From positions 5,738 to 69,737 of the forward strand of contig CAYWYC010000001.1 in the NCBI GenBank assembly GCA_964462565.1: a stretch of DNA of 64,000 nt. Direction: 5' to 3'. The notes below the pieces were generated by a model. The model was not told the origin of the DNA. It searched no databases and was given only the letters and a program-made list of their open reading frames with translations. A program made the position numbers and the translations under genes. How positions within the stretch are numbered: position 1 is the first letter of the stretch; each line of letters opens with the position of its first letter. The stretch comes from an uncultured Candidatus Sumerlaeota bacterium (lineage in GTDB: Bacteria > Sumerlaeota > Sumerlaeia > UBA8349). This document shows, in pieces, positions 1 to 64,000 of this stretch.

Positions 1-33
1 TGTCAATTCCCGGGGAGGAATGGTCTTTTTGAA

Positions 34-480
34 TTGATGGATGCATCGCGCTCTAAGAATATTTCACGAATGCTACTGGTCGGCCTGATCCTGATTATAA
101 CTACCGGCACGGCCTGTCGGCATTCGCGGATTCACAGGCTGGACGGAACCGATTATCCGCCGAAAGCATCCGATGCACCCATCGATACGTACGACACGCG
201 TCTCGACCGGCCCTACGAGGCGGTTGCTATTCTCGACTCCATCCGGATGGATAATTTTACCCCGGAGAACCAGCTTCGAATGCGGGAGAACCTGAAGGAA
301 ATGGCACGGGAGTTGGGCGCGGATGCGGTTCACGATATCCGATCTCTCGAGGTGAAAAAGCGCGGAGCCGTTTCCGATGAAGTGGTTCCGATTCCGGGTG
401 CCTGGCGCCAGGCGCGATACAAGCGATACTTTCTGCGAGGGGAAGCGGTTCGGTATTTGCCGGAAACGGATAAACAATAG
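34..480 (+). CDS. hypothetical lipoprotein (signal peptide with Cys near the N-terminus, no recognisable domain)
   Basis: N-terminus MMDASRSKNISRMLLVGLILIITTGTAC has a basic n-region, a hydrophobic h-region and a Cys (lipobox-like). The rest is hydrophilic and matches no family I recognise. Confidence 0.4.
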   Translation: MMDASRSKNISRMLLVGLILIITTGTACRHSRIHRLDGTDYPPKASDAPIDTYDTRLDRPYEAVAILDSIRMDNFTPENQLRMRENLKEMARELGADAVHDIRSLEVKKRGAVSDEVVPIPGAWRQARYKRYFLRGEAVRYLPETDKQ

Positions 481-523
481 AAGATTGAAGGCAAAATGTT
501 CATAGAAAAGGAATGGAGAAATT

Positions 524-1651
524 ATGGCTAAGAATTATAAGATTGCGGTAATCCCCGGTGACGGCACCGGTCCCGAGGTAACGGCGGAAGCCGTGAAGGT
601 GGCCCAGGCGGCGGCCCAAAAGTATGGCTTCACCATGGACCTGACGGAATACGATTTCGGCGGCGAGCGCTACATGCGCACGGGCGAAACGCTTCCCGAT
701 TCAGCCATCGAAGAACTCAAGGGCTACGACTCGATCCTGCTTGGCGCGATCGGCCATCCCGATGTGAAGCCGGGTATCCTGGAAAAGGGAATCCTGCTGA
801 AGGCCCGTTTTGCGATGGACCAGTACGTGAACCTGCGTCCCGTGAAACTCTACCCCGGCGTCCCGACTCCCTTGAAGGACGTGAAGCCGGAAGATATCGA
901 CTTTACCGTGGTCCGCGAAAACACGGAAGACCTTTACTGCGGCATGGGCGGTTTCAGCCACCAGGGCACCAAGGACGAAGTAGCCATCCAGACTTCCATG
1001 TACACCCGCATGGGCGTGGAACGTGCGGTGCGCTATGCCTTTGAATACTGCAAGAAAAAACACGCCGATAACCCCTGGCGAGGCCTGAGCGACGCTGACA
1101 AGGAAAAGGGCTACATCGGCCAGGTGACGCTGGTGGGCAAGACCAATGTGCTGACCTATGTCTATGACCTCTGGGAACGGACTTTCCACGAAGTGGGCGA
1201 AGCGGACTATCCCGAAATCAAGCGCGACTATAACCACGTGGACGCCTGCTGCATGTGGTTCGTGAAGAGCCCGCACTGGTACGACGTAATCGTAACGGGC
1301 AACATGTTCGGCGACATCATTACCGACTTGGGCGCCATGATCCAGGGCGGCATGGGCATTGCCGCCGGCGGTAACCTGAATCCTGAAGGTGTTTCCATGT
1401 TTGAGCCCATTGGCGGCTCGGCCCCGAAATACACCGGCCTGAACGTGATCAACCCCCTTGCCGCGATCTGCTCAGCCCAGATGATGTTTGACGCGGCCCT
1501 TGGCGAGACGCAGGCGGCCAAGGCCATCGAGGCATCCGTGATGGACGTTACGGGCAACAAACTGGAATCCATGGCTGCCGGACGCATGGGCTACTCCACG
1601 AGCGAAGTGGGCGACCTGGTTGTGGAAGGCGTCATGAATTACAAAGACTGA
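524..1651 (+). CDS. isocitrate/isopropylmalate dehydrogenase family enzyme (LeuB-like or tartrate dehydrogenase-like)
   Basis: KIAVIPGDGTGPEV N-terminal nucleotide-binding motif, NLRP motif, and a Gly-rich GGSAPKYTG segment typical of the beta-decarboxylating dehydrogenase family. Length 375 aa. No other leu genes are adjacent, so the exact substrate is not assigned. Confidence 0.8.
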   Translation: MAKNYKIAVIPGDGTGPEVTAEAVKVAQAAAQKYGFTMDLTEYDFGGERYMRTGETLPDSAIEELKGYDSILLGAIGHPDVKPGILEKGILLKARFAMDQYVNLRPVKLYPGVPTPLKDVKPEDIDFTVVRENTEDLYCGMGGFSHQGTKDEVAIQTSMYTRMGVERAVRYAFEYCKKKHADNPWRGLSDADKEKGYIGQVTLVGKTNVLTYVYDLWERTFHEVGEADYPEIKRDYNHVDACCMWFVKSPHWYDVIVTGNMFGDIITDLGAMIQGGMGIAAGGNLNPEGVSMFEPIGGSAPKYTGLNVINPLAAICSAQMMFDAALGETQAAKAIEASVMDVTGNKLESMAAGRMGYSTSEVGDLVVEGVMNYKD

Positions 1652-1686
1652 TTCGGCTGGAAAGTCGTGATTTTTGTTCATGAAGA

Positions 1687-1733
1687 AAAGGGCCTTGTCG
1701 CATTATTATGCGGCAGGGCCCTTGGGTTTTTTA
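1687..1733. terminator. bidirectional rho-independent terminator between convergent genes
   Basis: The ~16-bp stem AAGGGCCTTGTCGCAT / ATGCGGCAGGGCCCTT pairs with two G-U wobbles across a 4-nt loop. It is followed by GGGTTTTTT on the plus strand and preceded by an A-run (a U-run when read on the minus strand). It lies downstream of both the 524-1651 (+) and the 1771-2280 (-) genes. Confidence 0.5.
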
Positions 1734-1770
1734 TGAGGCTTCCCCGGTGTCGCTTGCAATCCGGAAATTA

Positions 1771-2280
1771 TTAAATATGAAATGAGCGAAAGCGGTGGAC
1801 GTTGGCTTGCCCGTCTGCATCGATGGGTTCTCGCGTCAGGCTGACGTTGGTGTAATAGGGATTGCCGGTAATTTCGCCATCCTCGCGAACCCAATCGGGA
1901 AAGTCGATATCGTAACTGCGGTAGGGCAATTCCACATCGGCGGTAATAAGGCCGGTGTTGCGCTTGCCGTAAACATCAATCTCCCAAACGAGATCAGCAT
2001 GGGGAACCCGATAACGTGTCTTCTCCAGCGGGGGCCACATGGCTAAGCTCTTCATGACCCGAATATCTCTTGCGGACATATCGTGCCTGGGAAACTCAAA
2101 CTCGTAACAATCGCCATCGCCCAGTACCTTCTTGATTCCGATGATGACCGTGGATTCGATAATGCGAAAGCGAACCTGGGGATCGGTCGAAAGATAGCCC
2201 TGGATAAAATGCTCGCCGTCAATGAGTTCCGGCAGGCGGTCCTTGTAAACCAGGAATTTTCGTTCCACTTCGATGGGCAT
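1771..2280 (-). CDS. CYTH-domain protein (CyaB/thiamine-triphosphatase-like triphosphate tunnel metalloenzyme)
   Basis: N-terminal EVERKFLV signature of the CYTH domain. Length 169 aa. Confidence 0.7.
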   Translation of the reverse strand: MPIEVERKFLVYKDRLPELIDGEHFIQGYLSTDPQVRFRIIESTVIIGIKKVLGDGDCYEFEFPRHDMSARDIRVMKSLAMWPPLEKTRYRVPHADLVWEIDVYGKRNTGLITADVELPYRSYDIDFPDWVREDGEITGNPYYTNVSLTREPIDADGQANVHRFRSFHI

Positions 2281-2308
2281 AGAATCGCTCCGTTTCGCGA
2301 AGGGTGGA

Positions 2309-4105
2309 TTAGTCCGTCTTGAGGACCGAAAGGAAAGCCTCCTGGGGAACCGTTACGGATCCAACCTGCTTCATGCGCTTCTTTCCGGCCTTTTGTTTTT
2401 CAAGCAGTTTACGTTTTCGCGTAATGTCGCCGCCGTAGCACTTGGAAGTCACATCTTTGCGCAGGGCGCTGATGGTTTCGCGGGCAATGATCTTGCCACC
2501 GATAGCCGCCTGAATGGGAATCTTGAACTGGTGCTTGGGAATGGTTTCCTTGAGTTTCTCGGCAGCCTGCCGGCCTCGATATTCCGCCTGGCTTTGATGG
2601 ACCAGACAGGACAAGGCATCCACAATTTCACCATTTACCAGGATATCAAGCCGCACTATATCCGATTCCGCGTAGCCGATTTGTTCGTAGTTGAAAGAAG
2701 CAAAGCCTTGGCTCACAGACTTCAGGCGGTCATGAAAATCAATAATGATCTCAGCCAGCGGCATTTCGAAGGTGAGCATCGCCTGTCCCTGATGAGGGAA
2801 GGCCAGTTTTTTTTGGGTACCCCGTTTATCATGGCACAGCTGCAGTACATTGCCCAGATAATCGGCAGGAGTCAGAATATTAACTTCCACAATAGGTTCT
2901 TCAATGCGTTCAATACTTCCGACTGGCGGCATGTGCGATGGATTGTCAACCGTGACCATTGCACCATCAGCCTTGTAAACATGATAGACCACACTGGGGA
3001 CTGTGGTGATCAGGCTGGTATCGAACTCGCGTTCGAGACGCTGCTGGATAATTTCCATATGCAGCAGGCCCAGAAAACCACAACGAAACCCAAAGCCCAA
3101 AGCCAGCGATGATTCAGCCTCACAAAAGAAAGAACCGTCATTCAACTGCAACTTTTCGACGGAATCACGCAGACTGTCATACTCATCGGCGTCCACGGGA
3201 TAGAACCCGGCGAAGACGACGGGCTTCACTTCCTTGTAGCCGGGAAGGGCTTTGACGGCGCGCTTGCGATAATGGGTAACTGTGTCGCCCACGCGCACGG
3301 ATCGAATGTCCTTGATCGAGGCAATAATATACCCCACCTCGCCCACACCAAGACTTTTCATCTCCTTCATGGTCGGCTCAAAGACGCCGATCTCATCGAC
3401 TTCATATCTGGCGTTGCTGGCCATGAGGACGATGTCATCGCCCTTTTTGATCTCGCCGCTTCGCACCACACAGAAAAGCATGACACCGCGATAGTTGTCA
3501 AAGACGGAATCGAAGATGAGGGCGCGGAGTTCATCTTCCTTGCTTACGGGAGGCGGCGGAATGCGCTGGACGATGGCTTCCATAATTTCTTCGACGCCCA
3601 GGCCCGTTTTTGCGGAACAGAGATAGGCCTCTGAGGCATCAATGCCGATAACTTCCTCGATCTGGGCCTTAACCTCATCGGGTTGGGCGCTGGGCAGGTC
3701 CACTTTGTTAATGATTGGAATGATTTCCAGATCGTGCTCCAGGGCCATATAGACGTTGGCCAGCGTCTGAGCCTCAACCCCCTGAGCCGCGTCCACGACG
3801 AGCAGGGCTCCTTCGCAGGCCGCCAGGCTTCGGGATACCTCGTAGGTGAAGTCCACGTGGCCGGGGGTGTCAATCAGGTTGAAATGATAAAGCTTGCCAT
3901 CGCTTGCCTTGTGCGGAATGCGAACGGCCTGCGCCTTGATGGTAATGCCGCGTTCGCGCTCCAGATCAAGGCGGTCGAGATATTGCTCTCGCATTTCGCG
4001 CTGGCTGAGAACGCCGGATTTTTCCAAAATTCGGTCGGCCAGTGTCGATTTGCCATGATCGATATGGGCAATGATACAGAAGTTTCTGATTTTACTGATG
4101 TCCAT
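2309..4105 (-). CDS. lepA: elongation factor 4 (LepA)
   Basis: [21 protein letters not shown]1 motif, DTPGHVDF, and the characteristic LepA C-terminal domain. Length 598 aa. Confidence 0.95.
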
Positions 4106-4121
4106 TTATTATTGGGCCGGA

Positions 4122-5312
4122 TTATCCCAGCCAATCCTTCTTGATCTCTTGCAGACGATCTCCGAATTTTTCAAAGAGCGAACGCTTGTCCCCCTTTACG
4201 GCATGACCTTCTTCCTCGGACAGCTGCTGCAGAAGTTCCTTCTGGCGCTGGTTCAAGGATTTGGGGGTAAATATAATAACGCGAACATATTGGTCTCCAC
4301 GGTCTTCAGGACGGCGTCCCGTATGGGGCATGCCCAGATTGCGCATGCGAAAAACCTGGTGTGTCTGTGTGCCTGCCGGGATTTTCAATTTGGTGGTAGA
4401 ATCAATTGTCGGAACTTCAATCTCATCGCCAAGCGCCGCCTGCGAAAAGGTGATGGGTACCTCGCAGTAAAGGTCATCATCGCGACGGGTAAAAAACTCG
4501 TGCTCTTTCACATGGAGCGCAATATAAAGATCGCCACGCCCCGCGCCATTGGCGCCGGCTTCCCCCTCGCCCATGAGCCGAAGCTGCATGCCATCGGATA
4601 CACCGGCGGGGATATTGACCGTGATGTGGGCCGTGTTTGCTTCCAGGCCCCGCCCATCGCAATCTTCGCAGGGTGTCGAGATCATCTGCCCCCTGCCGGA
4701 ACAGGCCGTGCATGTGGAAACCATGGCAAAGAAGCCCTGGCTCACGCGCACCTGGCCACTCCCGCCACAATGATGGCAGGTGGTGGGCGAGGTTCCCGGT
4801 TTGCATCCTGAGCCGCCGCATGTCTCACAAGGCTCATTGCGCTTGATCTTGACTTCCGCTTCCTTGCCCTCAAAGGCTTCTTCCAGGCTCAACGAATAGC
4901 GCACCCGCAGGTCGTTTCCCCGTGCCGGCCCACGTCTTCTGCCGCCACGGCTTCCACTGAAGCCTCCGCCAAAAAAGGAATTGATAAAGTCGCCAAAAAT
5001 ATCTTCGATATCTCCGGCATGAGAAAAATCGTCCCAGGAGAAGCCTCCGTGACTGAAGGAACCCTGGACGCCTTCATAGCCGAATCGGTCGTATCTCGCC
5101 CGTTTTTCAGTATCGGAAAGCACTTCGTAGGCTTCCGAGACTTCCTTGAACTTCGCTTCGGCTTCCGGATTGTCCCGGTTGCGGTCGGGGTGATACTTGA
5201 GCGCCATCTTACGGTATGCTTTTTTTATCTCTTCGGCGCTTGCCGTGCGCTCCACTCCCAAGTCTTGATAATAGTCTTTTTCGGCCATAATCGAGTCGAA
5301 TCCACTCTCCAT
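4122..5312 (-). CDS. dnaJ: molecular chaperone DnaJ
   Basis: J-domain with HPDRN, a G/F-rich region, and four CxxCxGxG zinc-finger repeats. It sits 17 bp upstream of lepA on the same strand. Confidence 0.95.
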
Positions 5313-5412
5313 TTGTCGTCATTCGGGTCATCCCTTAGACCCTCAGCCGGATATTTTTGCATTCAATCGTCTTTTCCGCAAGTATTTTCCGGTTTTCATT
5401 TCGCCAAGTGGC

Positions 5413-6150
5413 TCAGAACCACGGAGAACCCGATGCCCGGCGGATATGCAAATCGTCGATCACGCTTTTACCCTTGAACTGCAAAAGAAAGAGAATGAGC
5501 TCGGCGATTTCTTCCGGGCGCATCAGGATATCCTTGTCCAAATCGGGCCGCGCCTGTTCGACCATGTCCGTATCCACGCCGCCGGGGCAAAGCGTGTGTA
5601 CGCGAATCCCGTAATCCTGGACTTCCTGGGCCAAGGTCTTGGAATAACCCATCATGGCATGTTTGCTGGCGGCATAGATGCTCTGGTTGACATAGCCCTT
5701 GATGCCGACGACGGAGGCAATATTGATGATAAAACCACCGCCCGCCTTGCGCATGGGACAGATGGCGTCGCGACACAGGAAAAATGGCGCGCGCGCGTTG
5801 ATACGCATCATTTGGTCCCATTCATCGGGCTGGGCCTTTTCCACGGGGCCATATATGCCGATTCCCGCATTATTGATCAAAATATCCAGACAGCCAAAGG
5901 TCTCGATAACGCGCGGAACGATCTTGAGCAAATCCTCGTCTTTGCCCAAATCAACCTGCAGGCAAAAGGCCTCGGTTCCTGCGTTTTGAATCTCTTGCGC
6001 CACCGATTCCAGCTTCTCCCGGTTGCGTGCCGCCAGGACCACCTTCGCACCTGCCTTGCCCAAGGCCAGCGCGACAGCTTTTCCGATCCCCCGGCTTGCG
6101 CCGGTTACCAACGCTACTTTCCCATCCAGAAATTTCCCATAATCGGCCAT
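5413..6150 (-). CDS. short-chain dehydrogenase/reductase (SDR, 3-oxoacyl-ACP reductase-like)
   Basis: VALVTGASRGIGKAVA Rossmann motif and the YAASKHA catalytic Y-x3-K. The start is moved to the internal MADYGKF Met (6150), which is the first Met before the Rossmann fold. Confidence 0.85.
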   Translation of the reverse strand: MADYGKFLDGKVALVTGASRGIGKAVALALGKAGAKVVLAARNREKLESVAQEIQNAGTEAFCLQVDLGKDEDLLKIVPRVIETFGCLDILINNAGIGIYGPVEKAQPDEWDQMMRINARAPFFLCRDAICPMRKAGGGFIINIASVVGIKGYVNQSIYAASKHAMMGYSKTLAQEVQDYGIRVHTLCPGGVDTDMVEQARPDLDKDILMRPEEIAELILFLLQFKGKSVIDDLHIRRASGSPWF

Positions 6151-6190
6151 GAATCTGTTTCCTTTCTCCATTTCTGAAAATCTATTCAAA

Positions 6191-7174
6191 ATGCCTTGCC
6201 CGAACAAACAAATCAAGGATGGAATGCGCTTGCTTTCCTTTTCATTTTCCGGTAAATCATTAACGAATCATGATGAAAGGATAATTATCATCGCTCTCAT
6301 CGCTTTTTTCCTGTACCTGCTATTCATCGTATGGGCTTTCGTGGATATTTTCAGAAACGGCTTTCCCCGATGGCGCGATTTTTTATGGCCTTTCCTGCTT
6401 GCCCTGCTTGTGATGCTGCTTTCATTCCCCGCTGTTATTGGCATAAGCGTAACCGCACCCGATACGGAAAAACGCATCATCCATCTGGGCGGTCTCATCA
6501 GTTGGCTGATTCTTTATGCCTTTCCCGCTTCCGTCTTTTTGCTGGCCATGATACGCATAAATCGGAGAATCCGCCGATGCCATATTCCCCATCCCATGCA
6601 GCTGACCCGGCGGCTCTATCTGAAATTAAAAAACCTGGATGTGATGCAGTACTACCCGATTCGGCTCAATTTTCTGGAGGCATTTCTTTATCTTTCGGGA
6701 ATGATTGTTTCATCGCTCATATGGCTGCAGATCTCGGTGCACCAGTTCGATGCGCAAATGCATGAACTTTTGCGTATGAACCTGCCCAGCGATCCGAATG
6801 ATCTCGACGCGACAACGCTGTTTCACCTTTTGCCGCTTCTGCTGCTGGCGCCGCTACTGGAAGAGATCGTCTATCGCGGTTATATCCAGGATCGCGTGTT
6901 GCTCTACTTGCGCAGCAAACGAATCGCCTCAGGAGCCATACAAATCCTGCTTGCCGCTTCCATTGCTTCCTGCGTATGGGCCTTTCAGCACGTGGGAATG
7001 ATCGAGCCGGAATTCGTGAAATTCGTTCAGATTTTTATGATCGGAATTTTTCTCGGCTTGGCGCGGATGCGGCTGGGGCTGGAAGCGTGTATCCTGCTGC
7101 ATTTTTTATTCAATTGCTCAAGCGCACTCATAACCCCGAAAGAATTGATAGGTTTTATGGGTATGTTTTTCTGA
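6191..7174 (+). CDS. CPBP-family intramembrane metalloprotease (CAAX protease/Abi-like), multi-pass membrane protein
   Basis: Conserved LEEIVYRGY (EExxxR) and FQH...LLHFLFN (HxxxN) CPBP motifs in the C-terminal half. Several predicted TM helices. The start is uncertain; the ORF track starts at 6149, overlapping the divergent SDR start codon, and internal Mets lie at 6191 and 6224. Confidence 0.6.
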   Translation: MPCPNKQIKDGMRLLSFSFSGKSLTNHDERIIIIALIAFFLYLLFIVWAFVDIFRNGFPRWRDFLWPFLLALLVMLLSFPAVIGISVTAPDTEKRIIHLGGLISWLILYAFPASVFLLAMIRINRRIRRCHIPHPMQLTRRLYLKLKNLDVMQYYPIRLNFLEAFLYLSGMIVSSLIWLQISVHQFDAQMHELLRMNLPSDPNDLDATTLFHLLPLLLLAPLLEEIVYRGYIQDRVLLYLRSKRIASGAIQILLAASIASCVWAFQHVGMIEPEFVKFVQIFMIGIFLGLARMRLGLEACILLHFLFNCSSALITPKELIGFMGMFF

Positions 7175-7178
7175 ATCC

Positions 7179-7775
7179 CTAAAGAACAGCCAGCCAGGCA
7201 ATCTGCATGGAGAGACCCGCTCCAACGGGGATCAGAAAATTGTCGTCGATTTTGAAATTCTGCACTTCAAGAATCGTCGTAACCAGGGCCCCCATAAGAA
7301 TCAACCACATAGGCAAGCCCAGCACAAAAAAGCCGATTCCTGTTCCAATAAAAATACACGCCAGAAAACAGGCAATGCTGCCTTCCAGGCTTTTTCCCTG
7401 GCCGGGTATTTTGTGCCGGCCGAATGGCTTTCCGATCAGAGCCGCAAGGGGATCCCCAATTGCCAAAAAGCACATGGCCACGATAGCCAACTCTCGCTGG
7501 AACAAGAGAATGGTCAGAAAGTAGCCAATCTGCATCCCTGCCTGGCCGCAGAGGTTACGGGTCTCATATTCTTTGAACTGGATAGGGATGGTCGATTGAA
7601 TCCAGGCCTGGAGCGCCGGGTTTGAAAGACGGGCTGCCTCCAGGATCAGGATAAAAGACATCATCATGAAAGAGATGCCCAGCATGGAAGGCCGTTCCAG
7701 GAAGAGGTACAAACAGGGCGTCAACATGCCACCGAAAATATGGTAAACCTTCCTGAGCACTTCTTTTTTATCCAT
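7179..7775 (-). CDS. polytopic membrane CTP-dependent lipid kinase / cytidylyltransferase-like protein (CdsA/DolK/VTE5 superfamily)
   Basis: GDPLAALIGKPFGRHK...KSLEGSIA motif resembles the CTP-binding signature of phytol/dolichol kinase and CdsA-like proteins. The protein is strongly hydrophobic throughout. Confidence 0.45.
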   Translation of the reverse strand: MDKKEVLRKVYHIFGGMLTPCLYLFLERPSMLGISFMMMSFILILEAARLSNPALQAWIQSTIPIQFKEYETRNLCGQAGMQIGYFLTILLFQRELAIVAMCFLAIGDPLAALIGKPFGRHKIPGQGKSLEGSIACFLACIFIGTGIGFFVLGLPMWLILMGALVTTILEVQNFKIDDNFLIPVGAGLSMQIAWLAVL

Positions 7776-7810
7776 TACCGGCCCTGCTTTTCTAATGCTT
7801 TATGGCTGAA

Positions 7811-7875
7811 CATAAGTTTGGCTGGATTGCTGGAACCCAAGAGATCGGCCCATTCCGTTCCAACCAGCAATCCAG
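7811..7875. repeat. perfect 14-bp inverted repeat (GGCTGGATTGCTGG ... CCAGCAATCCAGCC) with a ~37-nt spacer, extendable by GGAAC/GTTCC
   Basis: Read directly from the sequence. It lies in the divergent intergenic region between the 7179-7775 (-) gene and mfd (+). Confidence 0.6.
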
Positions 7876-8172
7876 CCATTAAAATAGCTAACGCTTGCAC
7901 TAGCAATACGCTAACATCTTTAACTATAATAAAGAATCTCCTCATATGCAAGATCAAATCCGAGTGATATTGATTCGCATCCGCCAGCGAATTGCCTCAA
8001 TCATTTGCTGAGCAAATCCCAGAAAGACAGATTTTTGCTGGCAATCATCCTATCGGCATTCTATCATGTTATCTAAATCCTTTAACGGACCTTTGTTCAG
8101 GGAATATTGCGTCCGTTAAGGGCTAATTGTGTTTTGAAGATCGAACGAAAGCGATTTCTTGCGGTAACCTGT

Positions 8173-11100
8173 ATGCCCGATTCCTATCAACAGCAAATTC
8201 TGGATCAAGTCGATATTTCGCATGCTTTTCAAAAGCTGGCGGCGCAAAGCCATGAAGCCGGTGAATACGCGCGCTTGCTGAACCTGAGCGGCAGCGCACG
8301 CGCCCTGGTCATCGCGCGTCTGCAACAACGCTTGCAGCGCCCAGTCCTGGTCGTCACATCTTCGGCCGAGGAGTCGGAAAGCTGGTACGAAGACTTTATG
8401 CATTTCGGCGCTGAAGGACTCCATCATTTCCCCATGACGGAAACGCTGCCTTTTGAGGCGCAGGAGCCGATTGTCGAAATAGCGGCGCGACAGTATTCTT
8501 CACTCTATTATTTGCGTCGCGGCGAAAAGGCAGACAATACCAACGCCCCCGCCGACCGCGAGAATCCCCCGGCTGCTCCCCCATCCCTGATCGTTGCACC
8601 GCTCGAAGCACTCCATCGCAAAATCGCAGCGCCCGAGGCCTTCGACAAAATGCACTTCACCATGTGGTGGGGCGAACGCATGGATCTGGACACTATCCTG
8701 CACCGGCTCATCGACATGGGCTACGAGCGCCAGGCCATGGTGGAGGCCCGCGGGGAATTCAGTGTGCGGGGACATATCATTGATATCTACTCCCCCCAGT
8801 TTGAGTATCCGGTTCGCTTCGATTTGTTTGATGATGAAATCGAGTCGATGCGATTCTTTTCACCAGCCACGCAACGCTCCTTGCCCGATGGCAATGAACT
8901 CGAACGGGTCACGATTTTGCCCGTCTCAATCCAGGAAGCGGCAAACCGGCTGGGACGGGAAAGCCAGGACGATCCCGGTGCGCCGCGCCTGATTTCGCTG
9001 CTTGACTGGCTGGCTGAGGACGCGATTGTCGTGCTCGATTCTCCGGAAAAATATGACAAGACTCTCGAACAACTCGACGGCATTACGATTCGGCGCTACC
9101 GCGAACTCACCGGCGATGAACCAATGTCCGATACGGTGGAATTTACTGAACCCAATGTCGTCGACATCCCCGACGCAAGTAACGTGTTGCCGCCGGACGT
9201 CTTCTTCCTGACCGGCCGGGACCTTCAGCAACGCTTTAACGAATTCGCGCAAGTACTGATTCCCCAGCTGCGCATCGACAACATGAACGCGACGGGAGAT
9301 TATGATTTCGGCGTGCAGGCCTACGACACACTTCCGCCCGACCTGGATGCTTATATCTCGCTGATCCGCAGCCGCCAGCAGCAGGATTATTTTATCCATA
9401 TCATCTGCGACAACGAAGGTCAGGTGATGCGCCTCGACGAGATGATGCGGGAAAACGACATCGATTCGCTTCAGGTGATTCCGCCCAAAGAAAAGAAATC
9501 GGATAACGACAAAAACCGCAAACTCTATTCGAACCAGATAAGCCCGAAAGAATTCAAGCGGCGCAAACTGCTCGAAGGCTATCAGGAAATCGCTATTTCC
9601 ATCGGCCTCATGCACACGGGCTTCATCTTCCCCGACGCACGACTCCTGATCGTTACCGACCGCGAGATGTTCGGACGCTACAAGCGCCGCCATGTTTATC
9701 GCAAGGCCTATAAGGGACGTCCCATCTCGGGCCCCGGCGATATCCAACGGGGCGATTATATCGTCCACATGGATCATGGGGTGGGACGCTATCTCGGCAT
9801 TCGCCAGCAGAAGATCGACGGGCAGAGGACAGAACTGCTCGATGTAGAATATGCCGAGGGCAACAAACTGCTCGTTCCGATCGAAAACGTGGGCCGCATC
9901 CAGAAGTATTCTTCAACGGAAGGCTCCGTGCCCGCTTTGGATCGGCTGGGCGGCACACGCTGGCAGAAGCGGAAGAAGAAGTCGCAGGAACAGATCGAAA
10001 AAATGGCGGAGGAACTCCTGCAAATATATGCCCAGCGCGAAGCGGCCCAGGGCCATGCCTTCAATCCCGATACCGTTTGGATGACGGAATTCGAAGAGTC
10101 CTTCCTCTACCAGGAAACACCGGACCAGATGAAGGCCATCGAGGAAATCAAGAACGACATGGCCAAGCCCAAGCCCATGGACCGCCTTCTCTGCGGCGAC
10201 GTGGGCTTCGGCAAGACGGAAGTGGCGATTCGCGCCGTTTTCAAATGCGTGGAAGAAGGCAAGCAGGTAGCTGTGCTGGTACCAACCACGATTCTTGCCC
10301 AGCAGCACTACACAAACTTCAAGGAACGCTTTGCCGACTATCCCTTCAAAATCGATATGATCAGCCGATTCCGGACGGCGGCCGAACAGCGCGAGGTAAT
10401 CAAAAAACTGCGCGTCAATGATGTGAATATCGTCATCGGTACGCATCGCCTTTTGTCTCAGGATGTTAAATTCGCCGACCTGGGCCTGCTGGTTGTGGAC
10501 GAGGAGCATCGCTTTGGCGTGAAGCAAAAGGAGAAGATCAAGGCGTTGCGGGCCTCCGTGGATATCCTGACGCTCTCGGCCACGCCTATTCCGCGCACCC
10601 TGCACATGGCCTTGAGCGGCCTGCGCGACATGAGCACAATCAACACGCCCCCACGAGACCGTCTTCCGATCCGGACCTCAGTCATTCGCTTCAAGGCCCA
10701 CGAAATTGAAGAGGCTGTCATGCGCGAGTTGAACCGTGGCGGTCAGATTTATTTTGTCCATAACCGCGTGCAGAATATCCACCAGGTGGCCGAGCAGATT
10801 CAGGAAATCATCCCCCAGGCACGCATCGCCATCGGCCACGGCCAGATGCCGGAGCGGGAACTCGAAAAGATCATGTTCGACTTCATCGACCGCAAGCACG
10901 ACATCCTGCTGGCGACGACGATTATCGAAAGCGGGCTCGATATTCCGAACGTAAACACGATCATCATCAACCGGGCCGATGCCTTCGGCCTTGCCCAGCT
11001 TTACCAGCTGCGCGGACGTGTGGGACGTGACGTAAAACGCGCCTATGCCTACCTGATCGTCCCCGAAGGCCATGCCATCACCGACACGGCCATCAAACGC

Positions 11101-11763
11101 CTGCGGGCCATCGAAGAATTCACCGAACTGGGCATGGGCTTTCAGGTGGCCATGCGCGACCTGGAAATCCGCGGAACGGGCAACCTGTTAGGCCCGCAAC
11201 AGCATGGCGCAATCGATGCCGTCGGATTTGACCTTTATTGCCACCTGCTGGAAGACGCGGTGAAGCAGTTGCAGGGAAAGCCTTCCTCACTGGACGAACC
11301 GGTGGAAATCCACTGGAGCGCGCCGGCTTTTTTGCCTTCGGAATATGTGCCGGTGGAATCGCAACGAATCGGTTTTTACAAGCGTTGCGCAACAGCCGCC
11401 GAGATCGAAGACATGGAAGACCTGAAGCAGGAATTCCGCGACCGCTACGGCGAAATACCGATAGAAGCCCAAAACCTGATTAACATCAGCATTATCCGCG
11501 TCCTCGCGCGACAGGCCTACATCAGCCGTATCAGAACCACGGCCAACGGCTTCGAAGTGATGCCCAAGGCCAATCCCTTTGACTTCATGCGAATGGCTCT
11601 GCCCCTTCAAGACCGCTTGGAAGCCCTCAGCGGAATCAACGCTACCGGCGAAGGCGGCATACGCTTTGAAGTGGAAGACTGGCAGAATGATCGCGGGCTG
11701 GAAATCGCCCTCGATGTTTTGAAGAGCCTTGTGAACGGAGATGAAGATTCCGCCAGTGCGTGA
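8173..11763 (+). CDS. mfd: transcription-repair coupling factor Mfd
   Basis: UvrB-homology N-terminal domains, RNAP-interacting region, and superfamily-2 helicase motifs (GDVGFGKTEVA Walker A, DEEHRFG DEAH box, QLRGRVGR motif VI). Length ~1200 aa. The start is placed at the MPDSYQQ Met (8173), because a hairpin overlaps the 8107 ORF start. Confidence 0.9.
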   Translation: MPDSYQQQILDQVDISHAFQKLAAQSHEAGEYARLLNLSGSARALVIARLQQRLQRPVLVVTSSAEESESWYEDFMHFGAEGLHHFPMTETLPFEAQEPIVEIAARQYSSLYYLRRGEKADNTNAPADRENPPAAPPSLIVAPLEALHRKIAAPEAFDKMHFTMWWGERMDLDTILHRLIDMGYERQAMVEARGEFSVRGHIIDIYSPQFEYPVRFDLFDDEIESMRFFSPATQRSLPDGNELERVTILPVSIQEAANRLGRESQDDPGAPRLISLLDWLAEDAIVVLDSPEKYDKTLEQLDGITIRRYRELTGDEPMSDTVEFTEPNVVDIPDASNVLPPDVFFLTGRDLQQRFNEFAQVLIPQLRIDNMNATGDYDFGVQAYDTLPPDLDAYISLIRSRQQQDYFIHIICDNEGQVMRLDEMMRENDIDSLQVIPPKEKKSDNDKNRKLYSNQISPKEFKRRKLLEGYQEIAISIGLMHTGFIFPDARLLIVTDREMFGRYKRRHVYRKAYKGRPISGPGDIQRGDYIVHMDHGVGRYLGIRQQKIDGQRTELLDVEYAEGNKLLVPIENVGRIQKYSSTEGSVPALDRLGGTRWQKRKKKSQEQIEKMAEELLQIYAQREAAQGHAFNPDTVWMTEFEESFLYQETPDQMKAIEEIKNDMAKPKPMDRLLCGDVGFGKTEVAIRAVFKCVEEGKQVAVLVPTTILAQQHYTNFKERFADYPFKIDMISRFRTAAEQREVIKKLRVNDVNIVIGTHRLLSQDVKFADLGLLVVDEEHRFGVKQKEKIKALRASVDILTLSATPIPRTLHMALSGLRDMSTINTPPRDRLPIRTSVIRFKAHEIEEAVMRELNRGGQIYFVHNRVQNIHQVAEQIQEIIPQARIAIGHGQMPERELEKIMFDFIDRKHDILLATTIIESGLDIPNVNTIIINRADAFGLAQLYQLRGRVGRDVKRAYAYLIVPEGHAITDTAIKRLRAIEEFTELGMGFQVAMRDLEIRGTGNLLGPQQHGAIDAVGFDLYCHLLEDAVKQLQGKPSSLDEPVEIHWSAPAFLPSEYVPVESQRIGFYKRCATAAEIEDMEDLKQEFRDRYGEIPIEAQNLINISIIRVLARQAYISRIRTTANGFEVMPKANPFDFMRMALPLQDRLEALSGINATGEGGIRFEVEDWQNDRGLEIALDVLKSLVNGDEDSASA

Positions 11764-11768
11764 CGTTT

Positions 11769-13550
11769 TCAGGCCAGAGGAATGGACAGCGTAAAACAGC
11801 TTCCCTTTCCGGCCGTGCTTTCCACTCGGATGTCTCCATGATGGGCCAGCGCAATATGCTTGACGATAGCCAGCCCCAAACCGGTCCCACCCAAGGCACG
11901 GCTACGCGCCTTGTCAACCCGATAGAAGCGCTCGAAGATTCGCGTTAGGTGCTTTTCTTCAATCCCGATCCCCTCATCGCGAACACTTATCTCCACCATG
12001 CCTTCTTTCTCAATGGCTTCAATCCAGACGTTTCCGCCTTCTTCGCTGTACTTGACTGCATTGTCGGTGAGATTCACAATTGCCTGCTCCACCAGATGTG
12101 GCTTCATCCTGGCATGAAGATCCGCTTCGCAATGCAGATGCACATGCAGGTTTTTCTCCTGCGCCTGGGGGTCACACATTTCCATGGCCGCGCGCAATAC
12201 CGGACGCACAGCAGCGTGCTCGAGTTCGATAATTTCATCTTCACGACTTTTCTCAATACGCGACAAGGCAAGCAAGTCCTCGATAATGGTGCTGAGCCGG
12301 TTGATGTGCCGCATGACAATTTTCAGAAAGCGTTCGGCATTGGCCTCATCATGGATGGCCCCGTCCAGCAGTGTCTCGACAAAACCCTTGATAGACGTAA
12401 TGGGAGTCCGCAATTCGTGGGAAACATTTCCCACAAAATCGCGCCGCATGTTTTCCAGTTGCTTCACGCGAGTGACATCATGCAGCACCACCAGAATTCC
12501 AATGACATGATCGCTTGGATCAAAAAGAGGGGTGGCGTGGGCGCTGAGTATCTGGTTATCACCGGATGGCGTGAAGACGAATATTTCACCTTCCTGGGGT
12601 GTCCGGCCTTCAAGCGATGCATTAATAAAATCGAGCAGGTCCGGTTTTCGAAATACCTCGGTCACGCCGCGCCCTTCGGCATATTCGGCCGACTCCACCC
12701 CAAGCAGCCGGCAGGCGGCATCGTTAATATCCAGAATCGTCCCATCGTTATCGATAGCCAGGACACTTTCCTTCATGCTCGAAAAAACCGATTCCAGTTC
12801 CTTGAGGTGCTGCAGGATAGTCTGAAGTTTCTGGTCCAGAATATCCGCCATGTTATTCAGCTCCAGGGCCACGGCTTCATATTCAGCAACCGATGAAGAA
12901 CGCAGGCGGCTGCGAAGCCCGTTCCGGCTGATATCCCTTGTCCATAAATGAACTCTGCCGAGAAATTTGCGGACCGGCCAGGCAAGTATAAAACTCAGGC
13001 CGCCAGCCCAAACCAGGGCAAGAAAGATCATAAACGGAAGTGGGGCCCATGGGTGAAAGGCGGGATTGGCAATGCGCTGGTCAGAGCGATAAATCATAAG
13101 AATCCATCTGCCATTATCCTGGGGGACAAAAGGCGATACGAAAACGGCCGCTTCTTGATTGATCGCTTTCAGGTACTGGTAGGTAAAGCAAGTTTGAACG
13201 TTCTGGCCAGTTTGTAAACCAGGCAAATTCATCTGTCCCACAGGAGGCAAATCCTGGCCTGCGGTGTGATACCGAACGACCCCGTTCGCGTCGAACAACA
13301 CAATTTCAGCGTTTATGGCATCAGACCAATCTTCCAGAAAACTCCCCATACCATCGAAATTTACGGATTTATCGTTATCCTGGATAGCATTAATCAGCAA
13401 TACTGCAGACTTACGCAATTCCAATTCAATACCACCGAGTATCCTGGATTGGGTTCTTAAAAAATTCACCCAATTACCGCAATGTAACAGGATCAAAAGG
13501 GCAGGAAAGAGAATGAAAAAAGCATACCAGGAATAGGGCTTTCCTCGCAT
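11769..13550 (-). CDS. sensor histidine kinase, PhoR-like (2 TM helices, periplasmic sensing domain, PAS, HisKA, HATPase)
   Basis: H-box SHELRTPITSIKGF, N box (LTDNAVKY), G box GTGLGLAIVKHI, a PAS segment, and two N-terminal hydrophobic helices flanking a ~150-aa loop. The RBS AAGGA lies upstream. Confidence 0.85.
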   Translation of the reverse strand: MRGKPYSWYAFFILFPALLILLHCGNWVNFLRTQSRILGGIELELRKSAVLLINAIQDNDKSVNFDGMGSFLEDWSDAINAEIVLFDANGVVRYHTAGQDLPPVGQMNLPGLQTGQNVQTCFTYQYLKAINQEAAVFVSPFVPQDNGRWILMIYRSDQRIANPAFHPWAPLPFMIFLALVWAGGLSFILAWPVRKFLGRVHLWTRDISRNGLRSRLRSSSVAEYEAVALELNNMADILDQKLQTILQHLKELESVFSSMKESVLAIDNDGTILDINDAACRLLGVESAEYAEGRGVTEVFRKPDLLDFINASLEGRTPQEGEIFVFTPSGDNQILSAHATPLFDPSDHVIGILVVLHDVTRVKQLENMRRDFVGNVSHELRTPITSIKGFVETLLDGAIHDEANAERFLKIVMRHINRLSTIIEDLLALSRIEKSREDEIIELEHAAVRPVLRAAMEMCDPQAQEKNLHVHLHCEADLHARMKPHLVEQAIVNLTDNAVKYSEEGGNVWIEAIEKEGMVEISVRDEGIGIEEKHLTRIFERFYRVDKARSRALGGTGLGLAIVKHIALAHHGDIRVESTAGKGSCFTLSIPLA

Positions 13551-13556
13551 AAGCCA

Positions 13557-14243
13557 TTATTCCTTGAAGCGATAGCCAACACCACGGACGGTTTGGATGT
13601 ACTTGCCCGCCGGGCCCAGCTTTTTCCGAAGGCCCACCACCTGCACGTCCACCGAGCGATCGGTAACAGGATAATCGTAGCCATGTACGGCATCGACAAT
13701 CTGATAACGGGTAAAGACCCATCCGGGACGACGGGCCAGAAAATGGAGCACACGAAATTCGGTAGCCGTCAGATCGACGGGCTTTTCTTTCACGAAAACC
13801 TGATGCCGGCCGGGATGAATAACCAGATCATGCACCTGAATCGTGGCGTCTTCCTTGCTTGGTTCCTGGATTTTGCGACGAAGCACGGCACGGATACGCG
13901 CCACCAGTATGCGTGGGCTGAAAGGTTTGGGAATATAATCATCAGCTCCCAGCTCCAGGCCAGTGACAACATCGGCCTCCTCGTTTTTTGCCGTGAGCAT
14001 AACGACAGGCACGTTCTTGGCGTTAGTATCGTTTTTGATTGAGCGACATACTTCGAGACCATCCATGCCCGGCAACATCAGATCAAGAATTACCAGATCC
14101 GGTACTTTGGTGCGAATCTCTTTCAGGGCCTCTTCGCCGGATCCCACACCCGTTACCGTATAGCCTTCCTGAGAAAGTTTATATTGGATCAATTCCAGGA
14201 TATCTTCTTCGTCTTCCACCACAAGCACATTTTCTCGTGCCAT
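13557..14243 (-). CDS. OmpR/PhoB-family response regulator
   Basis: Receiver domain (VLVVEDEEDIL, phospho-acceptor Asp in ILDLMLPGMDG, conserved K in IPKPF) plus a winged-helix C-terminus ending RGVGYRFKE. The start is moved to the internal Met (MARENV), which has a GAGGAG RBS upstream. Confidence 0.9.
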   Translation of the reverse strand: MARENVLVVEDEEDILELIQYKLSQEGYTVTGVGSGEEALKEIRTKVPDLVILDLMLPGMDGLEVCRSIKNDTNAKNVPVVMLTAKNEEADVVTGLELGADDYIPKPFSPRILVARIRAVLRRKIQEPSKEDATIQVHDLVIHPGRHQVFVKEKPVDLTATEFRVLHFLARRPGWVFTRYQIVDAVHGYDYPVTDRSVDVQVVGLRKKLGPAGKYIQTVRGVGYRFKE

Positions 14244-14414
14244 ATCTTGCTCCTCACAGCTGCGATTTTCACATCCCCAGCGCCACACCTATCTTCTTCA
14301 CCACAAATTAGCACAATGTTTGTTTGTTGTTACGATCTCATTTGCTAATCTTACACTAACACTCCTTCCCATAGTATGTATTCTCAGTCTTCTATCGCGG
14401 ATTGATATATCGCA

Positions 14415-17400
14415 TTAATGTGGCTTGTCCGGAATGGTCAGGACAAGAGAAAAATAATTATGCGCGGACTGCCTGGCATACAGATTTCCTCCGCAGCATT
14501 GGACGATGCTTTGACAAAAACGAAAACTATTTCGAAAGTCCTTGTATTCCTCCGCCCTTTTTATCTGTGGTATTTCGAATATGTTGACGAGCTCGGCGAC
14601 ATCAATCTCGATATTCCCACAGTTGATTTCAAAAACAAACCCAGCCTGCTGCTTTGGTTCGGTATTCTCAAGCCCGGCTATATTAAGGATTACGATATTG
14701 TCGGAACTCATCATGGCCAAGTCTTTCACCACAATCGCACCTATCCTCTCAAGCCATGGCGACACAGGCTGCTTGGTAGTTTTGTAGATATAGTCTTCCA
14801 TTTTCGACGAGATGATCAATTTATTGCCGAAGATGGAAAGCAGATGGTCCACCTGTTCAGAGATGCTCAATAAGTTTTTCTCGTTCTCGCCGGAATATTG
14901 CATTGCGGCCAGACCATGAAGATGCTGCAATCGTCCGGTGTCGATGTCTGTGTTGTACCCCCCGCCCAGGCATGAAAGCAGAATCTGCATCTGCTGATCG
15001 GCAATGCGTTTCGCCTCCTCTTCTCTGCTCAGTTTCCGCCCCAACGCTCGGCTCCGGTTTTCCAGGACTTCAATCTCGGACTTCAGGATACCCAAGCGCT
15101 CCTGCTCAATAATGTAAGTTGCCACATTCCCCGCAATCGGAATCAGAATACGCATATCTTCCCGGCTCCAGTGTCTCGTTTCGCTGCAACCCAGCGTGAG
15201 AATTCCGAGTAAGCGCCCTTCATCCGTCCTGACGGGCAACGTGACAAAGGCGCGACTGCCAATCCGGCGGCAATATTCTTTCTCGTTGAGGGCGCTATCC
15301 GGGAGTTTCTCAATATCATTAACGCTTAACGCATTTTTCGTATTGATCTGTTCATTGGCCCAGGGCAGGAAGGACATGGGGGTTGGCTTTTCCGACAAAT
15401 CAGGAATACGCTTACCCTTTTGGGCAACGCCATAGATGTATCGGAATGTTTTCTTCTCGTTGTCCGCCGTAAAATAGATACCATGGTCTACATCAAGTTC
15501 ATCGACAAGCAAATCCAATATGGCCGGTATCACTGGTTCTGCTCCTTCCAGGAATATCCGGCTCACCCGCTCCAGAACCTTGAACTGGCGTAAATAATTC
15601 CGTGTCTTCCTCTCTTCTTTCCGTTTCTCCGAAATGTCCCGGACATGCTCAACCGCACTGGTAATATTCCCCCTGGAATCGCGAATGGGATAGCTGCTGA
15701 TTTCGACCCAGCCACAAGGCTTGCTATCCGGGCCCATCTTCTCAACCACGCTGGTTTCTGCTTTACCATTTTTGAAAACATTGAGTGTGGGACAATTGGG
15801 ACAAATGCGATTCCGACTCTGAAAGACTGCGTAGCATTTTTGCCCGATAATGGGATGGCGATGGCGATACCATTCCTGGAGGCAATTGTTCGCCCGAATG
15901 ACATTCATCTCGCGATCAACAACACATATACCGTCCTGGATGGCATTGAGGACACTGTTGATGAATCGCTCACTCTCCCTGGCCTGTTCTTCGGCCCGGC
16001 GCAAAAGTGTAATATCGGCCGCGCTCAGGAGCACAGCCTGCTTTTCCTGATACTCTATCGTCCTGGGAGATAGCTGAAGGTTGCGAATTTCTCCGGAACG
16101 GCATACCAACGAAACCGAAAAAGTTCCGGAGTTGCTATCACCCTTCAGAAGGGAATCCACCCTCTGACGAAAAAGAGCTCTGGATTCGGCGCCCAGAAAT
16201 TCGACAAAATCACGGTTCTTGATCTCTTTCTCATCATAGCCCAGCATCTGGACAAGTGCTTGGTTGCAAAACAGTGCTTTTACTCCGCGAATCAGCAAGA
16301 TCGGTGCTTTTATCGATTCGACCAGCGTGCGGAATTTGGCTCGGCTGGACCTCAACTCTTCCTGTATCGCGATGCGATCATCAATCAGATAAGTTGAGCC
16401 AATTATGCGATGCATTTTTTTCTTTTCGTCGAGTAAAACCGTCAGCCAGTCCTGAAACCAACGGTATATGCCATCTTTCATCTTCCTGCGATATTCAAAG
16501 GCCAGGTTGAATTTTCCACCCGGCGGAGTTTGCCGCGTTTTTTCTTCAAACATCGCCATCACCCTGGGAACATCGTCGGGATGAGAATCGCGCTGAATAT
16601 CTTCGAAAGACATCTGCATGTATTCTTCATTACTCACGCCTGTTACCTTTTCGGCAGATGCACTCAGATACTCGTATTTGTTTTTGGAAACATTATAGCA
16701 AAACACAATGTTATTGGCCGAAGTAAGCACTTCGTTCAGACGCGTTTCACTGACTTGCAAGGCATCCTGCAAGCGTCTCTGTTCGGTCACATCACGGCCG
16801 GCAGCAACGTAGTACTGCAATTCTTTATTATCGTCAACGATGGCCCGGATATGCCACTCTATCCATCGCCAGCCCAGGCGCGTGCGAAAGCGCACCGCTT
16901 CTTTAACAATATATGGTGGCCGCATTACATCATCCCGGCTCTTGTCAACGAGCCCATAATCATCGGGATGGATAAATTCAAAAGGCGAATGTCCGACGAT
17001 TTCAGACTCGGGACGGCCCAGCAAATAAGAAAAGGAAGGGCTGGCAAATTCGAAAATATATTCCGCGCTGACACGTATCACATAATCGAGCTGGTTTTCG
17101 ACGATAGTCCGGTACTTTTCCTCGTTTTCAATCAGATTCTGCTTTATCTGGACGTCTTCGCTGATATCCCATATAGCCGCAATGATACGCATCGGGACAT
17201 CATCCACATCCGGATCTATTGCTTTCGCCTGAATTTTGATCCAGAGCCATTCACCATTGCGATGCCGGAGCCTGACCGTCCCCGAAAAAGATGCTTTTCT
17301 TCCCTGCCGGCAGAGTTGAAACTGTTCCTCAAGTTCTTTCTGATCATCAGAATGTATATAACTGGCGATTACCTCGTCCATACTTTCGGGCAAGCCATTG

Positions 17401-19340
17401 CTTTCATAGCCCGTCATTTCAAAAAACATATCGCTGAAATTCACGGCGCCTGTAAAAACGTTGTATTCCACAAAGCAAAGGCTCGTCACTTCAAGAACCT
17501 TCTGGAGGCGGGAATCTTCGTTATCAAGAAACTTCTCCAGGCGCCTGGTATTGGTAATATCGCGAAACACGAGAATGACGGCCTTCTCGCCGTTTTGTTC
17601 GATAACAGACGCTGAGATGGAAGCAAGAAAGCGTGTGCCGTCGAAGCGGGTAGCCCAGATATCATAATGAACGGGGACGCTTTCATCTCCGCTCAGCCTT
17701 CTCTGGTAAAAGTCATTTGCGTAATCACGATACTCCGCCGTGATCACCTCAAGCATGTTCCTGCCGATAATCTGTTCGCGGCTGTCGGCACGCATCATCT
17801 GAACGCCCACATCATTTATATACACGCATTTGGCATCCTGCAGAAGGACCATGCCATGGGGAAAAGCCTCCACCATCATGCGATAGTCCAAATCTTGCCT
17901 GTGGCCCTGCTTTTCCAGCCACTTGAGCAGGGCCTTGCCCTTCAGCAAACCCGAATCCGCCATCAGGGCATCCCAATCTCTCAGGCTGTCTCCCTTGAGA
18001 TGCTTCCGGGCTTCCATCAGCGATACTTCCGCCTGTTTACGGTCGGTAATATCCTGATGCATCGTGATGACATGATTAACCTGCCCCATGTCATCACGAA
18101 GTGAAAATACCGTCCCCATTATGCATTGGGGATCCGGATCGCGCTTGGAATCGGCCGGAGGATGAAGCCAGAATTCGGATTGAATAGAATGGACTTCCCC
18201 TTTCATAAGGCCAACGAGATCGCGGAAGACGGGCGACTTCTGAAGAACGGGGTCCTTGAATATCGTATAGTCTTGGGGAATCGGGGCCGGGAATATAGAA
18301 CGGAAAGAATCGTTGCATTCCACCAGACGGCCTTCTCCATCGTAAATCGCGATACTGAAAGGATTGCGTGCGATAATCTGTTCGAGAAGGCGATGTTCCC
18401 GATCCAGGTTTTTTTCCACGATCCGATGCTCGGTAATATCAAAGGTGAATCCCACTGCCCCGATGATAGTCTTGTCTTCATAAACAGGGGCCATGATGGA
18501 ACGCATAAAAACAGGAGCATCTTTGATTACATAGTCGAATTCGGAAATTATGGTGTCGCCGGCCAGAACGCGCAGAAAGTTCTGCATACACTCCTGCTTC
18601 TCTTCGCCTTCCACATTTATGGCATCCAGCGTTTTGCCCCGGTTATCACCCCACATCTCGATAGAACCCTTATTCTGGTAAACCACAATCCCGTCCGCAT
18701 TGATCTGGTAGCAATGAACGGGAAGGAAATCCATGAATTTGGTGAAATACTGGGATTCGGGTTTCTGCACCAACGACTTTTGGGAACCGGCCAGTATTCG
18801 GGCCATCCTCAAGGCGAGAGATTCCACTACGCTACGAAGATATTCGGGAAAAGCATTGGCTTCCGAGTGGCTGAGGTTCAGAACACCCATTACCTCGTCA
18901 TTAATCACTAAGGCCTGGCTGATAAGAGACTTGATGGAAACCTTCGCGCTGCCGCCGTCCTTAAACATTTCGCTTTGAGCAGTATCGGCAATGAACATGC
19001 CGCTTTTGTGCTCCCAGGCTTTTCCGGCTATACCCTCGCCGCTTCGAAAAGCCTTCCCCACCCATTGTTCGTTTTCATATCGTCGGGGTTCCAGATCATT
19101 TTTGCCAAAGGCAAAGCGCAAGCGACATTCATCCTGGTTGATGAGCATAACCGAGCCATTTTCGGCCGGCGAATACTGGATTATCACAGAAAGCAGGCGG
19201 GCAATCTTATCCATGGCCCGCGCGGAGCCATTCTCAATGCCTTCCATTTCAAGCCCCATCTTGAGATAGGCTTCCACAGACCCTACGGAATCATAACTGC
19301 CGGCGGTCGATTCGGGTTTCGCGTTATCCATAAATATCAT
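14415..19340 (-). CDS. large cytoplasmic signalling protein: N-terminal GAF, multiple tandem PAS/PAC domains, C-terminal GAF and a degenerate histidine-kinase-like (HATPase-like) tail
   Basis: 1641 aa with no TM segments. PAS-like modules recur every ~120 aa. GAF-like regions sit at both ends. The final ~120 aa (FRFCQSIVQCCGGNLYARQ...SLVLTIP) resemble the ATP-lid/G2 region of HATPase_c, but without the GxGLGL glycines or a clear H-box. Confidence 0.8.
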   Translation of the reverse strand: MIFMDNAKPESTAGSYDSVGSVEAYLKMGLEMEGIENGSARAMDKIARLLSVIIQYSPAENGSVMLINQDECRLRFAFGKNDLEPRRYENEQWVGKAFRSGEGIAGKAWEHKSGMFIADTAQSEMFKDGGSAKVSIKSLISQALVINDEVMGVLNLSHSEANAFPEYLRSVVESLALRMARILAGSQKSLVQKPESQYFTKFMDFLPVHCYQINADGIVVYQNKGSIEMWGDNRGKTLDAINVEGEEKQECMQNFLRVLAGDTIISEFDYVIKDAPVFMRSIMAPVYEDKTIIGAVGFTFDITEHRIVEKNLDREHRLLEQIIARNPFSIAIYDGEGRLVECNDSFRSIFPAPIPQDYTIFKDPVLQKSPVFRDLVGLMKGEVHSIQSEFWLHPPADSKRDPDPQCIMGTVFSLRDDMGQVNHVITMHQDITDRKQAEVSLMEARKHLKGDSLRDWDALMADSGLLKGKALLKWLEKQGHRQDLDYRMMVEAFPHGMVLLQDAKCVYINDVGVQMMRADSREQIIGRNMLEVITAEYRDYANDFYQRRLSGDESVPVHYDIWATRFDGTRFLASISASVIEQNGEKAVILVFRDITNTRRLEKFLDNEDSRLQKVLEVTSLCFVEYNVFTGAVNFSDMFFEMTGYESNGLPESMDEVIASYIHSDDQKELEEQFQLCRQGRKASFSGTVRLRHRNGEWLWIKIQAKAIDPDVDDVPMRIIAAIWDISEDVQIKQNLIENEEKYRTIVENQLDYVIRVSAEYIFEFASPSFSYLLGRPESEIVGHSPFEFIHPDDYGLVDKSRDDVMRPPYIVKEAVRFRTRLGWRWIEWHIRAIVDDNKELQYYVAAGRDVTEQRRLQDALQVSETRLNEVLTSANNIVFCYNVSKNKYEYLSASAEKVTGVSNEEYMQMSFEDIQRDSHPDDVPRVMAMFEEKTRQTPPGGKFNLAFEYRRKMKDGIYRWFQDWLTVLLDEKKKMHRIIGSTYLIDDRIAIQEELRSSRAKFRTLVESIKAPILLIRGVKALFCNQALVQMLGYDEKEIKNRDFVEFLGAESRALFRQRVDSLLKGDSNSGTFSVSLVCRSGEIRNLQLSPRTIEYQEKQAVLLSAADITLLRRAEEQARESERFINSVLNAIQDGICVVDREMNVIRANNCLQEWYRHRHPIIGQKCYAVFQSRNRICPNCPTLNVFKNGKAETSVVEKMGPDSKPCGWVEISSYPIRDSRGNITSAVEHVRDISEKRKEERKTRNYLRQFKVLERVSRIFLEGAEPVIPAILDLLVDELDVDHGIYFTADNEKKTFRYIYGVAQKGKRIPDLSEKPTPMSFLPWANEQINTKNALSVNDIEKLPDSALNEKEYCRRIGSRAFVTLPVRTDEGRLLGILTLGCSETRHWSREDMRILIPIAGNVATYIIEQERLGILKSEIEVLENRSRALGRKLSREEEAKRIADQQMQILLSCLGGGYNTDIDTGRLQHLHGLAAMQYSGENEKNLLSISEQVDHLLSIFGNKLIISSKMEDYIYKTTKQPVSPWLERIGAIVVKDLAMMSSDNIVILNIAGLENTEPKQQAGFVFEINCGNIEIDVAELVNIFEIPQIKRAEEYKDFRNSFRFCQSIVQCCGGNLYARQSAHNYFSLVLTIPDKPH

Positions 19341-19412
19341 CTACCGTTTTAAGGGGATACCTGCAGCATATATATTAAAGGTATCGGAATATAACAGGGA
19401 ATTCTTGTGCAA

Positions 19413-20048
19413 TTACTCCAAAGCCATCTGAATATCTTTCTCAAAATGGGTCATGATCCTCGAAAAGGCCTCATTCCATCCGGCTACGAGCGATTCCGGC
19501 TCGCGCTCCTGGATCGGAAAACGGGCGACATAATTTTTCTGCAGCACCACTTCCGACTCGGGCTTGCTCGTATTTACCAGAAGAAACTGCAATTCGATTA
19601 GCGCCAGCGGACTTTCCGGATTGCGATAATCGCCGTGCAGACTGACGATATTCGCTTCAATCACATAGTCGGGCAGGATCACGCTGCCGGAATCGAGCAC
19701 ATTCCGAAATATACCGGACTCTGAAACCCAGTCCCGGGTCTGGCTCAGAATCATATCCTCCGGCGTGATAAAGAAGACATTATAAAAATCCGATTCGTAC
19801 TGATAGTTGCTGAGACGATAAACAAATTCCCCTTTTTCATAGCGCTGGGAAATCAGAAACGGGCGCAGGCTTACCGACCCAGCCAGAGGCTCCATGACCA
19901 GGGGCCCGCCCGGACGTTCCACGTCTATCAGGAAAGAACGACGCTCCGGATATTCCTGCTTGAAGACCACACAGGCAGCACTTGCCGCCAGGATAATCAC
20001 CAGGACTGGAATCGATAAAACATGTCTGTAAACCAACGATCGCTTCAT
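19413..20048 (-). CDS. lipoprotein, ABC-type transport auxiliary component (PqiC/YmbA-like)
   Basis: Signal peptide ending in Cys (LAASAAC). Size ~210 aa. It is translationally coupled (4-bp overlap) to the upstream MCE gene, as in PqiB-PqiC/Mla-like operons. Confidence 0.55.
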   Translation of the reverse strand: MKRSLVYRHVLSIPVLVIILAASAACVVFKQEYPERRSFLIDVERPGGPLVMEPLAGSVSLRPFLISQRYEKGEFVYRLSNYQYESDFYNVFFITPEDMILSQTRDWVSESGIFRNVLDSGSVILPDYVIEANIVSLHGDYRNPESPLALIELQFLLVNTSKPESEVVLQKNYVARFPIQEREPESLVAGWNEAFSRIMTHFEKDIQMALE

Positions 20049-21193
20049 GGTCTTACCTTTATGTCATTGCGCTTTGGGGGTTCGCCAAAGAAAAAGCCCG
20101 ACGGATACTTCCGGGCGTCGTTGATGAGCTCCTTGATTTCCTGAGAACTTCGTGCCAGATTCTCGACGATCAACTCAAAATTACGCTGCTGGTTCAAGAC
20201 GATTCGATCCAGCCTGCTCAGAGTCTTGCGAAAATGCGTCAACGAAGCCTCCAGGTCGCCGGAACTCGTGAGTGCTTCGAGACGTTGGGAAGCACTGCTC
20301 AAACTCTCGGATGCCTCCTTCAGGTTCTGCATAATGCGCGCCAGGTCCTCGCCGTCCACAATCTCCTTCGCGCCTTCTACCGTCGTGGAGGCATCGGTCA
20401 GGAGTTTCTCGATCTTGGGATCGGTCAGGATGGTCTGGAGGTGTTCGTTCGATTTTTTGATATCGGCGATCAGATTGCTGGTTTCATTATGAAGCTTGGC
20501 AAACTGCAAGTCATCGATCTGCTTGCCGGCCTTTGCAATGAGTTCCGACGCTTCATCATGCAACTTAGCCAGGCGCGCGCCCGAAAGTCCCGTCTTCAGT
20601 TCCATCAGCACATCATTCAGGTTGGTGAAGAGCTCTCCGAGTTCCATGTTCTCGAATTTGCTCAATATTTTTTCGAAAGAATCGCTGATTCGCGAGATGG
20701 TGCTGGGCACAGAAGGAATATAAGGATATTCCGGTACCCACTCAGGCTGGAAAAAGGTAAAACGTTCTGTATCCACGTAATCGAGTTCAACGTAAAAAGC
20801 GCCGGTAATGCCCTGGGGCCTCATACGAACGCGCAAGCCGTTTTCGATTTCCGGTTGAAGCGCGTCATACAGAAGTTTCCGGGCATCCTCCAGACCAAAG
20901 GGCTTGGGATCGATATTCATGCGGATAAGCACATAGCGCAAACCTTCTTCATGGGCCTCGCGATAATAGTTATACACAAAATCGATAGTCTTGATATTGC
21001 CGACCTGGACACCCCGGTAGCGCACCGCCGATCCGATATCAAGCCCCTGAACCGATTGGTCGAGGTAGGTTTCTACGACAATCCTTTGCTTAAGCAATAC
21101 ATCGGCGCCCAGGACCACCAGCGCCAGGATAGCGATAATGACCGCCATGATCACAAATATACCGACTTTGTAGTAGTTTGCAGTTGTCGTCAT
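20045..21193 (-). CDS. MCE-domain protein (MlaD/PqiB-like) with C-terminal coiled-coil extension
   Basis: N-terminal TM anchor followed by a conserved MCE core (YLDQSVQGLDIGSAVRYRGVQVGNIKTIDF). The C-terminal ~150 aa are heptad/coiled-coil-like, with repeated AKLHDEASELIAKAG / AKLHNETSNLIADIK segments. Confidence 0.8.
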   Translation of the reverse strand: MTTTANYYKVGIFVIMAVIIAILALVVLGADVLLKQRIVVETYLDQSVQGLDIGSAVRYRGVQVGNIKTIDFVYNYYREAHEEGLRYVLIRMNIDPKPFGLEDARKLLYDALQPEIENGLRVRMRPQGITGAFYVELDYVDTERFTFFQPEWVPEYPYIPSVPSTISRISDSFEKILSKFENMELGELFTNLNDVLMELKTGLSGARLAKLHDEASELIAKAGKQIDDLQFAKLHNETSNLIADIKKSNEHLQTILTDPKIEKLLTDASTTVEGAKEIVDGEDLARIMQNLKEASESLSSASQRLEALTSSGDLEASLTHFRKTLSRLDRIVLNQQRNFELIVENLARSSQEIKELINDARKYPSGFFFGEPPKRNDIKVRP

Positions 21194-22083
21194 ATGAACC
21201 AGTCAGGCTCCTCTTCAGCGGCGCTTTCCTTGCGTCCGCCTCCATTATGATCGTCATCTTTTCGGACATTGTCAACACCGGCCTGCCTCTGAAAAAACTG
21301 GCGCACCCACGGATTCTGGCTGCGATCGCGCAACTGGCTGGGCACTCCCCTGGCGATAATCCCCTTGGTCCGTTTGTCGAGCATAATAACACGATCGGCA
21401 ATCTCGAAAATGCTGGCCAACTCATGGCTGACCACGACAAAGGTAATGCCGAGATTATCGGCCAACCGCTTGATGAGGGAGTCCAGTTCGGCCGAGGTAA
21501 TAGGATCCAATCCGGCCGATGGTTCGTCCAGAAAAATGATCTCCGGGTCCAAAGCCATGGCCCGGGCGATGGACGCGCGCTTCTGCATACCACCACTGAT
21601 CTCCGCCGGATAATGATGGCAGAATCCCTCAAGCCCGACCAGTTTGAGCTTGGTCAGCGCGATCAGGTTCATGGCTTCCATCGGCAGGTCCGTGAATTCT
21701 TCCAGCGGCAGGCGCACATTCTCTACCAGATTCATGGAACCGAAAAGCGCCCCGCTCTGGTAAGTCACACCGAAGGAAGACAAAAGTTTCAGGCGTTCCT
21801 CGGTGGAGGCGTTGGCAATGTCGATCCCTTTTATATATATACTCCCTTTGGCCGGCTGATAGAGCCCAATCATGTGCTTGAGCAAAGTACTTTTGCCGCA
21901 GCCTGATCCGCCGAGTATCACAAAGACCTCTCCCGGATAGACACAAAAATTAATGTCCCGGATAATGACGTCGTCCCCATAGGCGGCCATAATATCAACA
22001 ACCCGAATAAGGGCATCGTCTTCCCCCCGACAATCCTGCTTGTCGGCAAAAGCGTCAGTGCTTGGCTTTTCAGAAAGGGCCAT
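21190..22083 (-). CDS. ABC transporter ATP-binding protein, MlaF-like
   Basis: Walker A GGSGCGKST, signature ISGGMQKRASIARA, Walker B IIFLDEPSAGLD. It overlaps the MCE gene by 4 bp. Confidence 0.85.
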   Translation of the reverse strand: MALSEKPSTDAFADKQDCRGEDDALIRVVDIMAAYGDDVIIRDINFCVYPGEVFVILGGSGCGKSTLLKHMIGLYQPAKGSIYIKGIDIANASTEERLKLLSSFGVTYQSGALFGSMNLVENVRLPLEEFTDLPMEAMNLIALTKLKLVGLEGFCHHYPAEISGGMQKRASIARAMALDPEIIFLDEPSAGLDPITSAELDSLIKRLADNLGITFVVVSHELASIFEIADRVIMLDKRTKGIIARGVPSQLRDRSQNPWVRQFFQRQAGVDNVRKDDDHNGGGRKESAAEEEPDWFI

Positions 22084-22101
22084 CGAAAATGCTCCCGTGC
22101 A

Positions 22102-22836
22102 TTATCCCTTCATGCAGGCAAAAGTAATCATGCGTCCCGTACCGGATCCATCCCTGCGATAAGAAAAGAAGAGGTCGGACGCTTCATAGGTGCATCGCCG
22201 GTCCAGAAGAATTTGCGATTTTGGAATTCCCGCCTCGATCAACTCGTAATAATTAATCAAGCCAAGGTCCAGATATCGCGACTCCGGGCCGACAACAGCC
22301 CCTTCATAGTGCCCGAAGGCGCGCTCAAATTCAATCGCCATCTCACGACTGACTTCATAATGATCCGCGCAGATTGACGGGGCGACCCAGGCATGGATAT
22401 TCGATATCTCCGCGCCATTCTCTGTCATGCGATCAAGCGCCCGCAGGACTATGTGACCGGCAACGCCTTTTCGTCCGGCATGAACCACGGCAATGACCCG
22501 ATTCACGGGATCGCCCAAAACAACAGGTACACAGTCCGCCGTATAAACGCCGAGTAAAACAGATGCACGATTGCAGACCAGAGCGTCCACGTTGGGGATT
22601 TCCGTCAAGCCGCTGCAATACGCCGTCTCTTCCACCAATGCGACATCCGTTCCGTGCACCTGCTCCCCCACGATGGCAGGAACCTTCGATATTCCCAGGA
22701 AGTCCGGCAACCTGCGCATAGTATCCAGTCGGTCTTCGGAAAGATCCGGCATGAAGGAACGACAACTCATGCCGACAAGCATGACATCCTGAAAAGGCGC
22801 GAAGATTTCGGGATAGATCACTTTTTGTTCGCTCAT
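22102..22836 (-). CDS. pgeF: peptidoglycan editing factor PgeF (YfiH/DUF152, purine nucleoside phosphorylase-like laccase-domain protein)
   Basis: Conserved HAGRKG and CxxC...H motifs (TADCVPVV, HAGRKGVAGHIV) of the YfiH family. Length 244 aa. Confidence 0.8.
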   Translation of the reverse strand: MSEQKVIYPEIFAPFQDVMLVGMSCRSFMPDLSEDRLDTMRRLPDFLGISKVPAIVGEQVHGTDVALVEETAYCSGLTEIPNVDALVCNRASVLLGVYTADCVPVVLGDPVNRVIAVVHAGRKGVAGHIVLRALDRMTENGAEISNIHAWVAPSICADHYEVSREMAIEFERAFGHYEGAVVGPESRYLDLGLINYYELIEAGIPKSQILLDRRCTYEASDLFFSYRRDGSGTGRMITFACMKG

Positions 22837-25367
22837 TCAGAGCTCTCCCGTGCCGGAGTTTCAGGGCTTGTCGTGGTCTCATCATCATCGGACAGGAGCA
22901 CATCATCCAAAATGTCCTGCATCTGCTTATCGATTGTTCCGGTCATGGGTCGTTCTGGGTTAAGGGCTTTTCCCGGTTCTCGCGAATCCGGCTGGTTCTC
23001 CGGATTAACCGGGGCAAAAACCCGCGCCTTTTGCAGGAATCGCTCCGTTTCTTCCGAATTGGAACTCAACTGAGCCCGGATACGCCAGTAATCTTCCGCC
23101 GGCGGAAAAGCCATATCCAAATACTTCCGCGCTTCCCGCTTAAGACCGAGATCGCTGAACATATTCGTATATTCATAAACCAGGGCGACATGCGTGGGCG
23201 ATTTCTCCGTGAGTTTTCCCAGGGCTTCCCGCTTTTCTTCGGCACTATCGGCAGTACGCAACATCCCGAGCCATCCCGCGTGAAGATCACGCAAAGTCAG
23301 CTGTTGGTAGTAGTATCGCGCTTCTTCCTGATCTCCCTGCCGCCGGAGAGTTTCGGCAATGTAAAAATACGTCAGCGCGTCATCATCGTCTTCAGCAAGC
23401 GTCTGTAAATCCGGGGCCACGGGCGAAGGTGAAACGAGGGACCCGCCGGATCCGACGATTGCGCGCAGACGCAAATGGGCCCTGCGGGTATCTCCGGGAA
23501 TGTCTGACCGCAGCAGAAGCACGTTCAGACCAATGAGCAAAGTGATAATACCAATGCCGAATACGCGCAGGATGTAATACCGTCGGACCACCGGCAAAAT
23601 ATGACGCGTGGCTACCCAGACAAGGGTCGGAAAAAAGAGTACGAGCAGGAGCAGGCTGACCAGGGTTTCCAGGGGTGGCGGACTTTGCGTCAGGAACCGC
23701 ACCAGAATGGAGTCGCCGAAATAGGACATGGGACGCTTGAAGATGGATTCGCTGAAAAACTGCCAGGTCTTGACATCCCACGGCCAGGGACTGATTTCAA
23801 AGGGCGATTTCTGGTGGGTAATCGTAATGCAAAGGGTCCAGGCTGCAACGACACAGAGAAAAAGCGCCAGAACCGTTTGGGTGCTGCGGAAACGAACCTC
23901 CAGAAAAAGCTGCGCCAGACCAAGGGCGACAAAGGGAACGAGAATCGCATAACGCCCCAACCAAATGGCTTCGGTCGCCTGCCATTGCCAGGAAAGATTC
24001 GTTATGAGAACGTACAAAATAACGGCCAGAAAAGCCCCGCCCCCAATCAGACTGCGGCGCAGAGCCATCAGAAGAAGGCCGAGCAAGCCAAGCGAGGCCA
24101 AAGGGAACCAATAAAAAAAACCGCCCGTTTGTCCCAGAACCGCCTCAAGAGCGCGCAAACCGGATATGTGGGCAAACTCACCAAAAGTGGTGATGTCTTG
24201 GGGAATCCTGGGCAAAAGCACATAACTGTCGAAGGCTTTTTTCCAATAGATCATTTGCGGGGAGAAAATCAGAAGCAAAACCGAGCAAATCACCAGAAAA
24301 ATGCCGGCATACCGCAAGACTGCTTTCAGACGCGCCGGCTTTTCAGGTGGTCGGGTTTCCACCGCAAGGGGTTCCAGATCCTGAACTTCCGGTACCGGCA
24401 TTTCACTGCTTCCAAGACTTGTTTCATCAGCGCTGGCACCAGAGAAAAAGTCCGATGCTCCTCCTGCTTCATTCAGCGTGTCAGGCATATCCTCTGTCAG
24501 GGGCTCAAAATCAGCATCGATGACAGGCGTTTCAGCCTCCTTGTCTGAGGAAAAGGAACTCACGCCTGCGTCGGCCTCGGGCGTTTGATCAGGCGGAACT
24601 CCTTCAGCCGACATGATTTCAGTACCACCCGTTCTTTTTTCTAACCAGACGCCAAGCGGAACCAAAAAAAAGACAAAACTGCGCCAATCGCAAAGAAGCA
24701 TAAGCCCCGCCGCGAGGATAATATAAAAGGCAAAGCTCCCCTTGTGACGTCGTGTGCTTTCAATACAGGCATAAAGGAAAAGCGCTCCGGCAGACATGGC
24801 GTAAACCGGAGAAAAAGCGACGGCCTTATAACTGACCAGAACTGCCGATGTACCGAAAAGAGATACCAAACCCACGACAAGCGCTGCCGGCGATGGAATA
24901 AAACGGAATGCCGTCCGCCATATCAGCAATATGGCGCAAAAACCATAAAAGAGAGACGACAGCGAAGAGGCATAAAGATAATGCGGCGCAAAACGGTCGC
25001 CTTCACCCGCCAGCTTTAAAAGAATTCCCAGGCCGTGAAAAAGCAGCCAGAAAGGCGCGATGAGAATAGGCGGCCCCAATGGATAGGCTTCGGCCACATA
25101 TCCGGTGGGGCTGATCTTTTCCGCCGCCGTTTCCGGAACATCGAGCGGATTGCGGGCCATGAGATGCTCATTGGCCAAATCCACATTGCCATCCAGCAAA
25201 AGCGAGGCGATGAATTGGTTGTGAAAAACCGGAGCATATCCATCTCCCCGCCAGGGGTCAAACCAGAGAAAGATGCCAATGGCATAAAAGACCGCGAGAA
25301 TAATAAGAGGAAAGGCATGCTTGCGATGATGAATACGGGGGAAGTGGAACAAGCCTTTGACCTTCAT
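22833..25367 (-). CDS. polytopic membrane protein with a GT-C-like N-terminal multi-TM region, an internal acidic low-complexity insert, and a C-terminal TPR-like tail (DUF2723/ArnT-PMT-like candidate glycosyltransferase)
   Basis: At least 10 hydrophobic helices in two blocks, separated by a D/E/S/P-rich ~110-aa segment. C-terminal helical repeats (YFYIAETLRRQGDQEEARYYYQQ...) look TPR-like. The start is set at the internal Met MKVKGLF to avoid overlapping the upstream gene. Confidence 0.45.
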   Translation of the reverse strand: MKVKGLFHFPRIHHRKHAFPLIILAVFYAIGIFLWFDPWRGDGYAPVFHNQFIASLLLDGNVDLANEHLMARNPLDVPETAAEKISPTGYVAEAYPLGPPILIAPFWLLFHGLGILLKLAGEGDRFAPHYLYASSLSSLFYGFCAILLIWRTAFRFIPSPAALVVGLVSLFGTSAVLVSYKAVAFSPVYAMSAGALFLYACIESTRRHKGSFAFYIILAAGLMLLCDWRSFVFFLVPLGVWLEKRTGGTEIMSAEGVPPDQTPEADAGVSSFSSDKEAETPVIDADFEPLTEDMPDTLNEAGGASDFFSGASADETSLGSSEMPVPEVQDLEPLAVETRPPEKPARLKAVLRYAGIFLVICSVLLLIFSPQMIYWKKAFDSYVLLPRIPQDITTFGEFAHISGLRALEAVLGQTGGFFYWFPLASLGLLGLLLMALRRSLIGGGAFLAVILYVLITNLSWQWQATEAIWLGRYAILVPFVALGLAQLFLEVRFRSTQTVLALFLCVVAAWTLCITITHQKSPFEISPWPWDVKTWQFFSESIFKRPMSYFGDSILVRFLTQSPPPLETLVSLLLLVLFFPTLVWVATRHILPVVRRYYILRVFGIGIITLLIGLNVLLLRSDIPGDTRRAHLRLRAIVGSGGSLVSPSPVAPDLQTLAEDDDDALTYFYIAETLRRQGDQEEARYYYQQLTLRDLHAGWLGMLRTADSAEEKREALGKLTEKSPTHVALVYEYTNMFSDLGLKREARKYLDMAFPPAEDYWRIRAQLSSNSEETERFLQKARVFAPVNPENQPDSREPGKALNPERPMTGTIDKQMQDILDDVLLSDDDETTTSPETPARESSE

Positions 25368-25401
25368 GATATTCCTGTTCAAGATAAGGGAGTCAGCAGG
25401 A

Positions 25402-27720
25402 TCAGCGTCGGCTTCTGAGATACATAACGCCACTGAAAAGCACACAAATCATGAGGACAATATACCACTTGTAATTCCAGAGCGCGTCAGCCAAGGCCGC
25501 TGGCAGGAGTCTTCGCAACCAGCGACGAACTGGATTATTGATCCATTTTTCTTCCGGCTTCTCCGCACTTCGCTTCAGGTCGCGCACGTAATCCTGAGAA
25601 AATTCTGCAGGAATTAAAACGTCTTCGGGCGGTATTTCTTCCACGCTTGTGTCTTCCAACTCGTCCGTAGCCGGGGCCTGGGTTTCTTCCGGTTCCAGGA
25701 GTTGGTCAATGACTTCGGGCAACTGAAAATCGTCATTCTCGCCATCATTATTGGAATCCGCGTCTTTCGTGTCTTCCGGCAGACCGGTTTCGAACATCTG
25801 GGCATAGCGTTTTTCATATTCGGAGGAACGGGTCCGGCTGCTTGGACGCGACTTCAGTTCAATGGACCTTTCCTGCCTGTCATCTCTTTCAAAATCTCCG
25901 GAATGGTCGAGCCCCCGCATTTCGCGCAGACCTTCCGCCCCTGTCTTGAATCTTTCCGGAACCGCGACATCGGCATTGCGCAACATACGCGTCCCCACGT
26001 CAGTGGGGTCATTGGCAACCAGCGCCACATGCCCTCTGTCTTCATAACTCGGCCACAGCGGCACATCCATAACCGGATACTTCTGCCAGTTCGGCGCGTC
26101 ATAATGCCACCACTCGGAAAGAATGGTGGTGAAGCCCTCACGGGCCATAACGCGGGTCAGGAATTCGCGATTTTTCTCGGCTGCTTCCGAAACATTATCG
26201 TAATCACGTCGAGCCTCTTCCCCCATGCGCAGGTAGGGCGATTGCATCTCCAATTCATTGCCCTGCATATCGGTAATCGTGCAATCCACCGCCGCGCCGC
26301 GATTATGCCTTGAACCCCGGTTCGGCACGGCCAGATAAGGGGTTCCGGGGAGTTTGTGATACAATTTCTGCGTGATGGAGAGCGGCCTATAAGCGTCAAA
26401 AAGTTTCAGGCGCATCCCCCGGTCACGCAGGCGCTGATTGATGCGCATGATGGCTTCAGCCACCTCGGGCCGCAGCAGAAAACGGGGACGCTCATAAAGC
26501 ACTTCTCCCACAAAAGTCGTGTTTGTCGTCCAATATTGCTCCGTCAGAATTGTGGGATCCAGCTTTTCTACATCCACCAGCACAGGCGTTTCATACAGGT
26601 CGTATTCCACCACTTCATCAATGGCGAAAACGTTGAAATGAGAACGTCTGGCCGTGCTGCCTTCTAGTAATTCACGAACCGAACTGACTTTCGGCGTGTG
26701 CAAGTCATTGTCATTGCGGACAGAATCCCACATCTCGGAAACCGGTATGGAAGGATCGTAAATGGGCTCATTGTCATAGAACTCGGCACAGTGAATTCTT
26801 ACCAGAAAAGGCTGATCCTGTCTGGATAATTCCTTTTCCGAAAAAAAGCGTTGCGACAGTTCACGAGCAGTCGTGGAATCGGCATTCTTCTTGACGACAA
26901 GAGCCGCAAAGAGAACGCTGGTGTCGTTCTTTTCGATGGGCGAAAAGAAAAAGCGATCCTCCTGTTCGGGATCGTATGTTTCCGTCATCGGCTCCCCGGC
27001 TGCAGGCGAACGGCGCAGGGATTGCCCACGCATCAGGCCGAGATCGGCCATGCCAGACACAATCCAGGCATCGGCATGCGGTGCTTCCCGCACGGCCCGA
27101 TATAGCATTGCATTAAAGTCCAGAGGATATTGGTATCCACTGTCGTATAAAATGCGCGCCGAAACCCGAGCGTCCTTGGTAACACCTACCGCCCAAGCCA
27201 GACGAGCGAAGGATTCATAGGAAAAAGAAGCACGGTCGAGTTTCTCGCTCGTTGTGCGCAGGCTGAGCCGCTCCCCTACCGATACAAACCAGCCGGCGGA
27301 ATCTTCGCGATAAACGGTAGCAAGTCCCAGCGCCGCCTTGATTTCAGAAGGGCTGGCCGGAGCAAAATCGGCCAGTTTCATCTTCCCCGAAGTCATGAAC
27401 TCCCAGCTTCCCCATACAAAAGCCGAACTCCGCGATTCCGGGTTATGCTGAAGCAACTGCCAGACCATATTGCCCTCCTGGTTTTGCCATTCCATGGACG
27501 ACGCCTCCAGATCGGGTGATTTTTTGGGCGTACCCGCATATTTCCAGACACTCGAGGGAGTCGAATCATCCTCGACCGAATTTTCCGAAGCGATATCCAT
27601 GGGAGGAAGGGCCAGTTCGGGAGAAGTCCCTTGTGAAAAAGAAACAGATGGCCAAACACACGACACCACCGCAAGGCAAACCAATGCCAGACATTGCGAC
27701 AGGCATCGGACCAGGGGCAT
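25402..27720 (-). CDS. secreted, membrane-tethered protein with a large N-terminal domain of unknown function plus a VanX-like D-Ala-D-Ala dipeptidase (peptidase M15D) domain. An acidic linker and a C-terminal TM anchor follow.
   Basis: Signal peptide MPLVRCLSQCLALVCLAVVSCVWPSVSFSQG. VanX signature FDAYRP...SRHNRGAAVD...SEWWHYD (zinc ligands His/Asp/His and catalytic Glu). D/E-rich tail, then the hydrophobic WYIVLMICVLFSGVMYL followed by basic residues. The start is at the internal Met preceding the signal peptide. Confidence 0.7.
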   Translation of the reverse strand: MPLVRCLSQCLALVCLAVVSCVWPSVSFSQGTSPELALPPMDIASENSVEDDSTPSSVWKYAGTPKKSPDLEASSMEWQNQEGNMVWQLLQHNPESRSSAFVWGSWEFMTSGKMKLADFAPASPSEIKAALGLATVYREDSAGWFVSVGERLSLRTTSEKLDRASFSYESFARLAWAVGVTKDARVSARILYDSGYQYPLDFNAMLYRAVREAPHADAWIVSGMADLGLMRGQSLRRSPAAGEPMTETYDPEQEDRFFFSPIEKNDTSVLFAALVVKKNADSTTARELSQRFFSEKELSRQDQPFLVRIHCAEFYDNEPIYDPSIPVSEMWDSVRNDNDLHTPKVSSVRELLEGSTARRSHFNVFAIDEVVEYDLYETPVLVDVEKLDPTILTEQYWTTNTTFVGEVLYERPRFLLRPEVAEAIMRINQRLRDRGMRLKLFDAYRPLSITQKLYHKLPGTPYLAVPNRGSRHNRGAAVDCTITDMQGNELEMQSPYLRMGEEARRDYDNVSEAAEKNREFLTRVMAREGFTTILSEWWHYDAPNWQKYPVMDVPLWPSYEDRGHVALVANDPTDVGTRMLRNADVAVPERFKTGAEGLREMRGLDHSGDFERDDRQERSIELKSRPSSRTRSSEYEKRYAQMFETGLPEDTKDADSNNDGENDDFQLPEVIDQLLEPEETQAPATDELEDTSVEEIPPEDVLIPAEFSQDYVRDLKRSAEKPEEKWINNPVRRWLRRLLPAALADALWNYKWYIVLMICVLFSGVMYLRSRR

Positions 27721-27755
27721 TTTCCGGCGGCTGAAAGACATCATACTCTCCAGGA

Positions 27756-28259
27756 TCAGGGCAAGGTCGGCAGGGGTTTCGCGGTTTCCAGATGACAACC
27801 TGTATGCATCATAACCGCATCTTCATCGCAGTCGGGAAACTTGGGACAACGTACGCATTCCCCCCACACCTTGTGGGGCAGTTCGCTCTTTTCGATCTTA
27901 TTGAAGCCCATCTTTTCAAAAAGGCCGGTTACGGCAGTCAGGGCGAAGAGCCTTTCGATCTGCAAATCGCGGGCATCGGCTATACAGGCGTTGATAAGCA
28001 AGCGCGCGATACCACGCCCTTGCATATCTTTCCGCACAGCCAGGGATTTGACTTCCCCCAGGTCATGCCAGTTTATATGCATGGCGCAACAGCCGACCGG
28101 GCCGTTGCCCTCATCATACACCCAGAAGTCTCGCAGGTTTTCAAAAAGTTCAGCCTGACTCCGGGGAATAATGGGCGCGCCTTTAGCGGCTTCCGCAATC
28201 AGCTTGTGAATCACGGGCACATCCAGCAAACGGGCTCTGCGAACAGCGTCATTACTCAT
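27756..28259 (-). CDS. GNAT-family N-acetyltransferase (short ArgA/N-acetylglutamate-synthase-like) with a C-terminal Cys-rich tail
   Basis: GNAT acetyl-CoA motif RKDMQGRGIARLL. The N-terminus (LLDVPVIHKLI) resembles short-form NAGS. The tail is CVRCPKFPDCDEDAVMMHTGCH. Confidence 0.7.
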   Translation of the reverse strand: MSNDAVRRARLLDVPVIHKLIAEAAKGAPIIPRSQAELFENLRDFWVYDEGNGPVGCCAMHINWHDLGEVKSLAVRKDMQGRGIARLLINACIADARDLQIERLFALTAVTGLFEKMGFNKIEKSELPHKVWGECVRCPKFPDCDEDAVMMHTGCHLETAKPLPTLP

Positions 28260-28300
28260 TTCTTCTCAATTCTTCTTTCGTAGAAGGCGCATACTTCGGC

Positions 28301-28723
28301 CTATTCTCCCATAATCTGTAAAACCAGATCGCGATTGCGGGGCCGGGTGTCAAAACATATCAGGACGATCTGCTGCCAGGTCCCCAGTGTCAATTCCTTG
28401 TTCACGAAGGGCACTGTCAACGACGGTCCCATCAGCGTCGCCCTCACATGGGACGCGCCATTATCGTCATGCCAGGTTTCATGGTGCTTGTATTCCGCGC
28501 CATAGGGAGCAAATTTTTCAAGGTAATCGGCAATATCCCGCTTGAGCCCCGGCTCATATTCGATCGTGGAGATCGCGGCAGTTGCACCGGGTGCAAAAAC
28601 GGTAACCGTCCCGCTTTGCATCTCGCATTCAGACACGGCATCGCGCACCCCGTCGGTCAGGTCCACCATGTCGGAGTACCCGCGGGTTTTGGCCGTTATA
28701 CGTCTTGTCTCTACAGGCATCAA
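28301..28723 (-). CDS. YjbQ/UPF0047-family protein (secondary thiamine-phosphate synthase-like)
   Basis: Matches the YjbQ family over the full 140 aa (TVFAPGATAAISTIEYEPGLKRD, HDDNGASHVRATLMGPS). Confidence 0.8.
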   Translation of the reverse strand: MMPVETRRITAKTRGYSDMVDLTDGVRDAVSECEMQSGTVTVFAPGATAAISTIEYEPGLKRDIADYLEKFAPYGAEYKHHETWHDDNGASHVRATLMGPSLTVPFVNKELTLGTWQQIVLICFDTRPRNRDLVLQIMGE

Positions 28724-28776
28724 ACCACCTTTCGGGGATGCAGAATAACTACAAACTGCATCTTAGCAGAAACCGC

Positions 28777-30306
28777 CTATTCGAGCAAGGCGTGAGACAG
28801 ACGATAATGCTGTTTAAGTGCCGGGTACAGAGCATGATAGAGACCGTAAATATCATTGTATCGACGCTGGTTTTCCGCGTTTGGTTCGATCCGCAGGTCC
28901 GTCGGCACCAATTGATCCACCGCGTCCGTCAGGTCGGGATAAACGCCCGATCCGACACCCGCCAGAATAGCCGCGCCAAGACCCGGACCACCACCGCCCT
29001 TTAGGGTCACCACTTCCGCCCCCAGAATGTCCGCCATCAATTGCCGCCAGAAAGGAGACTTGGCCCCGCCGCCGATAAGACGCACTTCATCCACCTTCAC
29101 ATTCATCGATCGCACCACCTCCATATTGTCACGCAGGGCAAAACTGACCCCTTCGACGATGGCCCGGATCATGTGGTCGGGATTATGCCGGAAGGAAAGA
29201 CCGACAAAGGCCCCGCGCGCATGGGGGTCGTTAATCGGGGTACGTTCGCCCATGATGTAAGGCAAAAAGAACAGGCCTTCACTGCCAACGGGAATCTGGG
29301 CAGCCTTCTCCATCATAATGTCATAGGGATCGCGCCCTTCTTTTTCTGCCTGGGCCGTTTCGCGAAAGGCATATTTGTCCCGATACCAGCGCAAGCACAT
29401 ACCCGCCGAAAGCACCACACCCATCAGGTACCACTGCTCCGCCGGAGCCGCGCAGAAATTATGCAGCCGCATGTCGGGATCGCTTCGCACACTGGCCATG
29501 GGCGAAAAAAGCACTCCCGACGTGCCCAGAGACGCAAAAAGACGACCTTCCACAACGACACCGGCCCCGATCGCTCCACAGGGATTATCAGCCCCTCCTC
29601 CCACAACGGGGGTTCCCGCGTGCAAGCCGGTAGCATCGGCGGCTTCCTTTGTGACGGTACCGGTTACTTCAAAAGAGGCCTTGACGGGAGGCATCCATTC
29701 TTCCGGAATATCAAGAGCCTTCAGCAGTTCGCTCGACCAGCGCCGTTCGGCCACATTAAACATGGCAGTCCCGGCGGCGTCGGAAATATCCGTCGCAATA
29801 TCCCCGGTCATTTTATATCGCAGGTAATCCTTCGGCAGCATCACCGTGCTGACGCGCTTCGCATTTTCCGGTTCGTTTTTCTGCAGCCACACCACCTTGG
29901 GCAAGGTAAAGCCCGTCATCACCGGATTGGCAATCCACTTCTGCAGATTATCCAAACCGATTTTTTCAGTAACCTCTTCACACTCTTTCCAGGTACGGCT
30001 GTCATTCCAGAGGATGCAGGGGCGAATCACCTTGCCCTTTTCGTCCAGAAAAACCGAGCCGTGCATCTGTCCGGAATATCCGATACCCTTGATTTCCTCG
30101 GGGGACACGCCAGATTTTTCGATCACCTCTCTGGTGGTTTCACAGGCGGCCTTCCACCAATCTTCCGGATCCTGTTCCGACCAACCGGGATGGGGTGCAC
30201 TCAGGGGATATTCCCTGCCTGCCTGGGCGACGATTTCGCCGTCTTCGCGCATGAGGATAGTTTTTGTTTCCGAGGTGCCAAGATCAATTCCGAGTAAGTA
30301 TGACAT
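28777..30306 (-). CDS. xylB: FGGY-family carbohydrate kinase, xylulokinase-like
   Basis: N-terminal LGIDLGTSETK, HPGWSEQDPEDWW, and C-terminal GGGAKS motifs of FGGY kinases. Length 509 aa. The substrate assignment is by family resemblance only. Confidence 0.75.
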   Translation of the reverse strand: MSYLLGIDLGTSETKTILMREDGEIVAQAGREYPLSAPHPGWSEQDPEDWWKAACETTREVIEKSGVSPEEIKGIGYSGQMHGSVFLDEKGKVIRPCILWNDSRTWKECEEVTEKIGLDNLQKWIANPVMTGFTLPKVVWLQKNEPENAKRVSTVMLPKDYLRYKMTGDIATDISDAAGTAMFNVAERRWSSELLKALDIPEEWMPPVKASFEVTGTVTKEAADATGLHAGTPVVGGGADNPCGAIGAGVVVEGRLFASLGTSGVLFSPMASVRSDPDMRLHNFCAAPAEQWYLMGVVLSAGMCLRWYRDKYAFRETAQAEKEGRDPYDIMMEKAAQIPVGSEGLFFLPYIMGERTPINDPHARGAFVGLSFRHNPDHMIRAIVEGVSFALRDNMEVVRSMNVKVDEVRLIGGGAKSPFWRQLMADILGAEVVTLKGGGGPGLGAAILAGVGSGVYPDLTDAVDQLVPTDLRIEPNAENQRRYNDIYGLYHALYPALKQHYRLSHALLE

Positions 30307-30374
30307 TTAAAAGTGCCTCCTGTAGGTGCGGGAATGGTGGAATGGGTTTATGATCTATCAAGCATATCTGCTAA

Positions 30375-31478
30375 TTATTCATCTTCGTCGCCAAAAGCTG
30401 TTCCAACGGATCGGCCTGCCGCGATAAGGGGATGATCCATGGGGACCAACTTGACTTTTTCCGTCGCCTTTTGCAGGGAAACAGAGACAATCTTGTTGCC
30501 CTGAAGCGCCACCATCTGGCCCCATTCGTCAGAAGCAATCAACTCGATGGCCGCGTGGCCGAACTGCGTTGCCAGGAGCCGGTCAAAGGCGGTGGGCGGA
30601 CCTCCACGCTGGAGGTGACCGAGGGTGGTTACGCGGGTGCTGATGCCGGTGCTGTCCTGCACCTTGTCCGCCAGGTTTTTGCCAATGCCTCCCAAAATCT
30701 TCCGCCCCGAACTATCCGTCCTGTCCGAGTATTCCATCTCTTCCTGCTCCTTCGACTTGGCTCCCTCCGCCACTACAATAATACTGAAGCGCTTGCCCGT
30801 GCGATTTCTCTCCCGCACCCGCTCAAAAACCACTTCCTCGCGAAAGGGGATTTCGGGAATCAAAATAATATCACCACCGCCCGCAACACCCGCATAAAGA
30901 GCCAGCCAGCCTGCCGTGCGTCCCATAACCTCTACCACCATGGCCCGATGATGGGACATGGCCGTCGTATGCAGAATATCCAGGGCGTTCATGATAATGC
31001 TGACCGCCGAATTGAAACCAAAGGTCAGGTCCGTGGCCGAAATATCATTGTCAATGGTCTTGGGAACTCCAACAATCGGAATCCCCGCTTCATGGGCACG
31101 ATGGGCGACACGCTGAGTGCCATCGCCCCCAACGGCAACCAGCCCATCGATTTCATGCTTTTTCATCACATCTTTGACATAATCCCAGTCTTCTTCCGGC
31201 GAGTCAATTTTGCCAAGACGATGGGCTTCGGCGAAGGGGTCTCCTCGCGATGTGCCCAGGATAGTCCCACCCAGGGCCAATATGCCCGAGACGTCACGGT
31301 TGGAAAGAACCCGAAATTCTTCCATGACCAGGCCCCAATAACTGTCCTGAATGCCAATGACCTCCATGCCATAATCGTTTTGAGCCGTTTTGGCAACAGC
31401 ACGAATCACTGCGTTCAGACCGGGACAATCTCCACCACCGGTGAGAATGGCTATTCGTTTCGTTCTTGCCGATTTCAT
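30375..31478 (-). CDS. pfkA: 6-phosphofructokinase
   Basis: RIAILTGGGDCPGLNAVIR and VAVGGDGT motifs. The GGDG (not GGDD) context suggests ATP dependence. Length 367 aa. Confidence 0.85.
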   Translation of the reverse strand: MKSARTKRIAILTGGGDCPGLNAVIRAVAKTAQNDYGMEVIGIQDSYWGLVMEEFRVLSNRDVSGILALGGTILGTSRGDPFAEAHRLGKIDSPEEDWDYVKDVMKKHEIDGLVAVGGDGTQRVAHRAHEAGIPIVGVPKTIDNDISATDLTFGFNSAVSIIMNALDILHTTAMSHHRAMVVEVMGRTAGWLALYAGVAGGGDIILIPEIPFREEVVFERVRERNRTGKRFSIIVVAEGAKSKEQEEMEYSDRTDSSGRKILGGIGKNLADKVQDSTGISTRVTTLGHLQRGGPPTAFDRLLATQFGHAAIELIASDEWGQMVALQGNKIVSVSLQKATEKVKLVPMDHPLIAAGRSVGTAFGDEDE

Positions 31479-31523
31479 ACAGGACCTTTCCTTGTGCGTA
31501 TTTGCCAGCGCCGCCAGAAAATA

Positions 31524-33158
31524 TCAGTCAATATCTTCAATATTGGCGGGTGGATTATATTTGACATACAGTTTGTAGCCATACCAGCCAAGCCCCGCTA
31601 AAAGAGCCAACAGCAAGACCACCGTCATCATGCTCTTCTTGGCCTTGGCCTTGGCCTCCAGATCTGCCGCGCTTAGTTCTTTGGAAGCCGATTTTCCCGA
31701 CAACTTACCTTTGCCTTTCGACTCAACAGCCCCGCCTTCGAACTTCTTCTCCATGCGATCGAGCACTTCATGAACCGTAGCATCCAAGTGCGATTTGCCG
31801 GCTTCCTCCAGCAAGGCGTCATAAGCTTCGCGAACATTCATCACATTCAGGGCCTTGGCCGCCGCCAGGCGAACCGCTGCGTTCGGATCTCCCTTGGCGG
31901 TCTTGACCAGACTCGGTATAAAAGGAATCGCCGCACGACCAGCGCGACCGATGCCATTAACCGCGACGCTCCGCACGACCGGATCTTCAATTTCCAAAGC
32001 TTCCTGCAGTTTATTCAAAGCCGAACGCAGGCCCAGTTCAGACAAAACGGTCACCGCGATTTTCTGAAGGTCGGGGGAATAACTTTCCAGCTCGATCTGG
32101 TCACAAACTTTTTTGCGATCATACTTTACCGTCATGCGAATAATCTGGCGCAACATGCGGTCGTCATTTTCCACCGCGCCCAATGCCAATAGCGGCTCAA
32201 CGCGCCAATCGTCCAGATGCTTCAGCATACCACGAACTATCTGATTTTTGCCGCGTCCCGTAGGCAAAGACATGTAATAGCCGATCAGTGCTTCGATATC
32301 TTCTTCCTGAAAAAGTTTTTCGATATCGCGCATGGTCTCGGCGCTTGCCGAAAGACCGTCATCGGTCGCCTCTGCAGGACCTTCTTCCGCGGGTACCGTT
32401 TCCATCTCCATATCAAATTCCGACAGGTCCATGGCAGGCTTTGGCTTGACCGTCTCCACTTCCACATCAATATCATCGGGGAAATCAGGCTTCGGTGTCT
32501 CGCCGACTGTTTCCATCTCCATATCGATATCGCCGGGGGCATTCCGCATCATTTCCGAGTGATCCCGGGACGGCTTTTGTTCGTCCGGCGCCATTTCCAG
32601 TTCCGGTTCCGGCCATTCGGGCTCGGGTTGCTGGAATTCCCTGTCTTCCTCGGCCAGACGTTCCTCTATTTTATCGGGATCCACAGTCGGCACCATGTCC
32701 TCAACTTCCACAGGTTCCGATGGTCCCGAAGGGGTATAGTCCATATCTTCTTCGACAGCAGCAGGTTCAGGTGCGGGAGCAGGCTGGGCTTCCGGCTTAA
32801 CATCTTCTTCAGGCTTGTTTATTTTTTCATTGAGACGATCGTTCAGAACCTTGAACTGGGCCAGGACATTTTTATCACCGCGCTGCATGGCATCCTTGCC
32901 AACAGCATTCAGAATCTGCTTGATCTGCTTGACATATTTTCCCGAATCAAGGGTTACGGCTCTCGTCAGATATTTATGAAGATCCTTGAGGTCCTCGGTT
33001 TCATGATTTTTGAGGTAAACACGCGCGTAAAGATTGGCGAGTTGGATAACAAATTTTTCGTTTTTCGGTTGGGCCTGGACCTGTTTCGCCAATTCGTCGA
33101 TTTTCTCGCGGATATCTCCGCCACCGCTATCATGTTCCATCTCAAAATTCGAAGTCAT
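31524..33158 (-). CDS. HEAT/PBS-lyase-repeat protein with a central acidic repeat region and a C-terminal TM anchor
   Basis: HEAT-like repeats (DPVVRSVAVNGIGRAGRAAIPFIPSLVKTAKGDPNAAVRLAAAKAL). Central E/D/P-rich region containing repeated DxEMETV motifs. C-terminal hydrophobic helix MMTVVLLLALLAGLGWYGY. Confidence 0.55.
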   Translation of the reverse strand: MTSNFEMEHDSGGGDIREKIDELAKQVQAQPKNEKFVIQLANLYARVYLKNHETEDLKDLHKYLTRAVTLDSGKYVKQIKQILNAVGKDAMQRGDKNVLAQFKVLNDRLNEKINKPEEDVKPEAQPAPAPEPAAVEEDMDYTPSGPSEPVEVEDMVPTVDPDKIEERLAEEDREFQQPEPEWPEPELEMAPDEQKPSRDHSEMMRNAPGDIDMEMETVGETPKPDFPDDIDVEVETVKPKPAMDLSEFDMEMETVPAEEGPAEATDDGLSASAETMRDIEKLFQEEDIEALIGYYMSLPTGRGKNQIVRGMLKHLDDWRVEPLLALGAVENDDRMLRQIIRMTVKYDRKKVCDQIELESYSPDLQKIAVTVLSELGLRSALNKLQEALEIEDPVVRSVAVNGIGRAGRAAIPFIPSLVKTAKGDPNAAVRLAAAKALNVMNVREAYDALLEEAGKSHLDATVHEVLDRMEKKFEGGAVESKGKGKLSGKSASKELSAADLEAKAKAKKSMMTVVLLLALLAGLGWYGYKLYVKYNPPANIEDID

Positions 33159-33559
33159 TTTCTAATATCCTTGCACACAAAATTCACTCCCTAAGCCTAA
33201 CATAGAGAGCGCATTTAATAATAATGTTCTACGGAATCCCGCTTTGCAAGTAAAGAGATAATTTTTTACAGACTCCTGTCCTGAATAATTCTTTTCCGGC
33301 ATCCCTTTTCAAAGCATACCTTTCTTCCGTGGGTAATCTACCACAGCATTTCAAAATCCTCAAGAAACCAAGCCCCTTGATTTTTCTAAAACAAACCGCA
33401 ATAATAAATCCATATACACGCTTCTGTCGAAGCCCGGGAGAAGCACACGGCGTGATCGGGCCATGGCATCTCCGCCATATTTCGCATAGTTTGCCCAAAA
33501 TGAAGCAACCCATACCAAGTTGGCGCAAATACCATAAAGAAAGATTATAAACCAATAAA

Positions 33560-35164
33560 ATGACAGTGCAATCGATTCTTAGCTTCACCAACGACTACCA
33601 GGATTTTCTCCATGACGAATCCCGCAAGGAAGGCCGCGCCGATTCCATATCCTTCCCCAAAAACACCCAACAGGTTCAGGACATTGTTTCAGAAATGTAT
33701 ATGAACGACATGGCTATAACCGTTCAGGGCGCGCGCACCGGTATCGCTGCCGGAGCCGTCCCGGAAGGCGGGCATATCCTGAATCTGAGCCGGATGGACC
33801 GGATTTTGGGGCTTGAAAAGGCTTCCATGCCTGACTCGCCAGTCAAATTCCTCCTGCACGTGCAGCCGGGGGTCACCTTGCAGGAAATTCGTGAATCATT
33901 AGAAAATAAAGATTTCGACACTGAAAAATGGGATGACGAATCGAAAGAGGCCCTCGAAGAATTAAAGCAGGCCGATGCCTGGCTTTTTCCTCCGGACCTC
34001 ACGGAAACAACCGCCAGCATCGGCGGAATGGTCTCCACAAATGCCTCCGGGGCGCGGTCCTTTTATTATGGTCCCACAAGACCTCATGTTTACGCCCTTA
34101 GCCTGGTCCTGGCCGATGGAAGCCTGGTGGAATTGGAGCGCGGCAAGCAAAAAGCCAACGGCTTGACGTTCCGATTGGAACTCAGCAATGGACGCAACAT
34201 CGAAGGTTCCCTTCCCAATTACCAAATGCCCGATGTGAAAAGCGCCGCCGGATACTGGGTCAAGCCGGACATGGATCTGATTGACCTGATCATCGGCAGC
34301 GAAGGTACTTTGGGCATCGTTACCGAAATGAAGATCGGCATCCAACCCGCCGCACCAGTGCGCTGGGGTTTCACGGCGTTTTTGCCCTCGGAAGAAGAAG
34401 CCCTCAAATACGTCCGGGCAGTCCGCGGCGAGGACGTCGAAGGCGTCGATACCGAAATGGTGGCAAAACCATCGGCTATCGAATTTTTTAACGATCTGGC
34501 CCTCGAAATGCTCCGCAAGCAAAAAGCCGACAACCCCGCCTTTGCCTACCTGCCGGAGATGCCACCGGAATACAACACCGCCGTCTATGTTGAATATGAA
34601 GGACAGGATGAAGACGAAGTGGCCGAAGCAATCATGGCCGCGGCGGAAATGGCCGAAGCCTGTGGGGGCGATGAAGACGCCACCTGGTCGGCCACAGAAC
34701 CGTCTGAAATCGAGCGCCTGCGCCAGTTTCGTCATGCCACGCCCGAGGCGGTGAACCTGACCATCGACGAACGGCGCAAAACGGAACCCAAACTGACCAA
34801 ACTCGGCACCGATATGGCAGTGCCCGATGACAAGCTGGAAGAGGTTATGGCCCTCTATCGCAAAACGCTCGAAGAATCGGGGCTGGAATCGGTCATTTTC
34901 GGCCACATCGGAAACAACCATGTCCATGTGAATATTATTCCGAAAAATATGGAAGAATATGACAAGGGCAAGGCCCTTTATCTGGACTGGGCGAAAAAGG
35001 TCGTCGAAATGGGTGGAACCGTTTCGGCAGAACACGGCATCGGCAAGATCAAGGCTGCCTTCCTCTCACAGATGTATGGCAAGGAAGGAATCACCCAAAT
35101 GAAGGCCGTCAAAAACTTTTTCGACCCCAAAGGCTTGCTCAACCGGGGAACCCTCTTTGATTGA
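33560..35164 (+). CDS. FAD-linked oxidase (GlcD/D-lactate dehydrogenase-like, FAD_binding_4 plus FAD-oxidase C-terminal domain)
   Basis: N-terminal PCMH-type FAD-binding segment (ITVQGARTGIAAGAVP, HILNLSRMDRILG) and a C-terminal VIFGHIGNNHVHVNI motif typical of vanillyl-alcohol-oxidase/GlcD-family enzymes. Confidence 0.75.
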   Translation: MTVQSILSFTNDYQDFLHDESRKEGRADSISFPKNTQQVQDIVSEMYMNDMAITVQGARTGIAAGAVPEGGHILNLSRMDRILGLEKASMPDSPVKFLLHVQPGVTLQEIRESLENKDFDTEKWDDESKEALEELKQADAWLFPPDLTETTASIGGMVSTNASGARSFYYGPTRPHVYALSLVLADGSLVELERGKQKANGLTFRLELSNGRNIEGSLPNYQMPDVKSAAGYWVKPDMDLIDLIIGSEGTLGIVTEMKIGIQPAAPVRWGFTAFLPSEEEALKYVRAVRGEDVEGVDTEMVAKPSAIEFFNDLALEMLRKQKADNPAFAYLPEMPPEYNTAVYVEYEGQDEDEVAEAIMAAAEMAEACGGDEDATWSATEPSEIERLRQFRHATPEAVNLTIDERRKTEPKLTKLGTDMAVPDDKLEEVMALYRKTLEESGLESVIFGHIGNNHVHVNIIPKNMEEYDKGKALYLDWAKKVVEMGGTVSAEHGIGKIKAAFLSQMYGKEGITQMKAVKNFFDPKGLLNRGTLFD

Positions 35165-35170
35165 GGCAGG

Positions 35171-36730
35171 CTAAGCAAAGAACAGAAACGTGACGAGAAT
35201 CAGCACCGGAATCAAGATGGCTCCGCTATAAAGCATGTAGGAGAAAAAGCCGGGCATCTTGACACCCCCCTGTTCGGCAATGCTCTTGACCATGAAGTTC
35301 GGGCCGTTACCGATATAGGTGTTCGCTCCCATAAAAACAGCGCCGCAGGAGATGGCCATAAGAAGTTGCACGGGAATGCGGATCAACTCGCCTGAGGGAT
35401 TGATGCCCAGAGTAAGAAAATCCATCCCCGTCGGGGTCATGTTGGCTGCGGTCGAAAAATAAACCATGTAAGTGGGCGCATTGTCCAGAAAACTGGAAAG
35501 AATACCCGTCGCCCAGAAAAACTGCCACGGCTCATTCAAGCCCAGTTCCTGCCCGCGAATTTGCAATATCTCCATGGGCACCTGCATGGTAATAAATATT
35601 CCGATAAACAAACAGGCCACTTCAGCAATGGCAAAAAAGTTGAAATCATTGGCCCGTCGCACAATGCGCGGAGTCACTTTCAGCGAAATCAACGCCAGGA
35701 TAACCATCACGGCCTCACGAAGATAAATCTGCGGCAAGATCCAATCCGTCCCGAGAAAGGGACGCTCCGGCACGAAAAGCGCCACGGACAATATGACCCC
35801 GGCCAGCAATATCAAATTCACCTTGCCGCTCAACTTCAGGGGCTGCCGGTCTTCCTCGTCCTCAATAATATACTGCGCACCCTCCGTCACGTATGCATAG
35901 CATTCCCAGACATAATAAATTGCCAGCAAAATCAGCGTGCAGGTCAGCCACGGCCAGAAAAGTTTCAACGTCCACAAAAAAGGCACCCCCTTCAGGTAGC
36001 CCAGAAAAAGTGGTGGATCGCCTATCGGCAGAAGACATCCCCCCGCATTGCACACCAGAAAAATAAAAAAGATCACCGTGTGCCGCACGTTTTCCCGCTG
36101 GGAATTGATCTGGAGCAAGGGCCGAATCAGCAGCATGGCCACGCCGGTGGTTCCCATGATGCTTGCGAGCAATGCGCCAAGGGCCAGAAAGCCCGTATTC
36201 GTAAGAGGATGGGCAGGTATGTCACCCGAAAGGTTTATTCCTCCACTAATCGTGTACAAACTGAAAAGAAGGACAATAAAGGGAATATATTCTTCCAGAA
36301 CAGAATGGCGTATCAAAGCAACCAAGGTGGAATATCCAGGATGGGCATGGTAGCCAAAGGGGCGGAAAAAATAATAGACGCAGGTGATAATGGCAAGGAC
36401 TGCGGCAACCAGAAGTTTGTTCCGATTATGATGCCACCAATAATCCACCCGCGGTATAAGCGGGCATAAGGCGATGCACATGAGGAGCAGCGCGAAGGGC
36501 AAAACCCAATACCAGGAAGGCACGACGGCACTATGCTCGCCGGGGCTTTCGTCGCGGATAACGCTTATGTTGTGGACATCCTCTTCATTTTCCAGTTCGG
36601 ATTCGGTGGTTTGGGTTTCATCTGTATCCTGAGCCAGGGCAAATTGCGATATACTTGTTACCAATACCAGAAGGACGATCATCCATGTCCTTCCAGCCAG
36701 TGAACACATTATGGGTAGCACTTTTTGCAT
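35171..36730 (-). CDS. multi-pass ion transporter, ArsB/NhaD permease superfamily (putative Na+/H+ antiporter), with N-terminal signal sequence and acidic segment
   Basis: ~12 hydrophobic segments. SSFLDNAPTYMV resembles the conserved LDN motif of the ArsB/NhaD superfamily. The family assignment is tentative. Confidence 0.45.
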   Translation of the reverse strand: MQKVLPIMCSLAGRTWMIVLLVLVTSISQFALAQDTDETQTTESELENEEDVHNISVIRDESPGEHSAVVPSWYWVLPFALLLMCIALCPLIPRVDYWWHHNRNKLLVAAVLAIITCVYYFFRPFGYHAHPGYSTLVALIRHSVLEEYIPFIVLLFSLYTISGGINLSGDIPAHPLTNTGFLALGALLASIMGTTGVAMLLIRPLLQINSQRENVRHTVIFFIFLVCNAGGCLLPIGDPPLFLGYLKGVPFLWTLKLFWPWLTCTLILLAIYYVWECYAYVTEGAQYIIEDEEDRQPLKLSGKVNLILLAGVILSVALFVPERPFLGTDWILPQIYLREAVMVILALISLKVTPRIVRRANDFNFFAIAEVACLFIGIFITMQVPMEILQIRGQELGLNEPWQFFWATGILSSFLDNAPTYMVYFSTAANMTPTGMDFLTLGINPSGELIRIPVQLLMAISCGAVFMGANTYIGNGPNFMVKSIAEQGGVKMPGFFSYMLYSGAILIPVLILVTFLFFA

Positions 36731-37090
36731 GCAGCTTGCTCAATAGTGAAAGGTATAAACGGTGCGCCGCCTCAGGCAATGCTCCGCGAAGTCAATCCAA
36801 TTTTCCTGCATCCCCCAAAATTCCCCAGCCAACGGCCTTCTTGCCCAAACCGAAGGATACATAGCCCCTAATAAGACCATTTTCGGAAAAAAGAGTCAAG
36901 AACAAAGCCCTTTCGAAACCAACGAAATCAACTTTGGATCAGAAGAGGATAACAGCACAAAACATTCAGGCCCTTCCGGGATTTTTGGGGAAAATAATTC
37001 TGGGGGATCATATCGAAACAAAGACTCTTTGACAAAATCAAATCTGCTGGTTTTTTCGTGTATTTGGTGTATTTCGTGATTCCGGAAAAT

Positions 37091-37357
37091 TCATTCATAG
37101 AAACGCGAGGGCTTGCCGAGCAAATAATCGCGCATCGCATCGGGAAGCGGCAAAACCCAGATCGCAATAACAATTCCAGCCGCCGCAAAAAGGAGCGCGA
37201 TCACATGTCGCAAAAACCGGTCGGAAGCCAGTTTGGTATTACCCCGCATGGCCAAGCGATAGATCAACCACAAAGCCACCGTCAGACAGGCCAGGACAGA
37301 GATCACCTGAAGCGGAATCACCAGGACCTGCAAAACATTTTCCAGCCAGAAAGGCAT
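37091..37357 (-). CDS. small two-TM membrane protein (88 aa), function unknown
   Basis: An AAGGAG RBS lies ~13 nt upstream of the internal MPFWLENV Met. It has two hydrophobic helices and sits 16 bp downstream of ispE. Confidence 0.4.
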   Translation of the reverse strand: MPFWLENVLQVLVIPLQVISVLACLTVALWLIYRLAMRGNTKLASDRFLRHVIALLFAAAGIVIAIWVLPLPDAMRDYLLGKPSRFYE

Positions 37358-37373
37358 GTGTGACGAATCTCCT

Positions 37374-38276
37374 TTACATGAATCGGTAATGTCCGGTGCG
37401 CAAATCCGCGACTTCGCGCCACTTCTCGACGATAGCCGTTGCATCGTCCCGTTCGGCGCAAAGCGTGTAAAGCGTCGAACCGCTGCCGCTCATCCGAACA
37501 GGCCTGCCCGCCAGCGCTTCCAGACGATCCCGAAGCCGGCCGAGCTCCGGACGAATGGAAAAAGCCAGGCCTTCCATTTCGTTAAAACAATTTTGCAAAA
37601 CAGCATCGGTATCATGCATTTTCAGCGCGTGGATCAATTCCTTTAAGTGGCCCGTCTCGTGATCCGTCCCGGGCTGATAGGCGCGATAAACCTCCGGCGT
37701 GGAAACGCCATAATCGGGAAAGGCCATAGCCAGCCAGAGATAGGAACCATGATGTACCGGCTCCAGAATATCACCGATTCCCTTGCCTATGGCGCAGCTC
37801 GATTCCAGAAAAAACGGCACGTCGGCCCCGAGTTGGCTTGCGATGGCATGAACACGCTGCGGCGGAAGGTCTGGCTCAAAGCATTCGCAAAAGGCGCGCA
37901 GGGCCGTGGCGGCGTTCGAAGACCCACCGCCCAGGCCGCCGCCTGTCGGGATATGCTTCTTCAGGATGATCTCGACGGGTGGAATCTCAATTCCAGCCGC
38001 CTCGCGAATCGCGCGCCAGGCGCGGCTTATCAAGTTATCTTCAAGCCGCAAATTCTCAAGACCTGCTCCCTCAATAGACAAAAAAATATCATTCCTGGAG
38101 ACGCCGGTCGATTCCGGCAAAAATCGAAACTCCATACGGTCCACCAGATCGATCTTTTGAAAAAGCGTTTCGATATCATGATAACCGTCTTCGCGACGCT
38201 GTACAATACGCAGGAAGAGATTGATCTTGGCCGGTGAATCAAAAATCCGTTTTTCGTTTTCTTCCATATCCATCAT
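37374..38276 (-). CDS. ispE: 4-diphosphocytidyl-2-C-methyl-D-erythritol kinase
   Basis: GHMP-kinase ATP-binding motif PTGGGLGGGSSNAATAL and the N-terminal PAKINLFLRI segment typical of IspE. Length 300 aa. Confidence 0.85.
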   Translation of the reverse strand: MMDMEENEKRIFDSPAKINLFLRIVQRREDGYHDIETLFQKIDLVDRMEFRFLPESTGVSRNDIFLSIEGAGLENLRLEDNLISRAWRAIREAAGIEIPPVEIILKKHIPTGGGLGGGSSNAATALRAFCECFEPDLPPQRVHAIASQLGADVPFFLESSCAIGKGIGDILEPVHHGSYLWLAMAFPDYGVSTPEVYRAYQPGTDHETGHLKELIHALKMHDTDAVLQNCFNEMEGLAFSIRPELGRLRDRLEALAGRPVRMSGSGSTLYTLCAERDDATAIVEKWREVADLRTGHYRFM

Positions 38277-39121
38277 CCTATAAGCCGCTGGACAAAAGCC
38301 AGGCCTTCACGCATGAAGATTTCTTCCGACGGATAAAAAGGACGCCAGCAGGAAACCGCTGTGCGAATGGCTTCATTTGCCTGGTTGAAGGTTTCGAGCA
38401 CGGTCCAGCCCCGGTAGCCTTCCTGCTTGATGGCCTCGCCGATATCGATCCAGTTCACCTGGCCGCTTCCGGCCACGCCGCGGTCGTTTTCGCTGGCATG
38501 AAAATGAAAAAGCCGCTTCGCCTGGGCCGCCTTGCGTATTGCGTCGTCGCTGTGTTTCTCCTCGATGTGCATGTGAAAAGTATCGAGCAATAATCCGGCA
38601 TGAGGACTCTGAAGTGCTTCGCAAAACTCAATCCCCTGTGCAGTCGTATTCATGAAATTCGTTTCGAACCGGTTAAGTGGTTCAAAGGCAATGCGCACGT
38701 CGGCTTCTTCAGCGCGCGACATGATGGCCGACATGTTATCGAGAACTTCTTCGCGCTGGGCTTCCAGCGGAATTGATTCGTCCATATCGCCAACGCCCTT
38801 GTAAAGGGGTCCGCAAATAAGGCCCGCTTCCAGCCGAAGCGCGGCTTCAATCGTTGCTTCCATATATCGCGCGGCTGCCTGACGGGCCTTTTTTTCCTTG
38901 CCGTAAAAACGCGCCGCAGGAGGCAAGGCTCCCGAAACCGTCAGGCCAAGTCCTTCCGCCTGCGCCGCCTGACGAATCCCATCAAGTTCCATGGAAGCCG
39001 GATCAAATACCGGTACTTCCACCCCGTCAAATCCCATCTCGCGAATCATGGCGAACTTGTCCATCACGTCAGAACGGATGCGGTCGCTGAAGAGCATGAG
39101 GTTCAATCCGAATTGCATCAA
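38273..39121 (-). CDS. sugar-phosphate isomerase/epimerase, xylose-isomerase-like TIM barrel
   Basis: FDGVEVP...FEPLNRFETNF...HMHIEEKH pattern of AP-endonuclease-2/xylose-isomerase-like TIM-barrel proteins. Length 282 aa. Confidence 0.7.
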   Translation of the reverse strand: MMQFGLNLMLFSDRIRSDVMDKFAMIREMGFDGVEVPVFDPASMELDGIRQAAQAEGLGLTVSGALPPAARFYGKEKKARQAAARYMEATIEAALRLEAGLICGPLYKGVGDMDESIPLEAQREEVLDNMSAIMSRAEEADVRIAFEPLNRFETNFMNTTAQGIEFCEALQSPHAGLLLDTFHMHIEEKHSDDAIRKAAQAKRLFHFHASENDRGVAGSGQVNWIDIGEAIKQEGYRGWTVLETFNQANEAIRTAVSCWRPFYPSEEIFMREGLAFVQRLIG

Positions 39122-40488
39122 GCGCCCTCCCCTCCCGGAATAATAATCCGGCCATAGAGATTCAAGTCACTCGCGTCTTCGATTTCCACTTCAATAAACT
39201 CGCCATTCTCGGGAACATATTCCGGTTCTTCTTCCAGCGGCATGATCACCAGGCCATCCACTTCCGGGGCCTCGCGCCAGGATCGGCCATGGGCGGCGCT
39301 ACCGTCTTCTTCAAAGGACTCGACCAGCACGCGGATCCGTTGCCCGATCAGCCCTTCAAGTTTCTCGGCGGTAATCTGTTCCTGAAGTTTGAGCAACTTT
39401 TCCCGACGGCGTTCCACCATCCTGGGCGCAACGCGGTTTGGGCTTTCGGCGGCAGGCGTACCTTCTTCGGGCGACCATTCAAAGGCCCCGAGCCAATCGA
39501 AACGCAATTCCTTCACCCCGTCCAGGAGCCGCTTGAATGCAGCGTTCGACTCACCGGGAAAACCGACGATCATGGTCGTGCGCAATACGACATCAGGCAC
39601 CGCCTCACGAAGCCGCGCGATCTTCTCCCGCGTCGCGTCCTCGGCGGCAGGACGCTGCATCGCGCGAAGCACGCCAGGGTCGAGATGCTGAAGCGGCATG
39701 TCGAGATACTTGCAGATTTTATCTTCCCGCGCAAAGACCTCGATAAACTCCGGCGTCAGGCCCGAGGGATAGAAATACATGAGACGAACCCGAAATTCCC
39801 CATCGATGCGGCAGATATCTTCGAGCAAGTGATTCAGATTATAATCGTCATACAGATCGCGTCCATAGGGTGAGATGTCCTGCGCGATCAGGACGAGTTC
39901 CCGCGTTCCGATTTCGACAAGGCCCCGCGCCTCTTCCAGAATAATCTCGCGCGGCACACTCCGGTATGGCCCCTTCATGGCAGGAATCGCGCAGAAAGCG
40001 CAACGGTGGTCGCAGCCGTCGGCAATCTTCAGAAAGGCATGGGGCCAGGCATCAAGCCGCGCCCGCGGCAAAGGCTTATCCATCGCCATATCCGGAGGAG
40101 CCAACGGAGTCGGTTGAATCGCTTCCTTCTCGGCATACTGATTCACGAGTTGCGCCAACTCCGGCAAATGCCCCACGCCAAAGCAGGCATCCACATCGGG
40201 AAATTTCGCGCGAAGATCGTCGGCCATCCGCTGCGCCAGACACCCCGCCACAATCACATGCCGCGGCATGCCCTTCTCCAACTTCGACGCGATCACCTCC
40301 TCCATCACCTCCAGTGACTGCTCCCGCGCATCCAGAATAAAACCACAGGTCACGATCACCACAATGTCGATCTCGTCCAGCGAACCATCTACCACCACCT
40401 CATGCCCATAGCCCTGAAGCAACCCGGCCAGATACTCCGAGTCCACCGTGTTTTTATCGCAACCAAGTGTGATGATGCCGACGATCAT
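39118..40488 (-). CDS. rimO: ribosomal protein S12 methylthiotransferase RimO
   Basis: MTTase N-terminal domain (ITLGCDKN), radical-SAM CxxxCxxC (DGCDHRCAFCAIP) and a C-terminal TRAM domain. The start is set at MIVGIITLGC, because the ORF-track N-terminal extension is implausibly Cys/Arg/Gly-rich. Confidence 0.85.
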   Translation of the reverse strand: MIVGIITLGCDKNTVDSEYLAGLLQGYGHEVVVDGSLDEIDIVVIVTCGFILDAREQSLEVMEEVIASKLEKGMPRHVIVAGCLAQRMADDLRAKFPDVDACFGVGHLPELAQLVNQYAEKEAIQPTPLAPPDMAMDKPLPRARLDAWPHAFLKIADGCDHRCAFCAIPAMKGPYRSVPREIILEEARGLVEIGTRELVLIAQDISPYGRDLYDDYNLNHLLEDICRIDGEFRVRLMYFYPSGLTPEFIEVFAREDKICKYLDMPLQHLDPGVLRAMQRPAAEDATREKIARLREAVPDVVLRTTMIVGFPGESNAAFKRLLDGVKELRFDWLGAFEWSPEEGTPAAESPNRVAPRMVERRREKLLKLQEQITAEKLEGLIGQRIRVLVESFEEDGSAAHGRSWREAPEVDGLVIMPLEEEPEYVPENGEFIEVEIEDASDLNLYGRIIIPGGEGA

Positions 40489-40514
40489 ATTGAGTCCCCA
40501 AAAAAGTATTCCGC

Positions 40515-41042
40515 CTATTCCGACTTTTCCGAATCCGAAGCCTCCGGCGCATCCATACGCTTCACGACCAGGTAAGTACTGTCGCGATCCACAACGACGA
40601 TAGGCGTGCCTTCCGGAATTTCTTCTTCCGAATAAAGCGCCCGAGCCTGCATACGCTTGCCATCGATCCGCACAAAACCCGTCGGATCCAGATCCACCAG
40701 TACCGCGCCTTCCATGCCGACCATCGTGTCTTCCGGCTTGGCATCGGGCTGGGTGGAGGAATAGGCCCCGATGGACATCTTGCGAACGGCATAAAAGAAG
40801 GCGACGGCTCCGGCGGCAACGGCAATAGGCACACTTATGAGAAGATAAACAATTCCCGCAGCCATGCCATATTCGGCAAAGCACAGATACGCGCTGAAAA
40901 GAATCAGCACGCTCCCGATAATACCGATGATGCCGCCGGGAACCAGGGCTTCCACCAGGATCAGCGCCAGGCCAACCACCAAAAGCAGTATGATTACCAG
41001 GAATGTCATCGTTGACTCGCTTTCATGCCACAGCTGAGGCAT
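40515..41042 (-). CDS. NfeD-family membrane protein (short form: N-terminal TM helices plus C-terminal OB-fold)
   Basis: Hydrophobic N-terminal half. The C-terminal GMEGAVLVDLDPTGFVRIDGKRMQARA...IVVVDRD matches the NfeD OB-fold beta-barrel. The start could also be the Met at 41009. Confidence 0.6.
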   Translation of the reverse strand: MPQLWHESESTMTFLVIILLLVVGLALILVEALVPGGIIGIIGSVLILFSAYLCFAEYGMAAGIVYLLISVPIAVAAGAVAFFYAVRKMSIGAYSSTQPDAKPEDTMVGMEGAVLVDLDPTGFVRIDGKRMQARALYSEEEIPEGTPIVVVDRDSTYLVVKRMDAPEASDSEKSE

Positions 41043-41113
41043 CCGTCAAAAAAACGTTTCCCGCAAGGCCTGCAGAGACTTCGCGGGAAAGGTCAATCCG
41101 TTTTGAATAAGGC

Positions 41114-42523
41114 TCAAACAGGCTTATGCGTTTTCTTCTTCTGGAACTTCTTGATCTCTTCCGTCTTCTTCTTGTCTTCCGGAAGGCCGCGTCCCATGAG
41201 GGCGGCAGTGGCTTTCTTCCCTTCTTCCACGCCGGGCTGGTCGAATGCGTTGATATTGTATAGCCCGCCGGAGAAGGCCGTCTGCACTTCCAGCATGTAA
41301 AGCAAACCGCCCACATTTTCCGGGGTGATTTCGTCGAGGATCAGGCGAACGCTGGGGCGCTTGGCCTTGTACAGCGCGAACTCCGTCGCTTCCAGTTCGG
41401 CATTGAGCAGTTCGCCCATATCGTTGCCCTTGAGGAAGTCGAGTTCGGAAATAGCGCGAAAACTCTTCGGAATGCGACATTGCGCGCGGAATTTTTCGAC
41501 TTGGATCAACGTGAAAATCTTGTCGTTCGGACCTTCCACGTAAAGCTGAACCTGCGAGTGCTGGTCGGTAGCGCCCAGGGCCTTGACAGGAGTCTGCCCG
41601 GCATAAACTTTTGCACCGCTGACGTCCTTGGCCTTGCCCAAACTTTCCGCCCACATCTGGCGATACCAGTCCGCCACATCGCGCAGCGCGTTTGAATAAG
41701 GCATCATCACGGAAATGACCTTGCCCTTCTTGGTGTCGGCCAGATAATGAATCGCCGAGTTCAGATAAGCGGGGTTTTTGAAAAGGTCGCTGGTCTTGCA
41801 GCGTTCATCCATTTCGCGGGCGCCGGCCATCATGCCCTTGATATCCACTCCTTCCACCGCCGCCGGAAGCAGACCGACTGCCGTGAGTTCGGAAAAACGT
41901 CCGCCCACATTGTCCGGCACGATAAAGGTGTGTTCCAGTTCCTGGGCGTCGGCGTATGGACGCAGCAGGCCCTTGGAGGTATCGGTGGTGGCGATCAGCT
42001 GCTTGGGCAGAGCCTTGGCGCCGGCCTTGCGCTTGATCAACTCCACAATCACCATCAGCTGCGACATGGTCTCAGGAGTCTTGCCCGACTTGGTAATGAC
42101 GTTGAAGATGGTTTTCTTCACGTCGATCACGTCGAGGAGTTTGGCCAGAATTTCAGGGTCCGAATTGTCCATCACGAAAAGGCGGGGGAAGCCTTTGCGC
42201 TTTTTTGAATCGACCAGGTTGTGATAGTTATGAGCCAGCGCGGAATGCACGCAGATGGGACCCAGGGCCGAGCCACCAATTCCGAGCACCACAAAGTTCT
42301 CGTACTTTTTCACCTTCTTGGCGCAGTCCAGAATCTGGTCGGCCAGATCGGTATCGTAGGGCAGGTCGTAAAAACCGAGTTGCTTGCTTTCGCGTTTTTC
42401 GATCAAATCTTCATGAATGGCGTCGGCTCGTTTCTGCAAAGCCTGGATGGATTTCAGGGTAACGCCGTGGCGGTTTCCGACCACGTCGGAGAGCGCCGCA
42501 TTGTAATCATACTTGATGGACAT
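41114..42523 (-). CDS. pgi: glucose-6-phosphate isomerase
   Basis: Bacterial/archaeal-type PGI with the SIS domain (VVLGIGGSALGP) and catalytic region. Length 469 aa. Confidence 0.9.
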   Translation of the reverse strand: MSIKYDYNAALSDVVGNRHGVTLKSIQALQKRADAIHEDLIEKRESKQLGFYDLPYDTDLADQILDCAKKVKKYENFVVLGIGGSALGPICVHSALAHNYHNLVDSKKRKGFPRLFVMDNSDPEILAKLLDVIDVKKTIFNVITKSGKTPETMSQLMVIVELIKRKAGAKALPKQLIATTDTSKGLLRPYADAQELEHTFIVPDNVGGRFSELTAVGLLPAAVEGVDIKGMMAGAREMDERCKTSDLFKNPAYLNSAIHYLADTKKGKVISVMMPYSNALRDVADWYRQMWAESLGKAKDVSGAKVYAGQTPVKALGATDQHSQVQLYVEGPNDKIFTLIQVEKFRAQCRIPKSFRAISELDFLKGNDMGELLNAELEATEFALYKAKRPSVRLILDEITPENVGGLLYMLEVQTAFSGGLYNINAFDQPGVEEGKKATAALMGRGLPEDKKKTEEIKKFQKKKTHKPV

Positions 42524-42586
42524 ATCTTTTCTTTCCTTTCCGAAAAAATCATCTCCCTATGTATTGCGAAGATGTGTGCTTTTCGC

Positions 42587-42630
42587 AATATAAAAATGGC
42601 ATCTCCGCGATGCCTTGCAGAGATGCCATC
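42587..42630 (-). terminator. rho-independent terminator downstream of the NuoEF-like gene (end of the long minus-strand operon)
   Basis: The 10-bp stem ATGGCATCTC/GAGATGCCAT, with a nested GGCATC/GATGCC alternative, is followed on the minus strand by UUUUUAUAUU. Confidence 0.5.
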
Positions 42631-42654
42631 ATAAAAACAACGTGAAGCAAGAAA

Positions 42655-45099
42655 TCACGCACCGGCTTTAACGGCTTCCTTGGCTTCTTCTTCGTCAACC
42701 TTAAGCGGCACGATATCGATCGCGTCTTCCGGACAGATATCCTTGCAGGCTCCGCACCGGACGCACTTGGCGCTGTCCACCTTGTGCTTCTTGTAGGGTT
42801 CCGGAAGAATGGCGTCGGTGGGACATGTCTGGGCGCAAAGGGTGCAGCCGATACACTTGTCGTTGATCTGGTAGCGCACCAGGTTGGGGCACTTTCCGGC
42901 CGGGCAGATGCCGTTGACATGGGCCTCGTATTCCTCACGGAAATGCTTGAGCGTGGAAACCACGGGATTGGGAGCCGTCTTACCCAAACCGCAAAGACTC
43001 GTGTTCTGAATCTTCGCCGCCAGGTCTTCCAGGTTTTCCAGATCTTTCTTGGTTGCTTCGCCTTCGCAAAGCCGCTCCAGAATCTCAAGCATACGTTTGG
43101 TCCCGATGCGGCAATAGGTACACTTTCCGCAGGACTCCGCCTGGGTAAAGTCCATGAAGAAACGCGCCACATCCACCATGCAGTCCCTGCTGTCGAGAAC
43201 CACCAGACCGCCCGAACCCATGATGCATCCCGTTTCCTTTACGGCTTCGAAGTCCACAGACGTGTCGCCCCACTCGGATGGCAAACAACCACCCGAAGGA
43301 CCACCCAACTGCACGGCCTTGAAGGTCCGGCCTTCGCGAACGCCACCGCCGATCTGATGAACGATCTGGTTGATCGTCGTTCCCATGGGGACTTCGATCA
43401 GACCGCCACGCTTGACCTTTCCGGCCAGGGCGAAAACCTTGGTGCCCTTGCTGCCTTCCGTACCGAGTTTGGCAAAGGCTTCGGGACCGTTACGCAGGAT
43501 CCATGACACGCAACCAAAAGTCTCGACATTGTTCACCAGCGTCGGACAACCCCAGAGTCCCTTTTCGGCGGGATAAGGCGGACGAAAGGTCGGCATACCG
43601 CGATTACCCATAATCGACGCAAGCAGCGCGCTTTCTTCACCGCACACAAAAGCACCCGCACCTTCCTTCACCTTCAGGTGGATGTTCTTTCCGGAGCCGA
43701 AAACATTGTCACCCAAAAAGCCACGCTCTTCAGCCTGTTCCAGCGCCTTCTTAATACGCTGAACGGCCAGGTTGTATTCCGCGCGAATGTAGAGGTAGCC
43801 CTCCGTGGCGCCAACTGCAAGCGCGCCGATGGCGATGCCTTCCAGAATGCGATGCGGATAGGCTTCGAGCAACATGCGGTCCATAAACGCGCCGGGGTCG
43901 CCTTCGTCGCCGTTGCAGACGATGTACTTGGTATCGCCTTCCGCGTTATGCACGAGATTCCACTTGGTCCCGGTCGGAAAACCCGCGCCGCCTCGGCCAC
44001 GCAGGCCGCTGTTCTGGATGGCCTTGATAATATCCATTTCGCTATATTCTTTGGAGCATTTTTCCAAGGCGCTATAGCCGTCGGCTTCCACATATTCATC
44101 GATATCCAAAGGATCGATCGCGCCGCACTGGTCGGTTACGATACGCACCTGGGGGTCCAGAAAGGCTCCCCCGTCGCCCGTCTTTGGATCGATGACAACG
44201 CCCGTCTGTCTGACTTCTTCTTCATCATTGGTCAGGAAATCGACCGCCGAAGCAATGCTGCTCTTGATGCGCCCAAACAGGGATCCGGGCTTGACCGATT
44301 GCCGGATCAGGCGCTTGGCGCTGTTGACATCGTTATCCCCAAAGAGAATCGCCTCGCCATTCGGCTTGACCACTTCCACCAAAGGCACGCGATGGCACAT
44401 CCCCGAGCAACCAACGGATTTGATCAGCACATTGGAGCCGGCCAGTTTGGCGGCCATCTTCAAGGAGTCGCAAACTTCCTGGCTACCGCTGGCGATGCAG
44501 CAGGAGTTCAAGCCCACGCGCACCTCGTATTGCGGCTTGTCTTCACCAAGTAGTTTCTCGCGAACTTCCATGCCTTCTTCGCGGTCCTTGTCGTGCAGGC
44601 CGGCTTCTTCGTCCCGCAGGAATTTTTCCAGCGAATCCGTCGCCTTGCCCGGCGTCAGATGACCGAAGGTGTAACCGTCGATCAGCATAACCGGAGCCAG
44701 CGTACAACAACCAATACAACCCACGCGCTCCAGGGTAAACACCTTGTCGCAGTCGGTATCCTCATCTTCACTGACGATTCCCAACTCACGCCGAAGGGTA
44801 TCGCTGATCCGTTCCGCGCCTGCAACATGGCAGGCCGTACCATGGCAGACCTGAACCACGTGCTTACCGGTTTCACGATGACGAAACTGGCTATAGAAGG
44901 TGGAGATACCCATGAGTTGGGAGGCCGATATGTCCGTGTTCAGACAGACATAGTTCATGGCCTCCATGGGCAGGAATCGCCACTGGCGCTGAATCGCCTG
45001 AAGAATGGGAATAGCCGACTCCGGCTTGTGCCCGCACTCCTTGATGATGCGATCCAGTTCCTTAAATTCGGTAAAACGTCCATTTTCTTCTGACATCAT
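42655..45099 (-). CDS. fused NuoE-like [2Fe-2S] thioredoxin-fold plus NuoF-like NADH/FMN flavoprotein with additional Fe-S ferredoxin domains (HndC/HydB-like NADH-dependent diaphorase subunit)
   Basis: N-terminal NuoE motifs (CHGTACH...CIGCC). A second 2Fe-2S-like module. NuoF signatures GLRGRGGAGFPTGTKW (NADH), FVCGEESALL (FMN) and CGKCTYCR (N3 cluster). Two C-terminal 4Fe-4S motifs (CIGCTLCAQTCP, CVRCGACKDICP). Length 814 aa. Confidence 0.85.
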   Translation of the reverse strand: MMSEENGRFTEFKELDRIIKECGHKPESAIPILQAIQRQWRFLPMEAMNYVCLNTDISASQLMGISTFYSQFRHRETGKHVVQVCHGTACHVAGAERISDTLRRELGIVSEDEDTDCDKVFTLERVGCIGCCTLAPVMLIDGYTFGHLTPGKATDSLEKFLRDEEAGLHDKDREEGMEVREKLLGEDKPQYEVRVGLNSCCIASGSQEVCDSLKMAAKLAGSNVLIKSVGCSGMCHRVPLVEVVKPNGEAILFGDNDVNSAKRLIRQSVKPGSLFGRIKSSIASAVDFLTNDEEEVRQTGVVIDPKTGDGGAFLDPQVRIVTDQCGAIDPLDIDEYVEADGYSALEKCSKEYSEMDIIKAIQNSGLRGRGGAGFPTGTKWNLVHNAEGDTKYIVCNGDEGDPGAFMDRMLLEAYPHRILEGIAIGALAVGATEGYLYIRAEYNLAVQRIKKALEQAEERGFLGDNVFGSGKNIHLKVKEGAGAFVCGEESALLASIMGNRGMPTFRPPYPAEKGLWGCPTLVNNVETFGCVSWILRNGPEAFAKLGTEGSKGTKVFALAGKVKRGGLIEVPMGTTINQIVHQIGGGVREGRTFKAVQLGGPSGGCLPSEWGDTSVDFEAVKETGCIMGSGGLVVLDSRDCMVDVARFFMDFTQAESCGKCTYCRIGTKRMLEILERLCEGEATKKDLENLEDLAAKIQNTSLCGLGKTAPNPVVSTLKHFREEYEAHVNGICPAGKCPNLVRYQINDKCIGCTLCAQTCPTDAILPEPYKKHKVDSAKCVRCGACKDICPEDAIDIVPLKVDEEEAKEAVKAGA

Positions 45100-45140
45100 T
45101 TATTTCCTTATTCCGGCATTTGCGTCGGGTCAAACGGCAA

Positions 45141-47042
45141 TTACTCCTGCTTGCCGATGGCGTACAAATAGCCTTCGCTTCGAATGTAGATTTTGTTGTC
45201 CACAAAGGCGGGAGTACCGTAAATCGGTTCGTCCAGCGAGCCTTCGGACAGGGCCTTGTATTCATCACCCAAGCTGAAAATACGGGTGATGCCATCATTG
45301 CAGGCCAGATAGATGGTGTTGGCTTCATCGCTTACATAAATCGGAGACGCTGTCGCCCCGGCAGGCAGAAATTCTTCCCAAAGCAGACTACCGTCTTTGG
45401 TGTTGAAGCAGGTCAGGTAACCACCCGCCGCCACCTGGAGCACATAATCACCCGCCGTCACCGGGCTGACCGTATCAGGCAGACCATCGTCGGCCTTCCA
45501 GACAATGTGATCTTCCCCAAGGGTGCCGCTGCCGCCGGGTTTGATAGCCAGCAGTTCCGCGCCGTCGCAGGTGATATACATTTTTTGTCCGTCCCAGGCC
45601 GGAGACGGACCGGGTTCGCAGAAATACCATTCGGCGCGCCATTTTTCCTTGCCCGTCATGGGATCATAAGCCGCGTTCCACTCAGGAGCGACCAGCACCA
45701 GTTCATCACCACTTTCGGCGGGAACGATGGACGGCGAAGCCCAGGAAGCGCCAAAAGGACGGTTCGTCTTGAAGACTTCTTCGCCCGTTTCGCCCTTAAT
45801 GCCATAGATGAAAGAACTGTCCACATCGTCGTGATCCCACTGCACATAGACCAGACCCTTGTGGGCCAGCAAGGAAGAAGCATAGCCGTACATGCTTTCA
45901 TGCCTGCCGAAGCTGTTGATCCATTTCACATTTCCATCAAAGTCCACCGCCGCCAGATGTCCTGTCGCAAAAATGGCGTACACATATCGCCCGTCTGTCG
46001 CGGCGGTCGATGCGGCATAGCCCGTATCGGGATAGATATCGGTCAGTTCAATATCATCTTCTTCAGGGATGTCCAGTTTGCTTTCCCATAGCATTTCGCC
46101 ATCGGCCCGGTTAAAGGCATAGACATAGCGGCTTGCGCCGTCGGCGCCGGTCAGAAAAATCTTGTCGTCCCAGATGATGGGCGAATTATTACCGGGCATT
46201 ACGAGTTCCGTGGTCCACAGAATATTCTCTTCGGCAAGGCCGTCCCATGTATCGGGGTAGTCGCCTTTTTCGGCAATGCCCAGGTTGCCGGGTCCACGCA
46301 AACAGGGCCAACTGAATTCCGCTTCCGGCAGTTCAACCGTTTCGGGAGCGGCGGGGGTCGGCTCCGGCGTGTCCCCACCATTTTCGCCAGCGCCGTTCGT
46401 TTCCGCATCGCCATCCGTCGCCTCGGCCATCTGGCTCTGATCGACCTTCTTGGCCATCTCAGTCCAGTCTATGTCTTCCAGGGCCCCCCTGCCGACAAAG
46501 GCCAGGATCACCAGCGCCGCAATCAGCACCGCGCCCACAATCGTGGCCATCAGGGCAATGCGGCCCTTGTAAAAATCGCTCATGCCATTTTCACCAAGTT
46601 GCGCCTGGATATCGCTCAGCCGTATCTTTCGTTTCTTGGCTTCCGATTCCAGATTTTCAATCTCACTTTTCAGCAAGGCTTTCTCTTGTTGAAGGTCACC
46701 AGAAGTCGGCGGGTACTCCAGCGCCAGGCTGAAATACCACTTTGCGGAAATGATCCAGAATACCAATGCGCCTAACATGATATAAAACGCCGCCTGAAAG
46801 CGCTCACGGTTGCGGAAATATTCCTGTCGCAAAGTCAGGTCTTTTTCGCGAATTTCTTCCATCAGTTCCTTGTTTTGGGGATCGGAGGCCAGTTCCTCCT
46901 TCATCTCATCCAGTTCCGTGGTCACCAGCAGGCCACTTTTCTGCTCCTCCAAATACTGGTAAAAAACCACGCCCAGCATAATAACAAGAAATACTCCCAA
47001 CACGATCATCAGATTGAATGCGATTTTCTTTTTCTGATTCAT
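45141..47042 (-). CDS. membrane-anchored PQQ-type (BamB-like) beta-propeller repeat protein with N-terminal TM helices, coiled-coil and a Gly/Asp/Glu-rich linker
   Basis: Two hydrophobic helices flank a coiled-coil segment. A low-complexity ATDGDAETNGAGENGG linker follows, then repeated YVYA...DG..LW / GKEKWR motifs typical of PQQ-like eight-bladed propellers. Confidence 0.7.
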   Translation of the reverse strand: MNQKKKIAFNLMIVLGVFLVIMLGVVFYQYLEEQKSGLLVTTELDEMKEELASDPQNKELMEEIREKDLTLRQEYFRNRERFQAAFYIMLGALVFWIISAKWYFSLALEYPPTSGDLQQEKALLKSEIENLESEAKKRKIRLSDIQAQLGENGMSDFYKGRIALMATIVGAVLIAALVILAFVGRGALEDIDWTEMAKKVDQSQMAEATDGDAETNGAGENGGDTPEPTPAAPETVELPEAEFSWPCLRGPGNLGIAEKGDYPDTWDGLAEENILWTTELVMPGNNSPIIWDDKIFLTGADGASRYVYAFNRADGEMLWESKLDIPEEDDIELTDIYPDTGYAASTAATDGRYVYAIFATGHLAAVDFDGNVKWINSFGRHESMYGYASSLLAHKGLVYVQWDHDDVDSSFIYGIKGETGEEVFKTNRPFGASWASPSIVPAESGDELVLVAPEWNAAYDPMTGKEKWRAEWYFCEPGPSPAWDGQKMYITCDGAELLAIKPGGSGTLGEDHIVWKADDGLPDTVSPVTAGDYVLQVAAGGYLTCFNTKDGSLLWEEFLPAGATASPIYVSDEANTIYLACNDGITRIFSLGDEYKALSEGSLDEPIYGTPAFVDNKIYIRSEGYLYAIGKQE

Positions 47043-47102
47043 TGAATCTTTCGCCCTTCTAATAAAGAATTCTTGCTGCTCTTTGTATATGTGCGCCGTC
47101 TT

Positions 47103-47579
47103 TTAAAGACGGTTCGGTTCCGGTATGGTCTCACCGGTTTTCTCGCGTTTACGCTGATGCTCCACGGGACAAGCGTCATAACAACGCCCGCAAGCCAGGC
47201 AGTAGCCATAATCGGCCTCATAATCCGAACGCTTGCCCTTGAAAAAAACGTTGCCGATCTTCATGGCAACAACCAGACCCAGGAAGACGCCCAGGATCGT
47301 CGCGCCGACGCGGTACTTACCGCGCATCATGGTGGCCCGTTCGTAAATGAACTCCGCCGGCATGCCCTGTGCCCGATAGGCCTCCGTCTCCAATGTTTGC
47401 TCTTCCATCTGCTGCTTTTCTTCCAGGTAAAGCCGTTCCGCCACGCGGACAGAATAATCCATGCGCGAAAGCGAATGAGCCGCCAGTCTCCCAACAATGC
47501 CGCCTACAATCGGCAGTAATACCAAGGCCGCAACAAAAACACCAAAACGGTGAAAGCGGTTTTGTATATAGATCTTCAT
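47103..47579 (-). CDS. small membrane protein with two TM helices and a single C-terminal ferredoxin-like CxxCxxCxxxCP motif
   Basis: CLACGRCYDACP near the C-terminus. Two hydrophobic helices (FGVFVAALVLLPIVGGIVG and VGATILGVFLGLVVAM). The start is at the internal Met MKIYIQN, abutting the upstream NapH-like gene. Confidence 0.5.
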   Translation of the reverse strand: MKIYIQNRFHRFGVFVAALVLLPIVGGIVGRLAAHSLSRMDYSVRVAERLYLEEKQQMEEQTLETEAYRAQGMPAEFIYERATMMRGKYRVGATILGVFLGLVVAMKIGNVFFKGKRSDYEADYGYCLACGRCYDACPVEHQRKREKTGETIPEPNRL

Positions 47580-47580
47580 C

Positions 47581-48459
47581 TTATGCACCTTCCTCAAGTT
47601 TTTTATCGGATTCCCGAATCGCCCCAAAGGGACAGGCGTCCCGGCAAAGCCCGCATACCACGCACTTGTCCGGCGTGATGGTCACATGCTTCCACGAAAA
47701 GCGCGAAAGCAGACTCAGCAAAGCGCCATAGGGGCACAGATAACGGCAATAAGCCCGTCCCACAAACATGCAGAGGATGATAAAGGCGATGCTGATCACC
47801 CAGAGATAAAACTGTGCCGAAAAACGCCAGAACGAGACAAAGGGGTCATACTGGCAGATAATGAGCTGTGAACCCAGGGCCGCGAAAAGCACCGCAAAAC
47901 CCAGGTAGAAATAGCGGATAATGCTCAGGCCCTCGTCCAGATACCGAGGCACCCGAATGGGCTTTACCAATATCAATTCCTGCATGGCGCCCAGCGGACA
48001 TACCCCGGCGCAAAAAACGCGCCCGTAAAAGATAGACAAAACCAGAGGCAGCAGGAAAAACAAAAGCACGAATCCCGGCAACGCATAGGTCGGATCGAAG
48101 ATGGCCATCGACACGTTGCCAATTGCCCCAATCGGACAAACGCAACCCCTCCGATAAAAGCCGAAATAAAGCACGGCGAAAATGGTCATACCGAGCATGG
48201 CCTTGCGGCTGCGCAGCTTATAGATAAAAAACGTGGCCACGATCAAGGCTATCGCCAGCACCCCCGTATCCATCCAGGCCTTCCAGCCCTGCCGGGCGGG
48301 CGTCTGACTTTTGTATGGATACTCATAGTCAGGCCCGAAATCCGGCGGGGGAAACCTTTCTTCCACACTGGCGGTCCAGCCGGCTCCCACAAGCAGAAAA
48401 ATGATGGTGACGATCAATCCCAGGATGATCGTTTTTCGTCGTAAGGCGAGTCCATTCAT
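47581..48459 (-). CDS. NapH/MauN-family membrane polyferredoxin (CX3CP-motif iron-sulfur membrane protein)
   Basis: Multiple TM helices interleaved with GCVCPIGA, CAGVCPLGA and CRYLCPYGA motifs, plus a C-terminal CVVCGLCRDACP 4Fe-4S motif. This is the classic NapH/NosH/MauN architecture. Confidence 0.75.
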   Translation of the reverse strand: MNGLALRRKTIILGLIVTIIFLLVGAGWTASVEERFPPPDFGPDYEYPYKSQTPARQGWKAWMDTGVLAIALIVATFFIYKLRSRKAMLGMTIFAVLYFGFYRRGCVCPIGAIGNVSMAIFDPTYALPGFVLLFFLLPLVLSIFYGRVFCAGVCPLGAMQELILVKPIRVPRYLDEGLSIIRYFYLGFAVLFAALGSQLIICQYDPFVSFWRFSAQFYLWVISIAFIILCMFVGRAYCRYLCPYGALLSLLSRFSWKHVTITPDKCVVCGLCRDACPFGAIRESDKKLEEGA

Positions 48460-48527
48460 TGCTTCACATAATTCCGATTCTAATATGAGATGTGTTCATA
48501 CATATTCCAACGTGCTGCGTCCTGCGC

Positions 48528-49124
48528 TTATGCTTCTTCCTTCGGCATTTTGCCCTTGGCTTCCGGAATACGCGGAATATAGGGATCGTTCGCCGGTACG
48601 CGCCGGAAAGCGTCGGCCGGACAATTGACCGCAATATTGCACTCGTTGCAGTTCACGCAGAGCCCGTGATTCACCTGCAGGTAAAGCGAGCCATTGCCAA
48701 ACTGGGTGCAACCCTTGACGCATTTGCCACAGGCATTGCAACGATCCTCATCCACATTGTACTCAAAATAAGGATCTTCCGCAAAACGACGATCCAAAGC
48801 ATTGACCGGGCACAGCTGGTTTTCCGCCGCTTCCGTCAGGGCGTTGGGTTCGGCTTCAAAAAATCCCGTGCACAGGTCACAATAGCCGCACATGGGAAAG
48901 TAATGAAAGCACTTCACCGCGCTTTGGTCCAGAACGCAATGGGTGGCGCACTGACCGCACTGGCTGCACTTGTCCGGATCAATCTGCCAGACGGTCCCTT
49001 CCTTGGAGCCCTGGGCAATGCCTTTCATGGTCAGCCCGATTGCCGTGCCGCCCAGAATCAGGCCACCGGCGGTTCGTCCGCAAAGGGTGAGGAAATTCTT
49101 TCTGCTTATTTTTTTGTCACTCAT
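48528..49124 (-). CDS. Tat-exported periplasmic 4x[4Fe-4S] ferredoxin, NapG/MauM-like
   Basis: SRKNFLTLCGRTAGG twin-arginine-like leader. Four Cys clusters (CSQCGQCATHC, CGYCDLC, CNACGKCVKGC, CVNCNECNIAVNCP). Confidence 0.75.
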   Translation of the reverse strand: MSDKKISRKNFLTLCGRTAGGLILGGTAIGLTMKGIAQGSKEGTVWQIDPDKCSQCGQCATHCVLDQSAVKCFHYFPMCGYCDLCTGFFEAEPNALTEAAENQLCPVNALDRRFAEDPYFEYNVDEDRCNACGKCVKGCTQFGNGSLYLQVNHGLCVNCNECNIAVNCPADAFRRVPANDPYIPRIPEAKGKMPKEEA

Positions 49125-50032
49125 TTTGATGCTCCATTTTCCTTTATGTTGAAGAATCGAACCTTGTTCTGAAAACTGTCAAGCAGAACGATGCGGTCGT
49201 CCTTGTCCACAGCCAGGTCCATTCCTTCAGTGCTTGGGTTGAAATTTTCTTTGCCGCCCAAAAAGGCCAGCATTTCTCCATCGGTGCTATAGATTTTCAG
49301 GCGGGGAATGCCCTTTTCGGCAGTGATAACCCTTCCATCATCCATAACATACAGATTGCAGGGATTGCAGCAGCCGCAAAATCCCTCGGCATTGCTTCCG
49401 AATTGGCCCCAGTTTTTGGTCAATTCATGATTGGCGTCATAATATTCCACACGATGCTTGCCCGTGTGTCCCAAAACCAGCATCCCCTTGGAGTCAAAGA
49501 CCAGATCAAAATAGGGGCTGGGAATCAAAAAGCCATCGATATAATCCACATAATCGCCCACAGTGGCAAAGCGCGACACCCGTCGGCTGCCCGCGTCGGC
49601 AATATAAATGAATCCATTTTTCAGGGCCAGGCCGGTGATAAAGAGAAACTGGCCGGGATCGCGTCCCTTCTCACCATAGGCGGTTTCCTTGTTGCCGTCC
49701 TTGTCATAAACATTCACCTGCCAACGACTGGCGGCATAAACCTTGCCATCATCACCAACGGCGATAGCCGTATAGGGGGATTCCGAATCGATCTTGCCGG
49801 TCCGTTCGCCATCGGCATTGAAAATATGTACTCCCTTGCTGCCGGCCACATAGATTTTCTGATCGGGACCAATGGCGATGGATTTCACCATATCCATTTC
49901 CACCTCGAAAGCGGCATCCTTGTCCTCGACCAGTTCATATTCCAGATTGCCTTCGTCCGCCGCCCAAACAGAGGGGGCAGCAAGACATACCAGCAAAAGG
50001 ATGGTTAATATACAAAGCGTTGCTTTTTTCAT
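49121..50032 (-). CDS. secreted NHL-repeat six-bladed beta-propeller protein containing an FCGCCNPCN cysteine cluster
   Basis: Cleavable signal peptide (LLLVCLAAPSVWAAD). Repeated GxxGxxPGQFxxPxGLAxxxNGxIYIADxGxxRVxxF NHL-type units. The unusual Cys cluster sits in blade 5. Confidence 0.7.
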   Translation of the reverse strand: MKKATLCILTILLLVCLAAPSVWAADEGNLEYELVEDKDAAFEVEMDMVKSIAIGPDQKIYVAGSKGVHIFNADGERTGKIDSESPYTAIAVGDDGKVYAASRWQVNVYDKDGNKETAYGEKGRDPGQFLFITGLALKNGFIYIADAGSRRVSRFATVGDYVDYIDGFLIPSPYFDLVFDSKGMLVLGHTGKHRVEYYDANHELTKNWGQFGSNAEGFCGCCNPCNLYVMDDGRVITAEKGIPRLKIYSTDGEMLAFLGGKENFNPSTEGMDLAVDKDDRIVLLDSFQNKVRFFNIKENGASK

Positions 50033-50040
50033 ATTTTACC

Positions 50041-51489
50041 TCATTTCCTCAGGTCCACGCAGACCATCTCGGTCATGTCGCGCAGGAGTAGCAGGCCATC
50101 GGCGTAAGCCATGGGAGCCCAGGCGTCATGGCCATCAAGCAGGTCGAACCGGTCCAATTCCCGATATTCTTCAGGTGTCGCTTCCACGATATGCAGCGCG
50201 CCTTCCCGGTCGTCAAGCACATAAAATAACTCACCCACAAGCAGATAGGGCCCCAGGCCAAATCGCGTTCGGCCACTGGACCAGGCCCATTCGCCGGTGT
50301 CCGGCTTCAGGCAAACCATTTCGGCCGGTTTGGGCTTCACGCCATAAATATGGCCCTTATAAAAAATGGGAGTCTGCTGATCGGAGCCAAACTCCTGGGC
50401 CTTCAACGCGTAAAGTTCTTCCACGCCAATCGTGCCGTCGCCCTGTTCAACCAATTTCACCATCATCGAACCCGCATTGTAGCCGCCGCTGAAAAAGATG
50501 CGCCCGTCATCCGGTCCCAGATATACCGGCGAAGGCACGTTGGCGATACCGATCTTCCATTCCGGCTTGGTCCACAGCAGTTCATGGTCTTCGGCGGAGA
50601 TGGAAACCACGCCCTGACCGGTGCAATAAACAAACTGCTTTTCGCCGGCGAATTCAATCGGCAGGATCGACGAGTGCGTCATGCCCATGTTGTCCAGTTC
50701 CGGCGCCGTCCGCCAGACCTCTTCACCCGTTTCCAGATCCAGAGCCAGCATAAGCGGCTTGGTACCGGGGGCAATGACGACGGTATCGCCTTCAATGACC
50801 GGACACTGCCCGGCATACCACGGCGGCACGGTGCATTGATATTCCTCAACCATGTTGATAGACCACTTCTTCTCACCGGTCTTCGCGTCCAGACAAACCA
50901 GATGCAGTTTGGGTCCGAGAGACACCACATAATCATCGGTAACGGCGGGGATAGTCCGCGACATACCATGGTTGCGCTTGATGCTGACCGAATAGGTGAA
51001 TCGCCAGATTTCCTCGCCCGTTTTCAGGTTCAGGCAGCGGATGGCGTCCTCTTCCTTTTCACGGTCATAGTCGGTCACGTAAGCCATTCCATTAAGAATC
51101 GCCGCACCGGCGTGGCCTTCGCCCATTTCCACGCGCCAGAGCACGGGAGGCCCCTCTTCGGGCCAGTCGCGGGCCAGTTCACCACCAGAATCGGCGATGT
51201 TTTCCAGTTGCGGACCGCGAAACCAGGGCCAGCTGCCCGGCAAATTCGATGCCGTTGCGGTTCCCGGGATTAGCGTCCCGAGGTTCAGGTCTTCCTGGCT
51301 CGATGCACTGGCCGTACGGTCGTAAAAAACCGGTCGCCGGACCATAAATTCCTTTTCACCCACCGGCTCCTGCATGATCCAGTAAAGCCCCAGACCAAAG
51401 CAAATAAGCGCCACGAGGGCGGCGGGAAAGGCCGGGTATTCCATCATAAGACCATACAAACCGTTGGTTGTTTTTTTATCTTCACTCAT
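50041..51489 (-). CDS. membrane-anchored PQQ-type (BamB-like) beta-propeller repeat protein
   Basis: N-terminal signal-anchor FPAALVALICFGLGLYWI, then tandem PQQ-like repeats (LNLKTGEEIWRF, LDAKTGEKKWSI, LDLETGEEVWRT, LKPDTGEWAWSS). Confidence 0.7.
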   Translation of the reverse strand: MSEDKKTTNGLYGLMMEYPAFPAALVALICFGLGLYWIMQEPVGEKEFMVRRPVFYDRTASASSQEDLNLGTLIPGTATASNLPGSWPWFRGPQLENIADSGGELARDWPEEGPPVLWRVEMGEGHAGAAILNGMAYVTDYDREKEEDAIRCLNLKTGEEIWRFTYSVSIKRNHGMSRTIPAVTDDYVVSLGPKLHLVCLDAKTGEKKWSINMVEEYQCTVPPWYAGQCPVIEGDTVVIAPGTKPLMLALDLETGEEVWRTAPELDNMGMTHSSILPIEFAGEKQFVYCTGQGVVSISAEDHELLWTKPEWKIGIANVPSPVYLGPDDGRIFFSGGYNAGSMMVKLVEQGDGTIGVEELYALKAQEFGSDQQTPIFYKGHIYGVKPKPAEMVCLKPDTGEWAWSSGRTRFGLGPYLLVGELFYVLDDREGALHIVEATPEEYRELDRFDLLDGHDAWAPMAYADGLLLLRDMTEMVCVDLRK

Positions 51490-51493
51490 TTTC

Positions 51494-54400
51494 CTACTGC
51501 TCCTCCTTCAAGCCTCGTACCACTGGTGAACGCAGCACACTGAAAGCGCTCAACCAGGTCGTTAATAATCCACAAGCGTAAATTCCCAAAAGAATGACCA
51601 CCAGGCCCTCCCAGGGGATGCGCGCCGAACGCATATAGATAGATGGCGCTATGCTAATTATAGCACAGATCGTCCCAAAACCCATACCCGCGGCAAGCAA
51701 AAACCCATTTTCGGTCATAGCCAGCCACATCCTCTGGCTGAAGCGATAACCCAAGGCACTGAAAAGCGCAAATTCCCGACGACGCTCAATCAGATTGCGC
51801 AGCAGCGCCAGACCTAAACCAATCGTTCCAAGCAGAAGCCCCAAGCCCCCTAAACTCATGAATGTAGAGAGATAGGTATTCTCCACCTGCATCAGGGCGT
51901 TGAGTTTGTCCGGCGCACCGGTCAGGTCCAAGCCGTAATTCGTAAACTCGGCTTCCAAAGCCTGCGAAATGGCGTCCGCCTGATCAAAAGGCGCTTCCAC
52001 CGCAAAGACCGACCAGCCGCTGATCGCCGCATAGGCCGCCTCGAAATTCTTTTCTGAAATCATCAATTCATTTTGCAGCACACTTTTTTGCAGCATGGCG
52101 ATGATCGTTATATCCTTGCCGCCCACTTCGATGGACTTGCCGATCCCCAGATGCAGCAGCCAATAGACGGTCGTATAATCGCCAATGGCCGGAATGCTGC
52201 CATCCTTGAGCGGCTTGTTCAGCAGCGCCCAGGGATTCTCCAGGTCGGCCTCGGAAACGCTTCCTTCCCTGAAGGCCGACGCATCAATCACACCGGAAAA
52301 ATTAAAACCGCCCCGTTCGATAAAAGGATCGCTGACTCCGACAATACGCGGCTCATGGGCAGCATAGAGATTCAGACAGCTGATTTCGTCACCGGGCCGC
52401 AGGCGCATGGTGAAAATTTCCGCATTTTCTTCAACCATTTGCTTTTGGGCATCGTCCTGCCAGTCGCTTTTCAGGGGCGCGCGATGCAGCGGAAATGCCG
52501 ATTCACCGATCAGGGCAAAGCCACCCGTTCCGGAATCCTTCTCTGTCTGCTTGTGGGCCACCTGCCGGTTCGAGCCGACCGCTACAATCAGGAAAGTCGC
52601 GCTTGCTACGAGAGCCGCCACCATCAGGCTGCGTCCGGCCTGGCGCTTGGTATTCGTCGCGCCAAGACGTGCCAAACTCAGTTTTTCCGGCTTCATTCCC
52701 GTCTCACCACCCAGCCAATAGCGGAAAAAGGCAAGTGCGCCAACCAACAGCAAAGCGCCGATGATAAAGAAAAAGGCCGCCTGACTGTGCGCCGGCTGCC
52801 AACTGGCCGGAGCAAGCAGCCCCAGGCCACTGATCACGCAAATAAAGCCGACCCACAAACTGACCCGACGCTTGCCACCCGTCAGGTCCAGCTGCTCCGT
52901 GCGTCCCGCCAGCAGACTGCGTTCGGGAATCTTCACCAGAATTCGTGTGGCGATCCACATGGAAATCATGGCAATAATCCAGCCGCCCACAAAACCGATC
53001 CCCAGACTCACCGGTGTGGCCGCAAATTCCAGAAAGGAGCCGCCGATGGAGCCGACCCACCAGTTGTTAAGCCCATAGACCAGAACAGCCGCATAGCCAA
53101 GCCCCATGATAATCCCAAGAACGCCGCCACCCAGGGCCACAATGCCGCCTTCCGTCAGAAGCAGACGACGGGCGCGCCCACGTCGAAAACCGACCGAAAG
53201 CAAAAGACCCAATTCCCGCGAACGGCTCTCGATACCCAACTTAAAAAGCACTTGCAGCAGCGCCGCCGCCGAAATCAGCAGAAACAGGCTGAATCCGATA
53301 AAAAGCCCGCCAAAGTCGGTGGTACCCGAACTGGCATCGAGTCCCTGCTGCTTTACCGGCTCAAAAACCATCCCCGCCGAAGCAGGCGTAAAGTTTTTTC
53401 GCAAATTCGACCGAATGGCATCGGCATATTGTTTTTCCCAAATAATCGAAGTCAGGTCGCCATAGCGGTTTGCCCACATGTTTTTGGCATCGGTCATCGA
53501 GACAAAGCCCTTGGGCAGGGTCCGGTAATCGTCCCAGTATTTCTCATCCTTTTCCCGAATTCGCCTCAGGTCCAGGGGAAAAGGCGGATCCCAACTGGCC
53601 ACCGTGTCCGCGTCGGAAACCCCCTCGATATGGGGCGTTACCGCGCGATCCAAAAGCGGGGCGTCCATCGGTATAATTTCTTTTAAGGTAAAGTCCGACG
53701 ATTTTTCGACCAGCAAACCACCCTCACCGGTAGCGAAATAGGTCAAAGTCACCGTATCGCCCGGCTTCGCGCCCAGGTCGTCGGCAGCCCACTGGGTCAG
53801 GCTGATCTCCCCTTTTTTCAGGCCGGCCGACTGAATCGAAGCGGCCATGGAATAGGGAATCGACTTGTCCCCGATGGCAATGCCGTTGGCCAGATAAGAC
53901 AGTACGCGGTCGGGATGCAGGCTTTCGCGGGTTTCGGCACGCACGGCCTTGGTCGCGTCGGAGGCCAGATTCTGCTCATAATCCCCCATAAAAACCCGTC
54001 GGCTCTCCAGCACAAAGTAGTCGTCCGTCTCGCGAAGGATAATGCCGGCATTTTCCATGTCGGCATTTTGCACTAAAGCCTCCTGGATAGTCGTATCGGA
54101 ACCGGAAGCAAAGATCGCGTTGACCATGCCTTCCCGCTCCATGCGCGCCTGGATTTCTTCTTTCGGAATAAAGAGGTTCATCGGGCGCTGCTGGCTCGGG
54201 CGCAGGCTGAATCGCCCCAGACTCGAGTCGGGCAAAATCCGCTTCACCGTCTGCCGCATCGTGATTACGGTATCGTCTTTTTCGCCCAGGAAGGTCTCGC
54301 GCGGCACGGCGCTGGGTTTCTGGATGCGCAGAATAACGTCGTCGCCTTCCGACACGCCGATCTCATCGGCCAGCGTCTGGTTGATAACCGCGCTGAAGGC

Positions 54401-54811
54401 GTCAATCTCATCCCAGTTTATGTCAACGTCACCGAATTTCCAGAAATCACCATCCACTCCCAGGACCTGCACCTGACCCGCGCGGGCTTCCGTCGAAGCG
54501 TTCGACACGGTTCCGCGCTGAAAAACCACTCCCCTTGCGGCAATCTCACCGCCGGAAGCATCCTGCTCAATCTTCTCTGTCAGGTTTTCGTTGAAAAAAA
54601 GGTCATAGACCAAAGCATTATCAACATCTCCAAGCGCTTCCAGAACAATAGCTCGAAGGCTGTGGCGCATGGAATCGCCCACCAGGAGCGACCCCGTCAG
54701 CACGGCCACCCCCACGGCAGCCGCCAGCATGACCGACAGTTGAATCCGCCAGTAATTGCGCAGGCTGCGCTTAATAAAGGAGGAGATGGTGAATTGCTTA
54801 ATCGCCATCAC
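51494..54811 (-). CDS. ABC transporter permease with two FtsX domains (MacB/LolE-like, 1105 aa)
   Basis: Two 4-TM FtsX-type modules (around FGGLFIGFSLFLLIS... and TFMSLGGLGLLLGTIGL...), each preceded by a large extracytoplasmic domain. It overlaps the ATPase gene by 14 bp. Confidence 0.8.
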   Translation of the reverse strand: MMAIKQFTISSFIKRSLRNYWRIQLSVMLAAAVGVAVLTGSLLVGDSMRHSLRAIVLEALGDVDNALVYDLFFNENLTEKIEQDASGGEIAARGVVFQRGTVSNASTEARAGQVQVLGVDGDFWKFGDVDINWDEIDAFSAVINQTLADEIGVSEGDDVILRIQKPSAVPRETFLGEKDDTVITMRQTVKRILPDSSLGRFSLRPSQQRPMNLFIPKEEIQARMEREGMVNAIFASGSDTTIQEALVQNADMENAGIILRETDDYFVLESRRVFMGDYEQNLASDATKAVRAETRESLHPDRVLSYLANGIAIGDKSIPYSMAASIQSAGLKKGEISLTQWAADDLGAKPGDTVTLTYFATGEGGLLVEKSSDFTLKEIIPMDAPLLDRAVTPHIEGVSDADTVASWDPPFPLDLRRIREKDEKYWDDYRTLPKGFVSMTDAKNMWANRYGDLTSIIWEKQYADAIRSNLRKNFTPASAGMVFEPVKQQGLDASSGTTDFGGLFIGFSLFLLISAAALLQVLFKLGIESRSRELGLLLSVGFRRGRARRLLLTEGGIVALGGGVLGIIMGLGYAAVLVYGLNNWWVGSIGGSFLEFAATPVSLGIGFVGGWIIAMISMWIATRILVKIPERSLLAGRTEQLDLTGGKRRVSLWVGFICVISGLGLLAPASWQPAHSQAAFFFIIGALLLVGALAFFRYWLGGETGMKPEKLSLARLGATNTKRQAGRSLMVAALVASATFLIVAVGSNRQVAHKQTEKDSGTGGFALIGESAFPLHRAPLKSDWQDDAQKQMVEENAEIFTMRLRPGDEISCLNLYAAHEPRIVGVSDPFIERGGFNFSGVIDASAFREGSVSEADLENPWALLNKPLKDGSIPAIGDYTTVYWLLHLGIGKSIEVGGKDITIIAMLQKSVLQNELMISEKNFEAAYAAISGWSVFAVEAPFDQADAISQALEAEFTNYGLDLTGAPDKLNALMQVENTYLSTFMSLGGLGLLLGTIGLGLALLRNLIERRREFALFSALGYRFSQRMWLAMTENGFLLAAGMGFGTICAIISIAPSIYMRSARIPWEGLVVILLGIYACGLLTTWLSAFSVLRSPVVRGLKEEQ

Positions 54812-55469
54812 GCAAAGTCCCTGATTCCAGTCTCAAAAGCCGGCCAAAACGCCGCGCGAATGCTTCGTTATGGGTGACTGAAATCATCGCCACATCTTCC
54901 GATTCCAGCAGTTCCGTAAAAATCTCGGCAATCGACTCACCCGTTTTCTGGTCCAGATTCCCCGTCGGCTCGTCGCAAAGCAAAATATCCGGCTCGTTCA
55001 TCAAGGAACGGGCAATCGATACCCGCTGCCGCTCTCCACCGGACAGGTCCACCGGCAAATAATCGGTCCGCGGTTCCAGTCCTACCTTTTTCAGCAACAT
55101 GCGGGCGCGGTCCACTTCTGTCGCCCCACACTTTTTGCGCGCCAGGGCCGGTACCAGCACATTTTCCAGCGCTGAACACTGCGGCAGGAGTTGGTGGTCC
55201 TGAAAGATAAAACCCAGACTCTCATTTCGAAAGTCGGCAAGTTGTTTTTTGTTCAGTTGGAAGGGATCACGTCCGGAAAGCAGCACTTCACCCGACGAGG
55301 GTGTGTCCAGCGTCCCCAGAATATGGAGAAGCGTACTCTTGCCGCAGCCGGAAGGCCCCATGATAGAAACGGCCTGCTTCTTCTCAACAAAAAGATCGAC
55401 GCCCTCCAGAACGTGCACTTTGCCTGCCCGGGTGTCGAAATACTTTTTCAGATTCCTGGCTTCAATCAT
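54798..55469 (-). CDS. ABC transporter ATP-binding protein, MacB/LolD-like
   Basis: Walker A GPSGCGKST, signature LSGGERQRVSIARS, Walker B ILLCDEPTGNLD. Length 223 aa. Confidence 0.9.
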   Translation of the reverse strand: MIEARNLKKYFDTRAGKVHVLEGVDLFVEKKQAVSIMGPSGCGKSTLLHILGTLDTPSSGEVLLSGRDPFQLNKKQLADFRNESLGFIFQDHQLLPQCSALENVLVPALARKKCGATEVDRARMLLKKVGLEPRTDYLPVDLSGGERQRVSIARSLMNEPDILLCDEPTGNLDQKTGESIAEIFTELLESEDVAMISVTHNEAFARRFGRLLRLESGTLRDGD

Positions 55470-55858
55470 TTTCGCTGTCCTCTATCCAAGGCAATTGCGA
55501 GCGATCTGGATTGCAATACATAATAGGCACTGCTTTTCCGGGGACATGCCGTATTCCCGGTCAGTAGAGCCTCTATAATTTTCCTTCATCCATTTCGCGC
55601 ACTCAATCACCACATGGGATATTGTACTAAAGGCCAGGCATGAATGCGAGTAAAAAAAGCATATCAACCGCACAAAAGCCCAAAAGCCCATTATTGATCA
55701 CAAAGTCAACGCCTGAACGCAGGAAATACTAATATCAGCTCGCAAAACTAATTTTCAGAAAATACTCACAGCAGATTCCAGAAAACTGATCTTCCCCTTA
55801 TCGGAGCCCCTCGTGCAGTAGTGACCGCAAGCGCCCTTGGGCTTTAATGCTAACACCC

Positions 55859-58471
55859 TTAATTGGCTACAATATTGACCAACTTGCCGGGGACATAGAT
55901 CACCTTGCGGATGGTCTTGCCCTCAATATGGCGCTGGACGTTGTCATCAGCCTGGGCCTTTTCCTTGACATCATCCTCCTGGGCCGAGGCCGGGACATTG
56001 ATCCGCGCACGCAGCTTGCCGTTCACCTGGACAATCACCAGAATTTCGTCCAGCACCAGGCGTTCGGGGTCGTATTTCGGCCAGTCCTGCTGGAAAATCG
56101 ATGGTTCCTGTCCCAGGCGCTGCCAGATTTCTTCGGCAAAATGCGGCGCCATCGGAGCCACCAAACGGGCGATAGCCTGCATGGCGCTTGCCGCGCACAT
56201 GAGCGAGTCATTATCACCATCGCGCAGATTATAGCCGTTCAGCGCATTGAACAATTCCATAATCGCCGAAATAGCCGTATTGAAATGGAAACGCTCGCCC
56301 AAGTCGGACGTCACGCGCCGGATCGTGTCATGCACCTTGCGATCCAGTTCCTTGTCATCACTATTATCTCCCGGCTCAAAGGTATTTCCGTCTAAAAGGC
56401 TGATACCTTCCCGCAGAGCTTTTTCGTTGGCATTCACATAACGCCAGACACGTCCCAGAAAGCGCGAGCAGCCTTCGAGCCCTTCGTCGCTCCAATCCAG
56501 CTGCTTTTCCGCCGGCGCCGCGAAAAGAATGAAGAGGCGCAAGGCGTCGGCGCCGTATTTTTCGATAGCCGCCGCCGGATCCACCACGTTGCCCAGGCTC
56601 TTGGACATCTTCACGCTTCGGGTCGTGCCGTCCTTGAAGGTATGCTCCTTGCAGACCATGCCCTGCGTAAAAAGCCGGGCAAAGGGCTCATCAATCTCCA
56701 GCATGCCCAGGTCCCTCAGAACCTTCGTGAAGAAACGCGCGTAAAGCAAGTGCAGGCAGGCATGTTCAACACCGCCGATGTACTGGTTCACCGGCATCCA
56801 GGCCTTGGCCTTTTGCGGATGAAAGGGCAACGATTCATTCTTCGGATCCAGGTAGCGCAGGAAGTACCATGACGAGTCCACGAAGGTGTCCATGGTATCG
56901 GTCTCGCGCCGGGCACCCTTGCCGCAGGTCGGGCATTTCGTCTGAACCCAATCCGGGGCTGTTTCGATGGGGTTGCCCTCGTGTCCATAATCCACCTTCT
57001 CCGGCAGCACGATAGGCAGGTCGCTTTCCGGCACGGGAACCATGCCGCAATCCTCGCAATAAACCACGGGAATCGGCGTTCCCCAGTAGCGCTGGCGCGA
57101 CAGCAACCAGTCGCGCAACTTGTACTGCACCGTTCGGCTGCCGTAGCGTTGTTCTTCCACGTACTTGGCGATCGCCGCGATGCCGTCTTTCGAAGGCATC
57201 CCGTCAAACTCGCCGGAATTCATCTGTACGCCCGGTTCCACAAAGGCCGCTTCCATACCGGAGCCGTCTTCGGGACAGCCCGCCTCGATCCATTTTTCGA
57301 TCTTCGCCTTCTGCTCGTCCGATACGGAATAAACGTTCTCGTCCGGCTTGATGACCGTCTTGATCGGAATGTCGTATTCTTTGGCAAATTCAAAGTCGCG
57401 CTGGTCGTGCGCCGGAACCGCCATGACCGCTCCCGTGCCGTATTCCATCAACACGAAATTGGCCACCCAGATGGGCGCCTTGTCACCCGTCAACGGATTG
57501 ATCGCGTAACGGCCCGTGAAGCAACCTTCCTTCTTCTGGTCGTCCGCCGTGCGCACGGAACGGTCCTGCCGCGCCACACGACTCACAAAGGCCATCATCT
57601 CCTTCTCGCGGTCCGTGCCCTTGACCAACTCGGGCACCATGGGATGCTCCGCCGCCAGCGACATGAAGGTCACGCCGTAGAGGGTATCGGGCCGCGTGGT
57701 GAAGATAGGCAGTTCATCGTCAGAATCGGCCACCTGGAAATTCACCTGGCAACCTTCGCTGCGGCCAATCCAGTTTTCCTGCATGGTCCGCACGTTTTCC
57801 GGCCAGCCGTCCAGCGTTTTGAGATCGTCCAGCAATTCCTGGGCATAGTCGGTGATCTTGAAAAACCACTGCTCCAACTGTTTCAACTCCACCGCCGTTT
57901 CCTCATGCCGCCAGCAGACACCATCCTGGACCTGCTCGTTGGCCAGCACCGTCTGGCAATCGGGACACCAGTTCACGGCGGCCGACTTGCGATAAACCAG
58001 GCCCTTTTCCAGCATCTTCAGGAATATCCACTGGTTCCAGCGATAATAATCAGGCCGGCAGGTGGGCGTCAGCCGGTCCCAGTCGTAGGAATACCCCATG
58101 GCCTTGAGCGACTCGATCATACTGGCAATACAGGACTCGGTGAAGTCACGGGCATTGACCGTGGTATCATTCTGTCCGGCAGCCTTAATGGCGGCGTTTT
58201 CCGCAGGCAGGCCCAACGCGTCAAAACCAACGGGGTACATGACATTATAATCCCGCATACGCATATAGCGGGCCAGCGTATCTCCGATTGTATAATTCCG
58301 CACGTGGCCCATGTGGAGTTTGCCGCTGGGATAAGAAAACATTTCAAGCACGTAATACTTCTCGCGGGGGTCGTCATCCCGTGTTTTGTGCAGTTCTTTT
58401 TCTTCCCAGAATTTCTGCCAATGGGCATCCTGAGTGGTGTGTGGATAAAACTGGCTTTGCTGGTCCGTCAT
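55859..58471 (-). CDS. leuS: leucine--tRNA ligase
   Basis: HMGHVRNY (HIGH motif), KMSKSLGN (KMSKS), editing CP1 domain, zinc-binding Cys pairs. The start is at MTDQQSQ, with an AAAGAGGA RBS upstream. Confidence 0.95.
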   Translation of the reverse strand: MTDQQSQFYPHTTQDAHWQKFWEEKELHKTRDDDPREKYYVLEMFSYPSGKLHMGHVRNYTIGDTLARYMRMRDYNVMYPVGFDALGLPAENAAIKAAGQNDTTVNARDFTESCIASMIESLKAMGYSYDWDRLTPTCRPDYYRWNQWIFLKMLEKGLVYRKSAAVNWCPDCQTVLANEQVQDGVCWRHEETAVELKQLEQWFFKITDYAQELLDDLKTLDGWPENVRTMQENWIGRSEGCQVNFQVADSDDELPIFTTRPDTLYGVTFMSLAAEHPMVPELVKGTDREKEMMAFVSRVARQDRSVRTADDQKKEGCFTGRYAINPLTGDKAPIWVANFVLMEYGTGAVMAVPAHDQRDFEFAKEYDIPIKTVIKPDENVYSVSDEQKAKIEKWIEAGCPEDGSGMEAAFVEPGVQMNSGEFDGMPSKDGIAAIAKYVEEQRYGSRTVQYKLRDWLLSRQRYWGTPIPVVYCEDCGMVPVPESDLPIVLPEKVDYGHEGNPIETAPDWVQTKCPTCGKGARRETDTMDTFVDSSWYFLRYLDPKNESLPFHPQKAKAWMPVNQYIGGVEHACLHLLYARFFTKVLRDLGMLEIDEPFARLFTQGMVCKEHTFKDGTTRSVKMSKSLGNVVDPAAAIEKYGADALRLFILFAAPAEKQLDWSDEGLEGCSRFLGRVWRYVNANEKALREGISLLDGNTFEPGDNSDDKELDRKVHDTIRRVTSDLGERFHFNTAISAIMELFNALNGYNLRDGDNDSLMCAASAMQAIARLVAPMAPHFAEEIWQRLGQEPSIFQQDWPKYDPERLVLDEILVIVQVNGKLRARINVPASAQEDDVKEKAQADDNVQRHIEGKTIRKVIYVPGKLVNIVAN

Positions 58472-59053
58472 TTTGATTCCTCTTTCTAGTGCTGTCTCAT
58501 CATTTTCAAGCACTTCGGTTTAGCGTATTACGCGGCAAATATCCATTAAAAAACCCGCCTGGAGAGAACCAAGCGGGCAAAATCTTGTCGGATTTATCGA
58601 AATCGGCGCGCTCAATTCCCCTTGCTCTGCCCCACAAGGAGCAGACCCGTAAGTCGGAGGAGATTGAGATTCAAGGCGCGACGCATGATATGTGCTTTCT
58701 AAAAACCGGGATAGATCAGACTGCCGGATCTTTCCATAACTTTAATATAGGCGGGGGAACCCATGCTGTCAAGACGGCATATTCTTTATCCACTATTCGC
58801 TTGACTGACATCCCCCACATGGCTATTACTATTGCAGAATAAGAAGAACGTTCATTGCGTTATTAAATGATTGTCACAGAATCTTTCGAAGATTTATTTC
58901 GGGAAGAGGGTGCAGTATACCCAGACAACACTCCCCTTCCCTGCCGGGCGAACTACAAGCAATCGTCTGTATGCAGCCAAAGGAGACAGAAGATATCGCG
59001 ATATTCTGGGGCAAAATATCAATCGAAGTGAGACACCAAAAAAGGAGATAAAT

Positions 59054-59296
59054 ATGGACATCCAAATGCTTACGCAATTCTTCATGTGGTGCACCCTTCT
59101 AAACTTCGTGTTTCTCATATTCTCATTCCTCTTTCTGGCCTTTGCAGGTGGTTTTGTTTACCGGATACACAGCAAGTGGTTCCCCATGTCGAGAGAAACA
59201 TTCAACATCCTCGTCTATTCTTTCCTGGCGGCCCATAAAATCCTATGGGTGGTATTCAATCTCGTGCCCTGGATATCCCTGAACATTATCAGATAA
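59054..59296 (+). CDS. small membrane protein (81 aa, two TM helices), unknown function
   Basis: A strong RBS AAAGGAGATAAAT precedes the ATG at 59054. Two hydrophobic helices. The long upstream ORF extension lacks an RBS. Confidence 0.4.
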   Translation: MDIQMLTQFFMWCTLLNFVFLIFSFLFLAFAGGFVYRIHSKWFPMSRETFNILVYSFLAAHKILWVVFNLVPWISLNIIR

Positions 59297-59418
59297 GGAA
59301 AAGCGCTCAGTTAAATCCGGAAACATCGGTCTAAGAGATGGATCGTTAAGCGTCCAACAAGCCAGTAGCGAAACTCGAACTACGGCAGGCAGATCGCTTA
59401 GCAATACAATAAAATACA

Positions 59419-60972
59419 ATGGCGGGAGGAGATAGCATGCAGTACGAAATTTTGGACGTTTTTGGTCATTTGCTTTTAACGCTGGCTATGCTGCTGGTGG
59501 TGGTGCTAATCGCCAGATCGGTCGTGGCAGGCACCAAGTATTCCCCCATTCTCATTATTGTTGTTTTCGGCCTGTCACTGGGGGTCATCCTCGAGATTTC
59601 CGGACTCGCCACAGCCGGCCTGGGCGAGTTCCCGATTATCGGACTGACAGCGGGGACGACTATTATTGCCCTTATCGCCACCTTCTTTGTGGGTGGGCAG
59701 AAGTTACGCAATACCTTCTGGAAAACCAAGCCGCCGAAAAAAGATGACGTGATTCTGAATCATGAAGAAGTCATCCTCGGAACCCAGGGCACGCAGCTCG
59801 TTTTTCTGGTCCGCGCTTTCTTTATCCTGATTGGTGTTTTGTCATCATATCGAATCATTTATCCACCGGGCGCGGAGCTGGATAACGCCTATCCCCTGCT
59901 TGCCTTTTTCGGCTATGCGGCGGCCATTATCCTGATAGACAGCAAGGCCAAAATTGATAACAAACGCCATTATCTGGGCCGCGGACTGGTAGAACTGTTT
60001 GCGATCCTTGTCGTTCTTGTGCTGGGAAAAGAAATCTCCAACTATGTCCGACCCATTATTGCCTTGCCCCAAATCTTTTTTGCCATGCTTATCTCAAGCA
60101 GCTTGGGCTTCATATTCAGCAACTGGCGCGCCGGCCCTACCATCCGGGCTCTGCTCTTCGGAGGCATCCCCATGGTCCTGGCGGGAGTGTTTATAATGGG
60201 CGGAACCCGCCTGCTGCAATCCTTCGCCCTTGAGGGCATGGTCCAGGTCATGGCTTATGGCTTTTTCGGACAGGTGTTCTGGATGTTTGTGGGCATCGCC
60301 CTTCTTGTGTTCCTTGGCAAATCCAACAATGTCGATATCCTGGCGCCCGGGATGGCCGGCAGCTTGTCCCACAGCGGACTAACCGGTGCCTGTACGGCCG
60401 GAGACATCGGAGAAGTCGCCAAGGAACGCGCCCCCGTCATGATCAACATCCCCTTTTTCGGTCATATCTTTGTGTTCACCATCCTGGCCATGAGCGTTAC
60501 GCGCGGCAGTCTGCTCACCATTCCCGCCCTCCTGGTGGTAGCCCTGGGAGGTGGCTTAACGTGGTGGTCCCTGCGGACGCTTCGCAATGCCCGGGGGCTG
60601 GAAAAGGAAGAAATCAAAGGCCTCATTTTGTTTTCCATCGGCTGGCAGGTCGTCGCCGTCTTTGGCGGTTTCAGCATGCTGCATTTTGCCGGCATGGATT
60701 TGGAAAGCGCCGCCATGGCAAACAGCAGCGCCATCTCCCATTTCGGGCTCTTCGCCGCCATACAGGATGGCATGTTTGACAGCGTCAACGCCTCCTACTC
60801 CAGCGCCGGCTTGATCTCCTTCATTTTCGCCATGCCCTTTCTGATCCATCCCTTCGTATTTGGCATGTTCGGCAAAGCCATGTCCAGCGGCGGAAAAATG
60901 CCCCCAAAAATCCTGGCCGGCCTGGCGATCAGCGGAATCATTGGTGTGCTGCTAACCTTGATTCTCTTGTGA
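59419..60972 (+). CDS. multi-pass membrane protein, putative secondary transporter of unassigned family
   Basis: ~12-14 hydrophobic segments across 517 aa. There are no soluble domains and no family motif I can name. Confidence 0.45.
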   Translation: MAGGDSMQYEILDVFGHLLLTLAMLLVVVLIARSVVAGTKYSPILIIVVFGLSLGVILEISGLATAGLGEFPIIGLTAGTTIIALIATFFVGGQKLRNTFWKTKPPKKDDVILNHEEVILGTQGTQLVFLVRAFFILIGVLSSYRIIYPPGAELDNAYPLLAFFGYAAAIILIDSKAKIDNKRHYLGRGLVELFAILVVLVLGKEISNYVRPIIALPQIFFAMLISSSLGFIFSNWRAGPTIRALLFGGIPMVLAGVFIMGGTRLLQSFALEGMVQVMAYGFFGQVFWMFVGIALLVFLGKSNNVDILAPGMAGSLSHSGLTGACTAGDIGEVAKERAPVMINIPFFGHIFVFTILAMSVTRGSLLTIPALLVVALGGGLTWWSLRTLRNARGLEKEEIKGLILFSIGWQVVAVFGGFSMLHFAGMDLESAAMANSSAISHFGLFAAIQDGMFDSVNASYSSAGLISFIFAMPFLIHPFVFGMFGKAMSSGGKMPPKILAGLAISGIIGVLLTLILL

Positions 60973-61021
60973 CAAATAGATGGTCAACGGAGCAACTCGT
61001 CCGCCTGTTCTGATCGGGTCT

Positions 61022-61200
61022 CCGGGCCCAGGCGCCTGGTCCCGGCTTCATAACGGAGAGGGTCCCCGACCGGTCGGGCATCCAGTCGGGGACCCGGGGA
61101 ACAGACGCTATTGATAGCGTCCTTGCAGGAGGGAAAAGGCAACTCCATCAACATGAACCAAGTGATGGAGTGCTCTCCATTTTTGACGCACATGGTGCGC
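61022..61200. repeat. cluster of five consecutive GC-rich palindromes/hairpins in an intergenic region
   Basis: CCGGGCCCAGG-CG-CCTGGTCCCGG. GGGTCCCCGAC...GTCGGGGACCC, containing the perfect palindrome CCCGACCGGTCGGG. GACGCTAT-TG-ATAGCGTC. CTCCATCA...TGATGGAG. GACGCACATGGTGCGCC. Confidence 0.5.
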
Positions 61201-61522
61201 CAAACCTGTATATTTCTTTTTTGCCTGGCTCGATTTCCAAAGGGCAATGCCGCCCACAACAGAAAAGGGGATAACTGCGGAAGGATCTTTCCGCATCAGC
61301 CATAACCCAAGCATTGATGCGATGAGACTGCATTTATCGCTTAGGTAGATGCATCGACACTATGATATTACGCGATGATCAGGATGTCGTGTAAAAGAGG
61401 TATCAGGATTTTGCTGATTTTGAATGTAAGGGTATCCATTACAGTCGAACCACCAAGCGCAAAATACTCGAAATGCCTTTGCGGCCATCTGCCGGGAATT
61501 GTTAGTATGGCTGGAGTTTTGA

Positions 61523-62869
61523 TTGGAAACTTGTGTCATGAACTTTGAAAATAAAAAAGACCATATCGACTGTCTGGTATCGGCGGCGACGATTATCCAG
61601 GATGCGGACCGCTTGCTCCTGGACGGAGCGATGCAATTGCACCGGGGCCGGATTGTGCGAATCGGCCGACGCAGCGACTTTCCGGTCAAGCCCGACATGC
61701 CTGTATATGATTTCGGAGACGCCGTGCTTTTTCCCGGTCTGGTGAATGCCCATGTCCACCTGGAATATGGCGGGCTTATGGGACAGATTAAGCCGGGGCC
61801 CTTTGTCGATTGGCTGCCACAGATTATCGCGGCACGATCAAAACTGGAGAGCCGACAAATTCAAAAGGATATTGCCGACGGCATTCGAATGCTTGTCGAG
61901 GGTGGCGTGACCACACTGGCGGACATCGCGTCCTTCGATCTTTCCACGCCCTGGCTGGAGCAGGCGGGTATGCGATATATTTGTTTTCTGGAAGTGATAA
62001 ATCTGGCTCCGCCGCCTTATGATGATTTTATCAAAGCACTCCATGGCAGGATGGAACGGCAGGCATCCGGCCCCCTGGGGCAAATCGGTCTGTCGCCCCA
62101 TGCCCCCTATTCCGTCTCGGCGGGCTTGATGGAATGCCTGCGACGCCAGATGCATTTCGGGCGGGATATTCCCTTTGCCATGCACGTGGCGGAATTCCCG
62201 GAAGAGATCGAGTTCCTGGCCCATCGCTCAGGCCCCCTTGCCCGTTTCTTCCGCGAAATGCCGCATCCGCAATGGGAATATATTCAAAAAGAAAGCTGGC
62301 TGGCAAAAAGCCCGATGGAATTTCTGAATCTGGGTCGGCCCTTTGGAAGCGTCGGCGACCTGGCTATTCACGGCAATTACCTGGATGAAGAAGCCATTGC
62401 GAAACTTGCCGCCGAAGGACGGACAAGCCTGGTGATTTGTCCGGGCACGCGCCTGCATCATGGCGTCGATGCGCCGGGACCGAAATGGGCACAGAAACAC
62501 GAACTGCCACTGGCGCTGGGAACGGACAGTCTGGCTTCGAATAATGTGCTGAGTATATGGGAAGAAATGAGCCGTAGCCTGGAATGCATCCCGCAATGGT
62601 CCGCGCGGGACGCCTTTGACGCCGCTACGGCAGGCGGGGCGCGGGCCTTGGGCATGCGTGGCCGGATCGGGCGCCTGCTGCCGAACTACGAGGCCGATTT
62701 CGTCGCTGCCGAAAAACCAGAGGGCATGGAACTGGAAAACAGCCCCGAGCCTTTGCTGGAAAGATGGATCGGGGAAGGGAAAGCACCAGAGGCACGTGAC
62801 ATTTGGGTCTGCGGCAAGTCTCTTCAGGAAAGGCCCTTTTTCCGGCGCAAGGAAGAGGATCCGGCATAG
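61523..62869 (+). CDS. amidohydrolase-superfamily metal-dependent hydrolase (cytosine/adenosine-deaminase-like)
   Basis: LVNAHVHLEY HxH metal-binding motif at the start of the TIM barrel, and a downstream HAPYS/HVAE region consistent with the amidohydrolase family. Length 448 aa. Confidence 0.7.
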   Translation: METCVMNFENKKDHIDCLVSAATIIQDADRLLLDGAMQLHRGRIVRIGRRSDFPVKPDMPVYDFGDAVLFPGLVNAHVHLEYGGLMGQIKPGPFVDWLPQIIAARSKLESRQIQKDIADGIRMLVEGGVTTLADIASFDLSTPWLEQAGMRYICFLEVINLAPPPYDDFIKALHGRMERQASGPLGQIGLSPHAPYSVSAGLMECLRRQMHFGRDIPFAMHVAEFPEEIEFLAHRSGPLARFFREMPHPQWEYIQKESWLAKSPMEFLNLGRPFGSVGDLAIHGNYLDEEAIAKLAAEGRTSLVICPGTRLHHGVDAPGPKWAQKHELPLALGTDSLASNNVLSIWEEMSRSLECIPQWSARDAFDAATAGGARALGMRGRIGRLLPNYEADFVAAEKPEGMELENSPEPLLERWIGEGKAPEARDIWVCGKSLQERPFFRRKEEDPA

Positions 62870-62885
62870 TCTTCACCCGAAGTGT

Positions 62886-64000
62886 TTATCCCTCGGCGGC
62901 AGAGGGAATTTCGTCGCTCATGCTGTCTTCAATCATCAGGTCTTTGATCTTGAATTCCAGCGCCCGATTATAATGACTCATATAAATGGAACCCACGACG
63001 CTGAATCGGGGATTGTGCAGGAGCAATTCGCGCGTTTTCTCGATGTGGGGGCAGCGAAACCAGATGGCGTTTATAACGCGGCTTTCCACCAGGGTCTTGC
63101 CATTTCCGGCGGGCAAGTCCTGGCGCAGCTGGAGTTTCAGGTGGTTTTTTCCGACAATAGTCAGCGTTCTGTCGGAAACGATGGAGCAGCCCTTGAGCAT
63201 AATCAGGGGAAAGGGGTTTTCCTGACCAAAGGGGCGCAATGCGGCAAAGTGCTCGAGCAGCACGGGAGACAAGTCATTAATATGGGCCTGGGCGCTTATG
63301 AATAACGGGCGGCGCTGGATATCCTCATCGTTTTGCCGGTCATATTCTTCGATCAGTTTTTGCCTGAAATCATCAACCACCTGACTTTCATAGCTGCCGT
63401 GAAACTGGATATTGAAGCCGGCAGCCATCTGGTGTCCGCCGTACTTATCCAGATAATCCTCGCAACGGCACAGGGCCTTATAAAGATCGAAAGACCCGCA
63501 ACTCCGCCCCGATCCCTTGCCAATGGGTTCCTCATTTTCTTCATCCCGCATCCCGATAACGAGGGCCGGTTTTCCATAGAGGTCAATCAGGCGCGAAGCC
63601 ACAATACCCAGAACCCCTTTGTAAGATATTTCCTCATGAGCAACGATTTCCGTCATGGGAATCTCAACGACAAGAACCGGCTCATCCTTGCACTGGCTGC
63701 GTTCTTCTTCAATATACCGAATGGCATACTCCCGCGCCTTTTTCTCCCACTCCCGGCGTTTCTGATTATACTCGTTCAGGAGCGTGGCCAGCGCCTCGGC
63801 GCGACCACCATCTTCCGTAACGAGCAGCTTGTAGGCATCGAGCACATTACCGGTACGTCCGGCGGCATTGAGCCGCGGCGCGATGATATGGCCAATGTCG
63901 TCTTCCGTTATAGCCTGTCCGGCACGTAAGGGAGCCCGGGCGGTGGGATAACTGTCTCCGGAATCATCGGTCAGTTTCTGGATCAGTTTGATCAGCCCGA
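62886..64000 (-). CDS. recJ: single-stranded-DNA-specific exonuclease RecJ, C-terminal part (gene continues beyond the window end)
   Basis: DHHA1 motif GGHQMAAGF and RecJ OB-fold C-terminus. Reverse-complement translation of 63846-63998 stays open in frame (…LIKLIQKLTDDSGDSYPTARAPLRAGQAITEDDIGHIIAPRLNAAGRTGNV-LDAYKLL…). The M at 63845 in the ORF track is an internal GTG. Confidence 0.85.
   Translation of the reverse strand, partial: GLIKLIQKLTDDSGDSYPTARAPLRAGQAITEDDIGHIIAPRLNAAGRTGNVLDAYKLLVTEDGGRAEALATLLNEYNQKRREWEKKAREYAIRYIEEERSQCKDEPVLVVEIPMTEIVAHEEISYKGVLGIVASRLIDLYGKPALVIGMRDEENEEPIGKGSGRSCGSFDLYKALCRCEDYLDKYGGHQMAAGFNIQFHGSYESQVVDDFRQKLIEEYDRQNDEDIQRRPLFISAQAHINDLSPVLLEHFAALRPFGQENPFPLIMLKGCSIVSDRTLTIVGKNHLKLQLRQDLPAGNGKTLVESRVINAIWFRCPHIEKTRELLLHNPRFSVVGSIYMSHYNRALEFKIKDLMIEDSMSDEIPSAAEG

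Follow-up and report, generated by a model that had tools for sequence, protein, structure and literature searches.

A cytoplasmic GAF/PAS multi-sensor protein with a putative degenerate histidine kinase tail, encoded beside an ordinary PhoB/PhoR-like pair

The 1641-aa protein encoded upstream of a PhoB/PhoR-like two-component pair in a Candidatus Sumerlaeia MAG is best read, from its sequence, as a cytoplasmic, lineage-specific multi-sensor of the form GAF-8 PAS-GAF, whose C-terminal tail is probably an extremely diverged HisKA-type remnant and hence a non-catalytic pseudo-kinase; we place this reading slightly above even. Nothing beyond adjacency ties the protein to the neighboring pair, which is one candidate partner among many. 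PAS-linked histidine pseudokinases are already known in bacteria, the examples being DivL and PsmA.

Results

Locus and sensor array

The three genes that the original prediction placed at this locus are all present on the minus strand (Table 1). The gap of about 130 bp that it gave between the large gene and the response regulator holds only if the latter starts at the GTG at 14288 (126 bp); with the ATG at 14243, which is preceded by GAGGAG and is also the start chosen by the gene caller, the spacer measures 171 bp. On the minus strand, this spacer contains no terminator-like or sigma-70-like pattern, and its single 7-nt inverted repeat is compatible with chance.

Table 1. Coordinates of the large gene, its domains and the adjacent two-component genes.
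Feature	Position	Strand	Basis
1641-aa soluble multi-sensor gene (stop codon, 14415-14417, included)	14415..19340	-	ORF and translation
N-terminal GAF domain, residues 48-183	18792..19199	-	GAF_2, 48.2 bits on slice
Eight-PAS array, residues 206-1240	15621..18725	-	Pfam, slice by slice
Second GAF domain, residues 1270-1408	15117..15533	-	GAF, 43.7 bits
Long linker helix and DHp-like helical region (putative), residues 1409-1515	14796..15116	-	AF2, hhalign, MAFFT
Degenerate CA (HATPase_c-like) region (putative), residues 1516-1641	14418..14795	-	hhalign, MAFFT
AT-rich 171-bp spacer, large gene to response regulator	14244..14414	-	Sequence
OmpR/PhoB-family response regulator, 228 aa from ATG	13557..14243	-	Pfam, NCBIfam, gene call
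PhoR/PnpS-like membrane histidine kinase, 593 aa	11769..13550	-	Pfam, NCBIfam, TM segments

Pfam searches of the whole protein and of ten slices resolved, in order, a GAF domain, eight PAS domains, a second GAF domain and a tail of about 230 residues, in agreement with the at least eight PAS and two GAF modules originally predicted. The PAS domains span residues 206-306, 327-436, 494-596, 634-721, 749-856, 891-982, 1002-1101 and 1131-1240; seven exceed the Pfam gathering score, the second (327-436) falls just below it (22.0 vs 23.1 bits), and the NCBIfam model TIGR00229 matches six stretches of the array. Both GAF domains pass their gathering scores (Table 1). The protein has no predicted transmembrane helix, as had been claimed: its highest 19-residue Kyte-Doolittle mean is 1.36, compared with 2.2 in the neighboring kinase.

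A protein identical to this one is present in the database, annotated 'PAS domain S-box protein [Candidatus Sumerlaeia bacterium]'. Searches of 5.8e9 clusters and 1.84e9 representatives found no orthologue in which the degenerate module could be conserved: the next-best match to the protein has 34% identity across 11% of the query, and the tail, for which no homologue turned up, matched only itself among the 1.84 billion representative proteins. The nearest multi-PAS relatives mostly carry HisKA and HATPase_c Pfam domains.

The tail: profile alignment and catalytic motifs

The tail of about 230 residues has no Pfam match even at E<=10. HisKA (PF00512) matched neither the full protein nor, at E<=10, the isolated tail; HATPase_c (PF02518) and HATPase_c_2, _3 and _5 were likewise without a match in the tail at that threshold, and no PDB sequence matched it. 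Aligned by hhalign with a transmitter profile built from 69 HisKA-type DHp-CA modules, the tail gave P values of 0.0016-0.0022 over 227 collinear columns, end to end; the score of 27.1 was reached by none of 200 shuffled tails (mean 13.9, sd 2.5, maximum 24.6). Most of this signal can be localized: the CA half alone gave P 0.001 over 119 columns (probability 21%), and the DHp half alone was not significant (P 0.095). Controls comprising the reversed tail, the reversed profile and the HD-GYP, HisKA_3, HWE and PAS profiles gave P values of 0.1-0.6, and a profile of the PhoR family only gave P 0.2. The hhalign probability for the tail is just 13-21%, and the HMMER HK profile scored it at 1.3 bits, a value reached by 105 of 2000 shuffles. 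An independent MAFFT alignment produced the same register and the same motif substitutions as hhalign. Taken at the level of sequence, the signal for homology of the tail to a HisKA-type transmitter is weak but specific.

If this alignment is accepted, the loss of catalytic residues is clear. In the register of both methods, the phospho-acceptor His column is occupied by Thr1464 (NTDIDTGRL beneath (S/A)HELRxPL), and His1473 and His1475, 9 and 11 residues downstream, lie outside any H-box context. The Mg-binding Asn of the N-box is replaced by Leu1557 or a gap, the DxGxG column of G1 reads C1574-G-N-I-E1578, and the GxGLGL column of G2 reads D1601-F-R-N-S-F1606. The earlier claim that the GxGLGL glycines and a recognizable phospho-acceptor His box are lacking is borne out in this register. 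Running the alignment of the tail with the HK profile revealed no intact H, N, G1 or G2 box, and the protein is therefore not an ordinary kinase. Other landmarks of the CA domain are retained, including IFE (F1588) and GG (1617-1618), and the series NI..., IFE, hGG-x-I/L and terminal LxIP follows the correct order and spacing. The segment that had been quoted as the ATP lid, SIVQCCGGNLYARQ, does match the HK profile, being the sole segment that HMMER aligns locally; it corresponds, however, to the post-G2 helix of the profile, in the helix/strand that follows the G2 box, and not to the ATP lid proper.

The tail: predicted structure and a possible non-kinase origin

Predicted by AF2 without an alignment, the tail has a pLDDT of 37.7, with a helix over residues 1402-1459 at 69-86 and, at low confidence, an order of elements (helix, strand, strand, helix, helix, strand) that fits a CA domain. 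When HK rows were supplied, residues 1560-1640 reached a pLDDT of 59-88 (block means) and residues 1508-1558, the N-box half, stayed below 50; Foldseek matched this model to HK853, RetS, CpxA and DivL (4q20). Both the guided model and its matches are circular, because the fold came from the supplied alignment. Compared with a canonical CA domain, the CA-like region lacks about 25 residues.

This shortening, together with an N-box half that is left unmodeled even with the HK alignment, would suit a tail that is not derived from a kinase at all, being instead a new output or oligomerisation domain confined to this lineage (a coiled coil plus a small alpha/beta domain) whose likeness to HATPase_c is convergent or due to chance. 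The lack of Pfam, PDB or database homologues, the non-significant HMMER score and an hhalign probability below 25% all agree with such an origin. Nevertheless, the hhalign signal is collinear and specific to HisKA/HATPase_c, with neither the five control profiles nor reversed sequences reproducing it; the four landmarks stand in the right order and spacing; and HisKA and HATPase_c are found in most of the closest multi-PAS relatives. We regard a non-kinase tail as unlikely, if by no means negligible.

The adjacent pair and its relation to the large protein

The gene products downstream form an ordinary, self-sufficient two-component system. The response regulator consists of Response_reg and Trans_reg_C domains and scores 262.7 bits with the PhoB model TIGR02154 (cut-off 296.2). 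The kinase combines two TM segments, an extracytoplasmic loop of about 140 aa, and PAS, HisKA and HATPase_c domains with canonical H/N/G1/F/G2 motifs; it scores 398.1 bits with the PnpS model (cut-off 400), and HAMP gave no match in it. The domain order is that of PhoR-PhoB and PnpS-PnpR, and the NCBIfam scores are near threshold, both just under the equivalog cut-offs. No pst or phoU genes lie within the window (the whole 64-kb stretch of DNA analyzed); beside a full-length homologue of the kinase with 41% identity, the regulator-kinase pair is followed by pstSCAB-phoU.

In the original prediction, the large protein and this pair made up a three-component arrangement, in which the pseudo-kinase would integrate cytoplasmic signals and modulate the kinase or the regulator. 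Such control could take the form of a heterodimer with the PhoR-like kinase, resembling RetS-GacS, or of binding to the PhoB-like regulator, in the manner of DivL and DivK~P. The large gene does lie immediately upstream of the pair on the same strand, the spacer lacks a terminator-like pattern, and both kinase-kinase and pseudokinase-regulator control have precedents. Shared strand is, however, weak and uninformative evidence for linkage, because all listed minus-strand ORFs of at least 180 aa from 27798 to 11769, a stretch of 16 kb, are co-directional with the locus. Further, the length and AT richness of the spacer, together with an RBS belonging to the response regulator itself, mean that this gene may have its own promoter there. 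We inspected three loci of PhoR homologues (Planctomycetota-type): all three keep only the regulator-kinase pair with unrelated genes upstream, the pair is followed in one of them by pstSCAB-phoU, and in no case does a multi-PAS gene precede it. The three-gene synteny is thus not conserved in these loci, and for the large protein itself conserved synteny is impossible because it is a singleton. The tail also shows no special similarity to the DHp-CA region of the neighboring kinase (BLASTP E 0.57; PhoR-family profile P 0.2). On this evidence the proposed arrangement does not hold up, and we consider it improbable.

Integrity of the large gene

A gene caller run on an independent Logan contig started the large ORF at Met4, giving 1638 aa, and comparison of the gene with an independent assembly revealed three differences, all synonymous. 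GC3 is 0.59 in the tail and 0.54-0.58 in the remainder of the gene, and the other reading frames hold no canonical kinase module; for these two reasons the tail is neither a recent foreign insert nor a frameshift artefact.

These data also bear on the idea of an evolutionary relic, that is, an orphan multi-PAS kinase that has lost its function, its tail drifting without signaling output and its gene nearing loss. Such decay could account for a singleton gene without an orthologue, and for a tail diverged past recognition beside PAS and GAF domains that are still clearly recognizable. It sits poorly with a 4.9-kb ORF that contains no stop, some 230 open tail codons included, with a GC3 that is equal in the tail and elsewhere in the gene and with the exclusively synonymous polymorphisms; well-preserved sensor domains would, moreover, be pointless if output were absent. 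We judge a relic to be quite improbable. Finally, an ordinary, functional sensor histidine kinase with overlooked motifs, suggested by the typical cytoplasmic kinase architecture of a PAS/GAF array followed by a C-terminal module of about 230 aa, is effectively refuted by the failure to detect HisKA or HATPase_c at E<=10, the substitution of the His, catalytic Asn, G1 and G2 in two independent alignments, and the lack of a canonical module in other frames.

Discussion

In the reading that we favor, of a non-catalytic pseudo-kinase, the tail of about 230 residues would be a HisKA-type transmitter remnant made up of a signaling helix, helices resembling those of a DHp domain and a CA-like alpha/beta domain of reduced length. 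It would be unable to bind ATP or to autophosphorylate, because in the alignment register other residues replace the phospho-acceptor His, the Asn that binds Mg, the Asp and glycines of G1 and every glycine of G2, and the protein would act, if at all, without catalysis. Ligand- or redox-driven changes might arise in the PAS/GAF array, pass down the helical linker and reach a dimeric DHp-like bundle, which, by analogy with DivL or PsmA, could engage a partner protein.

PsmA of Streptomyces (Vnz18495/SCO4009; PMC12963549) combines tandem PAS domains with a following DHp/CA module that lacks the His and ATP motifs; it has no autokinase activity and exerts its effect by binding DivIVA (PMC12963549). 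Like the 1641-aa protein, it is cytoplasmic and carries no annotation beyond 'PAS domain S-box protein'. Unlike that protein, PsmA retains weak HisKA similarity, is conserved with synteny across Streptomycetaceae, includes a receiver at its C terminus as well as a long disordered linker, and has a known partner, DivIVA (PMC12963549); the protein described here has eight PAS and two GAF domains, neither a receiver nor a detectable orthologue, and a tail below every sequence-family threshold.

DivL of Caulobacter (PMC4211667; PDB 4q20) likewise joins several PAS domains to an HK-like module at the C terminus; the module works without kinase activity, and the PAS domains tune partner binding (PMC4211667). 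In DivL, just the His is changed, to Tyr, and the H/N/G1/F/G2 motifs are kept, whereas every catalytic motif is lost here; DivL is also membrane-anchored, essential and conserved in alpha-proteobacteria, in contrast to a singleton.

The model behind the three-component idea is RetS-GacS (and PA1611) of Pseudomonas, in which an HK-like protein modulates a true kinase via DHp heterodimerisation (PMC12189002; PDB 6dk7). RetS, unlike the 1641-aa protein, is a membrane hybrid kinase with recognizable HisKA and HATPase_c domains; its gene does not lie beside gacS, and its interaction with GacS was shown experimentally, whereas the tail described here has no DHp similarity to the neighboring kinase. 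Lastly, canonical cytoplasmic multi-PAS/GAF sensor histidine kinases, which are the closest relatives in the database, share the sensor architecture and the C-terminal position of the module, with 20-34% identity within the PAS/GAF regions, but their HisKA or HisKA_3 and HATPase_c domains score above the Pfam thresholds, which sets them apart from the 1641-aa protein.

Genomic context of the sensor gene

An independent Logan assembly (SRR11308339) carries the same 13-kb segment as the window at 99.95% identity, with gene-caller products of 1638, 228 and 593 aa for the sensor, the response regulator and the kinase, and the 1641-residue sensor is identical to the NCBI entry 'MAG: PAS domain S-box protein [Candidatus Sumerlaeia bacterium]'. 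The two assemblies differ at six positions in 13 kb, and three of these differences (17673, 17676 and 17679) occupy consecutive third-codon positions of codons 554-556 (Ser, Val, Pro), all of them synonymous; so tight a cluster, given so few differences, suggests a small patch of recombination or of another haplotype, or else a variant of assembly.

The window is an ordinary stretch of chromosome with lepA, dnaJ, mfd, leuS, pfk and pgi, as well as an Mla-like ABC operon; neither pst nor phoU genes were found in its 64 kb. The last gene of the Mla-like operon lies 72 bp upstream of the sensor gene. At the other end of the locus, the kinase gene and mfd converge with 5 bp between their stop codons, which leaves no space for a conventional terminator of either gene. 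Five sizeable ORFs of the window had no Pfam match (Table).

Features of the locus (window coordinates; residue numbers refer to the 1641-aa sensor)
Feature	Position	Strand	Residues or size	Remark
Sensor gene	14415-19340	-	1641 aa	ORF and translation
GAF domains			48-183, 1270-1408	Pfam
PAS domains			206-306, 327-436, 494-596, 634-721, 749-856, 891-982, 1002-1101, 1131-1240	Pfam
Cys cluster, eighth PAS	15714-15926	-	1139-1209	C1139, C1153, C1169, C1180, C1183, C1209
OmpR/PhoB-family response regulator	13557-14243	-		from ATG; or 14288 from upstream GTG
Membrane histidine kinase	11769-13550	-	593 aa	
mfd	end 11763	+		
Inverted repeat in spacer	14307-14349			ATTAGCA-N29-TGCTAAT
Mla-like ABC ATPase	21190-22083			
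MlaD-like	20045-21193			
Last ORF of Mla-like operon	19413-20048	-	211 aa	no Pfam match at E<=1e-3
ORF	22833-25445	-	870 aa	no Pfam match at E<=1e-3
ORF	7179-7775	-	198 aa	no Pfam match at E<=1e-3
ORF	5446-6177	+	243 aa	no Pfam match at E<=1e-3
ORF	59419-60972	+	517 aa	no Pfam match at E<=1e-5

The sensor array

Pfam searches of the whole protein and of ten overlapping slices returned eight PAS domains flanked by one GAF domain on each side. Seven of the eight PAS domains exceeded the gathering score; the second reached 22.0 bits against 23.1. The maximum 19-residue Kyte-Doolittle mean was 1.36, compared with 2.2 (at two sites) in the neighbouring kinase, so that no transmembrane helix is present, and the soluble architecture of two GAF and eight PAS domains is as originally predicted. 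The eighth PAS domain contains a cluster of cysteines, including the motif C-x10-C-P-N-C, that has no equivalent in the protein's other PAS domains and that could form a metal or Fe-S/redox site.

The C-terminal tail

The final ~230 residues had no Pfam match at E<=10, and comparison with PDB sequences gave nothing meaningful; matches to the NCX1 calcium-binding domain (E 0.04-0.9) are at chance level. Searched exhaustively with phmmer, 1.84 billion representative proteins gave the sensor itself as the sole match to the tail, and no orthologue of the full-length protein was found in 5.8 billion clusters, where the next-best match had 34% identity over 11% of the query. When the tail by itself (14418-15098) was the query of a word-indexed protein search, nothing matched, not even the sensor, which that database contains (P0001); negatives from this search are therefore unreliable alone for short orphan queries. 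Most multi-PAS relatives recovered with the full-length protein possess HisKA and HATPase_c Pfam domains. Four 'PAS-only' relatives (P0023, P0066, P0085 and P0110), considered as counterparts of the tail, end in further PAS domains or a Cys-rich motif and lack any similar tail.

We compared the tail with a profile of histidine kinase DHp-CA modules, built from 69 modules of multi-PAS relatives and seeded with the module of the neighbouring kinase. As a HMMER profile, the 69 modules scored the tail at 1.3 bits, a value equalled by 105 of 2000 shuffles and thus not significant. With hhalign, the whole tail aligned over 227 collinear columns (score 27.1, P 0.0016-0.0022), a score that none of 200 shuffled tails reached (mean 13.9, sd 2.5, max 24.6). 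The CA half alone gave P 0.001 and the DHp half alone P 0.095, while the controls gave P 0.35 (reversed tail) and P 0.095 (reversed profile). Other profiles aligned less well, namely those of HD-GYP (P 0.31), HisKA_3 kinases (P 0.2), HWE kinases (P 0.45) and the sensor's own PAS domains (P 0.58). When the tail and 26 kinase modules were aligned by MAFFT, the register agreed with that of hhalign. We examined two other origins: the tail does not differ in GC3 (0.59) from the remainder of the gene (0.54-0.58), which speaks against a foreign source, and none of the other five frames of 14200-15300 encodes a frameshifted canonical kinase.

In the aligned register, every catalytic motif is absent from the tail. 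The phospho-acceptor His position is occupied by Thr1464, with N-T-D-I-D-T-G-R-L beneath S-H-E-L-R-x-P-L. The first Asn of the N-box is kept (N1553), and the Mg-binding Asn is replaced by Leu1557 or a gap; G1 (D-x-G-x-G) reads C1574-G-N-I-E and G2 (G-x-G-L-G-L) reads D1601-F-R-N-S-F. Retained are the F-box IFE (F1588), an h-G-G-x-I motif (G1617, G1618) and a terminal L-x-I-P. The CA-like part is ~25 residues shorter than that of the neighbouring kinase, the deficit falling within the N-box half.

Structure prediction contributes little. AlphaFold2 without an alignment gave an unusable model (pLDDT 37.7), although a long helix after the second GAF domain was nonetheless confident, and the predicted succession of secondary structures (helix, strand, strand, helix, helix, strand) is compatible with a CA domain. 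When 26 kinase rows were supplied, mean pLDDT rose to 69 (block means of ~59-88 for the DHp helices and residues 1560-1640; 1508-1558 below 50), and Foldseek matched this model to HK853, a bacteriophytochrome kinase, RetS, CpxA and DivL in the PDB (E 5e-5 to 1e-3, TM ~0.3). We do not count this model or its matches as independent evidence, because the alignment supplied the fold.

With moderate confidence, then, we regard the tail as a very degenerate remnant of a HisKA-type transmitter; that it is no working kinase we hold with high confidence. The original prediction of a degenerate kinase-like tail without the G2 glycines and the phospho-acceptor His thus stands, on homology statistics that are weak. 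The segment that it quoted as an ATP lid corresponds to the helix and strand after G2. That the tail is instead a novel domain with no kinase ancestry, as its isolation in the databases and its HMMER score would allow and its collinear hhalign match would not lead one to expect, we consider unlikely.

The downstream regulator-kinase pair

The pair that follows on the same strand is canonical, as predicted, and looks like an ordinary PhoB/PhoR-type system. The regulator has Response_reg and Trans_reg_C domains (PhoB score 262.7 against a cut-off of 296.2), and the kinase is of PAS-HisKA-HATPase_c architecture (PnpS score 398.1 against 400). Homologues of the kinase number in the thousands, the best with ~50% identity over the cytoplasmic part and a few with 39-41% over the full length, and those with an organism name are mostly from Planctomycetota. 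A scan of GTDB genomes found no close kinase relatives, its matches having just 27-33% identity, coming from unrelated phyla and carrying no synteny information. Residues 190-250 of the kinase had no HAMP match, although HAMP (PF00672) is on record for nearly all of its homologues, and its extracytoplasmic loop of ~140 aa (residues 30-170) gave a weak sCache-like hint (20.2 bits against a cut-off of 27).

The spacer between sensor and regulator genes, put originally at ~130 bp, measures 171 bp when the regulator starts at the ATG preceded by GAGGAG. It is AT-rich, the regulator has its own ribosome-binding site, and simple scans found no terminator, no promoter and no Pho-box-like direct repeat family. 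A pair of 7-nt arms such as the inverted repeat found there is about what chance would produce in 200 bp.

The proposed three-component arrangement

The proposal that the sensor modulates the adjacent kinase or regulator is not supported: the evidence is against a three-component system. As the sensor is without any orthologue, the arrangement cannot be conserved. The regulator-kinase pair was kept at all three inspected loci of kinase homologues (followed at one by pstS-pstC-pstA-pstB-phoU), and at none of the three did a multi-PAS gene stand upstream, where the genes were unrelated. In a Thermoguttaceae relative, a Ser/Thr protein kinase fused to PAS (L008, 1953-3845) lies ~4.4 kb upstream of phoB-phoR-pstSCAB-phoU; it neither adjoins that cluster nor is homologous to the sensor. 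The tail also shows no similarity to the DHp-CA of its neighbour (PhoR-family-only profile, P 0.2; BLASTP against the kinase C-terminus, E 0.57), so it is not a divergent copy of that module ready to form heterodimers. Co-orientation carries little weight, since all listed minus-strand ORFs of at least 180 aa from 27798 to 11769 share the strand.

A possible mechanism and known pseudokinases

If the tail is a transmitter remnant, the soluble array of ten sensor domains and the helical linker would feed a module that presumably can neither bind ATP nor autophosphorylate, that may dimerise through its DHp-like helices, and that would pass on the sensor state by altered contacts with a partner protein. 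A functional pseudo-kinase of this sort would be an extreme case of a bacterial transmitter module that has lost all its catalytic motifs but still serves as a signalling output, and would mean that the annotation 'PAS domain S-box protein' can conceal unrecognisable kinase-derived outputs. That the tail is a drifting relic, a reading in line with its divergence and with the sensor's lack of orthologues but not with its GC3 or the synonymous differences between the assemblies, seems improbable. As one candidate partner among others, the neighbouring pair is a poor bet. Slightly less probable still is a working, lineage-invented pseudo-kinase whose DHp/CA remnant docks onto the PhoR-like kinase or PhoB-like regulator and feeds up to ten cytoplasmic inputs (redox, metal, small ligands) into the phosphate regulon, which would make a three-component Pho circuit that arose de novo and is confined to this Sumerlaeia lineage.

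The sensor is a singleton of one MAG and has no conserved partner, and the homology statistics for its tail are weak. As it stands, it opens no long-standing question, and its main lesson is caution over inferring multi-component circuits from mere adjacency. Bacteria are already known to have histidine pseudokinases linked to PAS domains. In DivL, PAS domains tune the phospho-specific binding of DivK (PMC4211667). In PsmA, tandem PAS domains are combined with a DHp/CA region that has lost the His and ATP motifs; the protein is devoid of autokinase activity and binds DivIVA (PMC12963549). PsmA in particular is a precedent for losing the His and the ATP motifs together, and the Sumerlaeota sensor would be a further, unusually degenerate member of this known class.

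Follow-up and report, generated by a model that had tools for sequence, protein, structure and literature searches.

Nine open reading frames are packed on the minus strand between positions 42655 and 55469 of the window, the 64,000-nucleotide stretch of DNA that was analysed, with intergenic gaps of -14 to +68 nt, as a preliminary description of the sequence had reported. Profile searches against Pfam and NCBIfam returned domain labels for the nine products that match those originally assigned. The operon is bordered by two housekeeping genes, leuS (LeuRS, 55859–58513) and pgi (PGI, 41114–42523), and is closed by the hairpin-U-tract noted previously, a strong intrinsic terminator on the minus strand (42595–42630) with a 14-bp stem containing seven G-C pairs, an 8-nt loop and the T tract TTTTATATT. 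The sole long non-coding gap adjoining the operon lies upstream (55470–55858, minus strand, 389 nt) and is the presumed location of the promoter; this region matched no Rfam family and gave no convincing match to a sigma-70 promoter. The CXXCH motif is absent from all nine products and no molybdoenzyme or copper enzyme domain of Pfam or NCBIfam is encoded in the operon, which bears out the original claim that molybdoenzymes, multicopper enzymes and cytochromes are missing. The nine-gene set is confirmed as a real operon, here in a copy from a Sumerlaeia bacterium.

The first two genes encode the ABC ATPase and double-FtsX permease already recognised. The ATPase (54798–55469, minus strand; 223 aa) is of the LolD/YbbA/MacB-NBD type (PF00005, 1e-31), and its gene overlaps by 14 nt that of the permease (51494–54811, minus strand; 1105 aa), in which PF02687 occurs twice together with MacB_PCD. 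Orthology of the ATPase to LolD (244 bits, cut-off 308) or YbbA (203 bits, cut-off 336) was rejected. The permease belongs to the type VII ABC superfamily; a hydropathy scan points to about 10 TM helices and two large periplasmic domains (approximately residues 46–502 and 747–980), and a periplasmic Cys812 within SCxNL is invariant in the family. Its nearest solved chain is MacB (E 0.003), and its score with the ADOP model is only 42 bits (cut-off 622).

The signature gene of the cluster is NHL (49121–50032, minus strand), encoding a periplasmic six-bladed NHL propeller of 303 aa with a Sec signal and the sequence CGCCNPCN at residues 219–226. In a library of 1.84 billion proteins, 2,835 clusters at 50% identity match it at E<=1e-30; identity between phyla is 26–42%. 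The earlier picture of a secreted propeller carrying this cysteine cluster holds for the window copy, but in the family at large only Gly-Cys-Cys-Asn-Pro (G220-C221-C222-N-P) is invariant (75/75 homologues) and most homologues are membrane-anchored, not secreted. Sec-type signals or TM anchors prevail among them, the RR motif of Tat-type signals appearing in 8 of the 75. Position 219 is Cys in 63 and Ser in 10 of these sequences, and the fourth Cys is restricted to the lineage of the window; P224, an IPSPYFD motif and T237-x-E-K-G-x-x-R-x-K246 are also invariant. In the confident AF2 model (pLDDT 91.7) the GCCNP loop directly precedes inner strand 224–229. Comparison with the PDB by fold and sequence matched non-enzymatic NHL domains only. 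Two invariant Cys residues are a thin basis for assigning a catalytic site.

Both anchored PQQ-type propellers of the preliminary description were recovered. PQQa (50041–51489, minus strand; 482 aa; PF13360, 2e-29) is an eight-bladed PQQ_2 propeller on an N-terminal TM anchor, whilst PQQb (45141–47042, minus strand; 633 aa; PF13360, 3e-18) sits on a three-TM anchor (helices 9–27, 82–106 and 162–180) and conserves R65/D68/R72. Homologues of PQQa in other phyla share 48–61% identity, the highest cross-phylum value among the three families compared (PQQa, NHL and the NuoE/F fusion). This is far above the 26–42% seen for NHL, and PQQa rather than NHL may be the real catalytic subunit. The AF2 model of PQQa (pLDDT 87.6) matches tetrathionate hydrolase and BamB about equally well, and conservation peculiar to the PQQa family is seen in the loop K171-R-N-H-G-M-S-R-T-x-P181, in Q228-C229-P230 and in M270-x-H272. 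Of the five conserved Cys residues of PQQa, four fall where the PQQ_2 blade motif repeats a small residue, and their role is probably structural; C229, like C812 of the permease, is a single conserved periplasmic Cys. Identification of the propellers as BamB housekeeping orthologues was rejected (35–39 bits, cut-off 285). Models of PQQ dehydrogenases gave 33–38 bits against a cut-off of 480, and no redox cofactor is evident in any of the propellers, heme motifs being absent.

The NapG-like ferredoxin (48528–49124, minus strand; 198 aa), whose gene shares its first 4 nt with the end of NHL, is a periplasmic protein with Fer4 family matches and 16 conserved Cys in four 4-Cys motifs. These support the 4x[4Fe-4S] assignment, and Tat export, as originally proposed, agrees with a motif that is RK in the window and RR in the family (R8 100%, R9 97%). 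MauM/NapG model TIGR00397 gives 17.9 bits (cut-off 179). The next product (47581–48459, minus strand; 292 aa; PF12801 Fer4_5, 3e-15) is a polytopic membrane Fe-S protein with a signal-like TM1, RFPxPxF, CxC, two CX3CP motifs and a first CxxCxxCxxxCP; it scores 58.7 bits with NapH/MauN TIGR02163 (cut-off 213) and 46 bits with NosR (cut-off 1000). It had been described as a NapH-like CX3CP protein followed by a separate small half-ferredoxin. The CX3CP motifs are as stated, but the 158-aa half-ferredoxin (47103–47579, minus strand), with two TM helices and a second CxxCxxCxxxCP, aligns to the C-terminus of fused 420–450-aa homologues from other phyla. Its ATG lies 1 nt past the NapH stop, with GAGGAAGG in front, and the same split is found in a second, divergent Sumerlaeota genome. 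Genes 6 and 7 thus encode one NapH-like protein divided in two. Across the family two CX3CP motifs, two 4-Cys motifs and extra Cys residues that are predicted to lie on the periplasmic face are conserved.

The last gene (42655–45099, minus strand; 814 aa; PF01257, PF01512, PF10589 and Fer4) encodes the fused NuoE/NuoF diaphorase expected from its domains, but as to type it is a Bfu (NfnBC/HydBC) flavoprotein, a fused BfuC-BfuB, and not a complex I fragment. The latter was rejected on its top PDB relatives, NfnB 9n5u_B (703 bits over residues 193–801), then the StnABC/9bov B chains and HydB. Predicted sites are a [2Fe-2S] cluster, a thioredoxin-like [2Fe-2S] domain, an FMN/NADH site, an N3-type [4Fe-4S] and a C-terminal 2x[4Fe-4S], and all cluster-ligand Cys are conserved in the family. 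A survey of the Bfu family lists 17 BfuB clades without assigned function and no NapH-linked type among its clades. In NfnABC the low-potential path runs C1-B3/B4-ferredoxin, with ferredoxin docking on the C-terminal ferredoxin-like domain of NfnB (PMC12018979).

A search of gene neighbourhoods found the core order PQQ_2 propeller, NHL propeller, NapG-like, NapH-like, PQQ_2 propeller and NuoE/F fusion in more than 10 bacterial phyla. Carriers include Sumerlaeota, Aminicenantes, Planctomycetota, Verrucomicrobiota, Kiritimatiellae, Bacteroidota (among them cultured Marinifilum), Spirochaetota, Armatimonadota, Calditrichota, Latescibacterota and Omnitrophota. Enough flanking sequence was available at 46 loci of other genomes. 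All 46 carry NHL, NapH and PQQb, while 45 carry NapG, 44 PQQa, 42 NuoEF and 41 the GltD-like subunit; PQQb lies between NapH and NuoEF in every case. Because 37 of the 46 share the canonical gene order, the arrangement is far beyond chance. Every gene from propeller through FtsX overlaps its neighbour by 4–14 nt in a Spirochaetales genome, and the called genes of Planctomycetaceae contigs do likewise. The core is usually followed by an NfnA/StnA-like subunit, a further propeller, a GT4 glycosyltransferase and the ABC/double-FtsX pair. The permease is present in 20 related loci, with a partial ABC gene at the locus edge in four more, so that ABC/FtsX is present or cut off by the edge in 24 of 26 judgeable loci. 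The genes are therefore not unrelated neighbours. Four genes of the full cluster are absent from the window copy: those for the NfnA-like subunit, two propeller paralogues and the GT4 glycosyltransferase. On this gene content it is a reduced version of a widespread cluster.

Starting from the observed gene content, domain content, conserved residues and synteny, we put at about 50% the probability that the products form one super-complex, in which an NAD(P)H-fed transmembrane Fe-S conduit would serve a membrane-anchored periplasmic propeller reductase. As a proposed mechanism, such electron delivery with a type VII ABC partner, much as first suggested, fits all the findings. The subunit contacts and the direction of flow are those we propose. 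The FMN of BfuC-BfuB would oxidise NADH, and electrons would leave through its C-terminal 2x[4Fe-4S], the counterpart of the soluble-ferredoxin docking site in NfnABC, and move into the split NapH-like protein at its cytoplasmic 2x[4Fe-4S] domain. They would cross the membrane via its Cys motifs, CX3CP at the inner face and CxC plus C202 at the outer, and pass to the Tat-exported NapG-like ferredoxin and finally to the anchored propellers PQQa, NHL and PQQb. Canonical NapGH is a quinol dehydrogenase, and NapH-type proteins are not known to have a membrane-spanning cofactor; quinol, and not NuoEF, could therefore supply the electrons. The vicinal Cys-Cys of NHL, in a loop leading into an inner strand, lies in the model at the mouth of the central channel and is the most likely candidate for a redox-active or substrate-binding site, although the two residues could instead form a vicinal disulfide with a structural role or a contact surface for NapG. 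If its proposed catalytic role is correct, the site would work through thiol/disulfide, persulfide or thiolate-bound-metal chemistry and not through an organic or heme cofactor. The reductase probably uses thiol chemistry.

In most phyla the NfnA/StnA-like subunit would complete a Bfu-type module that could bifurcate and drive low-potential electrons outward. This partner resembles StnA/NfnA over its first 290 residues; the GltD-like subunit has a single dinucleotide-binding motif in Pfam, which leaves NADPH use and bifurcation hypothetical. Since the window lacks the subunit, bifurcation does not apply to its copy as it stands, which would simply be fed by NADH. The ABC/double-FtsX pair belongs to the mechanotransducing type VII class and, with GT4 and extra propellers elsewhere, would form a periplasmic accessory module for the substrate or for complex assembly. 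A pure reductase model does not account for the role of GT4.

Type VII ABC systems such as LolCDE, FtsEX and MacB act on envelope components, and the cluster could accordingly be a periplasmic thiol-homeostasis or envelope-biogenesis machine. ABC/FtsX, GT4 and BamB-like propellers would then build or repair a glycolipid, lipoprotein or outer-membrane protein, and the redox module would do no more than deliver reductant for reducing or isomerising disulfides, as an Fe-S alternative to DsbD/CcdA. GT4 occurs in 24 loci, most often within a PQQd-GT4-ABC-FtsX series, a further glycosyltransferase and a PBP4-type peptidase lie immediately upstream of a second Sumerlaeota locus, the propellers fall within the BamB-like PQQ_2 family, and periplasmic Cys are conserved in NHL, PQQa and the permease. 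We nevertheless consider this unlikely: the window copy has neither GT4 nor the extra propellers, GT4 is a generic EPS-type enzyme, the propellers score far under the BamB cut-offs, and a four-cluster ferredoxin with a Bfu-type flavoprotein is costly for housekeeping disulfide reduction. We regard periplasmic handling of a metal or metalloid as very unlikely. Vicinal Cys pairs and Cys-Gly-Cys are classic soft-metal sites (MerA/MerT, ArsD, the acetyl-CoA synthase A-cluster), and C-G-C-C might bind Ni, Cu, Hg, As or cluster Fe for reduction or insertion, with ABC/FtsX supplying or removing it in the way that NosDFY and NosL serve NosZ. His174, Met270 and His272 of PQQa are conserved, and the few Tat-type signals in NHL homologues suggest folded export; most are Sec-type or TM-anchored, however, so a cytoplasm-loaded cofactor cannot be general. 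C219 is, moreover, replaced by Ser in some sequences, and the gene families recurrent across loci showed neither a metallochaperone nor a metal-transport domain.

The flow could also run in reverse, with the propellers acting as a periplasmic dehydrogenase and electrons passing inward via NapG and NapH to NAD(P)+ or quinone. MauM/MauN with methylamine dehydrogenase provide a precedent, and the weakly matching NCBIfam models name them as siblings of NapG/NapH. A second precedent is the occurrence of NapH-like proteins beside PQQ alcohol dehydrogenases: NapH-like genes adjoin ExaA alcohol oxidases in 172 genomes (PMC8238504), and Bfu enzymes are reversible (PMC9304861). Against this, the propellers show neither PQQ-dehydrogenase scores near the cut-off nor heme motifs, NAD+ reduction from the periplasm demands a very low-potential donor, and the carriers, judging from taxon names, are apparently mostly anaerobic heterotrophs that need electron sinks rather than sources; we regard reverse flow as very unlikely. 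It is still more doubtful that an ordinary NapGH-type quinol dehydrogenase serves a reductase encoded elsewhere, with NuoEF, propellers and ABC as functionally separate neighbours. The defining Cys motifs are present and the window has no reductase gene, but the neighbours and their order recur in more than 10 phyla, genes overlap, and no Nap, Nos or other reductase gene is recurrent among 80 loci.

Outward electron delivery to a propeller reductase is thus the reading we favour, for a system that is widespread in bacteria and for which we found no described counterpart. The preliminary description had likewise known of none. NCBIfam lacks a dedicated model for the NHL, propeller, NapG-like, NapH-like or permease families, all scores being far under curated cut-offs, and neither a matching curated family model or solved structure nor a publication describing or naming the system was found. 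The NapG-like and NapH-like proteins of the window share the defining Cys motifs of NapG and NapH, but their model scores are below one third of the cut-offs. The full cluster has a Bfu-type B subunit in common with NfnABC and StnABC, and in most phyla, though not in the window, an NfnA/StnA-like subunit as well.

The nine ORFs of the operon fill the minus-strand interval 42655-55469, with intergenic gaps of -14 to +68 nt. Upstream, across a 389-nt spacer, lies the gene for leucyl-tRNA synthetase (55859-58513), and a hairpin whose stem is 14 bp long, together with its T tract (42630-42595), marks the 3′ end ahead of a phosphoglucose isomerase gene. The base composition of the operon is that of its flanks, scans of the window for tRNAs and Rfam families returned neither, and the identical DNA arrangement was seen in three Candidatus Sumerlaeia MAGs. 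Elsewhere in the window, only PAS and GAF domains, and no output domain, were detected in a 1641-aa protein (14415-19340, minus strand), which is encoded near a PAS histidine kinase (11769-13550, minus strand); ORFs of 870 and 517 aa at 22833-25445 (minus strand) and 59419-60972 (plus strand) lack any Pfam match.

The domain labels assigned in the preliminary description proved right at the superfamily level in Pfam and NCBIfam. When whole-protein scores were set against the curated NCBIfam equivalog cut-offs, all matches to named equivalogs fell far short; thus none of the nine products is, by this measure, an orthologue of a characterised protein, and we use superfamily-level labels only. 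The CXXCH heme motif is absent from all nine products and the operon carries no heme, molybdopterin, copper or PQQ signature, in agreement with the earlier statement that cytochromes, molybdoenzymes and copper enzymes are lacking. The view that the gene combination corresponds to no characterised system also holds for the libraries and papers searched, and full-text literature searches found no description of the cluster.

Comparison across phyla, in which the cluster is conserved, shows the window operon to be a shortened version of a large gene cluster under strong constraint. With the NHL protein (49121-50032) as query, homologues of 26-44% identity were found in Sumerlaeota, Spirochaetales, Verrucomicrobiae, Planctomycetaceae, Phycisphaeraceae and Bacteroidales, and the contigs of distant homologues have the same neighbourhood, with called genes overlapping by 4-14 nt in places. 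In a library of 1.84 billion representatives, 2,835 clusters (50% identity) match the NHL family profile at E<=1e-30, and when one genome per species was scanned by pattern, at least 588 matches were confirmed; since two patterns can match one gene, we take this to indicate carriers in hundreds of species at least. For the best 80 of these matches, ORFs were labelled by the window proteins. The hosts of these 80 loci include Sumerlaeia, Aminicenantes, Brocadiia, Pirellulales, Phycisphaerae, Sedimentisphaerales, Verrucomicrobiota, Kiritimatiellae, Bacteroidales, Lentimicrobiaceae and cultured Marinifilum species, together with Calditrichota, Latescibacterota, Omnitrophota, Armatimonadota and Spirochaetaceae.

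Component counts rest on the 46 of these 80 loci that have enough flank. NHL, NapH and PQQb were found in 46/46, NapG in 45, PQQa in 44, NuoEF in 42 and a GltD-like subunit (NfnA/StnA-like), which adjoins NuoEF, in 41. This neighbourhood comparison, a check suggested earlier, shows that PQQ, NHL, NapG, NapH and NuoEF genes occur together, with the canonical order in 37/46 loci. Unbiased clustering of ORFs from the best 80 loci added only three recurrent families: a GT4 glycosyltransferase and the ABC ATPase, in 24 loci each, and the double-FtsX permease, in 20. They usually follow the order PQQd-GT4-ABC-FtsX. The full cluster outruns the stored flanks, so that ABC/FtsX could be judged in 26 loci only, and in 24 of these it is present or cut at the locus edge. 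The window copy is without the GltD-like subunit, GT4 and the further propeller paralogues PQQc and PQQd. Two related loci (L092:15029-16305 and L093:14993-16305) have a small HTH gene and a RhuM-family gene in the interval from PQQb to NuoEF and are otherwise intact, as if by insertion of a mobile element. Genes for two glycosyltransferases and a PBP4-type protein (Peptidase_S13) directly precede the cluster of a second Sumerlaeota genome (L089:4257-8569), which hints at a link to the cell envelope.

The product of 42655-45099 is an 814-aa NuoE-NuoF fusion (PF01257, PF01512, PF10589 and Fer4) with a C-terminal 2x[4Fe-4S] domain. It has the complete BfuBC core of the Bfu family, namely an FMN/NADH site, an N-terminal [2Fe-2S], the C-terminal 2x[4Fe-4S] and a NuoE-like [2Fe-2S], and all ligand cysteines are conserved. 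Its closest solved relative is NfnB of NfnABC (9n5u_B; 703 bits over residues 193-801), followed by the B subunits of StnABC-type complexes and then HydB, with complex I NuoF at about half the NfnB score. The respiratory NuoF model (TIGR01959) scored 471 bits against a cut-off of 558.65, and no nuoA-N genes neighbour the fusion in the window. A BfuA subunit, which would hold the third-substrate site, was not found in the 64-kb window; the GltD-like subunit of other phyla matches the first 290 residues of StnA/NfnA and has, by Pfam, one dinucleotide-binding motif only. In NfnABC, electrons from NADPH arrive at the B1-FMN-C1 site, where NAD+ is reduced, and the low-potential electron exits via B3/B4 to a ferredoxin docked at the NfnB C-terminal domain (PMC12018979). 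A survey of the Bfu family described Mbh- and Nuo-linked membrane forms and 17 clades without an assigned function, and no NapH-linked form (PMC9304861).

The NapG-like ferredoxin (48528-49124, 198 aa) belongs to a family with the four [4Fe-4S]-type Cys motifs and twin-arginine signal typical of NapG/MauM. Across 73 homologues, 16 cysteines are conserved at >=98%, and R8 and R9 in 100% and 97%; the window protein has Arg-Lys at residues 8-9 of the Tat motif, against Arg-Arg in 97% of homologues. It scored far below the NapG/MauM models (TIGR00397, 17.9 against 178.85 bits; NF007012, 17.5 against 269). The NapH-like protein (47581-48459; Fer4_5 of NapH/NosR type, PF12801 3e-15) likewise has the architecture of NapH/MauN, being polytopic with two CX3CP motifs (C150x3C154P and C238x3C242P) and a C-terminal 2x[4Fe-4S] domain, at scores below the models (TIGR02163, 58.7 against 213 bits; NF007013, 46.8 against 234). 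The first 4-Cys motif of that domain (C266..C276P) is in 47581-48459 and the second in the adjoining gene for a 158-aa two-TM protein (47103-47579). This last product had been described as a small membrane half-ferredoxin; it is a small membrane 4-Cys protein, and instead of a separate component it represents the C-terminal portion of NapH, as other phyla have a fused NapH (420-450 aa), in which the second 4-Cys motif aligns with this product. In the window, GAGGAAGG precedes the second ATG, which comes 1 nt after the stop, and the same split occurs in a second Sumerlaeota genome whose NHL is only 44% identical to that of the window; the split is thus real and confined to this lineage. The NapH family also keeps C106xC108 and C202 on a face predicted to be periplasmic by the positive-inside rule and the signal-like TM1, which suggests that a cluster lies at the outer face. 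A flavinylated, NosR-like protein is not indicated (NosR model, 46 bits against 1000), and the periplasmic ApbE substrate domain FMN_bind is absent from the nine products. In a Bacteroidetes MAG (L055:10818-12767) an apparent NapG-NapH fusion ORF of 649 aa keeps the signal-like hydrophobic segment of NapH between its two parts. It is either real with an odd topology or an assembly or frameshift artefact, and for these reasons we set it aside as a clue to topology.

The NHL protein (303 aa) has a predicted structure of a six-bladed NHL propeller (pLDDT 91.7), and its solved relatives are non-enzymatic NHL domains only (TRIM, Brat, PknD). Names in its clusters are 'hypothetical protein' or blank, save one 'sugar lactone lactonase YvrE'. 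Of the CGCCNPCN cluster noted initially, the Cys-Cys core stands while the fourth cysteine is restricted to this lineage: among 75 sequences F218, G220, C221, C222 and P224 are invariant, N223 is found in 74, and position 219 is Cys in 63/75 and Ser in 10/75. Secretion, too, fits the window copy, which has a Sec signal, and not most homologues, which are anchored by one TM helix; a few have Tat-like signals. A Planctomycetota MAG (L064, near 10001-10870) encodes two adjacent NHL paralogues, one TM-anchored and one with a Tat-like TRRSFLR N-terminus. A link between Tat-type signals and a missing ABC/FtsX was considered and dropped, as there was no pattern and L064 has both. By strand order, the GCCNP and IPSPYFD motifs each lie immediately N-terminal to an inner strand, and ADAGNR and TxEKGxxRxK lie in B-C loops; we infer from this order that all invariant residues would sit on the face around the central channel. 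NHL-repeat proteins are also uncharacterised accessory genes in Huc-type [NiFe]-hydrogenase clusters, an unrelated context that provides another NHL/Fe-S association (PMC12976888).

A lactonase-type (clade III) N2O reductase was considered on two grounds: many NHL homologues carry SGL/lactonase Pfam matches, and clade II NosZ is served by NapGH-like pairs. The ligands of NosZ are a seven-His CuZ site plus a CuA domain, in proteins of ~600 aa or more. The NHL protein has 4 His, none conserved at >=90%; the clade III candidate was ruled out by the 303-aa length, the lack of conserved His and carriers of different phyla.

The two PQQ_2 propellers are PQQa (50041-51489), which is TM-anchored, and PQQb (45141-47042), with a three-TM anchor. 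PQQa is predicted to be an eight-bladed propeller (pLDDT 87.6) and is 48-61% identical across phyla, compared with 26-42% for NHL; a flexible loop KRNHGMSRTxP, a QCP motif and MxH are conserved. Curated scores rule out both BamB (TIGR03300, 39 and 35 bits against 285), an identity named at the outset as a possible housekeeping explanation, and true PQQ dehydrogenases (TIGR03075/03074, 33-38 bits against 480). A tetrathionate hydrolase, also a cofactor-free eight-bladed PQQ_2 protein, was the top Foldseek match of PQQa, yet fold (E ~1e-17, TM-score 0.55-0.59 for the two) and profile similarity (equal and weak, E ~1e-7, closer to neither) cannot separate it from BamB, and PQQa differs from both in its TM anchor and its own conserved loops. 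We also rejected the five conserved cysteines of PQQa as a metal site: four occupy the repeated small-residue position of the blade motif hhC-hD-x-x-TG-x-x-W and for that reason are probably structural.

At the 5′ end of the operon are a LolD/YbbA-like ABC ATPase (54798-55469) and a 1105-aa permease (51494-54811) with two FtsX domains and a MacB-type periplasmic core. The ATPase scored 244 against 308 bits for LolD and 203 against 336 for YbbA; the permease belongs to the FtsX fold and MacB_PCD superfamilies, with 42 against 622 bits for ADOP and E 0.003 for the solved MacB chain. The pair is of the mechanotransducing type VII class, and is more likely to act on a periplasmic substrate or on complex assembly than to export a solute. 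C812 of the permease is among the predicted periplasm-facing cysteines that are invariant or nearly so, along with PQQa C229 and NapH C106, C108 and C202.

Our preferred reading, to which we give a probability of about 0.5, is that the cluster encodes a single membrane complex that is fed by NAD(P)H and delivers electrons to periplasmic propellers. The BfuBC flavoprotein, joined in most phyla by a BfuA-like subunit, would hand electrons to the cytoplasmic clusters of the NapH-like protein, which would carry them across the membrane to the NapG-like ferredoxin, and the anchored propellers (PQQa, NHL and PQQb) would be the end point. We infer which way electrons flow, which subunits are in contact, which residue is catalytic and what the substrate is, and have much less confidence in any particular substrate than in the general model. 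The periplasmic end would probably use thiol, persulfide or thiolate-metal chemistry, to judge from the vicinal Cys pair that is invariant in NHL, from the one conserved periplasmic Cys each of PQQa (C229) and the permease (C812), and from the absence of heme, molybdopterin, copper and PQQ signatures. The predicted periplasmic cysteines of the permease, PQQa and NapH could form a thiol relay with the NHL Cys-Cys pair. A more ambitious version, which we regard as speculative and rather unlikely, is a new class of electron sink in which the low-potential half of Bfu bifurcation enters a quinone- and heme-free Fe-S NapH/NapG conduit ending in a propeller reductase that has no known cofactor and uses a vicinal Cys-Cys pair. 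Here substrate would be supplied by the type VII ABC mechanotransducer, and fermentative carriers (FCB, PVC, Sumerlaeota, Aminicenantes and Spirochaetota) would pass their electrons to an acceptor in the periplasm or outside it, for example sulfane sulfur.

Four other explanations deserve mention. A machine for envelope biogenesis or thiol homeostasis would account for the GT4 gene and the BamB-like fold, and is the least unlikely of them. We consider it improbable that the cluster is a metal-handling system, the reading under which the Cys-Gly-Cys-Cys motif and the Tat signals of a few homologues would make sense. Flow in the reverse direction, from a periplasmic dehydrogenase inward, has precedents in MauMN and ExaA (PMC8238504), but the cofactor it calls for is not evident in the propellers, and we hold it to be just as improbable. 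The synteny contradicts the idea that the NapG- and NapH-like proteins are simply a NapGH module serving a reductase encoded elsewhere, and we rate this the least probable of the four.

The building blocks of the proposed complex are of kinds already known: a NapG/NapH conduit, a flavoprotein of the Bfu family and an ABC system of type VII. For their combination, the propeller end-module and the apparent direct input from NAD(P)H, the libraries and papers searched gave no description. If the membrane-complex model is correct, a substantial fraction of the anaerobic heterotrophs that are still uncultured, among them Planctomycetota, Verrucomicrobiota, Bacteroidota, Aminicenantes and Sumerlaeota of sediments, lakes, peat and digesters, move cytoplasmic reducing power across the inner membrane by an undescribed route, without quinones or cytochromes and ending in propellers that current annotation calls 'BamB-like' or 'NHL repeat' and overlooks. 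The Bfu family would gain a membrane-linked, periplasm-directed member, and a protein family of thousands of sequence clusters would gain a function. The system is directly testable, as the full cluster is present in cultured Marinifilum species.

The fusion resembles the B subunit of the Bfu transhydrogenases NfnABC and StnABC, matching NfnB over its full length with both Fe-S end domains included. It differs in that BfuC is fused to BfuB, the A-like subunit is ~530 aa rather than 960-1180 aa and is not in the window, and the presumed acceptor is a membrane polyferredoxin rather than a soluble ferredoxin. With NapGH, and NosGH of clade II nos clusters, the cluster shares a Tat-type periplasmic ferredoxin with four 4-Cys motifs and a polytopic membrane partner in which two CX3CP motifs accompany a cytoplasmic 2x[4Fe-4S] domain; unlike in those systems, NapA/NapB and NosZ were not found in the operon or the best 80 related loci. 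The NapH-like protein also differs from NapH in its extra CxC motif, its conserved RFPxPxF N-terminus and a two-TM insertion between the cluster motifs, and in the window it is encoded by two genes. Its gene lies near that of an NADH flavoprotein, as it does in the 42/46 loci with NuoEF, which suggests that input to NapH may be cytoplasmic rather than from quinol. MauM/MauN with methylamine dehydrogenase likewise place a NapG/NapH-type pair beside periplasmic beta-propeller genes, and NapH-like genes are encoded beside the PQQ alcohol dehydrogenase ExaA, a periplasmic beta-propeller (PMC8238504). The propellers of those systems carry TTQ or PQQ and oxidise substrates, whereas we found no evidence here of a cofactor, MauA/MauG, a flavinylated FMN-binding domain or a cytochrome.

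Like MacB, LolCDE and YbbAP, the ABC pair combines a LolD/YbbA-like ATPase with an FtsX-fold permease with a MacB-type core; its permease is a duplicated FtsX with periplasmic domains of about 455 and 235 residues and an invariant periplasmic Cys across the family, its similarity to MacB is marginal at E 0.003, and genes for a MacA-like adaptor and TolC are not present. No sequence relationship to DsbD/CcdA or MsrPQ was detected, and the likeness to these is one of functional analogy only, in that electrons derived from cytoplasmic NAD(P)H would reach thiol-type chemistry in the periplasm. Where those systems use a thiol cascade or heme b and Mo, this one would rely on Fe-S clusters and a flavoprotein.

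Follow-up and report, generated by a model that had tools for sequence, protein, structure and literature searches.

A fused BfuC-BfuB flavoprotein ends a conserved operon of membrane iron-sulfur proteins and beta-propellers in Candidatus Sumerlaeia

The bfuCB gene and its cofactor sites

We analyzed a 64-kb stretch of DNA from a Candidatus Sumerlaeia MAG, hereafter the window, which corresponds to positions 917-64916 of a contig of 64,999 bp. The gene bfuCB occupies 42655..45099 on the minus strand, where all features described below also lie, and the ends of its open reading frame match 42655 and 45099 exactly. It encodes BfuCB, an 814-aa flavo-iron-sulfur protein in which a BfuC (NuoE-like) and a BfuB (NuoF-like) part are fused. 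An NCBI protein from a Candidatus Sumerlaeia MAG is 100% identical to BfuCB; the public annotation places the start one Met later, giving 813 aa.

The N-terminal BfuC/NuoE-like thioredoxin-fold [2Fe-2S] domain (aa 16-159; 44623..45054) matched PF01257 (2Fe-2S_thioredx) with an E-value of 8e-44 and aligned with Csac NfnC (9bov_C) with an E-value of 3e-40; its ligands C85, C90, C128 and C132 were invariant among 116 homologues. An acidic linker of ~30 residues (aa 160-191) separates it from a second thioredoxin-like [2Fe-2S] domain, the B5 site (aa ~192-290; 44230..44526). This domain was recognized by alignment to NfnB chains, namely residues 7-102 of 9n5u_B and 2-63 of 9bov_B, and gave a weak Pfam match to DUF1636 (E 6e-4). 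Its cysteines were strongly conserved among the same 116 homologues (C200, 1.00; C201, 0.97; C231, 1.00; C235, 1.00).

The NuoF-like module (aa 329-728; 42916..44115) was delimited by alignment to TIGR01959, by its Pfam matches and by motifs in the translation, where the FMN and NAD(H) loops read GRGGAGFPTG, CNGDEGDPGAF and GAGAFVCGEE. Pfam identified Complex1_51K (PF01512) at aa 361-531 (E 3e-45) and NADH_4Fe-4S (PF10589) at aa 643-727 (E 1e-35). The SLBB match (PF10531; aa 556-604) scored 24.2 bits, slightly short of the required 27, and the same region aligned without gaps to solved BfuB chains. Within the module, C657, C660, C663 and C703 are the ligands of the B1 [4Fe-4S] cluster. A candidate Zn site, B2, is formed by H727, C732 and C737 together with either C605 or C640; in solved enzymes B2 binds Zn through three Cys and one His (PMC11829005). 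The protein ends in a ferredoxin domain with two [4Fe-4S] clusters, B3 and B4 (aa 745-797; 42709..42867), identified by Fer4 family matches, whose ligands C749/752/755/759 and C779/782/785/789 all had a Cys conservation of 1.00. This domain is the ferredoxin-reducing end of the solved Bfu enzymes (PMC11829005).

Altogether, the candidate ligands of C1, B1, B2, B3, B4 and B5 and the FMN/NAD loops were conserved at 0.97-1.00 across the 116 homologues. Pfam and NCBIfam agree with an earlier note on this DNA that a NuoE-like domain and a NuoF NADH/FMN module share one polypeptide, and the loss of FMN or NADH motifs, which that note had considered as a way to be proven wrong, was not seen. The note had also described two C-terminal 4Fe-4S ferredoxin domains: the two [4Fe-4S] motifs are present, but in a single dicluster domain. 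The fusion encoded by bfuCB, which joins both core subunits of the electron-bifurcating Bfu flavoenzymes, is real and intact.

The operon and its conservation across phyla

Directly after the bfuCB stop codon lies a terminator-like hairpin with a 14-bp stem and a T-run (42595..42630), the best terminator-like site in 41000-59000, in line with the earlier claim that bfuCB ends its operon. On its upstream side bfuCB adjoins PQQ2 (45141..47042), a position conserved in relatives. PQQ2 has 633 aa, with three TM helices at its N terminus followed by a PQQ_2/BamB-like beta-propeller outside the cytoplasm (PQQ_2, E 3e-18). The following two genes together correspond to one NapH-like gene of other lineages. 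The first encodes a 158-aa membrane protein (47103..47579) that carries a second CxxCxxCxxxCP motif and aligns with the C-terminal third of single NapH-like orthologues of 430-470 aa; the second encodes a polytopic membrane Fe-S protein of the NapH/MauN/NosR family (47581..48459; Fer4_5, PF12801, E 3e-15) with CX3CP motifs and the first 4Fe-4S motif. This split is also present in locus L078 and in both MAG assemblies. The NapH-like protein scored 56 bits against the Fer4_5 cut-off of 22, but remained far below the cut-offs of TIGR02163 napH (58.7 versus 213) and NF007013 (46.8 versus 234) and below that of NosR; the polyferredoxin described next likewise fell far short of the NapH equivalog cut-offs. 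NCBIfam gave only generic sub-threshold matches for the neighbors of bfuCB, and none to NapG/MauM models at E<=0.001.

Further upstream, 48528..49124 encodes a 198-aa polyferredoxin that is NapG-like by architecture, as judged from Fer4 matches and an alignment of 8 orthologues. Its Tat-type signal reads SRKNFL in the window and contains RR in 6 of the 8 orthologues, and 17 invariant Cys would accommodate about four [4Fe-4S] clusters. The adjacent NHL protein (49121..50032; 303 aa) is a secreted six-bladed beta-propeller according to its signal peptide, its sequence and an AlphaFold2 model with a pLDDT of 94. It contains a vicinal-cysteine motif, G-C-C-N-P (C221, C222), that was invariant in sets of 8 and 74 homologues. 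When the model was compared with the PDB by Foldseek, all matches were to generic NHL propellers (TRIM, Thin, Lin41; PAL at rank 29), and therefore no function can be inferred for this protein. The series continues with PQQ1 (50041..51489), a 482-aa membrane-anchored PQQ_2/BamB-like beta-propeller (PQQ_2, E 2e-29); none of the propellers of the operon had a recognizable cofactor site. Beyond PQQ1 lie a 1105-aa duplicated FtsX/MacB-type ABC permease (51494..54811; FtsX, MacB_PCD), which matched the ADOP family below cut-off and is found near the cluster in many, not all, relatives, and a LolD/MacB-type ABC ATPase (54798..55469; ABC_tran, with a LolD-like match of 244 bits, below cut-off). The polyferredoxin bears a Tat signal, the propellers have signal or anchor sequences, and positive-inside residues precede the NapH-like Fe-S motifs; together these features indicate the topology of the system. 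Rfam and tRNA scans of the 64-kb window were empty.

A propeller, the NHL propeller, the Tat polyferredoxin, the NapH-like protein, a further propeller and BfuCB follow one another in this order not only in Sumerlaeota but also in Planctomycetota (Thermoguttaceae, Phycisphaerae), Poribacteria and Acidobacteriota, and probably in Bacteroidota. This order was found in 8 of the 9 relatives looked up (L001, L003, L004, L005, L076, L077, L078 and L160) and also at the Bryobacteraceae locus L007. At L006, from Rikenellaceae, the contig breaks off immediately upstream, and the last propeller next to BfuCB is all that is seen. Hundreds of metagenome contigs carry the propeller/BfuCB cluster, and in an NHL-anchored scan BfuCB lay directly past PQQ2 in 27 of 30 evaluable metagenome loci; the PQQ2 stop overlaps the BfuCB start at L001, L003, L005 and L078. 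The remaining 3 of the 30 clusters had no adjacent BfuCB. We sought an alternative electron-input module in these three and found that each cluster stops after its final propeller, with unrelated genes beyond. One Sumerlaeota homologue of BfuCB, L079, has an unrelated gene context. As the earlier note had described, bfuCB is the last gene of its operon, together with genes for membrane Fe-S proteins and for propellers outside the cytoplasm, and the conserved synteny supports its link to that system. Literature searches found no description of the cluster or its parts; the BfuCB-propeller operon is conserved and undescribed.

Family placement and competing assignments

The Bfu family is defined by a BfuB with IPR011538/PF01512, IPR019575/PF10589, IPR017896 and SLBB IPR019554/PF10531, and a BfuC with IPR002023/PF01257 (PMC9304861). 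BfuCB contains the FMN-binding, NuoF [4Fe-4S] and C-terminal ferredoxin domains of BfuB and the [2Fe-2S] domain of BfuC, and it shares with the family the BfuBC core, FMN and six metal sites. BfuCB belongs to the Bfu (HydABC-type) family, of which it represents the BfuC-BfuB core in fused form. Among PDB chains it scored 703 bits with NfnB, 683 with Csac NfnB, 676 with StnC and 596-639 with HydB, compared to 350-396 with NuoF and FDH-beta; the best matches of its N-terminal part were NfnC and HydC. In a neighbor-joining tree (a distance tree of 421 columns, 100 bootstraps and few reference sequences), the BfuCB clade joined Tsib NfnB, Csac NfnB and Sova StnC with 90% bootstrap, apart from the FeFe and NiFe HydB. 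By sequence, BfuCB is closer to the B and C subunits of the electron-bifurcating Nfn-Bfu/Stn transhydrogenases than to any other characterized proteins. The earlier note had called the architecture HydB/HndC-like; its domains are indeed of the HydB/HndC plus HydC/HndA type, but the PDB matches and the tree place BfuCB with the Nfn/Stn subunits and not with hydrogenase/FDH diaphorases.

The B and C subunits of Nfn-Bfu/Stn (T. sibiricus 9n5u, C. saccharolyticus 9bov, S. ovata 8oh5) are the best full-length solved matches, and the likeness includes the N-terminal thioredoxin-like domain, the C-terminal dicluster domain and all cofactor ligands. In contrast to these enzymes, BfuCB joins C and B in one polypeptide, and its gene shares an operon with genes for membrane and periplasmic proteins, a setting that has not been reported for Nfn-Bfu or Stn. 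Chains that combine such parts exist among more distant proteins: HoxF of an NAD+-reducing [NiFe]-hydrogenase (5xf9_A) and the beta subunit of a W-formate dehydrogenase (7e5z_B) scored 276-299 bits with BfuCB, versus ~700 for Bfu B. The NuoF-like parts of both chains start only at about residue 190; we take their N-terminal parts to be NuoE-like, and a fused NuoE-like plus NuoF-like chain is presumably a known idea. As described in PMC9304861, non-bifurcating HoxF/FDH-beta lack the thioredoxin-like B5 and C-terminal B3/B4 domains. A contig search with BfuCB and idiosyncratic peptide patterns returned mostly distant homologues from Chloroflexi and Geobacter without a propeller cluster; in several of these the C and B parts are separate genes, and they are useful as outgroups only.

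Bfu clusters also encode BfuA, with at least [2Fe-2S] plus [4Fe-4S] domains, except for 'Type 4' (PMC9304861). Pfam scans of large ORFs and tblastn revealed no Fer2_4, NuoG-like or GltD-like ORF in the 64-kb window, and the Sumerlaeia BfuCB would be a Type 4-like Bfu member, or its BfuA would be encoded elsewhere. Unrelated partners can replace BfuA, and some family members are membrane-bound; the published types include 'Type 4' (Rub-Bfu), which has no BfuA, as well as Mbh-Bfu and Nuo-Bfu, both predicted to be membrane-bound (PMC9304861). NapH-like proteins, Tat polyferredoxins, PQQ-like/NHL propellers and MacB-type ABC partners are not among the functions listed there, and a text search of that paper for 'fused', 'fusion', 'PQQ' and 'propeller' found none of these words. 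A paper on Bfu in Hydrogenedentota likewise makes no mention of fused BC cores, PQQ or propellers.

We considered whether BfuCB could instead serve a bifurcating enzyme, an [FeFe]- or [NiFe]-hydrogenase or an FDH (HydABC/Hnd/Fdh-Bfu), as its NADH/ferredoxin module, with the catalytic subunit encoded elsewhere. It does share its cofactors and a HydC-then-HydB domain order with the HydABC/HndABCD [FeFe]-hydrogenases, and at locus L001 there are [FeFe]-hydrogenase genes on the other strand, at a distance of 8-10 kb. However, one of these L001 genes has a NuoE-like domain of its own, HydA-like matches occurred in 0 of 80 related metagenome loci, neither HydA nor HndD accompanies BfuCB, and the tree separates the BfuCB clade from both types of HydB. 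Pfam detected no Fe_hyd_lg_C or molybdopterin domain in any large ORF of the window, and since the window spans nearly the whole contig there is no room for such a gene just outside it, which bears out the earlier note that no hydrogenase or FDH is adjacent. With no catalytic subunit in the window and a placement with Nfn/Stn, we rejected this assignment as very improbable. A fused NuoE-NuoF N-module of complex I, or of a complex-I-like NADH:quinone oxidoreductase, has even less to recommend it and is hardly credible: NuoF and NuoE models do top the NCBIfam list and JGI labels homologues of BfuCB 'NADH-quinone oxidoreductase subunit F', yet the scores fall below the equivalog cut-offs (TIGR01959, 471 versus 558.65; NF010120, 361 versus 389; NuoE NF005722, 117 versus 141), and NuoF chains in the PDB score about half as high as Bfu B subunits. 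Furthermore, Nqo1/NuoF lack the extra thioredoxin-like and C-terminal dicluster domains, and other nuo genes are absent from the window. This candidate was rejected on its sub-cut-off NuoE/NuoF scores and the absence of a nuo operon from the window.

An ordinary soluble enzyme deserves more weight, although we still regard it as unlikely. Here, BfuCB would be the B/C part of an Nfn-Bfu (Stn-type) NADPH:ferredoxin/NAD+ transhydrogenase with NfnA encoded elsewhere, and its propeller neighbors would be co-regulated at most. The closest solved relatives, NfnB/NfnC and StnC, agree with this, and in 25 of 25 evaluable relatives the gene directly downstream of BfuCB encodes an NfnA-like NADPH/FAD protein whose best PDB matches are NfnA and StnA. 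In these relatives BfuCB and the NfnA-like protein could form a self-sufficient soluble transhydrogenase that is simply co-transcribed. No NfnA (GltD-type NADPH/FAD domain) was detected in the 64-kb window by Pfam scans or tblastn, and the gene is also missing in the second MAG and in the nearest relative, L160. The description of BfuCB as an orphan thus holds for this Sumerlaeia sub-lineage but not for its relatives. Only ~65 kb of the Sumerlaeia genome is visible, which leaves space for an NfnA elsewhere; as weak evidence against one, no Sumerlaeia-labelled NfnA-like protein was among the best 120 database matches listed. However, the NfnA-like proteins of relatives, at ~520 aa versus 963-1178 aa for characterized NfnA/StnA, lack the middle cluster-carrying part of the latter. 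Moreover, a soluble enzyme leaves unexplained why BfuCB is fixed to the end of the propeller/NapH cluster in at least five phyla, often with overlapping stop and start codons, and why in the window and in L160 BfuCB has kept its place beside PQQ2 and its ligands despite the loss of the NfnA-like gene.

A proposed role in the cell envelope

With moderate confidence, we favor the reading that BfuCB is a single-chain Bfu core that acts as the cytoplasmic redox module of the conserved membrane/propeller system. Because its operon position is conserved across several phyla and it shows no tie to a hydrogenase, BfuCB is probably the NAD(H)-linked module of that system; its coupling to the envelope proteins is in all respects read from gene order. 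NAD(H) would bind at the FMN, which has the B1 [4Fe-4S] and C1 [2Fe-2S] clusters on either side, and the C-terminal clusters may exchange electrons with the cytoplasmic dicluster domain of the NapH-family membrane protein. The latter would be linked to the Tat-exported polyferredoxin and to the anchored or secreted propellers, two PQQ-like and one NHL with its vicinal Cys pair, and a MacB-type ABC transporter, often co-encoded, may belong to the system. In most relatives the NfnA-like NADPH/FAD subunit would complete an Nfn-Bfu-type enzyme, such that the electrons of NADPH could be bifurcated, some passing to NAD+ and others, at low potential, into the membrane protein, which would replace soluble ferredoxin. 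In this Sumerlaeia lineage, without an NfnA-like subunit, BfuCB may be a simple NADH:Fe-S oxidoreductase or a Bfu enzyme of the 'Type 4' kind, which has no BfuA. The earlier note had proposed an electron-entry point: cross-phylum synteny upholds the link to the system, but the direction had been assumed, and Bfu enzymes are reversible.

NapH-like proteins are modular transmembrane electron-transfer units, and NosZ, NirS and ExaA, all propeller enzymes of the periplasm, are paired with them (PMC8238504). The NapGH, NosGH, NosR and MauMN modules likewise combine a Fer4_5 protein with CX3CP motifs, a Tat-type periplasmic polyferredoxin and beta-propellers (PMC8238504). Unlike these, the NapH-like system of the bfuCB operon has no FMN-binding domain, ApbE, NosZ, NirS, ExaA or Nap catalytic subunit. 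Two additional TM helices lie between the first and second Fe-S motifs of its NapH-like protein, and in this Sumerlaeia lineage the second motif has a gene of its own. The system also comes with its own cytoplasmic NAD(H) flavoprotein, a feature that the PMC8238504 survey does not report for NapH-like systems. Several points count against the proposed role, among them the unrelated context of L079, the 3 of 30 clusters with no adjacent BfuCB, the low NapH scores and the lack of a recognizable cofactor site in the propellers. In addition, NapH proteins are usually regarded as quinol-linked, a quinone role being possible for the NapH-like protein here as well, and a cytoplasmic NADH module would then be unnecessary; and with no BfuA in this organism, the thermodynamic logic of bifurcation is missing.

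More tentatively, the cluster could represent an undescribed class of membrane-coupled Bfu, in which a bifurcating BfuCB, with NfnA-like NADPH input in most lineages, would feed low-potential electrons to the NapH-family protein and, through it, the Tat polyferredoxin and a multi-propeller periplasmic enzyme, bypassing soluble ferredoxin. If so, it would provide haem- and quinone-independent power for a strongly reducing reaction outside the cytoplasm or, run in reverse, would harvest low-potential periplasmic electrons as NAD(P)H, and the Sumerlaeia locus would be a natural minimal membrane-coupled Bfu without BfuA. The finding touches on how electrons are supplied to NapH/NosR-family proteins, whose Fe-S clusters, in work on E. 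coli NapH, reportedly face the cytoplasm. It also bears on the function of Bfu-family clades without an assigned third substrate, 17 BfuB clades having been left unassigned (Schut et al., 2022; PMC9304861). The cluster is a testable candidate for NAD(P)H-driven, possibly bifurcation-boosted, haem-free transmembrane electron transfer. The chemistry predicted on its periplasmic side, with the NHL propeller and its invariant vicinal Cys-Cys at the center, could amount to a new enzyme activity. Because it lacks the NADPH subunit, the Sumerlaeia variant offers a natural experiment on which parts of the system are essential.

Gene, domains and family of BfuCB

The reverse-strand feature at 42655-45099 is a single unbroken ORF of 814 codons, bfuCB, with AAGGAA as a plausible ribosome-binding site 8 nt before its start. 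Its product, BfuCB, is 100% identical to the NCBI entry 'NAD(P)H-dependent oxidoreductase subunit E [Candidatus Sumerlaeia bacterium]'. In reverse complement, the window corresponds to positions 917-64916 of JBKHDG010000001.1 (64,999 bp) from MAG GCA_046541435.1, and the arrangement is likewise present in a second MAG, GCA_046543105.1. As the two MAGs agree, bfuCB and its context are no assembly accident.

Pfam identified a thioredoxin-like [2Fe-2S] domain of NuoE type (aa 16-159, E 8e-44), the FMN-binding domain of NuoF (aa 361-531, E 3e-45), an SLBB domain scoring slightly under cut-off (aa 556-604), the [4Fe-4S] domain of NuoF (aa 643-727, E 1e-35) and, at aa 745-797, a 2x[4Fe-4S] ferredoxin domain. 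Between the NuoE part and a second thioredoxin-like domain (~aa 192-290) lies an acidic linker (aa 160-191). Pfam barely registers this second domain, but it can be aligned with the N-terminal domains of NfnB chains of solved structure. In an alignment of 116 full-length homologues (54-77% identity), all expected ligands were conserved at 0.97-1.00, namely C85, C90, C128 and C132 of C1 [2Fe-2S], C200, C201, C231 and C235 of B5, C657, C660, C663 and C703 of B1 [4Fe-4S], H727, C732 and C737 plus either C605 or C640 of B2 (a 3Cys+1His zinc site), and C749, C752, C755 and C759 together with C779, C782, C785 and C789 of B3/B4 [4Fe-4S]. The FMN/NAD(H) loops GRGGAGFPTG, CNGDEGDPGAF and GAGAFVCGEE were likewise conserved, and the loss of such motifs that the earlier note had proposed to look for was not found in this alignment. 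Thus, the Pfam domains and conserved ligands bear out the fused NuoE-like, NuoF and C-terminal 4Fe-4S architecture that it described; the 4Fe-4S motifs at the C-terminus are present, although they form a single dicluster domain and not two ferredoxin domains.

Searched against all PDB sequences, BfuCB scored 703 bits with T. sibiricus NfnB (9n5u_B), 683 bits with C. saccharolyticus NfnB (9bov_B) and 676 bits with S. ovata StnC (8oh5_B), followed by [NiFe]- and [FeFe]-HydB at 596-639 bits and by NAD-FDH beta subunits and Nqo1/NuoF at 350-396 bits. NfnC and HydC were the best matches of the N-terminal 190 aa. The Bfu (HydABC-type) electron-bifurcating family is defined by the two subunits fused here (PMC9304861), and the roles of the cofactors in Bfu enzymes have been described (PMC11829005). 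By sequence, BfuCB is a fusion of these two subunits and a clear member of a known superfamily, with a Nfn/Stn-like Bfu BC core. In a neighbour-joining tree built from 421 columns of the B core (100 bootstraps), the window's clade joined the three characterised Nfn-Bfu/Stn B subunits with 90% support, and both [FeFe]-/[NiFe]-HydB and the homologues from Chloroflexi and Geobacter were set apart; as a distance tree with few references, it makes this grouping indicative, not definitive. The HndC/HydB-like assignment first given to the protein therefore holds for domain type, but by PDB scores and tree the nearest characterised relatives are Nfn/Stn B and C.

Fused NuoE-NuoF chains are known from HoxF and some FDH beta subunits, whose N-terminal parts are NuoE-like; in the PDB comparison the NuoF-like parts of these chains begin near residue 190. 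In Anaerolineales loci within L008-L075 (homologue loci), the tblastn match to the query spans ~3.2 kb, compared with 2.4 kb for bfuCB, and ORF analysis gave a separate BfuB-like gene of ~600 aa. In them, the C-like and B-like parts are encoded by two genes spaced by additional sequence, and are therefore no true fusions. Most of these loci have a GltD/Fer2_4-like match downstream.

The envelope operon and its conserved gene order

All genes of the operon lie on the reverse strand. An ABC ATPase (54798-55469) is first, followed by a duplicated FtsX/MacB-type permease (51494-54811), the membrane-anchored PQQ_2/BamB-like propeller PQQ1 (50041-51489), the secreted NHL propeller (49121-50032), a polyferredoxin of 198 aa (48528-49124), a Fer4_5 membrane protein of the NapH/NosR family (47581-48459), a membrane protein of 158 aa that bears one further 4Fe-4S motif (47103-47579) and, directly upstream of bfuCB, PQQ2 (45141-47042), a propeller with three TM helices ahead of it. 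A terminator-like hairpin (42630-42595), the best of the 18-kb region, comes right after the bfuCB stop codon, and the next gene is pgi. Gene order and terminator confirm the context described in the earlier note, in which bfuCB closes an operon of membrane Fe-S proteins and propellers.

The core order PQQ1, NHL, polyferredoxin, NapH-like, PQQ2, BfuCB was found in eight of the nine homologue contigs inspected: L001, L003, L004 (Thermoguttaceae), L005 (Phycisphaerae), L076, L077 (Poribacteria), L078 (Sumerlaeota-like) and L160, the nearest homologue. The exception, Sumerlaeota L079, has another context. Bryobacteraceae L007 carries the propeller/BfuCB cluster too, and Rikenellaceae L006 has at least the last propeller, where its contig ends. 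In L001, L003, L005 and L078, the PQQ2 and BfuCB genes overlap at their stop and start codons. For the reverse test, a metagenome scan was anchored on the NHL propeller, the most system-specific protein, and returned more than 529 relatives. Among the best 80 loci, which were analyzed, 41 showed the order NHL, polyferredoxin, NapH-like, PQQ2, and 30 of these were long enough to judge; BfuCB lay immediately 3' of PQQ2 in 27 of the 30, while the three exceptional clusters were followed by unrelated genes. Distant fused or adjacent BfuC/B homologues of Chloroflexi and Geobacter lack the propeller cluster, so the association is specific to this clade.

Features of the partner proteins were taken from alignments of eight orthologue sets. 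The polyferredoxin has 17 invariant Cys across its eight orthologues and a twin-arginine signal in six of them (RRDLI or RRNFL); it is probably Tat-exported and a carrier of four clusters. The signal reads S-R-K-N-F-L in the window and T-R-Q-Q-F-L in L078, and with RK and RQ in place of the canonical RR the Tat motif is degenerate in the Sumerlaeota lineage. In several relatives the NHL and polyferredoxin genes are separated by a short conserved ORF of 73-83 aa without a Pfam match (L002:5936-6157, L003:5913-6140, L076:5916-6152, L077:1227-1478); it is absent from the window, where the two genes overlap (49121/49124).

In the NapH-like protein, the CX3CP motifs typical of the family occur together with two CxxCxxCxxxCP motifs, which have two extra TM helices between them. 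Because basic residues precede the Fe-S motifs, these were placed in the cytoplasm, where the clusters probably reside; published topology work on E. coli NapH reportedly agrees. In other phyla the orthologue is encoded by one gene of 430-470 aa, whereas in the window (47103-48459, reverse strand) the protein is split into two genes (292 + 158 aa) with stop and start 1 nt apart, the split falling inside the two-TM insertion between its two 4Fe-4S motifs. L078 (272 + 142 aa) shows the same split, as do the assemblies of both MAGs, which makes it a lineage feature rather than a frameshift error.

The NHL propeller has an invariant G-C-C-N-P at aa 220-224, with vicinal C221/C222, in 74 of 74 aligned homologues. 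Such neighbouring cysteines are rarely seen; here they might form a redox-active disulfide or bind a metal, and they are the leading candidate for the active centre of the system in the periplasm. An AF2 model (pLDDT 94) gave a generic six-bladed NHL propeller, for which a fold search returned no informative PDB neighbour or functional analogue. The PQQ-like propellers scored far under PQQ-dehydrogenase models and showed no obvious cofactor site. Many relatives, including many of the NHL-anchored loci L080-L159, have a third PQQ-like beta-propeller of ~370-385 aa at the cluster edge (e.g. L001:18057-19163, L078:14027-15181), with no homologue in the window.

NfnA-like, hydrogenase and other catalytic partners

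An NfnA-like gene of ~520 aa follows BfuCB, usually directly, in all 25 evaluable loci among the best 80 of more than 529 relatives, and is also present in most contigs inspected individually. It encodes Fer2_4 [2Fe-2S], Fer4_20 and GltD-type FAD/NAD(P)H domains, and its best PDB matches are NfnA and StnA, at about half their size. In L077 a 251-aa gene stands between it and BfuCB, in L078 it lies at 12436-14004, and in Phycisphaerae L005 it encodes 347 aa and lacks the flavin domain. At the locus it is absent from the window (42524-42654 holds the terminator, then pgi; tblastn), from the twin MAG and from L160, whose BfuCB is the closest homologue (77% identity). 'Orphan', as the gene had been called, is therefore apt for the window, which has no NfnA-like, hydrogenase or FDH gene, but not for the relatives. 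In the neighbour-joining tree the NfnA-less sequences are nested in a Sumerlaeota subclade whose other members (e.g. L078) have the gene, so the gene was either secondarily lost or moved away from the locus. BfuCB could alternatively be a soluble Nfn-Bfu with NfnA encoded elsewhere, a reading we consider unlikely. The NfnA-less BfuCB retains its position after PQQ2 and all ligands, which argues for a link to the envelope genes no weaker than its link to NfnA.

Still less probable is a diaphorase serving a distant hydrogenase or FDH catalytic subunit. Pfam analysis of all large ORFs of the 64-kb window found no H-cluster, [NiFe], molybdopterin, NuoG-like or GltD-like protein, and contig JBKHDG010000001.1 reaches just 916 and 83 bp beyond the window; to this extent the statement that no hydrogenase or FDH lies near bfuCB held up. 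None of the best 80 related metagenome loci (of more than 529 relatives) had a HydA-like gene within ~10 kb, and L001 has [FeFe]-hydrogenase genes 8-10 kb off on the opposite strand, one with its own NuoE-like domain. A complex I N-module is scarcely credible: every score with the NCBIfam NuoF and NuoE equivalog models was under cut-off, which argues that BfuCB is not a complex I NuoEF.

Beside the propeller operon, Pfam showed housekeeping and regulatory genes among the window's large ORFs. A 1641-aa protein with many PAS and GAF domains (14415-19340, reverse strand), in which no kinase, cyclase or other output domain was detected (E<=1e-4), adjoins a PAS histidine kinase (11769-13550) and an OmpR-type response regulator (13557-14288). 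No Pfam match at E<=1e-4 was obtained for the reverse-strand ORFs at 22833-25445 (870 aa), 7179-7775 (198 aa) and 19413-20048 (211 aa), or for the forward-strand ORF at 59419-60972 (517 aa).

A proposed electron route across the membrane

Domains and ligands show a complete NAD(H)/FMN/Fe-S chain in BfuCB, ending in the ferredoxin-reducing B3/B4 domain; the propellers of the system are extracytoplasmic, and the operon linkage is tight as well as conserved. We propose that the dicluster domain of the NapH-like protein takes the place of soluble ferredoxin as docking partner of the B3/B4 end, and that electrons would cross the membrane via the NapH-like protein to the polyferredoxin and propellers, or in the reverse direction. 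Nfn-Bfu chemistry divides the electrons of NADPH between NAD+ and a low-potential branch (PMC11829005); in relatives with the NfnA-like subunit it would send low-potential electrons outward. In this Sumerlaeia the core would serve either as an NADH:Fe-S oxidoreductase or as a BfuA-less 'Type 4' Bfu (PMC9304861). Synteny upholds the operon role in the earlier claim that BfuCB is the system's NAD(H)-linked cytoplasmic electron entry, and the direction of flow needs qualifying.

By analogy with NfnABC, the C-B fusion is mechanistically sensible, since the fused parts meet there in a 'tripod' of the NfnC C-terminal domain, the NfnB thioredoxin domain and the NfnB C-terminal domain (PMC11829005); the linker of BfuCB connects precisely the C subunit to the thioredoxin domain of B. 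The membrane half of the proposed route likewise has a precedent: NapH-like proteins serve as modules for electron transfer across the membrane and are paired with NosZ, NirS and ExaA, which are propeller enzymes; quinol is given as the probable donor in some cases, and no NuoF-type partner of NapH-like systems was reported in the same survey (PMC8238504). In the literature searched, including Bfu comparative papers, we found no description of a Bfu core wired to a NapH-like protein, a Tat polyferredoxin and a multi-propeller envelope system. Yet this gene linkage is widespread, extending over several phyla and hundreds of metagenome matches.
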